64,000 bases of DNA from NCBI GenBank assembly GCA_000708835.1, contig DF237131.1, forward strand, positions 88,882 through 152,881. The letters run 5' to 3'. The position numbers were made by a program, and so were the translations under genes. The notes beneath the pieces were generated by a model, which was not told where the DNA came from, did no database searches, and was given only the letters and a program-made list of their open reading frames with translations. This DNA comes from Klebsormidium nitens (lineage: Eukaryota > Plantae > Klebsormidiophyceae). This document shows, piece by piece, positions 1 to 64,000 of the stretch (position 1 is the stretch's first letter; each line of letters opens with the position of its first letter).

Positions 1-512
1 TGTCGTATAACCTGCTGGTCGGGGCGTATGCCCGGGTCATCAACTCTCGGGCGCTGGACATCTTCGAGGAGATGAAAGAAAAGGGGATAGCGCCCAGCGT
101 GATGACGTATAACTGGGTGCTTATGTATATGCGGAAGGCGGGCACCGGGCCGCAGAAAGCGATCCGGCTGTTTAGCGAGATGGTGGCCGGGGGGGTCGCC
201 CCGACGGCCATAAGCTATGTCGAGATGGTCCGGATATTGCAGCGGGCGGGGATGGACGAGGAGGCGGCCGCAATGCAGAAGGAGTTGGAGTTAGTGCAGG
301 GCGATGACGCAATTATGAGGGTTGCGGAGCTGACGTCAGAGCGGCAAGTTAGCTCAAGGGGAAACGCGGAAGTTGATTCTAGGGGTTCGTCTGATCTAGA
401 AACGGATAACCCGGAAGAGTTGTTAGAAAACAAGGCTGGGTTGTCAGACGGGTTGGAAGGCGAGGCGGGCTGGAGACACCTGCTGGTCGCCACGGAGCGA
501 GGGGTCGATTAG
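1..512 (+). CDS. Pentatricopeptide repeat (PPR) protein, 3' end (5'-partial)
   Basis: The frame is open from the window start: SYNLLVGAYARVINSRALDIFEEMKEKGIAPSVMTYNWVLMYMRKAG..KAIRLFSEMVAGGVAPTAISY. These are successive ~35-aa P-type PPR motifs followed by an acidic tail; stop at 512. Confidence 0.9.
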   Translation, partial: SYNLLVGAYARVINSRALDIFEEMKEKGIAPSVMTYNWVLMYMRKAGTGPQKAIRLFSEMVAGGVAPTAISYVEMVRILQRAGMDEEAAAMQKELELVQGDDAIMRVAELTSERQVSSRGNAEVDSRGSSDLETDNPEELLENKAGLSDGLEGEAGWRHLLVATERGVD

Positions 513-1807
513 ATACTATTTTGAAGAAACAGATCAGGACAATAGCCTCGTTTTGAAACAGTGACTGTATTGATCTGAGCCATTGAGCTAGCGCGCGTCT
601 CGTGGTACATTCGCAGAGATGTTTCAACCAACAAACGACATCAATATTTTGATTGTCCCTGCGAGTGCCTTGTTTCGAACTTCGTTCTGTTTCAATCGGA
701 TTTGCAATCTGAAAGCTAAGTACCGGTGGCTTGCACGTTCGCAATGGTGGGCGCAAAAAGGTAATAAGTCGGCACACCTACGTTTCCGGGCAGCGCGACG
801 ACTCTTGGCAAAGTCTGTCCTTACATCTTATCAGCATCATTGATATAGTACTCAGTCGGAAAGGCCACCGTCGACGATCCGCACATGGCACGAGAAGTTC
901 AGATTTTGGGGTGCGCATTCATGCAAAGCATGCATGAGTGTATTGAGAGTGATGCAATGAGCTTGTGCTGGTCCACGCGGGTCAAATTGAGTTGGCCCGT
1001 AAATATCATTCTTGCCTCGATCAATCCCCATACTGAGCCGTGTGCAAGGGACAGCCGCCATCATTGCCCATGAGCTGGAGGCTCCATTAGCCATTAGTCC
1101 ATGAGGTGGGCGCCGGCGGCTATTGTATCTTTCCAGCCATGCTGAAATTAGGCTCAAAGCAGGACGGTGGATCATATATACCCTCATATACTCTCATCCA
1201 TACCCTTTCAAGCTAGTTTGTTCTTTCAATCGGTAGCAAGCAAAGATCTGGATCAAAACCATAGGTTCGTCTTGATGTAAAGCTTACGGCTGATACTTCT
1301 GTTCTCATGTTCCATGGTCACTGTCATGCACACGTAGGCGATGGCTTATGTGTGGAATCCGAACACGTTTTGGAGAGCTGCAATAATCTGGAAGATCTGG
1401 ACAACCAGTATGAGAACCACTGTTGGCACGGTCGAAAGCGGATGACTTTCATCACAGGCAACACAGGCTCGACTGCTCGCTGCTCTTTTTGGAGCATAGT
1501 GCCTTTTACATCAGGACAGTGCAAGAAGCTCACACTTGCCGCGCTCATTTACGAATTATGGGCCCCACGATCAAGCTTGAGTCGATGCAACGACAATGCT
1601 GTGCCCGGCCCGGAGCACAAAAATACGAGTACGCAGCACACACTGGAGAAGGACTCTCCATCCATTGATCAGCTTTGGCACAGTTCGGACTTGTAGCAGG
1701 TTGACCAAACATCCACCCAAGCCCGATACACAGAAACATTTGCACCGGTAAAATACGACCGTTTTGATTGTTCGATGCTGTCAGGGCCAGCCAGGCGCCA
1801 ATTCTGT

Positions 1808-4800
1808 TCAAAACTTGTCAAGATCCAAGCTCTCCACAACGCTTCCGGAAGTGTCGGCGGCCGCCTTAAGGGCGTTTGCCGTATCGCTGTAGCGCTTCAG
1901 GTCGTATCTCTCCAGCGCAGAGAGCGCGTTCTCACTCTCCGTAAAGAGCACACACTCGGCGCATCGCAGTGCGCCCTCCATGATCCCCGGCGCTTTCCTA
2001 ACCTCCCCCACAAAGATAACTCGGTCGTCTAACCTAACCTCGATTGTCCTGACCCCCCGGAAAGAGTGGATCCGGCTGCAGTTGTAGTTCCACACCCGGA
2101 TCATGCCCAGCGTCGTGACGTCATCGAGGCTGACGTGGATGCTGACCGCCTCGCCGGGTGTGAATGGGGCCAGCCAGTGGTGTAAGTCGTCGCAGGTCCA
2201 GTTCACACCGTCCAGCAGCTTGTCCACCGTCCGGGGGTCCGAACCGTACCCGGACAGGATGTTCAGATCCGGCGGTTCCGCCCGGAGCTGCTTCTCGAGG
2301 GAGCGGAACGAGAGCGGCTCTCCGGCGGAGTCGAACAGCTCCAGCCCGGAAAGCCCGACATAGAACGGGTCGCCCCAGTTCTCCAAGATGTGGACCGTCA
2401 GCTGACTGCCACGTGGCTCGCAGGGAATGGTAAAGGAAGTCGGCATCGGAACGGAGGCCTGTAGCAGCTTGCCACGTGGCTCCTCGGGGGCAGGCGTGAC
2501 GTCCAGACTCTCAGCCGGGTGAACGAACGACGAAAGAGCGTCGTCTTCCGCTCCCCTGTCTAGTCTCGCGCCGCTAACTCCCGGAGGGGTTATTACACCC
2601 GTCGGCTGCGCAGGAGCAAGCCAGCTTGGCTCCACCAGAGCGTCGGCGATCCGTGCATCTCTCTTGTCCGCCTCTTTTTCCGCTCGAGAAGCCGGCCGGA
2701 AACCTGCCCGCTGCAGGCCCGTTCCAAGTTCCGTTCCGCCGAGCGCAGACTTCCGGCCGCCGGCCAGAACGCCTCGCTCCGAGTCCGGTTCTTCCGTTCT
2801 TTCTCCGCCTAGCTTCTCTACCGAAACCACCCCTTCCTGCCCTTCGGGCGTATACACATCGGGCAGGGGTTCCGGACACGGGAGCGGTTCCGCCGGAATG
2901 TGGAGCCGCCCCGCGTGCGAGTGCCGGAAGAACGCCAGCGAGTCGAGCGACTGCTCCAGCGCGGACGGTGCGCGCCGGTCGCGCCCCTTCCGGCGGAACC
3001 CTTCCGGTGCCTCCTCGACGGAAGGCGTCTCCATTCGAGACCGGCCCCTCGGTCGAAAGGCCTCGTTGGGAGACTCTTTACCGGGCGATACGCTATCCCC
3101 GACATAGACTGCGCGCGCAGTCTCGTGCCCCCGGTTAAGACTTAAGCCTCTTTCCTCGGACCGGTCAGATGGACGCAACATTTTTGGATCGCCGTCGGAC
3201 GTCCGATTGACTGACCGCCTTCCGCTAGCGCGCTGCGCCAGCGACATTTCCCCCGTTCCGCTCAACCGAGCGCCGGAACGGACCGCCGAGCGACCCTCCA
3301 GCCCAAGGGAGGACCGCCGCGAATGGCGGACAGCGGAACCGGAACGGCCACTCGACTCCATCTCCGCTCCGTTTGCATCGTTCCGTTCCGTTACGGACTG
3401 CCCACCGTTCCGTTCTGTTTCTGTGGCCTTCCCCCTGCGACCCTTTCCGGGCTGCCCCGAAGATGACGTCACCCCGAAGACGGACTCGGGGGATGACGTT
3501 GGGGACGGCGTGTCGGTCGTGATGACGTTCAGGAATGGCGAGCGGTTCCCGGCGCGGCTGCGGGGCCCCAGGAGGATCCCCCCGGCCAGTGCTTCCGCGT
3601 CTCGGGAAGGTCGGTTTGCGCTAACCGGGGCGGGGGTTAGGGAGGACGACACAGGGGCGGTGGAAGAAAGCGAGGCCTCGGCACCCGGTTCGCCGCGGTA
3701 CGAGGTAGTTCTGGTGACGTCATCGTCCATGCTGACGCGTCTCCTGCCTGCTCGTGGGGAAGGGCTGTCTTTCGAGAAGGAAGGGTTCGTTGGTAAAAGA
3801 TCCGACGGTTCCGTCTGGTGTCCAGTCTTTGCCCCGGTGGTCGATTTCGGAGGTGTTTTGGAGGAGGAAAAGGATGTTCTAGAACCCCTTTGGGCTGTGG
3901 CGTCGTGCGGCGCGCGCAGACTTGGAGAGGGTGCGCGCATCACTGACGTGGGTTCGGGGGTTAGGGGCTGCGCAATCGTTCCTCGGCCAGGACTTTTTGG
4001 GGGGCGTTCGTGAGGGAGACCTGCATCAAAGTAAGGCAGAATCGTTTACTCGTGGTTCTTGAGAAGGCGAACAATTCAAAAGAGATGTGAGATGTTCAAG
4101 ACGAAGCTGTGCCCATACTCCGAATAGACTTTTAGGCTGTCTATAAACCCTCTGCTGTTTACCACGAATTCTACAACTCAAGCAAGTGGAAAAGAATTCG
4201 GGTGAAAACTTATGTACAGATCCTTCGGTCCACCTCGTGTAACGGGCGTAGGAAACCGTTACACGAAGGCCTCTTTTTAACCCTATCGTTTTCAAAAGAA
4301 GGGCCAATTCGCTTACCGGTTTGCTTAACGCCCGGAGTTGACAGCCCTGAGGAGCATTGCGCAGCCAGCTCAGCTCTCCTCCTTTCAGCGACCGCGCTGG
4401 CATCACCGGCTTTTCCGGACCCGGGACTCGTGCTTCTGGTGTTACTGAAACCGTCCCCGGGTTCCGCACGCTCCTCGGGGCCTTGACACCGCTCCAGCTT
4501 CTGGATCACCTCCAAGAGGTACTCCTGCTTTTGCGTGTCAAGCAGCCGCAGCCGCTCGTTCAGCTCCGGAAGAAGGGGCTTTGCTGGCTTCCCTCCCAAA
4601 CTCTGCATTCGGGCGACCGCCTCCTCCTCACCATTCCTCGAAGGTCGCCTTGCACGACCCTCTTTCTCCAACCCTCCAATCTCTCGTTCATCGGATCTGC
4701 TTTCCCTCCGTTCCGCCTCCGTTTCGCTCTTCCGCTCCTCCGCCCTTTGCCCCTGCGCCAGACGCTCCAGTTGCGCCGCGAGCGCTTTGGCATTCTCCCG

Positions 4801-6587
4801 CCTCACAGCCTCCAGCACGAGACTGACATCCGTTCCCGGCTTGGTTCCGTTCCTCGCCGTCAAGGGCGCCCTCGGCACGGATTCCGCCGGCTTCGGGTTC
4901 GACAGAGCAGAAAGCGGACGGACCCTTCCGGGCTTGCCAAGCGGACTGCCTGCGAACGTGATTCCTGGAGACACCTTCGTTGGAGAGTATTTCTCCTCCA
5001 CAAAATGCCCGCTTCTAGTTGGGGTTGGGGCTGATTCGTCTGGACTCGAGTCCGACTCCTCCACAACCGCACTGGTTTCCAGCTCTAGTTGTGCGCCACC
5101 AGGACTCTCGACCTCAGAAAGCTCTTCCTCCTCAATTTCTTCCACTTCTAGTTCTTTTCTCTTCATCGCACTGGGCCGGGGTACAGCTGTGACTGTAACG
5201 TAAGTTTCTCCCCCATCTGCTTCTTCAGAAACATCTACCACCTCCATCGAACCGAACGCTTCACTTCGAACCGTTCCCCAATCTTGGACGCTGCTATATG
5301 TGACGCTGCTCGCCGCCGTTCCGCTTCCGCTCCTTCCGGCCGTTCCGTTTTGTTCTGCTGGGCGGGACGAAGGACTCCGGTCTCCAAAGCGCGCACTCTT
5401 GGCATCGAAGCTCCGGATCATGTCAGGGGAGTCGACCGTTTCTAATGGAGGCACCGGAACGCTCTGTGGGCTCTCCAGAGGCGTTTGATCTATACTTTCT
5501 CGGTTCGGGGGGGTGCCTTTGCTGGCGACTTGGAGGGGGGTCTCGGCATCTGCATGCTGAGTCCGTTCGCTTTCCATCCCCCCCTCTTCACCCAGGCTGA
5601 AGTCCTCCTCAAAGGACTCTTCGTAGGCTTCGAAGTCCTCCGACTCGTATGACGCGCTAACACAAAGGTTCGCACCAGTCGCCGCATCCCGACCCTTTCC
5701 AGCTTCAGTGGCAGCATGCCTCTCGAAGTGGGGTTTCTCGACCACCGAAAGTTCTGTCCCAAGGAGTCTGTCTGGCTCGACGATCTCTTGCACAACCGTG
5801 AAGTCTGCGTCTTCATTTAAGCCCCGAACTTCTGCCACATGTCCAGCACCCCTTTTTTTGCCTACGTCTCCGATCTCCCTACGATCCAGATCTCTCCCCG
5901 CCTCACTCCGGCTCCTCTCCCCTTCTTTCCCTCCCCCATCTCCTTTCTCTTGGCCGCCAAGTTCGTCTTCATTCACCCCCGCTGACTGACTGCCATCTTT
6001 CAGGCTGTCTTCTGCTCCGTTTTCTCCGCCTCCCGTTTTCCCCGCTTCTGCACCTGTCTCCACCTCCACCTCCCCTCTCGACTTTCTCCCCCCTCTAGTT
6101 TCCTCGACCGGAAGCGCCGCCCCGTCGTCTGTTCTAATCACCAGCTGTTGCGCCCGCTGCCAATTCCGCCTCCGTCGGTGCTCGTCCTCGGTACCCCCCC
6201 CATGCCCAGAGCTTCTTCTACCCCCCCCCTGCACCTGCCTTTTCAGCTGCGCTTTTACCCGCTCCTCATTGGCCCCACTTAGCTGCAGATTAAACCCCTG
6301 TTCCCGTTCCCGGAACCCCCCGTGCGAAACGCGCTTCTCGGACGTTCTTCTGGAGTCCAGATGGGACTCGGCACTCGTCCGGCGGTCCGGAAAGAGCGCC
6401 TCTGCTTTTGAGCTACCGGCAGAGTGGGTGGTCCGGTGGGGGGCATAGTCGAGATGGTGTGAATGGGGCCAGGGGTCTCTCTCAGGAGTTTTCACACCAG
6501 CGGCGGCAAGCTCTGCCAGCGTGACTCTCTCGTTGCCTAACGCCCACTGCCGGCGCTGCCTCGGAGGGGGCGGTTCCATATTACCTG
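1808..6587 (-). CDS. KATNIP: Katanin-interacting protein (KIAA0556/KATNIP) homolog with a DUF4457 module
   Basis: Exons 6587-4317 (acceptor atgcag, donor G|GTAAGC) and 4020-1808 (acceptor ttgatgcag) join in frame. The C-terminus has NWGDPFYVGLSGLELFD..PPDLNIL..DPRTVDKLLDGVN..HHWLAPF..IRVWNYNCSRIHSFRGV. The N-terminal EQGFNLQLSGAN matches the recalled KATNIP EQGFSVYVNGAN. Additional small 5' exons between ~6.7 and 7.6 kb are likely but unresolved. Confidence 0.85.
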
Positions 6588-8066
6588 CATTCAAATTGTC
6601 TTCTTCTCCTCTGCCTGTTATCTGATTTTGATAACCTGATTATGCACTGGAGGCACAGGAAGTTTGTGATGTTGTCATTCTGAAGCAATGAGGATTTGAC
6701 CCAAGACTTCCAAAAGTCTTAGTGAGCTTGGTGCCTGTATTTGCATCACACGTGCTTCAGATTACCAGACGGAAAGAGCCAAGAACTGGGGTAAGCTGCT
6801 GCTTCAACAGCAGCATTGAAAGTTTCATCGAAAGCTGAACTCAAACAATGTTCAACACCTCAACTGCTTTTTGCATCTTCCTGTAAGGCAGCTTAAATCC
6901 TTGGCTGGTAATCTGCAGGCTTCGCTACATGTAGAAGATGTAGCTGACTTTTATTTTCAAAGTGTTGAGCGGTGCAGTCTGCTTTACCCAGCTCAGTTGG
7001 GCTGCCCAGCTCACGCAGGCAGTGTCTATCCACATAAGAGACAAAGAGGTCTTCTTGCTACAAAGAGATGGCTTGCCTTCCATTTACTCAAAACTCGAAA
7101 TCTGAGCTGTCTTCATGTCGACGTCAGCTCAAGGTTTGAGCCAAAAGCATGCCTTTAGAATTCCGCCAAGCCAAGCAACTCCGCACCGCAGAAGGGACAT
7201 TCCAGCATTATTGTTCCGTAAATGAGCAGATTTGATGCAGATGGTAAATGATGGATCCATTCAACGCTCGGCGGCTTACCTGCCAGTCCTGAGCTGCTTT
7301 CAAGTCAGCACCGAGCTTTTTATCCTGATTTGCATGACAGCTGCTAAGTCGTTGAAATCCTTCAAAACCATGTCAGGTAAATGTGATTGTTCGACCACCA
7401 GCTCCTTCTCGACAAGACGGCAAGATATAGCGTCTAGGGGCGCGGGAAAACCTAAGCTTTTTGTATTCTTGTATTAGCCTGGCAGCAGACAGCAACTTTC
7501 AAGAGTCTTCAATTGCATGAAGTTGGTTCTCCCAGCCTGCCCTACCCAGAGGTTTTCATGTGGTTGCCTCCCTTATTGACATGACATGTTCCAAAATCGG
7601 TAAGGCATTTTTATTCGTGATCCTATTGGCCGAAACCCTTACCGGGTTGACCGCGTTGACCGAGATCGAAACTTGAGCGACTAACCCCCTACTAACCCCA
7701 GCAGATTTCCTACTTCGAAAACGAGAAAGCCTTAACCCCATACTCAAAAACCCTTCGCAAAATTTCCAAGGGGGAGGACATTCTAGTACTCGATCTTACG
7801 CCGGCTGACTCGCAGATAATTTTTAAGTTCACATCGGACGTGTACATTGTTTCCCATTCCATCCTGGCCGTCGACACTAGATATCGACGGTATGCATGGA
7901 GCTCCAAGTGAGAGCGCGCGCGACCATTCAATCACTCGAGCTCGCGTACTGAGAATTGGAGGTGTTTCAATCTTGCCAGATAATACTATATAGTGTCAGA
8001 TGGAAACATATGGTGTACTTATGTAAGTAAGTAGTAGGCCCATAAATCCTTACATGTAAACCGTAG

Positions 8067-8150
8067 CAGTCAGTACGCACGCTTCTGGGGCTTTGACACC
8101 ACCAGAAAAGGTTGGTGGTGTCAAAGCCCCAGAAGCGTGCGTACTGACTG
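8067..8150. repeat. Perfect inverted repeat (38-bp arms, 8-nt loop)
   Basis: 8067-8104 CAGTCAGTACGCACGCTTCTGGGGCTTTGACACCACCA is the exact reverse complement of 8113-8150; the loop is GAAAAGGT. Confidence 0.97.
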
Positions 8151-8310
8151 GACTGAGCATGACCGGGGTACGCGAGTTCGAGACAATCGTTTTTTTCCTA
8201 GGTATTAGCTCAGAGTGTTCGCTGCAGATTCGAGAAAAGCAATTCCCGGTTCTCGATTCCTCAAGAGCGCTTTGCAGCTCCCTCACTCAGCGCACAATCT
8301 CTTTTTGAGA

Positions 8311-9871
8311 ATGGCTTCATGTTCCAGCAATGGCAGCGCCATGGTTGGCTGCGCCTGCGGGTGTTCTGGGTGCCAGCCCCACCTGGTCAGCGAGTGGACA
8401 CCAGAGGAGAAAGCAATCTTCTCCAGCCTGACTTCCATTCCGAAGATCCAGGACTTTGTGGACGCTCTGAAGTATGAAGCGAAGCCAGACGGTGCATGGT
8501 CGCCCAGAATGACCATTCGATGGGGCCATGGCCACTGCTTCGGAGGGTCCCTGTTTGCTGCAGCTGCGTTGCGCAACCTGGGTGAGTTTGCTTTAAGAAG
8601 TGGTCAGTCTCAAATCAAAGCCTGTTTTGTAGAATGATCCTTGCTCGACGCAGCTAGAGTTCTTCCCCACCTCCACGGCAGATTTGCTTGACTTCTTGCA
8701 ACTGCTGGTGCTGGTCTCCTTTATAGACCTTGATAGAGGTTTCAATAAGTGCAGCTTGCTTCGTGTTATAGAAGCTACAATGAGGTCTCAACCAGTGAGA
8801 GAGCATCTTGCCAACAGAACTCTTGACTTTTACTTGATTCGTGCCAAGCATTTGAAGGACTTGCGAATCAGGATGAATCCGGTGATCGTACCTACAACAA
8901 GTTCAGCTTAGATTGCCCTCTTAACTTTGTAAGCAAATGCATTCATCCAGATCCGCATACAATGCTGACGCTTTTGGGGGCCTTCTGCAGGCCACCGGCC
9001 ATACATGGTCCACATTTCCACAGACCCTGAGGTCGATGACGACCACGTGATCTGTGCCTATCAGATCGACGGCTACTGGGGCGCCATTGCAAAGTCCAAC
9101 TACTCCACGTTGCGAGGCAGGGATCCGGTCTACCAGTCAATCAGGGAGCTCGCCATGAGCTACTTCGACTTTTACTTCAGCTCTGCAAAGGTCAAGTCGA
9201 TGACTGGGTACTCTGATCCAGTGGCGTTGGAGCAGTTTGATGAGAGGGGCCCAGGAAAACAGGGCTGGATGTATGCGGAGGACAACATGGAGGATCTGGA
9301 TCGGGTGTTATGTTACGAGGTAAATCTCGCATCCTCGTTTTTCTTGCACAAGGCTTTAGGTACCCGTTGAGTTCCTTTTTCTAAGGACATCTGGGGGCAG
9401 CCCGTTCGTCTTGAAAAGACAGATTGCAGATGCAGTGAGACACAAAGACCTATATTTCTGGGCTCCGGGCCTTCTGGACCACATCAAGACTAAGTGAGAA
9501 CGAATTACTGTGGTTCTGTCAGACAATCTGCATCATCCTTTCAGGTGTGACGGCAAATGCCTCCGTATCGACGTATCTACTTGCTCGCATGTGACATTCT
9601 CTTCCATCACTCAGTCCTTAGGATGAACATCCTGCCTGAACGACCATACGTAAGCTGGTCGCTGCTTAAGGGCGGAGTTTTTAAAGACTTACAAGAATTG
9701 TAACAGGTTTGTATTCACCCTGCGTCGTGATGCTTGCAGGCCCCCCACTACAACGTGGTGACATCAAAGATGGCACCTCACCTGAGCCCTGCTACCAAGC
9801 AACTTCTCGAGGCGTCGACTCTTTTCACCAACTGGGACGGGCTTTTCAAGCCAAAAGAATCCCAGACGTAG
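8311..9871 (+). CDS. Bacterial-type transglutaminase/papain-like (Cys-His) protein
   Basis: Exons 8311-8581, 8991-9319 and 9740-9871, all GT-AG and in frame. Motifs: KIQDF, SPR..HCFGGSLFAAAAL, DDDHV, WGAIAKSNY..LRGRDPVY..IRELAMSYFDFYF, as in a recalled family of uncharacterised bacterial proteins. Confidence 0.75.
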
Positions 9872-10428
9872 AGCTACCCGCAAGAGCATGACACAAAGTG
9901 TGCGATTTATATTTTGTTTGGAGGCGAACTCCTTCAAAGGTACAGAGAGGCAGAAGAAGCTTGCACATTTGACCGATCTGCCCGATCCTCCGTTAAGATG
10001 TGGTCGAATGATTGATCAGACACAAAGTGGAAGCTTCAGCTGGTTGGATCAATTGTCAGGGTAGCCTTCTGAACGATGAAAACAAATGCCTCGCTCAATT
10101 AGTTACTCGGAAAAACCAGAGCATTAGCCGCTAGCTGCCGTAGATCTAGTTAACGTGTTGACTGATCGAGTTGAACGAGTTGCTTCGCTGTATTGAAGCC
10201 GGATTAGGTACATCCGTGTCCACTACTTTGCTACTTTGATCATCCCGCGAGTGAGCCCGCAACAGCATCCACTGACAAGGCACTGAAAAGCTGAAAAGTC
10301 GTTTTTTGATGGCCTCTTGGATCTCCGAGTGTACAAATATACAGCGTTGGGGCTCCTCGAGGTCCGATACCACATGCTATCTAGGTACCACCCCGCCGCG
10401 CATATGTTTCGTGAATGCTAACCTCATG

Positions 10429-10448
10429 ATATAAGAGATCTCTTATAT
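10429..10448. repeat. Perfect 20-bp palindrome
   Basis: ATATAAGAGATCTCTTATAT. Confidence 0.9.
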
Positions 10449-11276
10449 GCCGCTTGATCGGACACATTCTTTGCATTGCATGAGTTTTGTCGGTATGACT
10501 TTTTTTTGGGCTGAGCTTAACGTTTCCGCTTGAAGTATGCACGCTTCACAGCAGCAGCAATGTGTGCATCTGCAACGTATACAAGTTGCGCGTAACCGAA
10601 CAGGTGACAGTTGCTCGTTTATTTTGGAGTATGTACGGTCACTGCCTATATCAATGCGGCACTAAACTGCGGCTGTCACATGCTCTGCCCCATACCGCAT
10701 ACACCGATTGCGCGCCGGAGCTAAAATACAAGCTGCGGCTCAGGTGATCATAATGATACCAAGTGACGAATATAATGTGCCGGGCCCATGTCGCTGGCAG
10801 TCGGCCCGGGCTTGGCCCGCCGGTTGCTAGCTTGAAGCAAGATAAACAACCAAGCCGGATGATCGGCTTGAGCCAGATCGTTGAAATTACTGCTGTCAAT
10901 TTCCATGCAAATAGATGAGAACTAGGCTAGGTGCTCACGTCTTCAAGCATGATAGCCCCATGACGGTCACTTGCTGGTGGAGCTTGAAATTTGGCACTGT
11001 GGCGCACATCTGACGCGATCACTCCTTTTGAATTAATAAAGCAATGAAATAAATCACGAGTCCACAATTGCAGTCTGCACCATGCATATCTTGCGGACAC
11101 TTATCATTGACGAAATAGGGCAGTCTACACAGTCTACTCCCGTGCACGAAACTGATCGCTCAAAGAGCCACTCTTCTCCAGACAGCTCTCAATTCAAGCT
11201 GGCCTTCACTGAATAGCAAAACAGTGGAGACGTATACATAATGAAGCAATTGCTTAATGCTTGATTTGACTTCAAT

Positions 11277-14200
11277 TCATCCATTGCAATTGTCAATCTG
11301 TAGCTCGTCCAGTATAATACTTTGACCTGTGTAAGGGAGTTCGCTCAAGAAGTCATTGTCACGATTCTCTCCCGTTGCCGCAGGTATCCGACCTAACAAT
11401 AATCTCTCAACATCTTCTGCGGAGTCCCAAACGTGTACCGTCGCTTCGCTCTTATACCCACTCTCGACATTCTGTAGTCGCTTCAGAAGAGGAAAACTGC
11501 AGAATCGACGTCGCATCAGACCAAGCGAACCGCGAAGTGGGTTTCTCTAAGAAGACTATAGTCGCCGTTAAGTGGCAAAATGTCACGCTCTGCTTCTGGA
11601 AAGCGTCACGCTCTGCTTTGAGTAAACCGACAGATCTCTTTCTCAGGACGAAAACCCAACCTAAACCAGGCTCTATGTCAGACACAGCACGTTGAAGACA
11701 GGCTTTGTCTCGCAAATGTCAAGAAGCACTAGGATTTGAATCATGTTGTCTCAATATCAACGGGCTCGAACTTTGTTTCCCGTGCGTGCCACCCGCAGGG
11801 GAAACACTCCTTGGAGCCAGCTGTCCGTCGAAACGCACAGGCTACACGGGAACCAATGCTTACTTCCTCCGGAAAACCGTGTCAATCTCTTCCAATCAGA
11901 CTGACCCCCCACCATAACATGTTTGACGTATCCTTACGCAAGGTTCACATGGAGACGTTTCAAGCGGACTTGGGTGGCTACGCGAAAGCGAAAGCCAAGA
12001 CCTTTCCTACTCGACCCTTTGATTCCCACCTTTCAGAAATCTGTGATTTTGAGAAAGGGTAAGCTTCAAGAAGGACTTACCCCGCCCTCGCTAGGACATG
12101 GTCTCCCCGTCGGAGCCTCAGACTGGGGCAGTAGTCGCCGCCCCCAACCCCCAGGTAGATGACGTGGAGCCCGTCTGGCCGGGGGTCACCCACGAGCTTG
12201 TCGAGAATCAGTCCCTGCAAGGGAAACAATCTAGTCAGCTGTTTGGAACTGCGTGGGAGATCAGTGAGGTCAATCTCGGGCGACATACCGCTGTTTGCGT
12301 CAAATCTGCCATCGGGTTCCAAATGCTCTAACCATGGTTCCTGATCTTGAACCGCTCGATCGATGCCAAGGAGGGCATCGGACGGCTCAGAATCAGGAAC
12401 CAGCCTCAAAAGTCTTACTGCGCGGAGATGTACGCAGATTCTCCCGCCTTATGCCACTAACGAAGCCGAGACAACGGAAGGAAGAAGCAGTAGGAGCCCC
12501 GAGGGAGAGCCGACTGTTGATTGGAACACGTCCAGCAGGTCACGGGCTCTATACCAACGTAGGACGGCAGGACGACACCAGTTGCGAAACAATATGCGAT
12601 AGCTGGCGCCAAATGATACTTATTCCTAAGACGAAACGATCCAAGCAGTGAATTGGTACGGAGCCGCCACTTGCGAAACAACGTGCAACAGCTGGTTCTA
12701 AAACTCATGTTTCGCAAAGACGAAATGAATCAAGTAAAAAGAATCAGTTGAAAGGCGCCAGTTGCGGAACAATCGCAGAAGCTGGCTCCCAATGGATATC
12801 TGCTTTTAAGACGATATGATCCAAGCATGGAATTACTACGGAGGCGCGCCAGTACCTTGCACATGTTTGGCGGGCATAGGGGGCAGCCGTGGGGTGGCAG
12901 CCCTAGGGAGTGGAACGGAAAAACGCGAAGCGCACCCGAGGAGTCGATCTCCGCCGGGTTTGTGTGTACGGAACTGAAGCAGTCCGTTAGGTCGTGGGCG
13001 GCAAGAATGGTGGCGATGAAGTGGGAGTTGGCGTCGCTGACAATGTGCAGAGAGCACCTGAAGGCGAGTACGGACAAGGCAAATCAGGACCTTGCGAAAC
13101 CGCAACTCAATTGATTTTTGAAAAAAGTTGCCGCCAATTTGGGCTGGGAACGGAACGGAGAGATAAAATGGAAGCTGTCATCGTTTCCAGGGTTCTGTTT
13201 ACTTTGAAGAGAAGAGGGAGCGGTTACGTGCTAGAGTGACAGATTACACAATGTTGTGCATGGTTGCACGATATGTTGAGGACGAGTTAAGTTCCGTGTT
13301 GGATTTCAAGACGTCTGGCGATGAGGATGAAGAAGGACCTGGCGTCGCTCACAATGGTGTGGCGAACAGCGACTTACAAGAAAGACAACAAGCTTCGATG
13401 CAAGACGAAACTGATGGTTGCAGGGGTGGGGAAAAACGTCGGAGTTGGCCTCGGCATTCTTTTGGATAAAGATGAAAAAGACAAGTGCAGCCAAGAAGGC
13501 TGCTGGAATGTGTGACCTCATCAGGGTTTCTACGTCAGCAAATTCCCTGTCCGCGAATTCAATGAATTGCAAGTTCGATACAGTGTTTAAACTTGGTTAA
13601 GCATGGCCAATTTGGTTACACCACATATCAGACCGAAAGCACACCAAGTGCCAGATTGACTTTATTGAAAGGACAGACAAGTTCAGAACGCACTTCACCA
13701 TCTTGAAAGACAGCTGGTGCACTACGGCGATTGGGATCGTACACAGGGCAAACTCTGGGTCGTTTGACGGCGTCCTACCGGAGCTTCTCCCTCCCTACGA
13801 CCGGAGCTCACTCATAAGAAATCCAACTTTCCTGTTGATCATTGACGTGATCGTACCACTTTACTTTGCCGTCTTTGTCGTGACAGGAAACATCGGGTTA
13901 CAAGAAGCTCACAAAGAAATGGTAATCAGAGCCACGAGAAAGCATGTTATAATTTTCCTCACCCCAATGCTGCCGTGCCTCGGATGGCCCTATCCATTGC
14001 TTTATGGAGGGGGATTCGGGGGAGGCAAGCATCAATCTCAGGCAAAGTCCGCCCCCTCAGGTGTAGCTCGTGCATCATGCGATCCTGGACAACCAATGAG
14101 AGGCGCTAAACCCAACCAGATTGACTACTGTTGATTTCAGGTTTCCTGACAATGACCAAAGGTCTGGGTGAGCTCGTGCATAACCTGTTCAGGAGCCCTT

Positions 14201-14928
14201 TGCCAATTCCTGGATAGGATTCAAAGGTCTTTTGGAATGCACGTAATCACAATCTATAATCCTTTCTTGAAGCTCCTGAAGAAAGAAAGGAGAGCGAGTG
14301 CCTTCTGTGTTCGAACGTGATGACAAATCTGGTAACTTTGCATCTTCTGACATATAGTTGTGTCGAAGTCCTGGCAATTGCCTCCATACTCAGTCAACAC
14401 GTAATTTCACTTGAACAGTGGGAGCAGAGAACCCAGAATGATACCTGCTCAATGCAATTGGCCAATCTGCAGATCTTCTAGCCCTCTCTGAAATCAAGAC
14501 TCACATGTGGAGTCTCTCCACAATCGAAAAGACATACCCAAAATCAAGGGGAAAAAAAGAGGGAGGGACCTTGCACCCCGCAAAGCCCCTTTGATGTGCT
14601 GGTGGTAAGCTATTTCGAAGCCTGCCAGCTGTTCCTGGTGCGCATTTGACCAAGTTCGCTCAACCACTACATATGAACTGTTGGCACACAACCAGGCCTG
14701 GGTCAACTTCTGGTTAGGAGATGACCAGGCTCGGTTAAACTCTTTGATCAACAGCTAGCGAATCCCTGTGTTGCTCACCATAAGCTGTGTCCAGGGGAGC
14801 TCCTTTCTGAGGCTCAGCATGAGGTCGCCCGCTCCCAGCTGCTCCACTACATAGGTGTCGCTGTTGTCATCGATCAGCGTCCAATCAAAATCGAAGATGA
14901 CCAGAAACTTCGCCGCCAATGAAGTCAT
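11277..14928 (-). CDS. PECP1-like: HAD-superfamily phosphatase, PHOSPHO1/PECP1/PS2 (pyridoxal/phosphoethanolamine phosphatase) family
   Basis: Five in-frame GT-AG exons: 14928-14779, 14084-13963, 13057-12856, 12214-12081, 11496-11277. Motifs: VIFDFDWTLIDDNSD, PWTQLMDRMMHELH, LHIVSDANSHFI, CPPNMCKG, IYLGVGGGDYCP. Confidence 0.92.
12577..12843. repeat. Degenerate ~86-bp direct duplication inside phosphatase intron 3
   Basis: 12577-12663 (ccagttgcgaaacaat..agctggcgccaaatg..taagacgaaacgatccaagca..tacggag) versus 12757-12843 (ccagttgcggaacaat..agctggctcccaatg..taagacgatatgatccaagca..tacggag). Confidence 0.85.
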
Positions 14929-15350
14929 GGTACGCCCGTCAAATTGACAAATAAGATAGCAGCTCTACATGTGTGCAAGTGACAAGTCAGACAGTCTACA
15001 TATCCTTCCCTTGAGAAACTCAATTTCGAACTCCAAATCTCCTCCCACATACTGCCGGAATTGCGAAGCACACCACAGAGAAATCTCTCAAAGCTTTCAT
15101 GAATGCTGGCCCAACTCGATACTATTTTCGAGGAGGCAAGCTTGATTTCCCAGGCTGCGGCCTTTGGCTTAGCAATCTGTGCACTTCAGACCACCATGAG
15201 CTGCGCCTGTCCGACTGTCGCCAGCTTGATCATCATGCATCCGCTGCATGAGCTGCGACCTGGGCCATTCATCATCACATGAGCAAGCACTGAACTTAAA
15301 GTGGGCGTCGGGGTATAAAACCCCTATTTTCCAGGCAGAATTGGGAATCG

Positions 15351-15420
15351 GCCGCGTTGCCGTAGCTCAGGTGTCCGCCTAAACCTGGCGTCAAAGTCCG
15401 AGGTCCTGGGTTCAAATCAT
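15351..15420 (+). pseudogene. tRNA-like remnant or tRNA-derived SINE head
   Basis: A-box-like GTAGCTCAGGTG and B-box/T-arm GAGGTCCTGGGTTCAAATC at tRNA-like spacing, with TATAAAA ~35 bp upstream. The D and anticodon arms and the acceptor stem do not fold cleanly. Confidence 0.45.
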
Positions 15421-15762
15421 AGAACTTGTACTTTGCCTCTTCATTTTTTGTCACATCTGGTTATTACGGCAGGCTTTTGGGGCCATACCGGGTACCTGAT
15501 CTAACCCGAGACATGCCATCTGACGATCAGAGATTGACCATCAAGAATTCGGGCTGATCGAACGGCGGAACTTATGTCTAACGCGAGTCTACCGGGCAAG
15601 TACGCCTTGACGTCATGCAACTTCGGCGGTACCTCTAAGCCTAAAAGTACCGTACCAATGCACCGCGGTACGCTGACGGAAATCTGATGTCACTAGCAAT
15701 CGCTACCGTTCGATCGATGGCGCACCGATCGAGCCGATGGAATCCTCAGCGTCCGATCAAAA

Positions 15763-15782
15763 TGGGACCCGCGGGTCCCACG
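15763..15782. promoter_or_regulatory. 18-bp palindrome overlapping a class-I TCP-type site in a divergent promoter
   Basis: TGGGACCCGCGGGTCCCA is a perfect palindrome (15763-15780). Its right half plus the next base gives GGTCCCAC, matching the GGNCCCAC consensus. It lies between the divergent phosphatase and HAPSTR1-like genes. Confidence 0.4.
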
Positions 15783-16322
15783 CCCACTTTAAGTTTAAGC
15801 CTCAGCCTGCACCCGTGAGTCTTCCTTTCCGATTTTGTCTTTGTAAGCCGTCCGTCATAGAATCGGACGATAGAACATGCTCAGAAATATTGCTTCAAAT
15901 TTGAAACTCCAGACTAGTTCGCATGAAACGCTAGGGGCACGACTGTTTCTGATGTCACAAATCTGCACAGAGGGATCAGCAACACAGGAGCGCGCTAGGT
16001 TTCTGTGGAGGAGAAGGGTTTGAACGTCAAGCTGTCACCATCACCGGCGTTCTTTCCGGGCGCCCTCAACGCTCCTCCGCATGCCGAGTCTCGAGAGGTT
16101 CTTTGCTCTTTCATTCTAGCCACTTCATAGAGCTTGGAGCTTTCAGTTTCTCGCCGCTTCCCTTTTCGAAGAAGTTATAAGGCTCATGCCGTTGCCGATT
16201 CGAAGGGTTGGTTGTTGAATAGGTCACGTTTGAAACAAGGTCTGCAATACCTGGAGCCTTTCTACTTTGAACCACGCCCGCAGACTCGTTGCTTGGTCTG
16301 AGCGTTCCCGCTTCAAGTAGAC

Positions 16323-18604
16323 ATGGGGAAGAAGAGGAAGGCCGAGACCTCGGGGATGGAGGAGGTGGAGAAGGGGCTGTACTCGTCTTTCTGTGCGGCA
16401 GCCAACTCCATCTCGCAGCTGTATACCCAGGCGCAGAGTCAGCAGCGGCTCTCATTTGCGGCTGGCCAGCGTCATGCCATGGTGAGCTTTCAAGACTCTG
16501 AAATGTAAGTTTGACGTTAAGCTTTTGTTGCATGCTGAACCCTTCTCTAGGTCTTGGCTGAAAATACTCTTGACTGTGAAGGTATCCAGTAAGCAGGTTG
16601 GTCGGAGGGTTTGAGACCAAGCGGCCTGAGTGTCCCTTGTCTGTGTTGTTGAGAGGCTCTCCTCGTGCCACACGTGCCCTTTAAGTGGTCCATTCCTTGC
16701 TGCAATGTGACAGATTTGGAGGATCACTCTTAACAGGGTTCATCCATTTTCACTGTTTTGTCACTGACCTGCTGGACAAGTGAATGGGCGTCCCTTGGGT
16801 TGCATGACATAGCCCATTGGGGTTTCAGCTGCACTTGGCAAATAAGAAATGGGTCACTGAAAGCTGAAATGAAGGAAGCTGCTACTATTGAACGGGGTTC
16901 CTAAGGCACTCGCTGAGTACGGTTTGGCCTATGGCCTGGATTGCGTTGGTGGTTGAAAGCTGAGGCAACCAACAGGTTGTTTGGAACTCATGCAGAACCT
17001 TTCATGCAGTTCAAGCGGTGTAACATGACCACTGACCTCTTCCGAGCTTTGCTGACCTTTGTCAATCTTCCCATTGCTCTTCTTAAATACTCCTGTTCAA
17101 GTCGATCACACCTACACGCGGCACCAATGTTGCGCAGCTGGTTGTAGTCCGCCTGCATTTGGACGCCTCAAGTACTTCATTGTCACCTCCTTTGATATGA
17201 GGTCGAGTGACCTTTTCAGCAGTTTTCAGGTGCATTTTGCAATCTGGCATGCAGCGCGGATACTCCCCCTGAGCAGCTTCCCAAGTTCGTGCTCACGAAG
17301 TTTGTACGGGTGCCTGCAGGATCAAGTTTACCAATGGGTGCTCCGGCAGCGGGATGCAGGCGCCACGCAGCTGTCGGCCGATCAACTCCTCAACTTTCTC
17401 CAGGTAAGATACGCTCTCTGCGTAGTTTGGATGAGAAACTTTGCTTGCTTGCTTGCTCAGCACCTCAATGGATGGCTGTGGGACTGCGTATCGACCTTGT
17501 CCTAAGCTTGTGCTTCGTCGCCTTGTATGCCATGCATATTTCCATCTGTTCGTATGCTCCATTTGCGTATACTACTGTGGTTTCAATATTTTGTTAGGTC
17601 ATGCTTGATGGTATGCAACTGCAGTTCTTCGTTGCATTACGACCCTTACTTGGCTTATTGGTCCCTGAGGCAAGGCCATCTGACACACTCTCTTGCATTC
17701 TGACAGAGGGAACTAGACACGGGAGACATTGCCGTCTCGCACTTCAGCCAGCAAGCGGCTGCAGCGACCGCCCCCGCGCCAGCAGCATCCCCCCCCCCAG
17801 CAACTTCCATCTCGCACCATGCTCGGGTCCTGTCCTCCCACCAGGCTCAGGCTAGCGGCCAACCGCCTTTGCCGCAAACCAACTCACGGGGGGGTCACGC
17901 TTTCACCCCCCTAGACAGAAGCACGGATCTGGCCCTCATTGACAACAAAGCACAGATGTTTGGAGGGACGAGCCCTCAGAGGCGAGTGTTGGGTTCATTT
18001 GCGGGGCAGTGGACACAGGGTGGGGGGTACGACAGGGGCCGGGCGTCGGGGCCGCAACACCAGGGGGGGGCTGCACCTGGGATGTTTGGGGCAGCGACGG
18101 TGAGTGCTGTGGTCTGGATTGAGCAACTTTCTTTCTCCAGTGTCCTAGTCGAGTGATTACTTCCAAAGAAGGATGCTTATGAGTAGTAACAAATGGTCTC
18201 TGAAGTGATTAGGAGGGCCGGAATTTTTAGAAGCTGGTAAGAGTCGATTGTCAACGCATACTGGAGGATTCTTCTAGGCAGTCTGTTGAGTCTGTTGAGC
18301 CAGTGCTGGTGCTCGCATGTTCCAGACAGCAGCTATTTGGTACTTCTTTGCTTGGAGCGCCAGAGCTTTGCAAAGGTTGAGGGTGAAACTCATTGGCGAG
18401 TCGTAGGATCAAGCCTTGCGCATGGGAACGGATGCTTCTTATGCTGGGAGTTGTCTCACACTTCTGTTCGCCCCTTCCATTCATCTGCAGGCTGAGGTGC
18501 CTGGGGGTCTGGACGGGCATCAGCATATGCCAAATGGCGAACCCACCCAGGAACCAGAACAGCAGGGGGGTTACGGCGGGCCTGATGACGACTTCATGAT
18601 GTAA
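16323..18604 (+). CDS. HAPSTR1-like: HAPSTR1/TAPR1 (C16orf72, DUF4588)-like protein
   Basis: Exons 16323-16481, 17320-17403, 17707-18099 and 18491-18604, all phase 0 and GT-AG. MGKKRK..EVEKGLYSSFCAAANSISQLYTQAQ..SFAAGQRHAMDQVYQWV..DQLLNFLQRELD matches the conserved plant F..AA.SL.QLY family. Confidence 0.85.
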
Positions 18605-20273
18605 TGTAGCTGAACGGCAGCGTTTGCCGAGCAGGCCCTCATTCTTTCTCTCGGAGACGGCTGAAGGGACGCCATGTGAGGAGCAATAAGCTGTAGCACA
18701 ATCGAAGTCGGAGCCTAGCGACCTGTTAGAGCGCACGCTATATGGGCGACCAGCGAACCAGCATATTGCTAGGATTGCGTCCCAACTCAGGGACGTGCAT
18801 CCTGTTGTCAAGAAGGAAGGGCTTTGCTGTTCTCGAGCAATCTGCTCGATAGTTGCCTTTTCTTAGAGGGACAGGGGCTGATAAGCATGCTAACACGTCA
18901 CACTGTTCATCCGAGTAGAGAGGGTCAAGTAGTTTAGGGTAGTGGGTGTCCATATCAGCCCGTTAGCTGTGTCTACAACAGTCCGTGTTGCCACACATAT
19001 TCTGGCTCTGTGTTCCAGAGAAGCTGAACTCTTGATGCCAAGCACTCAATCGACAAGTCTTGAATCACGCGATCTCCTACGACGATCTTGGGACTGGAAA
19101 GCTCTGCAAATGTAGTCTGTTTACACGGAATGAGAAGTGAAGGTTCTCTCTCGAAGCACATATTGTCCTGCTAAGTTCTGAAACGAGGTGCTTCCATACA
19201 TGGCTTCTAACATGCCACCATACGTACTATGATGCAGTCTGACGGTCTGCTATGATGATAGTATGATTACGTTGTCTAGCATTCGCACCACCACGTCTAG
19301 GCGCCTTTGCACGCTGCCGCCATGACGGACCCAGGGGCTCACTTGTGGATCCCAGCTGGCCGCCGGCCTGTGCATGTGCCGTCTCGGTCACTGCAAACGG
19401 CTGTTAGCATGCTCACATGCATATAGTGCATTCGTTGTTATTCACATTTTGCTACATTGGACGCGTCGTGAAGCATTAATTTGATCATGAATGACAAAAC
19501 CGAGCTTAGATTCTCTGATGAACGAAGCGACAAGCTTGTTCGTCCGAGAGATCCACAATGTTGCTTATTCACTTTTGCAGCCGCCCAATTTCAAGCCTCA
19601 TGATGATGAAGCTAGAGAGACAATTACATCTGCGCCGCGGGCTCCGATTTACTACCCAATGCTCAGGAATTTTATAAGACCGCTGGGTCCATCTTGGGAC
19701 TCGAGGGCATTTTGCAACGCTTACAAAGGCGTGTCCAATCACCTAGTAGGCCCGTTGCCAATGTGCGCGCAGCATTATCGCTACACGAAGTCTTTGATCA
19801 AGACTCTAAATTGCACGATCGGGTCACTGACAGAGCTTAACAGCATTCTGAGGCTCTCTGCAAGTCAGGACCATGAGCAAGTCACGCATTGCTGTAACAC
19901 GCCATCCGGAGTGCAAACTCCCAAATTGGCCGAGTGTGCTACCAACGACTTCTTACTTCAAACACAAGCATGCAGCCGACGCACCTGGATCGTTCTCGCT
20001 TGCATCTTCCCAAGTTCACAATCGAATATATATACAACTCGGAGTTGCACCCTGTGCCATGCGACTTGGAAACGCTGAATCGCATGAGTCCACCTTCGAT
20101 ATACACATGAAGCTCATTGTAAGGCTTCCATTCATTGGCAAAACGTAATTTGAGAAGGTCTTTCGTACATGGTGTCAAAGAATTGCTCACTACTCTACAT
20201 AAGTGCATCCTAAGAACATGCCTTGGCCTCTTCAAGCATGCCTGTTTTGACTCTTGCGGCTGCTCTTACCACT

Positions 20274-23200
20274 TCAATCTACTTCGTACATCTGTAACTG
20301 CTGCCCTTGGAGCTGAGCATCTTGATCCTTCGGATCGGCATCTGCTGGCACATCTGCTTCTACAGGCTGCTCACAAAGCTCGATCAAGTAGCAAACGGTG
20401 TCGACGGACGCCGTCTCAGCTGCCTCGCTGCATTCCGACACCGTGTCTTCGTACTCTTCATCGTCTGACGGCAGGTTGCGCCTTTCCTCTTGGAACCTCT
20501 TGAAAGGGTCGTCGGCTTCCTCTTCTTCTGGCGGAGGGGGTGCTGAGAAAGGATGGTAATGTTCCATGAGAAGGGGCTCCTCGCGCTCTATAGCCTTCTT
20601 CTGCGGGCGGTCAAAGAATCCTTTCCTGATGGCCGACTGCGAGCTCACCGTTTCCTTATCCCGCGTCTCGAGCCCCTTCGCATTCCCTGTTCGCAGAGAG
20701 TCTGCCTCTGACTTGCTCTCCCTGAGTGCCACGTGTCGACTCATGACTCCCGTGCTCGTAGCTAGCCATCCCCTGCTCTCGTGCATCCGTCCGGATCTCG
20801 CATGGCCCCTCCAACCGTTACTCCCCGTTTCCTCTTCGTCACTGCTCACGTCATCTTCCTCGCCGCCGAAACGCCCTTCCAAACCAAAGCGCCCCAACTC
20901 CCAGCCCCGCGAGCCCCCAATCTCCTGATACTTCCTCCCGCTGGTGGCTTTGACGGCGAATCTCACCGTGTCTTTCACCGTCCAATTGGCGACCAGTTCT
21001 GATGCCAGCCTGTCTCCTTGTGTCGCCCGCTCCCTCAGCTCCTTGACCATGTTCATCTCCGCAGCCGCGACGTTGGCAGCGTCGGCGCCGCCCTTCAGGA
21101 GCCGCTCGCAGAGGAAGAACGCGCAGGGGTGCAGCGCGTCGTGCTCGAGAAACGCGCGCACCAGCTTGTCGTAGGCGGAGTGCCCCTCCATCGCGGCCGC
21201 GTGCGCGCGCATCAGGAACTCGCGCGCCGCGCGGTAGTCGCGGTGGCCTGTCCCCGTCTCGCTCGCGCGCAGGACGCGCTCGTGCAGAGCATCAGCGTCG
21301 CAAGTGCGCTCGAACTCGTCCACCATCTGCAAACGGATCTGGCAGGCCTCAGACGCGAGCATCTGAATCGACTGTCATTTCGGAGGATTCCTCACTGGGG
21401 GAGATCGCAGACAGTCTGTCTAGAGTAGCCTCAGAGACCCTGTGGGTAGCGCCGGAAATCCGGCGTAGAATACGGTTAGCAGGCATCCTCTGCAAAGAAT
21501 GATTATCTTCGCAGAATTTTTTTTTGATGGCAAACAGAGGTACGAGAAATTTAAGAGAATTGGGCCGAAGATTCATTACTCCTCAAGTAGTACCATAACA
21601 AGGACTCTTGTCGGCTCGAATCGTGACCCCTTGCTTCTCGATCATCCGAAAAATGCAGAAGACAGTGCTCGCACGCTAGAAGAGACGTCTGATCCAAAGG
21701 ACTACGCAAACAAATTTCTTGATTATTTGCCACGTACCGACCGAGCGTTCGCGTCCCCGTAGACGTCCGCCCGCTTGTTCAGAAAGTTCAGCGCCATCTC
21801 CAGAGGCTCGCGGAGCGCGCGCGTCCCCGCCATCTGCAGCTCGCGCACCAGCTCACGCACCCGGGCATCCTTCGGTGAGCGCGCGCGCATCCATTGGAGC
21901 AGCACCAGAAGCAACAGTTTCGTCGACTCTTCATCTCCGGAAGTCACTCTGGGCGTCGGTTTGTGGGCTTTGTGGAGCACGTCCACCTGTGTGACGGCGA
22001 GTGTACGTCAGCAAAGATTAGGCATCAAACTCTGCACACTCTTGTGGCCAGAGAGTGAGTCTTTGCAGATTCGTGGCCTTGGCGTGAAAGGGTTTTGAAC
22101 AAGCAAATGAGTAGGCGAATCAAAAGAGGACTCGGCGAGTGCAGGCTTGACAGGCAGGAGTGGTGTTTTGATCTTCATGAAAGGATTCATATGGGTCCAA
22201 GGAATGCTTGGATGTTCCATTTAGAACGAATTGTATTGAGAAAGTGATTGTATACAGTCCTTCCAAAAGATGACAATACGGAACATACAGAGAGTTTGCA
22301 GACAAGGTGCTACACTATACTCAGAGAGCTCACCAATTGGCCGAAGCAGTCTTCTACATCCTCGTTTTTGGGTTTGAGCCGTTGGACATCCTTCTCCATG
22401 ACAGATAAAATTCTGCAGGAACACATATTTTCTTCAATGAATGCAAGGAGATCCAGGCAATGCAACTTAGGCAGCAGGCGCAGCCAAATGATCCTATGAC
22501 TAAGTTTCAAGATCATTCTGTCATCACAAAAAACGCTGTGCGATCCAGTTTCCTCCTTGATTCCTTCTTTATAAGCAGAGACTAGGAAATTTGTCCAGCA
22601 TAAGCTCAAAGAAACCAGCAAGCTGCTTGTCAAGTGGCAGAAGATCAGACCTACCGCTTCGTCCTGACCACCAGCTCGTTCCGTTCGTCAATCTTGGCGT
22701 TCCGCTTCGCGTGCTTCTTGCAAGAAGCCTCTTGGCATACATCCAGAACCTCCACTGCATCTTCGGTTTCCAACCCCGGGTGCGCTCTCAATGTGTCCCG
22801 TTCGATCTGATCCAGCAGAACTCTCACTCCCTGCGCGTCCCATTGGTTGGCCAGCACGTTGAGCTGCGTCAGCAGGAGAAGAGCCTGCATTTCCTGTGTC
22901 CTCAAGCGTCCGAAAAGATACTCGAGCACTGCAGACCGGAGCTGCATGTGCATCTTGCAAGGTTCTTCATCTGGGAGAAACTCGTTGTTGTCTTTCTCTG
23001 TCATCGAATCCCAGATCTTGATCAGCTTGTTGCGCAGCCCGATCGGTCCGCTCTCCTTCCTGCACTCCTCCAATTCTGAAAGCTTTCGTGCTGCAGCGCC
23101 ATCCCTCCTGCTTGCGTACTCCTCGAGCGTAGCGATCACGATGACGCCATGTATCGCACTTTTGACTTCTGGCATGTCTACCGCGAAAGATGTTCGCCGT

Positions 23201-24739
23201 GTGGCATCTTTTGAGTCTGGACGTGAGGCGCAGCCTACAGAAGCTTCCGATGCTCCGCAGCAGGTCCATTTCAGCCTGGCTCTGATGGTCTGTGATCTGG
23301 AACTGAAAAGGATGCCTGTCTCAAAAACCTCTGCATCATCTGCAATCGAATCAGAAGAAATAGCGAGAGCGTCTGCCTGATGCCGCAAGCTGCTCCCTTT
23401 GGAGTCAGCTTCGTTGTTTGGATCTTGGCTAAATCTTCGTTGCAATGTAACAGAGCTTCCATCGCATCCATCCTCCAGATTCTCTTTCAGCTCAAGTACT
23501 CCCAAGTGCACTCGTCCAAGCTTCGATCTGCTGTGATTGCAAGGACTGTAAGTAAAAGCTGCTGGAGCGTTGAGATCAGTCCGATTTGGAAACCCTTTCT
23601 GGCCACAGCAGTTGCTGAAGAAGTAGGAGGTCTGGAAATCTCTGACACTGGTGACCTTCTGAGGAATGAAGTCATGATCATGTGGAGCGTCCTTGATGGT
23701 CCTTCCTGTAAGACACATACATACTTCAGTGTTGATTGCCGATTGAGACTTTTTGGATGAACTTGACCAGCTGAACAAGCCACGCTTGCATTCGACACAC
23801 AAATTGATCCGAGGAGATTCTCACACAGATCCATCAAAAGCTTTACAACAACGCAAATTCAAAATCACCGTTCAGTAGACAGTGTGAACAATGTTAATTC
23901 CTCAGATCATTTTCTGAAGGTGAAGAAAGCCACAGTCTGTCCAGTCTGTCAGCAGAATAACTCTTTTGTAGGTACTTCAAAATTCTACATAAGTTTGGGA
24001 ACAAAAAGAATATGTTGATCAGAGCTAGAAAACCTGGCATGATTAAAATCACGGAGCAAGATGTAGTTGGAAGCTAACGTCGAAATCCACGTGCTCGCAA
24101 TAGATTCCCGGATCATTGTCAGATCATTTTCATGGGTGCTGATTTGATGAAATCCTTTCGCAGGGAAGCAGCTGTTTGATGATATCACTTCTGAAAAGTA
24201 ATCAGCTGAAAGTGCTTCTATATTGAGTTTTCCGTTCAATTTGTCGCTGATGCTTCATATAAGGTCCTCAAAAGTAACAAGATTTGCTCACGCAAAATCA
24301 GGCTAGAACAGTGCTAAAAGACAACTGAACAAATCTCGCCTGCGATGGTCCAAACATGGAGATCTGAACGGTGAGTACCTGTGTGGTAGTATCGGGAAGG
24401 CTTTCGGACCCCAGAGCCCGAGGAATCCCTCCTCATGCACTTTTCCAGGCCTGACCCTTCGTTCTTCTGAGGATGCTTCCACAGTCTGATCTCCGACCTC
24501 AAACCATCTCCTGTGAGCTGCAGCTTCTCCATGACGCCAACCTTTGCTCCCTTGATCATCATGCACGGACACCTCCGTCCTGCCTCTTCAAAACGCTCTG
24601 ATCCGCCTGCCTCCCGCCCAGCACTCTCTTCCCTCCCTCCCAAATTTTTGGATCTTGCTGATCTTTGCGCAGCTTGGGAATCATCAGTGCATCTCAAAGT
24701 TTTGTTCAGATCATCCAAATAGCAAGTATGCGCTATCAA
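20274..24739 (-). CDS. Hypothetical protein A with an unnamed HDF..NCCGQ..FTYxPCxHSRS domain
   Basis: In-frame GT-AG exon chain: (~24739)-24379, 23705-22655, 22412-22334, 21986-21738, 21326-20274. The 5' start is uncertain. Paralogous to the adjacent + strand gene. Confidence 0.7.
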
Positions 24740-25291
24740 ACTTCGTGGCCGTCGGATGAGTTACAATGATCAAATCCGGACCGTCGATTGTCACACCTTC
24801 GATTCTCCACCGCTCGATCGAGCCCTGATGGTCTAGCCTGGCATTGCATCGTCATCAAGTTATCCTTGTGATTTTTCGGAGATGTCGAGAGGCAAGTCGT
24901 GCTTTGTGCTTTGAAAGCGAAAGATGGACGAATCAATTTGCAGAGTACAAAGGTTTGGCCATGGCCTCTGCAAGGGCTGCGCTTAGTGTAGGCAGCTTTG
25001 GCAGATCCGATTGAGGCGCAAGACCGCTTGGTATCCAAGGTCAACAGCATGATTCCCCTGGCATGCATCGAAAAGACGGGAGGTTTTTGCACTCCTTGTG
25101 TTAGGGTAAAGATTGGAGAGGTTGGGAATGGAAGAATCTCTTTACAGAAGATACGTGACAGAGGCTTAATTCATCAGTCGATCGGCAGAAAAGGTGCATC
25201 GGTGTGTTGATACGAAAATGCTGAGGAAAAAAGCGTTCATTCAGATGCTTGAGCTTGCCAGGGTACAAAGTTATGAGACGGATCAGATTGA

Positions 25292-28200
25292 GTGATCGGA
25301 AGTCTTTTTGTGAACACGGAGGCATCGTGGCTCTCAGTTCGGTTGGAGAACGCGCATAGAATTCTTGACGTAGGGAGAGGGGAATTGGATTCAGCGATGG
25401 AGTTCAGTGAAGCCACTCTCAGAAGACGCGAGAAGAAGCATTTGAAACAACTAGGAGTTGCCCTAGACGTAGGTGAGTCTCGAAGCACAAGGTCAGAGAT
25501 GATTGCATCCAAGCCAGAATCAAAGCAAGGAAAGGTAAAGAAAACGACGGCGAACGGTGTTTCTCCAGAATCTGAGAGCAAGGCTGCAGCTGAAAAGCCA
25601 CAAGCCAAGTGCATGGAACAACAGCTGAGTCTTCTGCCGATCGATAAACACGGAAAAGAAACCCTAGGAGCTCTGCATGGTGGAAAGGGCGACCGCAAGG
25701 CGAAGCAAGCTTCTGGCACGGTCAGCTCAGTGGTCAAAGCGCCAGATGCGAGAAGAAGCGGGAAGGTCTTTGAGAGTCAGATAGTCCAGGAGGGTAGCAG
25801 GCAGCAGGAAAAGAAGGCTTTGCAGCTGAATGTCAAAGAGTCGAAGAAAGGTTCAAAAGTGACATCAGAAGCCATAAGATCTGCAAAATCCGCCAAGCAC
25901 ATCACTGAGCAAGCCAAGAAACAGAAGGAAAAGGTATGCACGATCCGCCAAGACGAGAATACTGAGGCGGTAAGGGCGGCGCAAGAGGGCAAAGAAGCCG
26001 CTGAGCTCTATGTCAAGTCCCAGGAGAGGCAGCTTGCAGGAGAACCTAGCCGCAAGGGCAAAGGCAAGAAGAAGCAGAGGAAGATGTCTTCTCATTCGAT
26101 GGAAGAAAAACCCGAAGAAGATGCGGGCAAGGATCTGAGCAGTCGAAGGACCCTAGAAAGTGCTCTGATGTCGAGTGCAGCCCCCTCATTCACCTCCGCA
26201 ATCCGGCTGGCAAAAAAGGGAAAGCTACAATCAAGCACGATCGGATACTTCTACAAAGGTGAGATTCTGAGCTTGAGCACATTCGATTAGGTAGTAGTCT
26301 CTTGCGCACTTCACATGGTAAAGCTTGATAATTGGGCTGGCTGAAGCAGTGATGCAACAAGCCATAAGCAGGGCTGCAGCTCATTGGCTGACGTGGATCT
26401 TATGAGATTAGAAGACCGAAATGGTTACAATCCTGGAGATAGAGAAAGGTGCATCAGAATTCCGGTCAGCGGCGAAGTTGAGACTTATTTCAGATGAGTT
26501 CGAGCATCCGAACATTGTCTGCCCGTCATGTAAATCCTCGTTTGCAAGTAATCCTGGCCCATTGGAGAGACTAAGAGGGCCATCAGAGCAGGCTTTAAGA
26601 ACGAGAAATGAATAAACTGTCTTCCTTCCAGTACAGACACCTAGGCTGGACTGAGGAGTAGTTTTAAAGTTCAAAAGAAGTGCGCTTGAAGATTGGTTGA
26701 ACAACTATATCAAGCAACTCTTTCGAATCACAGCAATACAGGCAAGGCACAGAGCACGTCCAAATATAAATACTGTGCCTCTCTTCAGTAAACCTTCAAT
26801 AGATTCTGGGAATCGGCAACGTACATTATCGAGATGAAAATTCGACATTAAATGGAATTGAAAGTGATCAGCCAGCCCCTTGATCTTTGTGCAGGGAAGA
26901 GCCTCGCTGAAGAACCCTGCAGCCACGATTTCGTGGCAGAAAAGTTCTTCGAGGGAAGCCTTTCGACGGGGCACACGGTCTACGTCTTCGCCAACTGCTG
27001 CGGACAGCTCGGATGGCCGCCACGTGGCAAGGATGCGGACTCCGGACCATTCACCTACAAGCCTTGCGACCATAGCCGCTCTCTTCCCACGTTCGCTTAC
27101 CACCCCGGTCACCTGCTTCCCAACCCTGCAGACCCTGGCTGTCGCCATGGTGGACACTGGCGCGGCCTGGCTGTGCGCGAGAGCGCGCCCGCGCGCTTGT
27201 GGAGCTGCTGCTTGCGGCCGCTCGGCGCGCCCGGCTGCGCGCGTCGCACGGACCTGTTTTTAGAGCGCCTGATCGAGAAGCGGCAGTTCCGCCCAGCAGG
27301 CGACGACGTGCCCCCCACCGACGAGATCTTCGAGTGCGCGGCGTATCTGACGCTCCTGGAGGCGACACGTGGCGACTCGTCCACCGCAGATTGGGCAAAG
27401 ACGGTCGTGCACGGCGTGGATGAGTGCTCAGAGATCGACTGGGAGGAAGGGCGGGAGCTGCTGAGACGAGTGCTCGCGGAGAAGGAGGCGGGGGGGCTGT
27501 CGGAAGACTTCTGGGTTCGCCTCGATATGCGGCTCAGAATGTGGGGCTGCAGGGCGGATCTGGCAGCGCTCGAGGCGGGGAGTCTCTTGCAGCTGTACCG
27601 GATCTCTGTCCTTCTTTCCAAGCACGACCGGCGACGCGCGGCCGCGCTGATGAAAGGGATGGAAGACGAAGGCGCGGCCGGCGAGCGCCCGGAGGCGCGC
27701 GCGTGCGCGCCCGAGAGCGGCGCGCCCTCGTGGTGCGTGTGCGGGGCGATCGAGGGGGATCCGAACGAGGAAAGGGAATTTCTGGAGAAGAGCGTGAAGG
27801 AGATCGAGAAGAGTTTGGACGGGGACGCGAGCACGATTCGAGAGCTAGAGCCCGATGAAGACACGCTTAAGGTGCTGGAAAGCCTGCAAGAGATTTGGAA
27901 GACGCTGAAGGGATCCCGCGACAAGAAGAAGATGGCGTGGCAGCACAAGATGATGATGCGGCGGAAGATCTGCCACCTGGTGGAGTGCAGGCAGAATTCG
28001 GTTGAAGCAATGGTAAGGCACCGCTTCTTTTCGAGGGAAAGCCTAAGCTACGACGACGGATAAGTATCAGCCGGTTTTTGCTTTGCGCTCTTCACTTTGC
28101 TTATTCAGGTAACTCTTTGTTTCTAAATTATCGCAGTCCTTTTTGGGAATACTGAGGAGCAGATTACGCCGCTAAATGATTTGTGAATCCGTCAATCACC

Positions 28201-31200
28201 ATAGAAGGTCTGTTAAAGGCCTTTGCGCGTCGGACTTCCCCGTATCAACTTATATCGTCCCTAAAAGGGTGGGAAGAAAGGGCCTAAGTCGATTCGACCA
28301 GTCGAGATTTTGACGAGGCTGAATCACTTATAAAGAATGGATAAACATCTCAAAACCTAAAAGTGAACCTTGACTCTCCGCTTTTCTTTCAAAAAGATGT
28401 TCACATTCTGATTCGGCAGGAATTTTCAATTCTGCTCTCAAAGCGAAAAGGCCCATAGAAACGAACCCTCTACTGTACAAACCATATACTTCTCTTCACT
28501 GCTCTTTCTTTTCGAGGATTGAGCCGCCACATGCTTATTGCAGGGCTGCGAAGTGCGCTGCCTCCCCGCGTACGAACGCCCCACCGACGACTCGGCCAAA
28601 GAAACGGTGGTCGAACCCGACTTCGAGCCGCTGCTGGATTACCTCGTACTTCACGAGTACCTTGCAAGCTTGAGCACGTTGCCGGAAGCAACGAGCTTTT
28701 GTGAGGAGATGGCAACTCTCACGGCGGTCGCTGAACAGATGGAGTCGGAGGAGCTGGCCCAGATCATGCAGCCGTTGGAAGCGATGGCGCTGGCGGGCGA
28801 TGCTAAGGCTGAAGAAGTGAGGATTCTCAAAAGCTACCTCGCAACTGACATTTGAAAGCACTGTCTATTGGCTGTCTTGGCGTACTGCGGGGGCCATACT
28901 CTCAGACTCGTCAATTAATTGCACGCCCTGTCTGTGGCGATTCTTTGAGTACGCTGATAGGATCCCACCGATGAAAGACAGATCTGCCGGCTTAGGATGA
29001 ATTTCCACCATAAGAGGAAAAGAGGCTCCTGTAACGCCCTTTATTGCGTGAGATTCGCACCCCTATTTCAAACGAGAATCAGGAGCTTTGTGCTTGATCA
29101 AATTCAGAGCCGACTACAATCCTAAGACATCGTGGCTGTTGATTTGAAAATTTCATTTCAAAGCGTCGCTCCCCTTTCATCCGCAGATTTCGGATCATCT
29201 TTACCGGCACGGCATCCAGGGCCTCGCCTCCCTCGCGACGCTGTCGCACTTCTACGGCCACCAGCGCTTCGCCAACGACCCGCGCGTCGCGGCCGCGTTG
29301 AACCTGATCGGCGCCCAGCTGGACACGTGGACGTTCGTGCAGCGGGGCTCTCTCAGGCTGCTCGCGGCCGCCGCGCGCGGCGCGCCCGACGCGCGGCTTC
29401 GGCTCTTTGCGAGCGTGTTCGCGGGCGCGCCCTTCGAGGAGAGCGTGCGCGCGCTGCGCGGAGTATGGCGCGCGCTCCAGCTGGCGTCGGACGAGCTGTC
29501 GCCGCAGGTTATGTGCACGATTGTGCTTTTGGGGGAGGATTGGAATCTGGAAGGGGTCGCAGAAGTGTTGCTCAGAAAAGGCGAGGGATCGGAAGCGAGT
29601 GAAGAAGAGGAGCCGGAAGAAAGAGTTCAGGCGATGGGGCGCGGAAAGGAGCTGCCGGAAGACGGAAGACGGACGGAAGGCGGGGCGGGTACGGCGCAAA
29701 ATGCTCCGGTGAAAGCTTCTATCTCAGCCGAACATGCGGGAGGACCGTCCAACCCGATCAAGCGCAGTGAAGGTTCCGCTCTAGACTCCAGCGCGGAAAC
29801 GGAACGCTCGTCAACGGAAGGGCAACACGGACGCGCCGCGGAAAGACCGGAAAGCGTACCCCGCGCCGCGGCCGGCGAGGAGGGTTTAGGAGCGCTTTGG
29901 GAATTCAGCGACTCTGACATTGTCCAACTCCGGCTACTGACAGAAGTTTCCAACTTTGAACCGGTCGGAGCAATGGAGGAGGCAGTATGGGAGAAGCTGA
30001 AGAAGACGGCCTCGGGTTGGACCGAAAAGATGCTGGAAGAGATTTTCCACTTCTGCGGCCTTGTAGGACTCAAGAACGTGGTGAGTTGCTGAGATGGTGG
30101 CTTCAACCTTGTCGGAGAAGGGTTGAGCGATCTAGAAGCTTGGAAATGTTCAGAAGTGAGAAAACCTAAAAATTTTAACTTCTTCTATATGGGCGGCGCG
30201 TCCAGCAGAGTGTAATACGCACCGCTTGAAGTAGCAGGCTTAAGAGGCGCAAAAGCTCTAAGGGGTTCAAATAGCTGCACGAACCGACTCCTGTCCGTTT
30301 GAGTTTCTGAAAAGGTCTGTGAGGTAGGGAATCGCTCCACCAGACCACACAGAAACTGAAAAGCTGAAGATTTGATTTGAGGTCAGCTTCGATCCAATTG
30401 CTCTTCTTCAACGTCTCCTCAGACCCAAGGATGTCGATTCTCGGCGAATCCCGGTCCGTGCGTTCGATTCTTCAAGTTCAGTTCGACAGCAAGGGAAGAT
30501 AACCAGTGCTAACCAGCGCGTTCTGCAATCCGCAGAGCTTCTCGAGGGTCGCCGAGTACGTGCAAAGCGCCGGCGCGCGACTGAAGGAGGACGGCCACCC
30601 GACCCACCTGTCACTCCTCGAGCGCGCGGAGCGCATGTGGCTGGCCGCGCGCGCGCACGCGCGCGGGGGCAGTCTAGGCGCCGGGCGCACGCTGCGCAGA
30701 TTGTGCGCCGAGTTTCTCAAGAGTCTCGTAGAGGACATCGACGTGGAAGGGGGCGTGGGACCGGGGGAGCCCCCGCACGATGTTTTCATTCTCTTCACCC
30801 TGTTTGCGATGCTGCTTTACGCACGGGAACCCGAGAGTCAAGCGATCTGGCAGCGTATAATGCAGGCCCAGAGGGCCGCAGAACAGTCGGGGGTGTCCGT
30901 TTCGGAGCTCGAGCAGAGAGCGGAAAGGGGGCGGATGGAAGAGCTGAGGGAGGAAGCGGAAAATGAGGGAGAAGAAGAGGAGGAAGTTGGAGAAGATAGT
31001 GAAGTCGAAGCAGAGTCTGGGATTGAGGCGCACGCGGAAATCGAAGCCAAGGGTGAGATTGAAGCTGTCCGGCAAGTCTTCGATAGGGTTCAGTACGGGA
31101 TGGGAGCGGCGGGGTTTGCGGGGCAGAGCCACCTGAGTGAGTCTGACATCAGCAGCAATTACAGCGAGAGCAGCTGGCTAGAGTTCGTCGGCGAGGACGG

Positions 31201-31630
31201 CGGAATCCAGAGCCCGACGGAAACGGAAGACGGGGTTGGGGAAACGCCGCAAAGAGACCGGACGGAAACCGAAGGGAATCGCGCATTATTAGAGCAACTT
31301 GCCGCTCGGGTGGGTGGAAGACGGACGGAGGAACGATTCGGGGAGAGTGTAACAGAGCAGGTTAGAGCTGACGAAGGTGCTTCCAGTACGTCCGTGGCGT
31401 CGCGCTTGGACAGAAGTCTGAATTGTCGAAATGGTGAAGGTCTGAGGGTCCATGAGGCAGGGATTCCGCCAGTTGAATACAGCCTGGAGGATAGCGACGA
31501 AGGCCCTAAAAGCGGTAGTTCTCGTGCATTCTCTTCTAGGAGGTCGCGGCCGGCCATCCGGGTCGGCAGTGTTTGCAAGGAAGGAGGCGGAGCCAATAGT
31601 GTGGTCCTTGACATGGCTTCTCTCGACTAA
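25292..31630 (+). CDS. Hypothetical protein B (~1450 aa) with the same Cys/His domain plus helical and acidic regions
   Basis: Exons (~25292)-26258, 26895-28012, 28544-28816, 29187-30080 and 30536-31630 join five separate ORFs in frame through canonical GTRAG donors and YAG acceptors. The 5' start is uncertain. Confidence 0.72.
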
Positions 31631-33833
31631 CCTAGATTAATCGGCGCAAATAGGAAATTGAAACCGATTAAGGCAAACGATGCCGGATCCGTCTTATTAA
31701 AGATGTGACTTGAGAGCATTTTTGGCGCAATTCAACAGGTGCATGTTTGTTCTCGCCGGCTCTTACTCTGTATTGTGGTCTGTCGTCAGCGCGCGCTAAC
31801 ATGCCTGCGACGGAGCACGCGCAGTTTAGCAGACTTGCATTTTTTATCTAAATTTGAGATATGTTCTGGCAGTCGTCGTGAGCACGCAAAAAAGACGCAA
31901 AACCGATCATATCTCTCTGTTTCAACTGCCTCGAAGCACGTTCGTGTCCGTTGCTTGCTCACTCAGACGGCCCAGACTGGAAGGGGGAGAACTAGACGCA
32001 AAACTGAGTCAGGCTCGATTAACGCTCCAACCAGCCGACTTGACAATTGGTATAACCAGACTCCTTGGCTGACCAGGGCCGGGTGAGTCCGCTTAGCAAA
32101 ACCAAATTGGGCGGACCTAGAAAGCCAATAGTAAGTTTTGTGGACCTGCTTGTCGGAAGTAATCAGACGTCGGCCTGGTTACTTCAACAGACATGTGCGG
32201 GGCAAGTTATCGGCAGTATCCAGCCTGACCCTGGTCACGCGCGGCTTGCAAGGTTGGCTAGGGACGCCGGTTCACTGCCCAATTTTCCTCTACGGATTCC
32301 GGTCTTCTAAGGCAAAGGACCACGCGTTGATCTGAAATGATACAGCGGCCCGCTTCTTTTCCCTATCAGTGAACCCTTTCCTGATGGAAGACCATATATT
32401 CGAGGCTAGTTCTTGTGAGCAGAGCACGCAGACAGACAGATGTTGTTTTACGATGTCGGATCAAGAGTCGACTCCGGCTCTGCAAGTACAATTCCCTAAT
32501 CGTGAATGATGTGCATGCTTGAGTGTCATAACTTAAGGGAGCGACATGAGTGACTCGCTGTTGTACGTTGCAAGCTTTTCCCCCAGTCAGTACGTCGTAC
32601 CCGATTCAAGATCTGGCAGCCTTTCAATTGAACCGCCATATGTAAGCCTTCTGCCGGATATGCACCGAAACGTTATAGTGGCCCCAATACTTAGTCAGAT
32701 CTGATCATGCATGCACTACAGATAGCTCCTGAGTCCGGCCACGCATCATGGGATCACATGCGTGTCCGGGACACATGAGCAGCATCCGCGGTATATGCAG
32801 CCTGCTTTTCGACACCAATATGTCCGTCCCAGGCTGGCCATGCCCGGAAATTCTTACGACCGTTTCGTCCATAATGGCTTGCAGATCCGGAGCACAATGG
32901 CTCGTTGCATCTGGAGTTAGAACAATAACATGATTGGCTATCCCATGACGTGGAAAAGTTCGACAAGGAGGTCACCAGCTTTATATACGGAACGCGGCAT
33001 AATTGTGGTTTCTACAAACTCTGCAGCCAAGGGATAGAGTAAACTTGCACCTCATCGGAAGTTTGTCAGGACGTCTGTTCCCAGCGCATTGTTTACTCTA
33101 AGCTAAGCTACTCCAGCGTCTCTAAACGATCAGGCCTTAAGGTCGAGGCGGTGCCATTATGCGGAGGGACCCTACACGTACACGCTAGACGGGCGGGCCT
33201 GCAGCCCTGCTCCCCAGTGCCTCCTTTTTCCTCCCGGTTAAAATCCATACTGCTAGGCCACCGCCCGACGACCCGCACTCCGCCCCGCTTTAAATGGACG
33301 ACAGCTTTTTTAAGGAGAGCTGCCAGCAGTGCAGCAACTGCAACAAAAGGGACAATAATGAGAGAAACTTGCTGAAATCTACAAGCTCAACCATCTTGCA
33401 AGCCGAACTGTTGTATCTGAGCACTTCGTTCTTCTTTGCCATCGTCGTTCTGAACAGGTAGTGTTACATGCAAGAGCTACTCCGTCTCGTGATACTGCAG
33501 CACGAGCTAGCTTTCGAGCTGGTCGGGTCAACCACGACAAAAAAAAGCCGCTCAGCACCTTTCTTCAGATTTCTGCTTCCCAAGCTTGCTCTAACAAATT
33601 CAGGTGCAAGTGGCTTTAACTTCGTCATCTGACGCAGAAGAGCAACTTTGTTAGTGGGGCTAGCGCCCCCCATATATTGCACTTTCGGAGGGGAGTGATT
33701 TTATTGAGGGTAGGATGCAGAAACGAGGGTATTTGGGAGCGCCTCCTTTGCGGATCCTCCGAATAACACAAGCCCTTTGAAACGCTGCTGAAGGCATTTT
33801 TGCGTAGCCAACTCTTCCCTGGCCACCGACATC

Positions 33834-36800
33834 TCACCTCGTCAATCTGGCCCAGCACCCCTGCCCACCAGGCGGGCTGCCGTCCTTCGCTCCCTTGTCA
33901 CCGGGGTGGTCCAGTGATTTCCTCGGCCGCTGACAGCTGGCGCACACCCAGAGCACCGCAGGCCTCCCGGGTTCCCTCCCCCGGTTGCGCTCGAGGAAGA
34001 GGAACTTTCTCCACTCGCTACCTTTGTCGTGCTCCTCTAAGAACCCGGTGAGCTCCACCGAGTCGAGGCCCTTCTCGCTGAAGTGTTGCATCTGGGCCGT
34101 GAGGTCTCGGACGGTGCTGGGCAAGCCCTCCTCGGTCTGTGGACAAACCAAGTGGATGTTTAGGCTTGACAATGATAGCAGGCTTAGTCCCAGTTCGATC
34201 CCGAGAAAGGGCACTGGTGTTCCGATCATCTCGAAAGGAAGCGGACTGCCAGTGTCGATAAACCGACAAAGGCAAAAGTTTTGATGCTTTTGGAAAGCAA
34301 TTATCCAAGATCTGGAAACGTAGATATATATAATTTCAGTCACATGTACCAGCACACTTCTAACGACAAGACTCTTCAAAGCAACTCGAATCGAAGCGAG
34401 TCCAGAGTTCAGGACCACCAGGTTCAACGGTTCACTTGGCGAAATGATTTGTAGCTTCTCGGCGAAAAGCCAAACAGCCTACAGTTGTCGTACCACGATC
34501 TTACACCACGGAATCATCCCGACCAGAGAAAGCTGTCAGCAAACGTGACGTAAGCCTACCGTGAGGGGCTTCTTGAGCAGCTCTACCACTTTGACGAAGG
34601 GAGCCACGGCCTCTCTGGCTCCCACGACGTTGCCAACGACGTTGGCTATCTTCCCGAGGGCGATCAGGATCGTGAGGGCAGATGCGAGCCGGTTGCCCCA
34701 CTGGGTGTTCCGGTGGATCGTGTACCCCTTATGGCCGACCTGAAAAAAGAATGAAAACTCGAGGATTGCGGGCAAGCTACCGTTGTACGTACAGCTGTTC
34801 AAGATTGCTCGCTAAAAACATGCTTTTCACCGCGCATGTTAACACAGTGTTGAACAATTGAATGAGAATCAAGAGTCACCGGTCCTATGTTGGTTTAGCT
34901 AACGAGATGGCGGAGAATTTGCACTGTTCAAGGAGCATGAATTCTACTCTTCGGTCCAAGTTCTTGTCGTTTCCGTGAGGCAACGCATCCTTCTGATCTG
35001 GACACACGAAATCTCCAAAACGATAATACACGACAATTGGAATCGTAAGTCTTGCAAATCCTGCAATTGACACACTCACGGACGAGCAAGCTTGCAAGGC
35101 CCACCTTTGCAAATTCTCCCCTAAAGGGATGAGTGTGGACGAGTGGAAAAGTCAGTCAGCTCCAATCCCCAAAAGTCAGGTTTTCAAATGCTCACCGGCA
35201 CGCGAAAGCAATTCTCGCAGAGAAGATACATGATCGCCGTATGCTGGAAGAGCTCCCGGCTCAGGAAGTGGTAACCGATCAGCAGGTACTTTTGCGCCGC
35301 CTGAACCAGACCCTCGTTGACCTCCGCTTCCAAAGCTTGGGTTTCCGTAGCGACGGTCTCGAGGACGTGCGACATGTCCTTCAGAGGGTCGGTGCGCGAA
35401 AAACCCGGCGAGATGGCAAAGGCCCGGGGCGTTCTGGCGGTGCTAACCTCCACCACTGTGTCGGCCACATCCTCCACCAGCTTTGCCAGGAACTGCAAAT
35501 AATCCAGGGCGTGAGAAACCCGTTAGTAAGTAGGTAACCGGACTTGCACTGACGGCTGGCGCACTGATGGCATGCTTTTGCAAAGCACTCGCTTTGATCG
35601 AGAAGGGCCGCGAGTTTTGAGTATCTTGCCAATTGAAGCCACTTTACTTACGGAACGGTTGGGCGGGTTAGCAATCAGGTTAAGACTCCACCTTTGGTTT
35701 GTGGACTTGCAGATTTTCGGAATTCCTTTTCTTGTGTAACACAATTCATCAGCTTATTCGCAAGATCACAGGTGTAAACACGCTAGGAGCTATCAAAATC
35801 TAGTCATGTACAGGTATTTGATGCAGGTATCATGTTTCAGACTTCGCTTAAAAAGGACTGGAAACGAAACTCAGCAAAGGATTACGCAAGCAAGCAACCA
35901 GCGTCACATTGTCAAACTAAAACAAGGAACGCATTGATCTGTATGGCTAGCTCGTCGTAGGGTCGCCTTGTGGAGTAGCTAATAAGATCTCTGAAAATCG
36001 AACGTCTGGCCGCTTGCTCTGTGGTCCTTTTCAGGTCGATTGGGGCCACAGCGGGTTGCATCGCCAGCATTGTGCAACAGATTTGGAAACATGGAGCTGC
36101 CCTGAGAAGCCGCCACTCATCCGCTACTGCCTTCCTAGACATAATTCAACTTCCTTCTGCCAGTCAAGCCTTCGCCCAATTATCTCACCTGGGTGGCATT
36201 GTCGAGCAACTTCGGAAAGGCCCGTTGGGCCCGAGCCATATCGTCCACAGACGACGCAATCCCGATCAGGGTCTCCAATGTTTGTGCATTGCTCAACGGC
36301 CCTGGATCCGGGGCAATCTGCTCCCAAGGCACCTCGGTATGGTCGCCGGAAGGGCAGTCGGAGAAGCCGCTCCTCACCACGCCCATGGCACCCGGCTTGA
36401 GAATCTCGCTTAGTATGGAGTAGGGAAGGGGAACAAAGCAGCCGAGATGTTCAGGGCATGCTGCGGAGTAGTGGATCAGTTGGTCGCCTCCAAACAAGTC
36501 CCTGTGCACCTTGATTGCTTTAAGGACAACCCGATCGATCACCGCCCATATTTCAGTGTTCGTGTTCTGGCTATCCCCATCGTTTTGAACGGGCTTACTC
36601 CCGAGGATGTCAAAATGGCTGAAGCCGTTTGGGTCGCCGGGATTGCGCCTCTGGATGTTGATGGACACGCCGTTCAGGTTTGTGAGTACCCCACCCTGCC
36701 ACCAGTGGCCGTCTTTTGGAGGCGCGCGTGTGCAGATTCCAGACTGCACGAGCACAGTCTCAAAAAACCCAACCGGCATGTCACCCAAGCGCCGCAGCCG

Positions 36801-39751
36801 CCAACCTCGAACCTGGTTCTCCCCACCCGGTTTCCACTCGGTCTCAAGGCTTGGGGGAAATTCCGGCCACTTAGCTGGGAGATACTTTTTGACGGAAGCC
36901 CGGTCTTTGCGTAGTCGGAACCCTTGATCGAGTACCCGAGCTTGAATTGGTCAATCAGACCCAGCACGGCCGCTTTGTCCCCTACCTCCCCCAATAGCTC
37001 GGGTATGAGAAACGTCTCGAGAACGCCTCTTTCACACAACTGAATTGCGGCGTCGCTGACTTTGGCGTTGGGATGCGACTTGTACCTGTCCGCAAGCGTA
37101 TGGTCGAACAGAGTGCCAAGGCACTCCCCCACCAGCCACGCCGGATCCAAGAAGACCTTGCCCCGCAACCCGTCCAACTTCTCAAAGTGAAGCACGTACC
37201 CAACTTCGGTCAAGTATCGAAGAGCTCCTGCGCTTGCAGAATCCTCCTGGGACCGAAACCGAGCATTGAACTCCTCCATGCTGATGACTCTCCTTGCTAC
37301 CACCGTTGACGAGCTGTCCGATTGCTCCAACTGTTTTTGCACTCCCAGGATCGCACCCATAAGGGCGACCCATGATTTGGGCAACCCGACCTTGAAGTTA
37401 ACTGGGTCGTTCGTTACAATAGCCGCAATATGGCCTTCCAGAGCGCGTAGGCTCGGGTCGCGACCCTGTTGCGATGTCCCGATCGAACTAACGACAAACA
37501 ATTCTTCGAGAAGGAGCGGGGCTGGCTGCCCCAAGTAGCGGTCCAGGTTGTCTACATCAAATGCCTCGGCAACACGTCTGACTTCGGTGTCTAGAGCTTC
37601 CTGTATTTTGCTCCGAACCAATTCAAGCCTTCTCAACGCTATAAGACGGTCAATCAAGTCGCCCTTGGTTCCAACAAGGATAAATGTGGCACCTGGAGCA
37701 ACCGCTTGAACGAGGTCTACTCGGGCCTGCACGAAATACACACAATCAGCCCATTAGGTTTCGAAGAGTACGGTCTGGACGGTCAAATATGGGCTCGCGG
37801 CCCCGTCAATTGAATCGTTTGTGCTGGTCGCATTGCTGCAAGAGTCTGCAGATAGAGGAGCTGACGTTTCTTATGTGAGTGTCCACAACGCATTGCCAAA
37901 AGAGTTGCCTCTCGCGGTGACTTCAAACCGCACTCCTCGCTCCTTGAACCAAACACAGACAAAACCAAACGAACCGGAAGAGACCAGTTGATGAACCAAT
38001 GACAAATTTTATCTAGTAGTGGACGTCGAAGCTATTATTCACAAGCATAGGTCGGTATAGCAGTTGGTATTGCTGAGTACGTGCCTTGAAACTAGTGCTT
38101 GATAACAGTCATGGTCTGTACTCAAGATGGTTTTCGAGAGGCCTCTCATAACTTGAAACGAATTTGTCAAGAAAATGCAAGGACCCGTTGCCAGATGCTA
38201 AGACTATTTGACCAAATGCGTAAGCACAGGCTGAGAACGAACCAGGGAAAATCTTGAACTCACATTGATCTCGTCTAGGTCGTCCTCCGGATCCTTGCTG
38301 ATGTCGACGACCAAAAGATAAAGGCAGTGCTCTTTGGTAAAGAAGAGCCGTTGCATTGCCCCATACTGTTTCTGTCCAGCCCAATCAAACGCCCTGAAGG
38401 TGACCGTCTCTTTCTCGTCCGCCACCTTCCACTCAATGAACCCCAGGTTGCCACCAACAGTGGTCGCCTCACCCAGAGATACGTCTTGCTTCGAAAGCGC
38501 CTTGAAAAGGCTGGTCTTTCCTGCCCTTGGCAGGCCAATAAACACAAGCTTTGCAAGCGCCTTCTTTTCAAGCCCTGAGGACTCGACATCCTCCAGCCAC
38601 TCGAGCATTGCCTGGACCCCTTGCAGGGCGACCGGCAACGGTGGGGATTGCAGATTCCTATTTCCTTTGCAGAGGAGAGTGCAGAGAGCGGGTGCTCTCA
38701 GCAGGTTGAGCGGCAGGTTGTGGACTTGGTTATTACTCAGATCAACAGCAGTGAGCCCTGACATGCCCCCTAGAGTTGACGCTAATGACTGTACGCCCTC
38801 GTCCCCAATTCGGTTTCCTTGCAGGTTTAGGTTGGCCAAGCCCACCATCTTCCTGAGAAACACGGCCAAGACACTGGCTCCTTTGTCATCAATCACATTG
38901 TTTTCCAGGTTCAAAGTGGTGAGCAACTCCAGCTTCTGCAACTCTGGGCCCCAGAAGACGGCAGCAGTCCCAAACTCCATTCGGAAGTTGCCCCCAACGT
39001 CAAGGTAGGTCAGTCGTGACAGCCGACCAAGTACAGGCGCCAGCACCACAGCACCTCCTGCCTCCAAGAAGTTGTGCCCAAGCGCAAGATGATTGAGGGC
39101 TCCCCCTGCCATCCCGCTCAGGATGCTGGCCAACCACGGAGCCCCCTTCTCTCCCATATTGTTGACCCCCAGATTCAGGGACTCTAATCTAGTCATCTTG
39201 CTGAGAACAGGGGCAAGAGCTTGGATACCACCGGCCTCCATCCTATTGTGGCCCAAGTCTAGGTTTGTCAAGCATGACAAGGCTCCCAGTGCAGAAGCCA
39301 GCACCCTCGCACCGGCAGCCTCAATCCGGTTGTGCCCTAGGTCGAGGGAGGTGAGCTTGACCAGCTTGCATAGCTGTGGGCCCAGCCGCCTTGCACCACC
39401 GCTACTGATTTCGTTGAACCCTAGGTTCAAAGCAGTGAGCGTGACAAGCTCCCCCAGCTTCGAAGCCAGAGCCCCAATCCCCGAATCACTTATGACAGTC
39501 CAGCGAAGGTCCAAGGTCTTGAGCATTGTCGCTCGCTCAAGCTCAGTGGCTAGTATTTTAGCACCCTCTTTGTCAATGCGGTTGCTTGCAAGGTTGAGGG
39601 TAGCCAGGTTGCTGAGGAGCTGATTGAGGCGAGGTCGCTCATCTCCCTCCAATTCCTCCCTTCTACAGACCTTCAACAAGAGGAAGACGGCTTCTGACTC
39701 TTGTCTCTTGCCAGCTGATGCAGGCAGGTTGTTGATTCCCTCTAGTTCCAT
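33834..39751 (-). CDS. Roco protein (RNI-type LRR - Roc GTPase - COR - TORNADO1-like C-terminus), with one frameshift
   Basis: About 12 LRRs of ~28 aa (LxxLxLxxNxIxxxGA), P-loop GLPRAGKTS, G3 DWAGQ, G4 GTKGD, COR motifs LPKSW, LTEVGYVLHF and VFLDPAWL, and C-terminal YLLCE and LWVCASC. Exons: 39751-38264, 37726-36189 (frameshift near 36890), 35492-35196, 34739-34560, 34136-33834. Confidence 0.88.
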
Positions 39752-42020
39752 GTTCGCTGCAATATTAGAGGTGGAAAGGCATAAGTGTCACGCTTGTTTT
39801 GAGCACCTTCAGCTGCTGCATGACTTCAAAAACTTGATCCAGGTCAGGCAGTTGCAGCTCTCATATTGCAAGTTTTGATTTTGTTGATTGAAGCACTCCT
39901 TCCTGTACCAGGTACCGTTAGAAGATCTGTGAAGACTGCATGGATGCTTTCAGCAACAGCAAAGCTTTGACCAACAAAAAAAGATTCGAAGGAGATCTAT
40001 ATAATATTTGAAGTGCTTTGCTGTATCGACTGTAGTAGACTGAACAGGTGGCCTCCAAACGCAAACAAGCAATCAGAAGTGGCTTGCTCCATGACTCTTG
40101 AGCATTTGCTTGCAATGATGGATGCTGATACAAAGGAAGCTTGGGCAGCCTGCAAAGCGGCGGCCTTGCAAGACGTTGCTTTTCAAAACGTTGCAATCAA
40201 AACTTTCAGCGCTACGTTTCATGAATGTTTGCCAAAGTATGGTTCGCATTTGGAATGTTATCGAAGCACCTAGTAACCTCAACCCCTAGACTAAGATTCT
40301 GGAATCCTGATTCATACATGCTTCAACTACCAAAACATAAGCCTATCTACACATCCATTGCTTTCAATACCATAGTGTGTCAAGTTCCTCGCTTTGAGGT
40401 TGACTGCAATGTCAAACTCCTAGCAGCATGACAATGCACTAAAGCGGATCAATCGCTTACCCCGTAATGTGTTGTCTACTCCAATTAAGCACTGGTTGGT
40501 AATCGGTGGTCAGGAGCCTTAGGTAATACGTGCATAATCAGCTTGTGATCGGAGCCACCATTCAATGCGAATCTTGGTGAGCCTAAACTGCTAGGGGCAC
40601 AAAGCGTCCCAATAGCTCCAATACCCCCTGAAAAGAGTTGGCTCAGTCCTGCCCAAAAAGCAGCTTGAGTTGATCAGATGTCCAGCTCTCCTCACATTTG
40701 TCTTAAGCTGCCTTCAAGAAGCCTTCAGTTGATAATGCAGAGTGATCCTAAGCTCCAGCTCTGGGCGCTGTACAATATTCTGGCAACAAAGTCAATCCTC
40801 AGAATGCGTCTCCTGGTCAGGACCGAAAGAATGCACTTTTAAATCTCAGGCTTGTTGCCTGGCTAGAAGGAAGGCAATGCTGAATGCATTGCGCAAGGAA
40901 TGGACATGAAGTCAATGATGCTGAATGCATTTGAGTTCAGGTTCTTTGGCCAGCATTCCTCCAGGATAGTTCATTTCCAAGCTCACCTTCCTTTCTGATA
41001 TACGCAAAGTGTATATCTGCAAGGCGTCACTCTATTCTCCAGAGTCAAAAATTGGTAGATCACTCATACACAATCTGCATTTATCGCTCTGTTGCTGACC
41101 AATGTAACACAGTCTGTGGTCATAGCAGTTTTCTTGGAATAATGCTACAATCTTGCATGCGCAGAATCCAGAATAAAGAGAAGCAAGAAGCAAGAAAACC
41201 TCCCCGTTATGCCTCTATCCTTTCTATAAGCACATAATGCAAAATGCAAAAGAACTACGCTGCTGATTGGGCTGGGATGGACGCAGGATGCTCTGGCCCC
41301 CAACGACCCAGCTCAGACCCTCTCTGGGATGAATAAAAAGTAGCTTCAGGCCCCCACGGGTGCAAGATGAATACTCATTGAAAAGTTTGGGTCTTCTCAG
41401 ACTTACCATTGTGACACTTGTAAAATGTTTGGGGGCTCATGCCAGTGGGACCGCGTTGCAATATGTTCCTCACTAAAGGGACGCCTTGCAGAAAGCTCTC
41501 AGCAGGATTTGCACCTTTTTGAGAGATTGATATCCTTCGTGCTAGCTCAGTAGCTGGATGAGCATCAGGTTCATAAACTGAAACCTTGTCGAGCTGGGGC
41601 AGAACTACGGTATTAGCTGTATTACCGTATACCAATACTGTGTAGTCAGATCAGCTACCTACATTACCGGTAGTACCTACATACCGTACGGTAGTACACG
41701 GCCTACAGGTACTTACTACTAATACCTACTACCGTTACCAGGGTATACCGGTACCGTACCCTCAGGGGCCTGTCACCTGGGTGTACCTAGACAGTATACC
41801 GTAGGTAGTACCGTAGGCACCTGAGGGCTGGTGACTCCTGAGGCCCGGCGCGCATCATGTCGGAGTCCCCCCCGGGGCGGCCCGCCGTGGCGCGGACTTC
41901 GTCGAAGGTCGATTAATTGGACGCACGCAACTTCGCAACCTCGGCGGCAGGCTGAGACGGTACATTTGTAAACTCGTCGATCTCGATTTCACGTTCATGG
42001 TTGGAAGGCGCCCACCTGGG

Positions 42021-42103
42021 GACGGGTGGGGTTGGCCTGGGAGTTGGGGTGGGTACGGGTGCGGAGCGCGTCAACTTTAGAATAAGGTTTTTAGTTTTGG
42101 TTT
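42021..42103 (+). repeat. G-rich telomere-like dispersed repeat, copy 1
   Basis: 43 of 51 ungapped positions match the reverse complement of 55290-55340, including the 22-nt exact core GGGTGGGTACGGGTGCGGAGCG. It abuts the N gap. Confidence 0.85.
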
Positions 42104-42123
42104 NNNNNNNNNNNNNNNNNNNN
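42104..42123. other. Assembly gap
   Basis: 20 N. Confidence 1.
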
Positions 42124-45100
42124 AGTCATATATACCTATCTCAGTCAACATTCCTTTTCATAATAATAGTCAACATGAAATCGAAGTACCTTTACCTATT
42201 TACAAATGATACACTACCTAGTACCTACACAGTACCGGCAGTACCTACTACCATAGCTTACCGTTTTTACTAGGTACGACGGTACGGTAGCTAGGGTACT
42301 TATCACTGGCCGGCAGGGGTCGGTGAATCGCGCGTGGCGAAAGGGCCGGCCGGCCGAACCACAATTAAGCGGGGGCCCGGGGGGTCTGGTATTCTGAAGA
42401 GCCGACTAAAATGAAAAGTACCCGGCTAAAGCGGGCCTTTATTTGGAGGCTGCACTGCGCTGCAGGGTTGAAGCTGGGAAGTACGGTACCAGGGTTGAAG
42501 CTGGGTTAAATTGTTGTCAAGGCGTCATAAGCCGACTGGAACTCGGAGTACCCGGTTTTGAGCTGAGATCTGAGGACTTTCTGCCGACCCCTGGCCAAAA
42601 CTCTCGACAGTATTGCACATTCGGTCAAACCTGGCCGCTTGACCCGAGTCAAACTCTGATCTGCGCGATCGATCGGTCGACGATAACTTATATGATCTAT
42701 GCCGTACGGCGTGGAATCGGTGGATACGGTACCTACTAGGTAGACCAGTATCGAGAATCTTGAAGTTGAGATTTGAATGACAGCAGTGCTGCCAGCGGGC
42801 ATGGAAGTTGTCATGCCGAAAAGTGTATCAAATTCAATCATTGAGAAGCCGGCCCCTCATTTTCGTACATGGTACACCGGGCCCGGGTACTATAGCGCCG
42901 GTCGCCCTAGCTTTCGCAACGCAGGGGGCCCTGCAGGCTGCAGTGTTCACTGTTCCCGCTTCGACACGGAGAATTTTGAATCGGCTTGTGCTACGTCCAA
43001 ATCTTTAATTTAGGTACTAGAAACTACTTAGGTACCTCAAATATGAATTTACGTACCGGCCCAGATGGAATCTTGGTCGGCCGCCCCTCCGTTGAGTCGG
43101 CCGCCCGGTGGCAATCCCGCTGGCTGACGTTTGCCTGGTGTCACGGCTCGTGGTACAGGAGGCTGGGTACGTACAGTACAGTCAGGAGGTACCTACCCAT
43201 GGCGGTTCTCCCGGCGCGCTCCCGCACAGTGCGGGGAGGCCGCCACGCTGGCACCGTTCCGGGCCCGCCCAAACATGCACTACAGTGCTGGCGAGCCTGG
43301 TGACTCGAGGACTCGTGTCGGACCGTCTAGCCATTTTGCAGAGCACCTAGCATGATGATGATATTATATGACTGAGCGCCAAGCATCAGGCCAAATCGAA
43401 TCGAAACAATATGCCAGTGATCTCAGAATGTCGGAGTTTGAGGACCCCGTCAGGACCAACTCATCATTGCGCATCTACGTATCAACCCCAGAACCCCGTA
43501 TGAACTGTATTGAGCGAGTGACAAGGTCAAGCTAACGTACGAACATGCCAGACCTCTTGACATTTCACTTCATTAGTGGCATGTGACTAGATGACTATGC
43601 GACATGAATTTTACTCATTGAACCAAATTGCAGCAATGCGTGAACTTCCCCGCACGGACGAAAATGCTAGCTCGCCCTGATTACAAAACTCTGCTTACCT
43701 TCGCCCATGATATGTTTAGTGCAACTCTCGTGCAACTGGGGTACAACAGTACAACTACTGAGATAAGTGGTAGAAGAACCTCAAAAAGCTCGCGAGCTTT
43801 GTTACTAGTAGCTTACTTCAGAGTCCAGACAATGTTGTCAAAACACTAAAACAAGCTGACCTCCTCAGCCACTGGCGAGCCTTCCTAGAAGCATCCGTTT
43901 TTATGAATCGAAACGAGATGTCCTCGAAAAGGTTCAAGAGCATAGTACCGTACAGACGTTTGACCGTGCCGGAATCGGGCTGCCCAATACTTCGAGTAGT
44001 TACAAGGGTTGAGAGCAGTGGCTGCAGTGAGGCCGCAATTGGTTTGAATAAAATTGAGAAGAGCTGAGCAAGCATGATAAATTGGGGGCATCCATAGCAT
44101 CAAGACTATGTGCCACGGCTGCAACAAGTAAGTCATCAATCATTACATTATGATTCGATCAGCCGTTCTGTCAAGCAAGCCTTTGGTGCTCTTCCAAAGC
44201 CTTCGCATTGATGTTGATAATGTTGAAAATGATCTCTTAGCACCCGGGATCACTAGCTCACTGAGTCGACGTGAGCTTAGGAGCTTGACGTGCATACTGT
44301 GCATCCTGATTGATCATGAGATCTTAGATCACATGTAACAGCCGCAACATGCAAATAAGCAGCGAGTCACCAGAGGTTGACATCCATCCCAGATATCATC
44401 TTGGAGGTGTTTCGGTGAAGTCGGCTAGGCCGGTCAGTAAAAGCTTGATGTTGCAAAGTGAGTCGCCGTACAAAGACAGCCGCCTGAAGCTTGACTAAAA
44501 GATGAGCAGATTGCAAACTTGAACGCGTTGGAATGGCCATTACCACATTGAAGGTGCGCTGCACATATACTCACGTACAGCCTCCGTACAGTGTTCAAGC
44601 GTTCCATATTTAAGTTACTATATTTCTAGCTTGCGGAAGGATGATTGCCGCGTATTCGCACGTGATCGCGAGAGACCCTATAGACGCGGGCCATGGTGTG
44701 GCACATACGTATCAAAATCCATGATGCAGATCGGCTTCGCACGAAGTTCCATTCAGTTTTGGCAGGTGCAGGCGATGCAGCCGTAATGCACAATTGGCAG
44801 CGGGCCACATAGCTATGCCAACCATGGTCCAGGGTTTCGCAACTCTGCATGTGATGATATCAGCGCATGCGCTTGATCGTGCTAGCTAGACACTCGTAAG
44901 TTGCTAGGCTTCAAGAGTTGATTAGGAGACATGCGAGGATCAAGTGGACGTGTAGCCCACAAAGCAAAGATCAGACTGAGAGCCGTACGGCCGCCAGGTG
45001 CCATCAGACTCACGCATCGACATCATAATTTGAATTGTATTGCAAAAAGTTAGACGATGCAGGCCAGCGAGCAGCTTGCCTTAGTACGCGAGCATGTCTA

Positions 45101-45349
45101 TTCAGTCAGACAATTGTCCTACGTTATGTTCTTTCCTGGATTCAGCTCCATTAGGCTACTGAATGCCTCAAGCCGCAAACAACAGGCAGATTGCCTGCTA
45201 AGCTTGCACACTCATGGCAGTGTCACCCGATCGTTCTAGCTACATCAAAACGCGTAATGTTCTTTGTTCGATGAGAATCGAACCCTTCCTTGACGATAGT
45301 GCAACTCTTTGACGGATGAGTGTATACTTAGCTGCAACCGCACCTAGAG

Positions 45350-48300
45350 TTACTGTGCTGCCCCGTCTATACCAAGCGGTGGAGTCCCTCTTGATTTCAG
45401 CACGGCTAGCCTTTCCAAAACGCTGCTCGGCGAGTTCCCATCGGCAACAATGCCGCTTTGAGCCTCTTCCCATCGCCCGGAGACTGCTGGCCCTTTGGAC
45501 AGATCACCCGTTTTCGCCCCTGTCCGTACGTCCGGTTTGTCGGTGACACTTGGCTTCCTCTCCAAAGCCTCCACGGGCGGGATCCACGACAGGAAAGCCG
45601 GTACCGCGTTCAACTGCGGGCTCCCGAACCCTTCCGACACGCGTTCCTCCCGCCGCAGGCTGCCCGTCCGCCGGTGCGGTTCTGGGCTCCCGGCGTCGCT
45701 GCTGCTGTTGCTCTCGAGCAGCATACGGGGCCGGCCGCCCCCCCCGCCCAACCGTGGCACAATTCCCTTGCCCCTACCCGCCGGTTTCTCGTCCGAGAAT
45801 TCAGCCGAGCTCGAAGTTTCTGTCAACAGCGCCGTCCGCTGCCGGAGGATCTCCAGTCGTTTCCGGACGCCCGGGGAGCTCGGGCTGACGTTCGTTGCCC
45901 TGGGCGATCCGGACGTTCCCTTCCCAGACACTTCATCCACTTTAGTGTGCGCTTCGGACGCGACCCCCGGCACTTCCAACCGGGGCAATTCCCGTGCGAA
46001 CGCCTTCTGTGTGTCGCTGAGAAGTTCGTTTGACGGCGACCGTAGAAAGCCCGGCGGCCCCCCTGGGGCGTCATTAGAGGGCGACCTCGCGACTTCCGGG
46101 CTCAATCGGAGCGGGTCGGTGCCCGGAGAAGCTCCCCCGGGGGACGTCTTATACCTGGGGGACCTGGCTGCCGGCGAGCTTCCGGCGGACGGCGACTTCT
46201 TGCTGGGCACTTTTGTCTCAAACCAGCGCACCAGGTTCCGGATCGCGCCCCCCCCGCCTTTCGTTTGCGTTGCGGACTCGTCCTGGCTTCCAGCACCCTT
46301 GTCAGACGCCGCGCTGGGCGAGTTTGCCTGCACAGTGTTTCCTCCAGGTGAAGGGATCCCCACAGGCTGGACCCAATCGGAGGGATCCCCGGGGCTTGGG
46401 GTTGGGGATCCCCCGCTTTCCTCGCCCGCAAACCGCTGCCGCAAAACGGCCAGCCGGTCGAACACGCTGTTCGACAGCTCTTCCGCGTTTCTTGCGGTGC
46501 CGCCGGGTGACGTCGTGGGCGAAACCGGTGCGGACCTCCGGGCGCTTTCGTACGAGTTTGCGCTCGGAGCCGGACCCAAAGTCCGGGCCGTCGAGGGCCG
46601 TTTCGCCTGTTCTTCTCTTCGCGACGGCCGTGGCGCCGCCGAAGGTTCGGGAACCGACCGCTTCGAAGCTTGGGAATGGGTGGGGCTCCTTCCTTCAACC
46701 GCCGCTGGCCGACCGGCTTCTGACTTCGCTACTTTGGTTGAATTTGGTTGGACGCCCTCCTCTGAGCTCGTAGGCAATCGTGACAGCCCGAACGTCCTGC
46801 TCAGGTTTGCAGCAACGTCGTTGCTCAGCCGCACTCCGTCCCGTCCGCTCGAGCTCCCGGTCGGGCTCCCCTTCGAACCGTTACCGCTGCCCCTAATATC
46901 GTTGCCGCTGTCTGCCGGGCTCCTGTTCGAACCGTTCAATGGTGGCGCAGGGGGCTTGTCAAGTGTCTGCAGGCTGCTTCGGGGTTGGGGACTAGGATTG
47001 GGAAGCGCAGGGCTGGCAGGTGCGGTGCTCATCTGGGCGATTTGGTCTTCAAGCGCGGCGTTTGCGGCCGCGAGGCGAGCAAGCTCTCGCCACATCCCGT
47101 CGCCTGCAGAACGTGGGGGGGCGGAGTCAGCCCTCGGTGTCAACGTTTTGCTGCACAATAGGAGCTTGAGAGAGGACCGCAAAAAGAAGCGTAGACTCCG
47201 GCTTTCGTAAAGTAAGAACTCCTTGAGGCTCAATTCGTCCTCCCCAGTTCAGACTGGTTAAGGATACAGCCGAAACAACAAGCAAACCCAAGTATTGGTC
47301 GCTACGGTCCAGCTCAATTCAGCCAAGCTTTTCAGCCGGCTTCTCCGTTTCAATCAGAAGGGGAACCGAGTCACACCCCGTTTGGCAGACTGCGCGAGAT
47401 TGGAGGGGACAAGAACCCCAGGGCAGCGCTTGTTTTCCGATGCATCATATTCCAAACCCAATCTGGCCTCGACAACGAGCTGCAGGCAATCCCTCTACAT
47501 TCCATGGTGTATAGCCATTTCTCCACTACACGCCACAGCACTTTCGCAGAGGAGAAGCCTCACCGAAGTGTGACTGCTCCGTGATCAACTTTCAAAGGGC
47601 ACACAAACAAGGCCAGTGTGAGAGAGGGGCACACGCGCCCTTGTGAAAAGGGGCCACACAAGCCCAGTGGCCCTTCGCACCTGTTTTGTCCACCTCCTCT
47701 AGTTTCTGCAGCCGCCTCTTCAGCATCCGCCGCGCATGCTCCGCCTCCCCGGCCCGCTGCTCCGCAAATTTGACCCCCGCAACTGCCGCCTCCGCCTCCG
47801 TCCTGGCTTCCTCCAGCCGCACCAATAGATCCTGCAAAAAGTAGTCTCTTTGTTAGTATTGCGACAATGAGACAAACTCACAGGGACAGGTAGGGATCAG
47901 TGTGGGGTTTCACGGTGGGCATGGGGGCGGAGCAACCTCTTTCGAGTTTAAAACTTGAGAATTAGCTTCGTCTCCAAAATATCCGCGAGTTTGACCCTCG
48001 CAACAGCCGCCTCGGCCTACGTCCTGGCCTCTTCCAGCCGTGCCAACAGATCCTGCAAGGGTCCGAGCACGCATAGGATCACCTAAGTAAAGCGGGTCAG
48101 CAAGTTCTCGGATGTTGTCATTAGTTTCGGAGAGCGTTGTTGGTAGGTACGTCTCCTTGCTAACATGGCATACGTTTTGCCAGTGGATCGTCGCCCGCCC
48201 CGTGCCTTTTGTGTGCACGGGCTTCAAAGGATATGCCCATTGAACTCAAAAAGATCGGACAGACGTGCTTTGGCTGCCACGCTTTCTCTGTCTGGCGATT

Positions 48301-51300
48301 TTCTGCGCCACTTTCGGGGAATTTGATCAGTCGAAGCGATCTAACAATAGAAGAGATGATTACAGGCGGCTTTCCATAGCAGCTTTGCACTGGTTTGCGC
48401 CTGCTTATTTTGGGGTAAAGAGCAGCAAAAAGGCAGTCAAATTCTAGGGAGAAGACACCGTTTCTGCATTGTTTAGGGATTGAGCCTGTCAGCACCTTCA
48501 ATGGGTTTGCCGGATCGCCCCGAACTTCGGAGAATCCAAGAAGAGACTATCCAGGAAGCGACTTTGGAATCTGAGATCGGACCCTCCGCAAGGAGAGACA
48601 TCGACACTCAACCGGAAGATGAGAGGTCCCACCTTTGCCTCCGGCGCACACATATCTTCATCGGACGTTTTTGCCGGAGTTTTTGCCAAAAGTATTGAAC
48701 AGGTTTTCGGGAATAATCTGAATAATCCCGATTCTTCCCCTCACCTGAAACGCTTCCTCCATCACCCCCAGCTTCGCCGCCTTGCCCTCAAGCTCCTTCG
48801 TCAGCTCCCCCTCCTTCTCGCGCCACGCCCCGAGCACTTCCCGCTCCGCGCTCCGGTACTGCTCCGTCTGTTGGCGCAACCGCCCTTCCATCTCGTCTTC
48901 CTTCCTTTCCAGTCGGTCGTACAGCTCCCGGATCTCGCGCTTCAGCGCCAGCCGCTCCTTGGTTGCCGGCGTGACGGCCAGGCTCCCGGACGAACCGTCT
49001 AGAGGTTCCCGCCTGGGCACGACGGCTGGGGAGACCTCTAGAGAGTTCCCGCCGAGGTTTGCGCCCCGCAGTGCGTTCTTCATCGCGCTCAAGAGGCTCC
49101 CGTCGATGCTGCGAGACAGACTGCCCGTGGGACTGTTGGCCGGAGTCTTCACGGGCGTGACCTCCAGATTCTCCCCGCTCTCGTTCTCCTTCAGGAGCCC
49201 GTCCTTGACCGGCGTCTCCTCTGCTTCCTCCAGCTGGCCAGCGAGGACCCTTAGAATCTCCTGCAACCCCCTCACCTCCGCCTCCTTAGCCCGCAACTCT
49301 CTAGACTTCCCCACCAACATCGCCTCGAGCTCCGCGACCCTCCCAAACCCCTCGCTAACCCCTCCCGAAACCACTCCTGACCCCTCCCTAACCCCCTCAG
49401 TAACCTCCTCAGCCCCCGCGTCGTCCAACCGGCTCCTCTTCCGTTTCGTCGGCGACGTCCCGCTCGCGCCTGAAGGTGCCACGTCAGCGCCCACGTGACC
49501 CAATTGCGTCTGGAGGCTGCGGCAGGCACGTGCCAGTTGCTCGGCCCGGCGGTTGGCGCCGTCGAGCTCGCGCCGCAGGCGGGTCACCTCGGTGTCTCGG
49601 GCGTGCACCGAGGCCACCGCTTCCTCGCTCTGAAGCGCGGCCTGGTGGAGCAAAAACCAAAACCATGTTAGTTTCATTCGTCTCGAGATCCTATTGAAGT
49701 CTTCTCTCGGCAATCTGCTTATGATTGTATTGAGAGTAATTGGCGGGCAAGAACAGTTGCCAAGAAGGATGCAGATTGCAATGAATCATAATTTTCTAGT
49801 ACTGCAACTTTCTGAGATCCTGGCAAGGAGAATGAGAAGAAAGTTGCAGCAGAGAAGAGCTGATGGCAGGTCGTTCGAGGGGCCTCTGCCTTAATCCTGC
49901 CAGAACAAACTCGATTTCAATAGGACAAGAAGGGCGAAACATAGGTAACAAATTGGCGAACAGCAGCAAATCGCTGCAGGAAACTCTCAAATTTCCCGGA
50001 TCCTGCGATTTGCCAGGCCGCCACCTGCTCTTTAAGGTCACCCACCGGAACATTCACGAGTCTTGGAAGTGACGGGATACACAGCGCATAGAAGAACGTC
50101 GCCTTCAGACATAGCTACTCGACCACTTCTATCTGTTCCTTAAGCTCGCCGCCCTCTTTGTGCAAGTACTCCGTCCTCAGCGCTTTGTCGAAGGGGACCA
50201 GTTTTACACAGAAAGAGGGAGACCAGGATAAGTAAACAGGTTTTCTAGTCCCTGGAGTCGGCCTGCTCCCCACCTGTTCCTTGAGCTCGCCCACTTTCTT
50301 TCGCAGGAACTCCGTCCTCAGCTGCAGCTTCTCGCGCTCCTCACGCGCCGACTGCAGCTCCGCCGCCAGCGCCGCCGTCTCCTCGGACGCTTCCCTCCTG
50401 AGCGTCCGAATCTCCTCTTCCTTCTGCAACGCGTCCGACATCGTCCGGCTCAGCAGCTGTTCCTTCTCGTGAAGCATGCCCACGAAGTCCTCTCCCGACG
50501 GGCCCTCGATCTCCAGGCTCCGCCGGCGCTCGAAGCTCCGCCGCCGCTCTTGGCTTCCTTCCCCGTCGCTCTGGCCCTGGAGAACCGCTAGAGAATATCG
50601 TTCACGCTCTTGGCGTCCCTGCCCGTTGTTCCGCCCCTGATGCACCCCTAGAAGTTCTCGTTTCTCGCCCTCGAGCGCCTCCTTCTCCGCGGCGCTCCGC
50701 TCCAGCGCAGCTTCGGACTCCCGGACCCGTGTCTCGAGAGCGACGATCTGAGCGGACAGCTCGGCCTCCTTATCGGCGACCGTGGCGTGCAGCTTCGCTT
50801 CCGCTTCCTCCGCAAGCTTCTGGATCTGCGCTTTGACTGCCGCGACGTTTGCTTCCCTTTCTTTCAACTCTACCAGAACCGTCTCCTGTTGCGCCGTCAG
50901 GTGCCTGACCTTCTCCTCACTGGCTTCGAGCGCTTTCCGCAAATCCCCCTTCTCGCCATCTAGAACCCCCACTCGGGCCGTCGCCACGGCCAATGCTGCA
51001 GTCACTTCTGCCGCGCGTGCCTCGTGCGATTTGGCTTTCTCGCTCGTAGCCCTCAAACTCTCCTCCCGATTTTTGGCCGTTTGAAGCTCACTTTGCAGCG
51101 AAACCACCTGAGCCTTGAGCGACTTAACCAACTGATTACTGACTGCCAGCTGCGACTTGGTGCTCTCGCTCTCCTCTTGCAGGGTAACGCTGACCCGGGT
51201 CCGCTCGTCGACCAGCTTCTCGAGCCCGGCAATGATTGCATTCTGCGCCCTGTTCTGCTCTTCCAGCGCAGTAACTCGCGCGGTCTGCTCCTTAACCTGG

Positions 51301-54300
51301 TTATCTAGGGCAGTCTTCTCGTCTCCGGCCAGGTTTACCCTCTCCTCTAGTTGCGCCCTCAACTTCTCGAGCTCGGCATCCTTCCTCGCGACCTCTTCCT
51401 TGAGCTCCGCTGCCTCGAACTGCGCCTTCTCCACCGCAAGACCCAGCTTCTTAACCTCTTTCCCCTTTGCTTTCGCATACGTCTCGCGGTCCTTGATGTG
51501 CTCCATGATCGTGCTCTGCTGCGCGATCGCGTCCTTCACCCACTGCTGCCGCTCCTTCACGTAACCCTCCTTAACCCCCCTCAGCTGCTCCTCTAACCCG
51601 CGGATAACCCCCTCGTTAACCCGGATCGCCTCCTGCGCCGCCTGGAGCCGTTCCTGGAGCTTTACCGAAGACTGCCGCCGCGCCATCCGCTCGTCCAAAT
51701 GTTTTTCCTCTTCCTTCTTCCCGGCAAGGCCTTGTTTCACCTCGCCAAGCAGGTTTGTGGCTGTCTGGAGGTCCATCTCGGCGTCTGACAAGGCCAGCCG
51801 TAAGTGGTCCCGCTCCGACGTCAGCTTCTCGACTTCGGAGACTCTGGTCGTGGCCTCCTGGCGCGCAGTCTCGGCATCGCGCTCGGCGGCGCGGCAGGCC
51901 GCCTCTAGTTTCTGTGGAGCAGGCAAGATGCAGGTCAGGGACTCATCATGCTTGTTCTGCATTGCATTGCCTGACTCGTCAATGGATTTTGTGCTTCTAA
52001 GCGAGTGCTAAACTGCCTGACTGATTTTTCTGTGTGGCTTCCGCAAAAGTTTGTGACGTGCAAAACTTGGGGTCTCCCGGTGAAAGACGTTTGATCGGAA
52101 GGACTCTGGTCACTTCAATGCCAGCCAAAAGCTGGTTGTCATCAGCAGGGAGGACAAGAAACACAAAAAGAAAGCCAGCTCCAAGGCCTTGGTTGCGCTG
52201 CGCCATTTACGCGAGGCACGCTATCAAATTGCACCTGATTGTACCACTTGTGACAGCACTCCTAACACACGGCCTCTAAGAAAATAAGCTTTTCTTCCAA
52301 ACAGTGCACGAGAGATCTCACCCAAAATCTTTGCTGAAGACTTCTCTGTTGATGAGGAACTAAGGTCCCTCTACTGCAGTGAGTGCGACTGTGCATGTTC
52401 TGACCATGCAAAACGTCACCAGTGAGAACCAGAATCTAGATTAGCTCTGCAAACGCCCATAGTTAGATGAGGTACTCCACACGAGGTAAGTCACGATGTT
52501 TACAACTCACAGCCAGAGTTGAGGCACTAGCCTCATGGGGTCACATCACAACAGTCATTAATGAGACGAAAAGCCCCCAACAGGCTCCCCTTTTGCATCT
52601 TCAACGTTCAAAAGAGACCAGTCCATCTTCAGCATGGTCATCTATTGTTCTCAAGATAGTTCCCTGAACGACCCCTTCAGTCGCCATTGGAGGACCCCCC
52701 ATCATCAATCCTCGTTCAGATTCAGTAGAGGGAGGTGGCTAGACCGAAGGGGGGTAATCAATGGCCAACAGTACCCAAAAGGCAGCCCCTCTTCGCTGCT
52801 CTCCCTCACCTCTTTGCCGCTAGAATGCAGGAAAGCCGTCTGAATTTCTGAAATCCCATATAGCTCCCATAGCCTTAAGATCAGGATCAAGACACAAGGG
52901 GCGAGAGCCATAACCATCAAGTTAAGGAACTGGGAAGGACCGTTTGTGACCAGGCCCACCTTCTGCTCTGCTGTGGATGCCCTCAGCGCGTTCAGCTCTG
53001 CGTCTTTCTCAACCACCAGCTGCCTGAGGCCCTGTCCGACACCGTCCCACTCAGACAGAGTGGCGCTCGCGTGGGCTCGACCCAGCTCAGCCTGCATACA
53101 ACAGGGCCCCGTTCTTCAACCTAGTGCGGTTAAGTCCTTGCTTAGAATGACGGAAAAATTTGTTTGGGAAGTCAGCGGCCGAGCTTGGCTATGTGTCTGG
53201 AGCGGGGGCATTGAGTACGGGGCACTGAGTACAAACACTGTCCAGAAAACGCGCTGTTCCAGGAACTGCTTGTCCGCTGCTTGGATGTGATACAACTTTT
53301 CTGCCTTCAAAAAAGTGGCGTCACAACGGATGAACCTGACTTTTTCAAAGTCTATCCAAGGCCCAACTTTGTCATGGAAAACGATTTTAGAGCATTTTGT
53401 CGAGGATGCTTGCTATGGTGAGTCACTGGTCAAATCTTGGGGGTTCGCCAAAGCTCACAAACTGTCACATCAGATGAAGGTGGGATAGTCACACCCAGGC
53501 TTTACAATCATCACTTGGCAAATCCACATTGGCTTGTCACTCAGGCTGTCCCCAAGGTGTCAAAACGCTTAACCGGCAAGGCATATAACTGCAAACCATA
53601 ATTTTCAAGACCTAAGAGCGTTCGTCTGCAAGAAGAAAGCTGACCTAGACACAGCTACGAAGAAAGGGTGCGTCAACACAAGGCTCTTTATCTTTCTGAG
53701 CATACTTTCCCAGCCTTTCTGGAGAAGCCTACTGACACTACACATGGCATTGAAGCTTTGGTACCCTCTGTGAGTCTCATCAGCACAGATCTACAGAAGC
53801 GCTCATGAGAGACTAAGTAAAAGCAGAGAGGGAGGAGTGCAGCCTGTTGTGTTTCCTCAGTATGGGGGATCTGCTAGCACTTGGCACGACGCCAAAAAGT
53901 AGCGACTACCAATAAGATCAGGATAACCAAAAAACCAATCACTTACTGCTTCAGACCCTTTCAACTCAAAGCAACATGAAACAACAAAAGACCCAAACTA
54001 TTTTTAAGGCTGAACTTTGAGGAACCTGAGGACAGTGTCCATCATGCATTTCAGCAACGTCAGAAGGAACAGGTCTTAGATTTTTTGGGCACACTAGTAA
54101 CTATACCAAGATGCGATAACCTCCCCTCAGTACTGCTCTGTGCTCTCTGTAAAGAGAGTCTGCATTATGATAATAACAGAACGTGCGAAAACTTACACGT
54201 TCGTAACAGCACTCCCACTCTGCACCACATTACAACGCTGCCGAACAATGCTGACTGGTCAGTGCCTCACCTCAAGGATGCAACGTGCAACCTGCTCTCT

Positions 54301-54927
54301 CTGATGGCCGTCCTGTATCCCTAGCCTGTCCACCTTCCTATGTACCCTCGTCACCACGGCCCCCGCCTCCCTCGCCTCTAGAGGACGCTCAACTCCTGTC
54401 TGTCTCTCAAGCTCTCTCAGCTTTGCGAGGTTCTTCTCATATTCTCCTGCTTCAAAGCTGCGCCGGGGCGTTTGCACCTCCAGAAATACGTCGTGGCCGG
54501 AGTCCACACTCGTCGGGCTTTCCACAAAGTAGGTGCTGCGCTTCGTATCAGCAAGGGACTGCACCCCCTGTTCTTTTGCCGTGACGTTGCCGTTTGCGAT
54601 CGCGAAAGTTGGCCGCTGAGAATGTGGTCCACCAGTGGCCGAAACCCTTGCCTCAGGACCGCTCACTTGACCGAGCCCGGGTCTCCTCCCCTGCTCTCTG
54701 GCATTCTGGGGAGGTCCCACCTTTCTGCCAGCCTTTCTGGAAGGAACGTCGCCATCGCTGTCCTCGTCAGTGGTCACCCAAAACTGGTCCAGCTCCGGGT
54801 CATCCAATGCCGGCTTCAGCTCTGAATGCAGGCTCTTCCTCTGGTTGAGATCTGCAGACCCTTTTCGGTCCTTGTGATTCAGGAGGCCCTCATGTGCTGA
54901 AACCGAGGTGCTTTCCATAGCAGCCAT
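45350..54927 (-). CDS. Very large coiled-coil protein with disordered N- and C-termini
   Basis: Exons include 54927-54271, ~53091-52960, ~51910-50274, ~49640-48745, 47831-47681 and 47103-45350. It has long E/K/A/L/Q heptad stretches and a Ser/Pro-rich tail. No recognisable catalytic domain; some middle exons are uncertain. Confidence 0.72.
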
Positions 54928-55259
54928 CTCCCTCAGAAAAGGAGGCCCTCAGGACTGAGCTCAACCTTCACGTCCAAACATCATGAACGGTCCCCTTTCA
55001 CGCCCGAGAAGTTTACCCGTCCCCTCAGACAGCAGAGAAAGTGGTATGCCACATGGCAACTTCAGGTAGCTCACGAAAGAAAGATTAACGCATAGGAGAG
55101 CCCCTGCAGTGAGGTAAAAATGTCCGCCCTGTTTAGGTAGCTGCCAACAGCCAGCTGATCGTCATGAGCCATGATGATGGATCAGCTACATGAGCAGATT
55201 TCAATACCGTACCACTCAAGAAAGATAATAGTAAGCCAAGATAATAGTAAGCTCCGACT

Positions 55260-55340
55260 AACACTAAAAGCCCTAACCTTAAATGAAACACCCGCTCCGC
55301 ACCCGTACCCACCCTAACCACCATACTAACCCTACCCGTC
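55260..55340 (-). repeat. G-rich telomere-like dispersed repeat, copy 2 (inverted relative to copy 1)
   Basis: The minus strand reads GACGGGTAGGGTTAGTATGGTGGTTAGGGTGGGTACGGGTGCGGAGCGGGT..TAAGGTTAGGGCTTTTAG. It abuts the second gap. A 15-bp tandem AAGATAATAGTAAGC x2 lies next to it at 55222-55252. Confidence 0.85.
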
Positions 55341-55343
55341 ACT

Positions 55344-55552
55344 NNNNNNNNNNNNNNNNNNNNNNNNNNNNNNNNNNNNNNNNNNNNNNNNNNNNNNNNN
55401 NNNNNNNNNNNNNNNNNNNNNNNNNNNNNNNNNNNNNNNNNNNNNNNNNNNNNNNNNNNNNNNNNNNNNNNNNNNNNNNNNNNNNNNNNNNNNNNNNNNN
55501 NNNNNNNNNNNNNNNNNNNNNNNNNNNNNNNNNNNNNNNNNNNNNNNNNNNN
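55344..55552. other. Assembly gap
   Basis: 209 N. Confidence 1.
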
Positions 55553-56123
55553 GATTCATGAATGTTGTATAAGTTGCACATGAGCCTAGCTGCTCGCTAA
55601 AGAACCGGTAGGTTGATCGGGTTATCAATTGAAGCGGGGGGGTTATATATATTGTTTGAGTAGAAAACTTATGGATGGGGGGGGTGCGGGCTTCGCTTTT
55701 TTGCAGACGAACGTCTGCCCAAGAAACTAGTCTTGAGTTTCATCAGATTTCAGCGCTACCTGGGGACATCATTCATACCGTATGACATATTATGAGTAGA
55801 GACCCTCCCCGAAATTGTAGTGCGGCCGTCCGATGTTCTTATCGGACGGCATAGCATCCAGAAAGTTTGGAGGGTGAGCGTCGACCGTCCAGATCGAAGA
55901 CTGGAAAGCGCATCCGACGGTCCAGGATACCCCTTGACACTGAACAGGATCAGAACTGTGGTACTCAGGCAGACCACCGGTAGTGTCAGTGATGAGTGCG
56001 CATTCACCTCCCTTCCGACCAGATCACACACTGACACACATGTGCGCAGGGCAGAACCTGGTCATCATCATGCGCGGGGAGCGTTTCATGGCGGAATCAC
56101 CACGTTGAACACGGAGCAGCAGC

Positions 56124-57563
56124 ATGGCTCTGCGGGGAGTGTGGCAGCTGAAGCGCTTGGTGATCAGCTTCTGTGATTTCTCGGGGAGCAGCAAGGGGGC
56201 GCGGTACGGTCCGGCGCTTTTTTCCTCCACTTTTTTTGCCGCTCCTGACAATGCTGGGAACAACTTTTGATTTTCTTTCCTACGCAACTCCCTTTGGTAG
56301 GGGATTGATGCGACGGATGTAAATACTGATATTGCTTTGCAGGTGGACCATTACCTGCCTGGTTCAGAATTAGGGTTTACTGCCTCACATGATCGTATTC
56401 ACCGGTGACCTTCTTTGAAGAGCTGCAGAGTTCAGTGCAAGCCTGAATGAACTACGTGCCGAAACAACCGGCCTTCCTACTGCGGAAGCATGATACAAAT
56501 AAGAACAAAACTGCAACATTCACTGATTGATGGTTTTGTTAGTGGTTTTTGCACCCCTCTTGGGTCTACATTCTTTGTGCCGCGCCTGAACTTTGTACGA
56601 AGGGCATGAATTTGCATCAGCTACAGCACGTTCTGTGCGGGGGTGATCAGCCGCTTACTGCTCTTGCAGGGACTTTGCTTTGAAGGGCCAGCTCGAGGAG
56701 TTCATCAAGGCCAACCCACAAATTAGAATCCTGACGCACATCAACCGGGGCCAGCATCCGTATTTAAAAGGCACATACGGTGAGGCACACTTCGAAGGGC
56801 TCTGTAACAATTTGAGAGTACGCCTCAGGTCGGCCCAAGCCTTTTCTTGTTGCCCCGCCCTTTCCACTTTCCAAAGAGGTAACTTTAGGATCTGTACCAC
56901 CGAGCGAGGCCGTCAACTTGTACATATCATAGGTGCCCCAGAAACCCCAAGCGAGTTCTTATGCAGCCACAGTAAAGGAAATTTGCAGCACAGTGGAGCA
57001 TGGTCGGCGGATGCCCTGACGATGAGACTTGACGCAATATGGAGCTTTCTGCTTGACGATGGGCTTCGGTATGTCATGTGCTTGTATTGAAACATGCAAG
57101 TCTGATTCTTCGATTGTTACAAGAGAGGGTTGAGCTCGCAACTCTGCAGCTTTCCAGAAGGCTGAGGTCTGTGCGCCTAGCCAACCGCTGGGAAAAAGGT
57201 TTGAGAGTATAGACCATGATCTGATGCTGGGGCACCTGGGTCTTTCCAAAACACGCATGACAGTGACGGGGTTCAACCGAGTACACTTTACTACTTTGCA
57301 AATCTCAATTGCCTCCGCACATTTTGACCAGATCCTTGTGTGGCCCTTTTGCAGCGAACCTTTCTGAGCACAGCGTTGGGGTGAAGAACCAAGACAGCAA
57401 GGCCATATTGGAGGCCGCTCTGACTCTCCGGAACGCCACGGGGAGGAAAACGACGCTTCCATTGCGGAACAGGCAGGTCACGAGGACGCCCAGTATACAG
57501 GGGACTTGGACGCCTTTCTCAAAAATACGGGCCACGACGGTCCGAGAAAATATCGAGCAATAA
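56124..57563 (+). CDS. MRPL43: Mitochondrial ribosomal protein L43 (L51/S25/CI-B8 family)
   Basis: Exons 56124-56203, 56670-56779 and 57355-57563 give MALRGVWQLKRLVISFCDFSGSSKGARDF..RGQHPYLKGTY..VGVKN..LRNATGRK..PSIQGTWT, which closely resembles plant mL43. Confidence 0.95.
56371..56378 (-). promoter_or_regulatory. Telo-box (AAACCCTA) in MRPL43 intron 1
   Basis: TAGGGTTT on the + strand. Telo-boxes are typical of plant translation-machinery genes, but an 8-mer can occur by chance. Confidence 0.3.
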
Positions 57564-58849
57564 CAAAGATGGGCTGCCACCTTGGGGGTGCATGAAAGCT
57601 CCGTTTGTAGATTCATGTTGAGGCGCTCTTGTATATACCAAGTCATTGATAGTTGAAGTCCTTTCTCGGCAAGTTTGTTCGCTAAGGCTTGATAGATTCA
57701 TCTGTCAACGGTCAATGAAGTCGACGGTTGCCCTTAGGGGCATGTCAATCCCCTGATTTATATCTGAGGAAGTTCAGCAAGTCATTTTAACGAAACTTGC
57801 CGGTCCGGCCAGGCACAGTATTAACTTCTTGGTATCGCGCTGTACCAAAGACAAAGCATTCAGACTACAATTGCGAGATTTGGAGTTTAACTTATGCGCA
57901 CCTGGTTGCGCACTGAATGACTTGCATGTTCGGTTGCACGAACGAAGAATGAAAGCTCACATGCACTGATTGCTGTAATACAACGAGATTTAGAGAGCCG
58001 TGATCTACACATTTCAGTTCATGACCGAACTCCATGCAGCCGCGGTTAATCTACACCTAACTGGATTGATGAGCCGAGTACGCGTCATGCCGGCCAATAC
58101 TGATATGGCTGCAGGCGACTCCAAATTTCAGAAGTTCTGCAAAAACGTTCAAATAAATTTTGACCGCGGGCGGCCCCATGCCGGGCACATAAGATACAAA
58201 ACTTTTTGCAGCCAGAATCTATAATTTTTCCATGGCGGCGGCCGCGGGCCAATTTCGGCAGGGTCAAAAGATTTATAGCTCACTCGATCAAGTGGGAGCC
58301 CGCCCAGATCGGATGCATGTCCAACTCAAGAGTCCGTCATATATTCGATCGACGCGTCCTCGCATAAATGATCGAATGAATCATTGGCGCAATCGAGTTA
58401 TGTAAGCTGACAAGGCTTAACATTCTCGCCGTTCGGGTCTCAGTCCGAGACGTTTTATTAACACGGGCCAGCATAATCTGGGTCGATCGTAGTGACCGCC
58501 TATAGTGCGTCTACAAGCGCGGCTCAGCTCATCATCGACCTCAATCATGTATGGGACACTTCTGCAGAGGCATAACCGCAGGAGCTTCCAAGTTTAGGCC
58601 TCGCACAATGTTGCGAGGAAAGAATACATGTCGTACCATCTGCAAATTAATCCATATCTCTCGCTTTTAACCTACCAGCAGAATTGCGAATTGCAGCATC
58701 TCTGAGCGGGCAGCTGCGCTTGCAATCGCAGCCCTCATTTACGCTGAAGAGCAAGAATTGAATCCTTAGGCCCGATGTCCTGGTGTGATTGCCGTCGTCA
58801 TGCTTCCGAGATGCCGCCATCGTGACGGCCAGCGCTCTTTCGACAAATC

Positions 58850-61800
58850 TCAACCGTTCGTCCCGTCATCCGACTCCCCCAACAATCCCTCCCGCACCGC
58901 CCCCCCCTCCTTCCGCACCAGCAAAACGCATCCCCGGCACAGCGTCTGCAGCCCGTCGAAGTTCGTCACGGAGCGCGCGTACTCGCTCGCGGGCTTCGTC
59001 TCCTCGCAGCGCGCGCACTTCTTCTCCTTCACGATCGGCGTCGAGAGCGGCTTCCGGTCCGCCTTCCACGCAAGGTAGCGCACCCGCTGGCACTTCTTGC
59101 AGTACGTGTCGTGGCCCGTCTTCAGCCCCTGAACAACAGAAATGACGATGTTGACAACGACAAATTACAATGATAATAATCATAACAATGGTAGAAGCAT
59201 ACTAACAGGTATCGGGGTTTCTCCATGATGACGACAACAGAAAATAGCAGCGACAGAGATAATCGGGGGCAAGGACCAACTCAAAGTCGCATCTGAGTGC
59301 CACGGCACCTCAGGTTTCAGTCCTCATCCGTATGCTTTGGGCCTGCGACTGTGACAACTTAGCAATCACTGCGACTAACAAACCCGTCACTGCCAAAGGA
59401 CTCGCACCGACTTCGGTGCCACTTGTTGCCTCAAGCCAGACGCCCTGGGATCGGCTCGGTCACTTGAAAAGTGCAGAGCGCAAAGGAATCTGAACAAGGA
59501 ACATTTATTTTTCAGGTCGGGGTCCGCGGACTTCAAGTCACCCGGGACCTGGGCACCCAAGAATCAGTAGCATCTCGCACCTTGTGCCGGCTGAACTCGC
59601 CGATGGGCTTCGTTTCGTGGCAGTGACCGCATTCTTGGTGGCTGATCTCTAGCCGGCGCTGGCCGACCCGCTCGCGGTACGCGGCCTGCTTGAGCGAGTC
59701 GCACGCGCGGCAGCGGAGCTTCAGGCCGTCGGGCTTGAGCGCGAACTCGAGCGCGGGGCGGAAGCGCTTGCAGTCGCTGCAGACGCGGCCCTCGAGAGAC
59801 GCCTGCACGAGAGGCAATGTTTGAGGAGACGTCGAAGAAACTAAGATTGCGGAAGGAAGTGAAGCCTTCTTTGATATTCAATAGTAGTCAAAGACGCGCT
59901 GTAGTACGCCCAGACTGCTTCAGGGTAACGAGAAAGAGTGAGGGGAAGCGCCTGCAGCCGCGGCAGACGCGTCTCTCAAGAGACGCCTGCGACATGGGCG
60001 AGTACTGAGGAGTCAATAATATATGCTTGGAAATTTCTGGAATAGTGAATAACGAGAAAGGGTGGGGGGAAGCGCGCTGTAGACGCGACCCTCTACAGAC
60101 GCTTGAGCAAAGACCGCGTATTGGCAATCATTCAAAACTTAAAAGTTTAGAAAAATGAACGACGAGAGAAAGTGAGCGGAAGCGTGCTGCAGACGTGACC
60201 CTCCAGAGACGCCTGCACAAAGGGCGCGTTTTGGCAATCATTCAAAGCTTGGAAGTTTGTAGTATAATGACATGATAAGAGTGAGCGAAAGCGCATCCAG
60301 ACGCTGCAGATGCGGCCCTCAAAAGACGCCTGCACGAGAGGCCATGTTTGAGGAGACATTATAGACTCTTTATTGAAGAGGTAGCTGAAGATTTCAAACG
60401 TTGAAGACTCAAAACTCTAAGGCTTGTCGAAGACCCCTGCTGTAAGATGCAGAGACTCTGCCTTGATGACAAGAAGTGAGCCTTTGATCGAAGTCACTGC
60501 ACACGCGGCCCTCCAGAGACGCCTGCACACAGGGCGCCTTTTTGTAGCCATTCCAACCTTGAACGTTTCAAAAACAATAATTCACGAGAGAAGGGTGAGC
60601 GGAAGCGCTTGCAATTGCTGCAGAAATGGCCCTCCAAAGACGGCACAAGGGGCAACGTTTGAGGAGACGGTGATGACGCCAATTCTTGGGGATGTAGACA
60701 AAGCACTTTTTGAGGAGTAGATAAAGGCTCTGAAGATTAAGGCGTCGCAGACTCAAGCGCAAGGCAATGAGTAGGCAAACGATGCTGCATTGAAGCGGCG
60801 TGGCAAGCCCGGCAAAGGGCGGAATTGGACGGAATGCAGTTCTGAAGAAGCCGTGGAAGAGGAATTGGGGAAGAAAATTGAAAAGTAAAAGGATCCTCAA
60901 CGAGTCTGCGGCGAACCCTTTTCCTGCCGCCTCGGGAATGAAGACAGTCCCAATACAACAAAGCAAGCAGTCGTGGTGATTATCGAAGACGGGGAGAGGA
61001 ACCCAGATTTTGAACATCACGTAAAGGCACAAGATTCCGCACATACCTGCGGCAGAATCTTGCCCCGCCGCCCCGCGTTGATGGCCGCATGGCAGGCCCG
61101 GCAGAAGGGGTTGAAGCCGTCGGCGGTGCTAACGGTGCGCGTGTAGTCCGCGAGCTCCTTCAGCTGCTCGCAGCGCTCGCACTGCTTCCCGCGCTGCCGC
61201 AGCGGGTGGTCCTTGAACGGGTCGTCGGCCTGAGGGAGACACCGGAGAGGCACTTAAGCTGGTTTGATATGTTACTTATGACGGTTTTCTTCCAAACATA
61301 TCGACCTTTTAGTATAGGGGCTGCTCAGGCCGCTGCAAGAATTTCCAAGCAAGGGACATTGATGGTGATTGAGGAAATGAAAAGGTTATTTTTGAAGGTG
61401 GAAGGTCTCTTTTCTAAAAGCGACATATATCAACAACTGCCAGTACGTGTGTTTGCCTGCTCATGGTAGCAAAGATCTGCAACAGCAGTGGCTATAACAC
61501 GAAGATGCCGAATCTTCTAAGAAAGTGTTTCTCATCAGCCATCAATTTGGCAATTCTATTACAAGACCGTTCGCTACCTGTCGTGGGGTCAGGTGGACAT
61601 GCTTCGGGGATGATCCTCTCCTCCAGGTTGCAGCTTGGTCCAAAAGAGTAAAGTATGGCTTGGACCAAAACCCGAAGAACCCACCTTGGAGACTGCCGAG
61701 TTCAAGTTCGTCCGCATTCTTCTCTCCTTTCGCAACGCCGTCGGCACTGCGGGTCCTTGCGTCTGGAGATGTGACATCCCCTCTGCTTCCGCCGTAACAG

Positions 61801-63958
61801 TCCCGCTGTCGAGAGAGGGATCCCTCTCTCCTGGAATCGACAACCCCCCTCGAGCATCAGCCGCTTGGACTCGAAGGCCCCCCTGCGCCAACTCCCGTCT
61901 AAGTTCCCACAGCTCTCCATCATCGGCAGGGGGCCGGCTCCCGTTCGGTTCTCCACTTCCGCTGACGGCCCCGTTGTTCTGCGCGCCAACTTCTTCCGTG
62001 TTGCACTGTGATCGTAAGGCAGCCCCAGTTTCTATGCACCTAGCGCCGCTCTCGACCGCTGCGTCAAGTAGCGACTGCTGCTCTTTTCGTACCCCACTCG
62101 CAGCGTCAGAAGCGCGAGATTGTTGAAAGCCGTCCACAGGGACGAGACTTGCCTTCTTAGTCCCTGGCTTCCGACCCCTTTTCTTGGGCGTTCTGACTGG
62201 CTCTTGTGAGCCGTTCCCTCCATGTTCGCTTGTCAGTACTCCAAACATGTCTTCCACGACAGCCCCCGTGCCTTCGCTCTCCCCCAAAACACTCACTCCT
62301 TCGGGAACCCCCCTCAATTCCGCTTCATTCCCAACCCCCAAAAACAAGGGACGTGGATCTTTCCGAGTAGAAGCCCCATCTCCGCTCTCCCTATCCCCAG
62401 CTCCGCTCCCAAAGTCTGCTCCATCCACCTTGCCCAGGAGTACTGTTTCTTCACGCCCAGGTATGGAAGCAACCGCTCCGGCCCCCCTTGTTAAACTGGC
62501 TTGTCCACCCCCCTGAAAGGAAGCCGCCGCTTCCGTCCCTCTTGAGAACCCTGCTTCTCTACTTGTCTTTGGCGGTCGACCCCTTCTTCTTGGCGTCCCC
62601 GCCGGCTGCCCTAAACCACTTTGGCTACTATTGGCTGTCATGCTAGCTTCGGCCGCAGATGCACTTCTCTCGCTTGCCTCCTCAAGACTCGGTCCCCTAC
62701 TCCCCTCCGCAGAGTCCCCTCTTTTGCCCCCTCCTGAGGGACCAGCTCTGTCGGGGCCCCTGGTTGCAGATGCTTCCCCTTTCTCACGCTCTGATACAGA
62801 ATCTTCTTCTCTGACCCCCCTGGGGGAAGCGCCTCCCACACTACCCCCTTCAGATCTACTTCTTCTCCCTTGCAATCTGGCTACTATGCCCCCCTCCGCA
62901 GAACCAGCTTCTGTGCTTCCCCCTGCCAAAACTGCCACTTCCGTCCCCCCCATGAAAGGGTCCTCTTCACCCCGTACACCGAACTCGGCTCCTCCATGCT
63001 CTGCCCCTCGCTCAGGCCCCCCTTTTCGCTGCGCGTTGGCTCCAACACCTTTTCGAGGGGCATACTGTTTCCACGCCCCCAGACTCTCCAACCGCTCCCC
63101 ACTATACTCCCTACTATCCAAACCTTCGTATGCCCCACCTTTGCCTAGAGCGCCGCTGACTGCAACATCTTGATCCATAGTGGCACCGTCCGATTCGCCT
63201 CTGCTCACAGCGTTTTGAAAGAGGCTACTTTCGGACGTCCCCATGGCTGGCGCTGTCCGAAGCCGCCCGCCGGCCCCCTCTGCCCCTCGCTCTGCTGACT
63301 TTCCCACATTTTGACAGGCGCCACCAATCATAGATGGTCGGCCCGTCCCTGAAAGCAGAAGTTTGACCGACCCCGCAGTGTTATCCAACGCAACTCCTCT
63401 GGACAGCGCGCCCTCACATCCCTCTCTTCCATTGATCGACATCTCCCTATCAACCACAGGGTCCAAGCTCATTATACTGCGTGCCTTTGCAGCGCCCCGG
63501 CGCCCCACGCATCGATGATGGCTCGTCTGCACGTCGCCCAGCTGCTCTAACCAGCTGCCAACCACCCTGAAAGTCGCCACTTTCACGGGCCGAGACTCTT
63601 CTTCAAAATCAAAGTTGTCAAGTTCGGCGCCGGGCGCATCTTGCTTCCTGGTTTTGGCACTTGTCTTGGCACTGGTGGCTACCTTCGCCTGTGCGGCGCT
63701 CGCTTTACAGCTGCACCTGGTGCTTGGAACCCTAGAAAACGGGTTAGAGCTGACCGGCCCCCCAGACCGTGCACAACCACCTATTAATGAAAGCCCGCCA
63801 GTGCTAGGCGCCTTGAAACATGGTTTGCAAAGGGAGCCCATCAACACTGGGAAATGCTGACAGCTGTTCTTCAGCCCTACCTCCCCGGGTTGTGCAGCTG
63901 CAATGGAGAGCACGCGACGGTCCTTCCAAAGGAAGCCTGGTGACGATGCTGCCTCCAT
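58850..63958 (-). CDS. Putative plastid-targeted DNA-binding protein: AT-hooks plus four CxxC-x(~20)-CxxC zinc fingers
   Basis: Exons 63958-61685, 61229-61047, 59802-59581 and 59128-58850, all phase 0 and GT-AG. AT-hooks TPRRRGRPPK and PKKRGRKPG. Fingers: CERC..DG..CRAC, CSDC..DG..CRAC, CGHC..CKKC, CARC..DG..CRGC. The N-terminus is Ser/Ala-rich and transit-peptide-like. Confidence 0.8.
59930..60670 (-). repeat. Intronic tandem array of six degenerate copies of a 3' splice site plus exon start
   Basis: Copies of ..TGCAG|GCGTCTCTNGAGGGCCGCGTCTGCAGC..GCGCTTCCGC with junctions at 59986, 60102, 60212, 60329, 60522 and ~60641; the real junction is at 59802. Confidence 0.9.
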
Positions 63959-64000
63959 GACCGCAATGCTGCCTGACTACAATGTGAGCGGCGCCGCTCA

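Follow-up and report, generated by a model that had tools for sequence, protein, structure and literature searches.

A pair of adjacent genes in Klebsormidium nitens shares an unnamed Cys/His module with a putative two-metal site

The gene pair and its exon chains

Two multi-exon genes, A on the minus strand and B on the plus strand, lie next to each other in the window, i.e., the whole 64,000-nucleotide stretch of Klebsormidium nitens DNA that was analysed, and are transcribed away from each other. When their exon-2 translations (22654-23703, minus strand, and 26897-28060, plus strand) were aligned by BLASTP, 26 of 62 residues were identical (42%, E 2e-14); together with the phase-1 intron that interrupts the same Gly codon in both genes, this 62-residue common block bears out the paralogy that had been proposed in an earlier, sequence-only reading of the locus. 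The two genes are also adjacent in two further assemblies, designated L002 and L001. The features at the locus are the following, a slash marking the boundary between exon and intron.

20274..21362, minus strand: last exon of A, acidic (pI 4.9), with the stop codon; modelled protein A about 873 aa
21738..21986, minus strand: next exon of A after the small one, basic and helical, 74% aa identity to L002; acceptor CAG/, donor /GTACGT
22334..22412, minus strand: small 79-nt exon of A, deduced after AG...GT candidates had been enumerated in both species
22655..23705, minus strand: exon 2 of A, with the module at about 23194-23705, then a helical region; donor CG/GTAGGT
23706..24378, minus strand: intron 1 of A, GT...AG, phase 1 in a Gly codon
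24379..24532, minus strand: coding part of exon 1 of A, from Met at 24532 to the first base of the Gly codon; donor ACAG/GTAC
24533..25396, no strand: divergent intergenic region between the start codons, 865 bp ATG to ATG, conserved with L002
25397..26258, plus strand: exon 1 of B, counted from the first ATG and ending in xIRLAKK...YFYKG
26259..26894, plus strand: intron 1 of B, GT...AG, phase 1, in a Gly codon homologous to that of A
26895..28012, plus strand: exon 2 of B, with the module at about 26895-27260, then a helical region
28544..28816, plus strand: exon 3 of B, acidic
29187..30080, plus strand: exon 4 of B
30211..30230, plus strand: possible 20-nt micro-exon of B, tentative, needed for the reading frame
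30517..31630, plus strand: last exon of B, acidic and Glu-rich, with the stop codon; modelled protein B about 1426 aa

The splice sites of the first introns were read base by base, and the coordinates put forward previously (24378-23706 in A, 26259-26894 in B) proved to be exact, with both introns in phase 1 within a Gly codon. In A, the last base of exon 1 (G, 24379) is followed by GT at 24378-24377, and AG at 23707-23706 precedes exon 2, which starts at 23705 and completes the codon as G/GA; the corresponding positions in B are G at 26258, GT at 26259-26260, AG at 26893-26894 and the start of exon 2 at 26895, the codon being G/GG. The acceptor ACAG/GA is shared by the A genes of L002 and L001, and the position of the phase-1 Gly intron is kept in all six genes of the three genomes.

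The start Met of A (MEKLQL) is conserved in L002 and L001, and its exon 1 carries a strand-like motif, xIRLWK...RYYHTG, that is conserved with L002; in a more general form, (S/L)xI(R/K)LxK ... (Y/F)x(H/Y/F)(T/K)G, this motif is found in A, B and their orthologues. Exon 2 of A, which has 74% amino acid identity to its L002 counterpart, ends at the donor CG/GTAGGT, so that an in-frame stop at 22651-22653 belongs to the donor site. The 79-nt exon is predicted, as without it exon 2 would be out of frame with the exon that follows, and its translation is conserved with that of a 76-nt counterpart in L002. In B, the lack of a conserved Met in L002 leaves the start codon uncertain; exon 1 is Lys-rich (pI 9.95), with KKQK/KKQR clusters. 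The tentative micro-exon sits inside the sole conserved block of its intron (30193-30241). At the end of exon 2 of B, at about 27737-28012, a three-helix bundle was confidently predicted by AlphaFold2, and a fold search with it returned generic helical bundles only (Z<8), which is uninformative.

A and B are real, spliced, protein-coding genes whose exon chains were predicted from the DNA. This follows from the conservation of exon blocks with L002 while the introns do not align, from donors and acceptors that are canonical and conserved, and from dN/dS values that range from 0.09 in the A module to 0.67, being moderate to high (0.3-0.67) in most exons. A pseudogene or chance open reading frame, as well as an origin from a transposon or transposase, was rejected on the grounds of the conservation, the splice sites and dN/dS.

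Layout and age of the duplication

In a tree, A and B formed separate groups with 100/99 support, and the duplication is thus older than the divergence of the three organisms. The pair occurs in two layouts, and lying head to head is not essential to it: in L001, the most distant relative, A and B stand in tandem on one strand. As the orientation of the pair thus varies, the origin by inverted duplication that had been suggested is left unsupported; a later inversion may explain the head-to-head layout, and a search around gene A for inverted repeats as traces of such an event gave no convincing case. To judge from the tandem layout, the pair also has no need of a bidirectional promoter, and the shared promoter of “a few hundred bp” that had been envisaged does not agree with the distance measured between the two start codons. 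The intergenic block had no Rfam match, and no counterpart of it was recognisable in L001. The flanking DNA available for L001 is likewise without a counterpart in the window.

Extent and residues of the shared module

The shared module starts about 25-45 residues upstream of the phase-1 intron, and its exon-2 portion is about 130 residues long in B and about 170 in A. The view that the common block belongs to no assigned family stood, but its extent had been underestimated, the module being longer than described: downstream of the block noted earlier, H-x-G-x-L is followed by W-(S/T)-CC-x8-C in A as well as in B. The order of motifs is HDF, NCCGQ, PCNHS, VHLG, a variable insert and WTCC-x8-C in A, and HDF, NCCGQ, PCDHS, YHPGHL and WSCC-x8-C in B. 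Invariant in all six sequences are the His of HDF, the CC of NCCGQ, the C-x-H of PC[DN]HS, the His of H-x-G-x-L and the CC of W[ST]CC. The final Cys is present in five of the six and is replaced by Asn in the B protein of L001; two contigs carry this protein, which makes a sequencing error less likely, and the replacement weakens the case for a second site of the strict C3H type. The A copy of L001 has frameshifts inside the module, which may mark a pseudogene or come from indels in the assembly.

In both genes, no other part is as well conserved across the three genomes as the module, and the lowest dN/dS (0.09) was measured over the first 62 codons of exon 2 of A. Two copies only, those of A and B, were found when all six frames of the window were scanned with the HMM. 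No homology between A and B was detectable beyond the module by BLASTP or by hhalign of the post-module regions (probability 0.8%); the “weaker second match” that had been noticed, L..IW...KM.M..R, is indeed present in the proteins, though without significance (E about 1 in BLASTP and the same hhalign value). Comparison of the two halves of the module with each other detected no internal repeat (hhalign probability 0.35%). An AlphaFold2 model of the module from the six sequences reached a pLDDT of 38, so that zinc binding and the fold stay at the level of inference; when the whole of B exon 2 was modelled with four rows, the module stayed below pLDDT 50, and confidence was confined to the C-terminal three-helix bundle.

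Searches for relatives

Database searches were made exon by exon and with the six module sequences. Pfam gave no match at E<=1 with whole exons and none above threshold at E<=10 with the six modules; no PDB sequence matched a single sequence, or the module profile at E<=10; and the ESM Atlas returned matches at noise level only (best scores 0.79 and 0.84). A profile search of 1.84 billion (1.84e9) representative proteins recovered orthologues (P0002, P0003 and P0007) and no other relatives, and none turned up when metagenome and viral contigs were scanned with back-translated motifs. The earlier placement of the shared block outside any described family is upheld by these searches, as is, within the databases searched, its restriction to one lineage, namely this alga with two relatives. 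By sequence, then, the module is a real but narrow orphan domain, unnamed, and found in two related organisms besides this alga.

The profile also resembles an unnamed metagenomic family of four proteins (P0008-P0011), in which a unit of HPGEL, about 45 aa and WxCCGxPGDAxGC is repeated two to four times in tandem. Each repeat aligns to positions 68-115 of the module profile (HPGxL...W-x-CC-x8-C) with identical CC-to-C spacing, and the N-terminal half of the module is entirely absent from them. The whole-protein E value of the P0008 family was 6e-5 in the library of 1.84e9 proteins; this is the sum of short repeats of 11-15 bits each, and in the same search three repeat proteins that are plainly spurious reached similar or better scores. 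The four proteins had no Pfam or PDB match, and a word search for the family led to four unnamed ENA entries only.

The module compared with known Cys/His sites

The C-terminal part of the module resembles a Btk-type or CHORD-type H...CC...C site, below the thresholds of either family. In an arrangement that recalls the Btk-type zinc finger (PF00779), an HxG is followed by an aromatic residue with CC and by a Gly-preceded Cys eight residues later, and this ligand order, H-x-G...W-x-CC-x8-C, is kept in five of the six sequences. The Pfam BTK model matched W-x-CC...GC weakly, with 11.8 bits and E 0.24 in P0007 and E 2.1 in one of the six members, against a gathering score of 24 bits. The module differs from Btk fingers in the spacing from His to CC, which is 36-70 residues rather than about 10, in the additional and unrelated N-terminal Cys/His half, and in its context, as no preceding PH domain was found by Pfam in exon 1 or exon 2 of A or B.

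The explanation that is favoured, and considered somewhat better than even, is that A and B descend from one ancient local duplication and share a single module, the Cys and His residues of which would bind two metal ions in a structural role, zinc being the likeliest. One of the two sites, the second, would work in the manner of a Btk-type/CHORD-type H...CC...C knuckle, its His and CC being separated by a long and variable loop. On this view, the module would provide long proteins that are helical, acidic and partly disordered with a small, metal-stabilised surface for interactions at their N-terminal end. A nuclear location of protein B is plausible in view of its Lys-rich N-terminal arm with NLS-like clusters; this location and the interaction role were both read from composition only.

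A closer tie to CHORD (PF04968; Rar1, CHORDC1, melusin, Rex3/REXO1) was also weighed, i.e., that the module is a true but highly divergent CHORD made of tandem Btk-type fingers, homologous to the Hsp90/Sgt1-binding modules of Rar1 and CHORDC1 and working as a co-chaperone adaptor. In the literature (PMC12129344 and its reference 54), CHORD is described as two C3H zinc motifs and is linked to Btk-type fingers. The algal module is likewise bipartite and could hold two metal ions, and two H...CC...C sets can be drawn in it, HDF/NCCGQ/PC and HxG/WxCC/GC. The YHPG, WSCC and GC of the B copies moreover resemble the consensus of the C-terminal half of CHORD. These likenesses are set against a length of 130-170 residues in exon 2, two to three times the roughly 60 of CHORD, so that the two drawable sets span 110-160 residues, where CHORD fits its two C3H sites into about 60. 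The N-terminal half, HDF...NCCGQxG[FW]P...F[TA]YxxC[DN]HSRS, is foreign to CHORD, the A copies have VHLG and not YHPG, the two halves show no detectable repeat, and neither a tandem CHORD plus CS architecture nor a CS or Sgt1-like partner domain was seen. With no CHORD match in Pfam and no Rar1 or CHORDC1 chain in the PDB with the profile (both at E<=10), the CHORD reading is considered rather unlikely. The SWIM-type zinc finger (PF04434), to which the block had been likened and which would carry with it a possible derivation from a transposase, fares far worse. Both have a C...C...CxH-like ligand order within one stretch, and the CC-x21-C-x-H of the module superficially recalls CxC-xn-CxH. 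All six sequences have adjacent cysteines (NCCGQ), then x19-21 and C-x-H, with CxC absent, and the further invariant residues (H, CC, CxH, H, CC, C in all) reach beyond a SWIM-sized unit. No SWIM profile matched at E<=1 (whole exons) or E<=10 (six modules), nor did a transposase family match any exon. There is no transposase or MEKK/SWI2 context, and the two copies of the window have a conserved gene context and conserved introns, with no repeats or terminal inverted repeats; the SWIM reading is therefore rated as highly improbable.

That the conserved Cys and His residues bind no zinc, and serve instead to coordinate an iron-sulfur cluster or to make disulfides of a redox-active or structural kind, would fit adjacent CC pairs occurring twice and nine conserved Cys/His residues in all. 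It is improbable, as Cys3His-type sets and HPG...WxCC...GC are typical of structural zinc sites such as those of Btk and CHORD, no known Fe-S family was matched in Pfam, and the proteins, being acidic or Lys-rich, are most likely intracellular, where disulfides are unusual. The block might also be left over from a partial duplication or from exon shuffling, devoid of specific function, in fast-evolving and largely disordered genes; the missing A/B homology outside the module, the dN/dS of 0.3-0.67 in most exons and the frameshifted A copy of L001 would all agree with this. The strong conservation of the module in three genomes with its invariant Cys and His residues, the low dN/dS in A and the retention of both paralogues since before the three lineages split make a functionless remnant quite improbable.

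The favoured reading, a shared module with a putative two-metal site, can be carried further, to a speculative version held to be possible yet unlikely. The module would represent an undescribed two-metal fold in which a new N-terminal H/CC/CxH half is joined to a long-loop Btk-like knuckle. Its second half would found a wider HPGxL...WxCC-x8-C class, occurring also as tandem repeats in uncultured eukaryotes and linking Btk fingers, CHORD and orphans, and the adjacent paralogues might act together, e.g., as a heterodimer via their helical parts.

Significance

The practical importance of the finding is limited because the family is tiny and has no tie to any major open question. As an orphan domain in a streptophyte-type alga, the module is nevertheless a clean case, and it comes with a comparative data set that is ready for use (three genomes with two paralogues each, one conserved intron position and two orientations of the genes). 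Should it bind zinc, the module would constitute a new family among the structural modules built on Cys and His, and its second half would suggest that current family models underrate both the spread and the variability of Btk/CHORD-like knuckles.

Gene models and the shared module

Genes A and B, the paralogues that lie head to head in the window, are a real and ancient pair that carries a lineage-restricted, unnamed Cys/His module. Both exon chains are predicted models inferred from sequence, and the database searches and folding were run on separate exons.

Predicted exons of the two genes
Gene A, minus strand, about 873 aa: 24532–24379, 23705–22655, 22412–22334, 21986–21738, 21362–20274
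Gene B, plus strand, about 1426 aa: 25397–26258, 26895–28012, 28544–28816, 29187–30080, 30211–30230, 30517–31630

The stop right after A exon 2 belongs to a conserved donor (CG/GTAGGT in the window and CG/GTGAGA in the relatives, the slash marking the exon end), and an additional exon is then needed ahead of 21986 to keep the frame; the candidate for it, 79 nt at 22334–22412, has a conserved 76-nt counterpart in L002, the contig of one relative. The 20-nt micro-exon of B (30211–30230), within the sole conserved block of its intron, is tentative. All three genomes share the Met at which A starts (MEKLQL, 24532), which places the module at the very N-terminus of A. The start codon of B is uncertain, and in its model an arm rich in Lys and about 290 residues long (pI 9.95, with KKQK/KKQR clusters) precedes the module. 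The C-terminal exons of both genes are acidic (pI 4.1–5.1).

The block that the sequence-only reading had found in both genes was recovered by BLASTP of the exon-2 translations (26/62 identities, 42%, E 2e-14), and its exon-1 motif was confirmed in both. A phase-1 intron in the same Gly codon, also claimed there, was verified base by base with coordinates exactly as proposed. In A, exon 1 closes with the G at 24379 and the intron opens with GT; its acceptor AG occupies 23707–23706 and exon 2 starts at 23705, the codon being split as G/GA; in B, the corresponding G is at 26258, again followed by GT, the AG is at 26893–26894 and exon 2 starts at 26895, with the codon split as G/GG. The module extends beyond the block first described: past C-x-HSRS comes H-x-G-x-L, as YHPGHL in B and as VHLGVL in A; a variable loop (B, about 36 residues; A, about 70) then leads to W-(S/T)-CC-x8-C, which closes the module. 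Outside it, an all-against-all BLASTP of A and B exons gave nothing below E about 0.1, and the post-module regions, compared with three orthologues per side, reached an hhalign probability of 0.8%; either the two genes have diverged past recognition there, or only the 5′ part was duplicated.

Relatives, age and selection

In a word search, B exon 2 matched two proteins: one at 69% identity from the Logan assembly of SRR23617307, the other at 44% from JGI metagenome 3300060285. Their contigs, L002 and L001 respectively, both carry A and B (tblastn with all exons). In all six genes the acceptor AG is followed by G(A/G) and preceded by a pyrimidine-rich stretch, and the donor context is (Y/F)x(H/Y/F)(T/K)G followed by GT, so the phase-1 Gly intron predates the three organisms. 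The maximum-likelihood tree of the six modules sets A apart from B (support 100/99), and identity to the window B module is 76% and 54% for the B orthologues and only 33–37% for the A copies; the duplication is old.

When the window was compared with L002 by blastn, only exon-sized blocks and the intergenic spacer aligned, and the introns did not. Donors and acceptors are canonical and in the same places, and dN/dS was 0.09 in the opening 62 codons of the A module, against 0.29–0.67 elsewhere, a pattern indicating real genes under purifying selection, with most of their length fast-evolving. In the same comparison, dS in the B module (window 26897–27088) was unusually low (0.23, when the A module has 0.69 and the other exons 0.43–0.69), which hints at nucleotide-level constraint or at chance in a 62-codon sample. 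The L001 A orthologue (L001:2661–3170, plus strand) has two frame changes inside the Cys/His module, to +1 after HDFIPQKV and back before WSCC, either because this copy is decaying or because the assembly has indels.

Search for a known family

No exon of A or B matched Pfam at E ≤ 1. With the six module sequences at E ≤ 10, neither SWIM nor CHORD appeared; the sole relevant line was the BTK motif, which matched one member at E 2.1 and the L002 A protein at E 0.24 (11.8 bits, below the 24-bit cut-off), in the stretch W-x-CC...GC. The proposed SWIM-like site was given up, and a transposon origin of the module was likewise rejected. Among PDB sequences neither a single sequence nor a profile found anything meaningful, and the ESM Atlas returned neighbours at noise level only.

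Since the claim of a lineage-specific family rests on the absence of relatives, a profile of the six modules was run against 1.84 billion representative proteins. Seven matches were obtained at E ≤ 0.001: three orthologues (P0002, L001 B; P0003, L001 A; P0007, L002 A), three artefacts in which RCC1-like and cadherin-like repeats summed weak matches, and the metagenomic repeat protein P0008. Scanning JGI metagenome and viral contigs with back-translated motifs revealed no further loci. In the databases searched, no relative of the module's N-terminal half (HDF ... NCCGQxG[FW]P ... F[TA]YxxC[DN]HSRS) was thus detectable outside a small lineage, and the claim of an unnamed, lineage-specific family held.

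AlphaFold2 gave a pLDDT of 38 for the module with the six-sequence alignment and below 50 for it when all of B exon 2 was modelled (4 rows). Within that exon, the sole confident part is a predicted three-helix bundle (residues 281–373, about 27737–28012, plus strand, pLDDT 83–94), which contains the weak match to gene A (L..IW...KM.M..R). A fold search with it found only generic helical bundles (Z<8); it could be a dimerisation element.

Likeness to Btk and CHORD fingers

P0008 and three relatives (P0008–P0011, from ENA metagenome assemblies) consist of 2–4 tandem repeats of HPGEL, about 45 residues and WxCCGxPGDAxGC, and have no Pfam match, PDB match or source name. Each repeat aligns to module profile positions 68–115 (H-P-G-x-L ... 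W-x-CC-x8-C) with identical CC-to-C spacing. The ligands follow the order of the Btk-type zinc finger (His, Cys-Cys, Cys), and the family looks like an undescribed Btk-like zinc-knuckle repeat. CHORD is itself built from two C3H zinc motifs (PMC12129344). A link between CHORD and the Btk-type finger is credited to Kaur and Subramanian (2018), as cited (reference 54) in PMC12129344.

At the level of pattern only, two H/CC/C sets can be drawn in the module, H(HDF)/CC(NCCGQ)/C(PC) and H(HxG)/CC(WxCC)/C(GC); the His of C-x-H falls in neither set. Compared with each other, the halves gave no sign of an internal repeat (hhalign probability 0.35%). The module has no match to CHORD profiles and is two to three times longer than CHORD, and its last Cys is Asn in L001 B, a protein recorded on two contigs; it was therefore filed in neither the Btk nor the CHORD family. 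That its second half works like a Btk/CHORD knuckle has a moderate probability, and the module most likely binds zinc.

Arrangement and neighbourhood

The DNA of the window is eukaryotic; its GC content is near 52% and its genes have several exons. Two neighbours of the pair are consistent with a flagellate-capable eukaryote.

Neighbouring genes in the window
1811–3943, minus strand: DUF4457 (KIAA0556-type ciliary protein) exon
36677–39751, minus strand: ROCO-type (LRR-Roc-COR) gene; LRR and Roc GTPase present, COR-A matched only weakly and below threshold (30.1 vs 35.3 bits)

No other gene piece near the pair is nearly as well conserved as an ORF at 17704–18153 (window 17598–18600, plus strand), whose protein is 92% identical to L002:138–791 and has no Pfam match.

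A and B are head to head in L002 as in the window, where their ATGs are 865 bp apart. The spacer (24555–25348) aligns to L002 within one blastn block (70.5% identity), with several near-perfect blocks at about 24740–25090, and has no Rfam match. Because it is constrained like coding sequence yet its translation is poorly conserved (41% amino acid identity), it is probably UTR or regulatory DNA. In L001, A (about 1764–6331) and B (about 8367–13586) are on the same strand, A upstream; the spacer has no recognisable counterpart there, and the rest of the available 20.8 kb of L001 has no match to the 64-kb window. The adjacency of A and B thus survived and their orientation did not. Of the common promoter suggested earlier, the part that stands is a conserved spacer fitting a common regulatory region in the window and L002; the tandem layout of L001 argues against an essential bidirectional promoter. 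It also argues against any need for the inverted duplication once invoked: a tandem duplication after which one copy was inverted is no less likely, and either layout may be the ancestral one. No inverted repeats marking an inversion were found.

About 4 kb downstream of gene B, L001 carries an intron-less 857-aa ORF (17394–19967, plus strand) with AEP_C962R primase (E 2e-51), PriCT-2 and D5_N domains. Giant viruses and related elements have primase-helicases of this type, so the ORF may mark an integrated viral element in that alga.

The retained adjacency lends mild support to a functional link between A and B. The favoured reading, leaned towards rather than firmly held and less sure in its functional part, is that these long acidic and helical proteins, probably nuclear, would bear a metal-stabilised interaction module.
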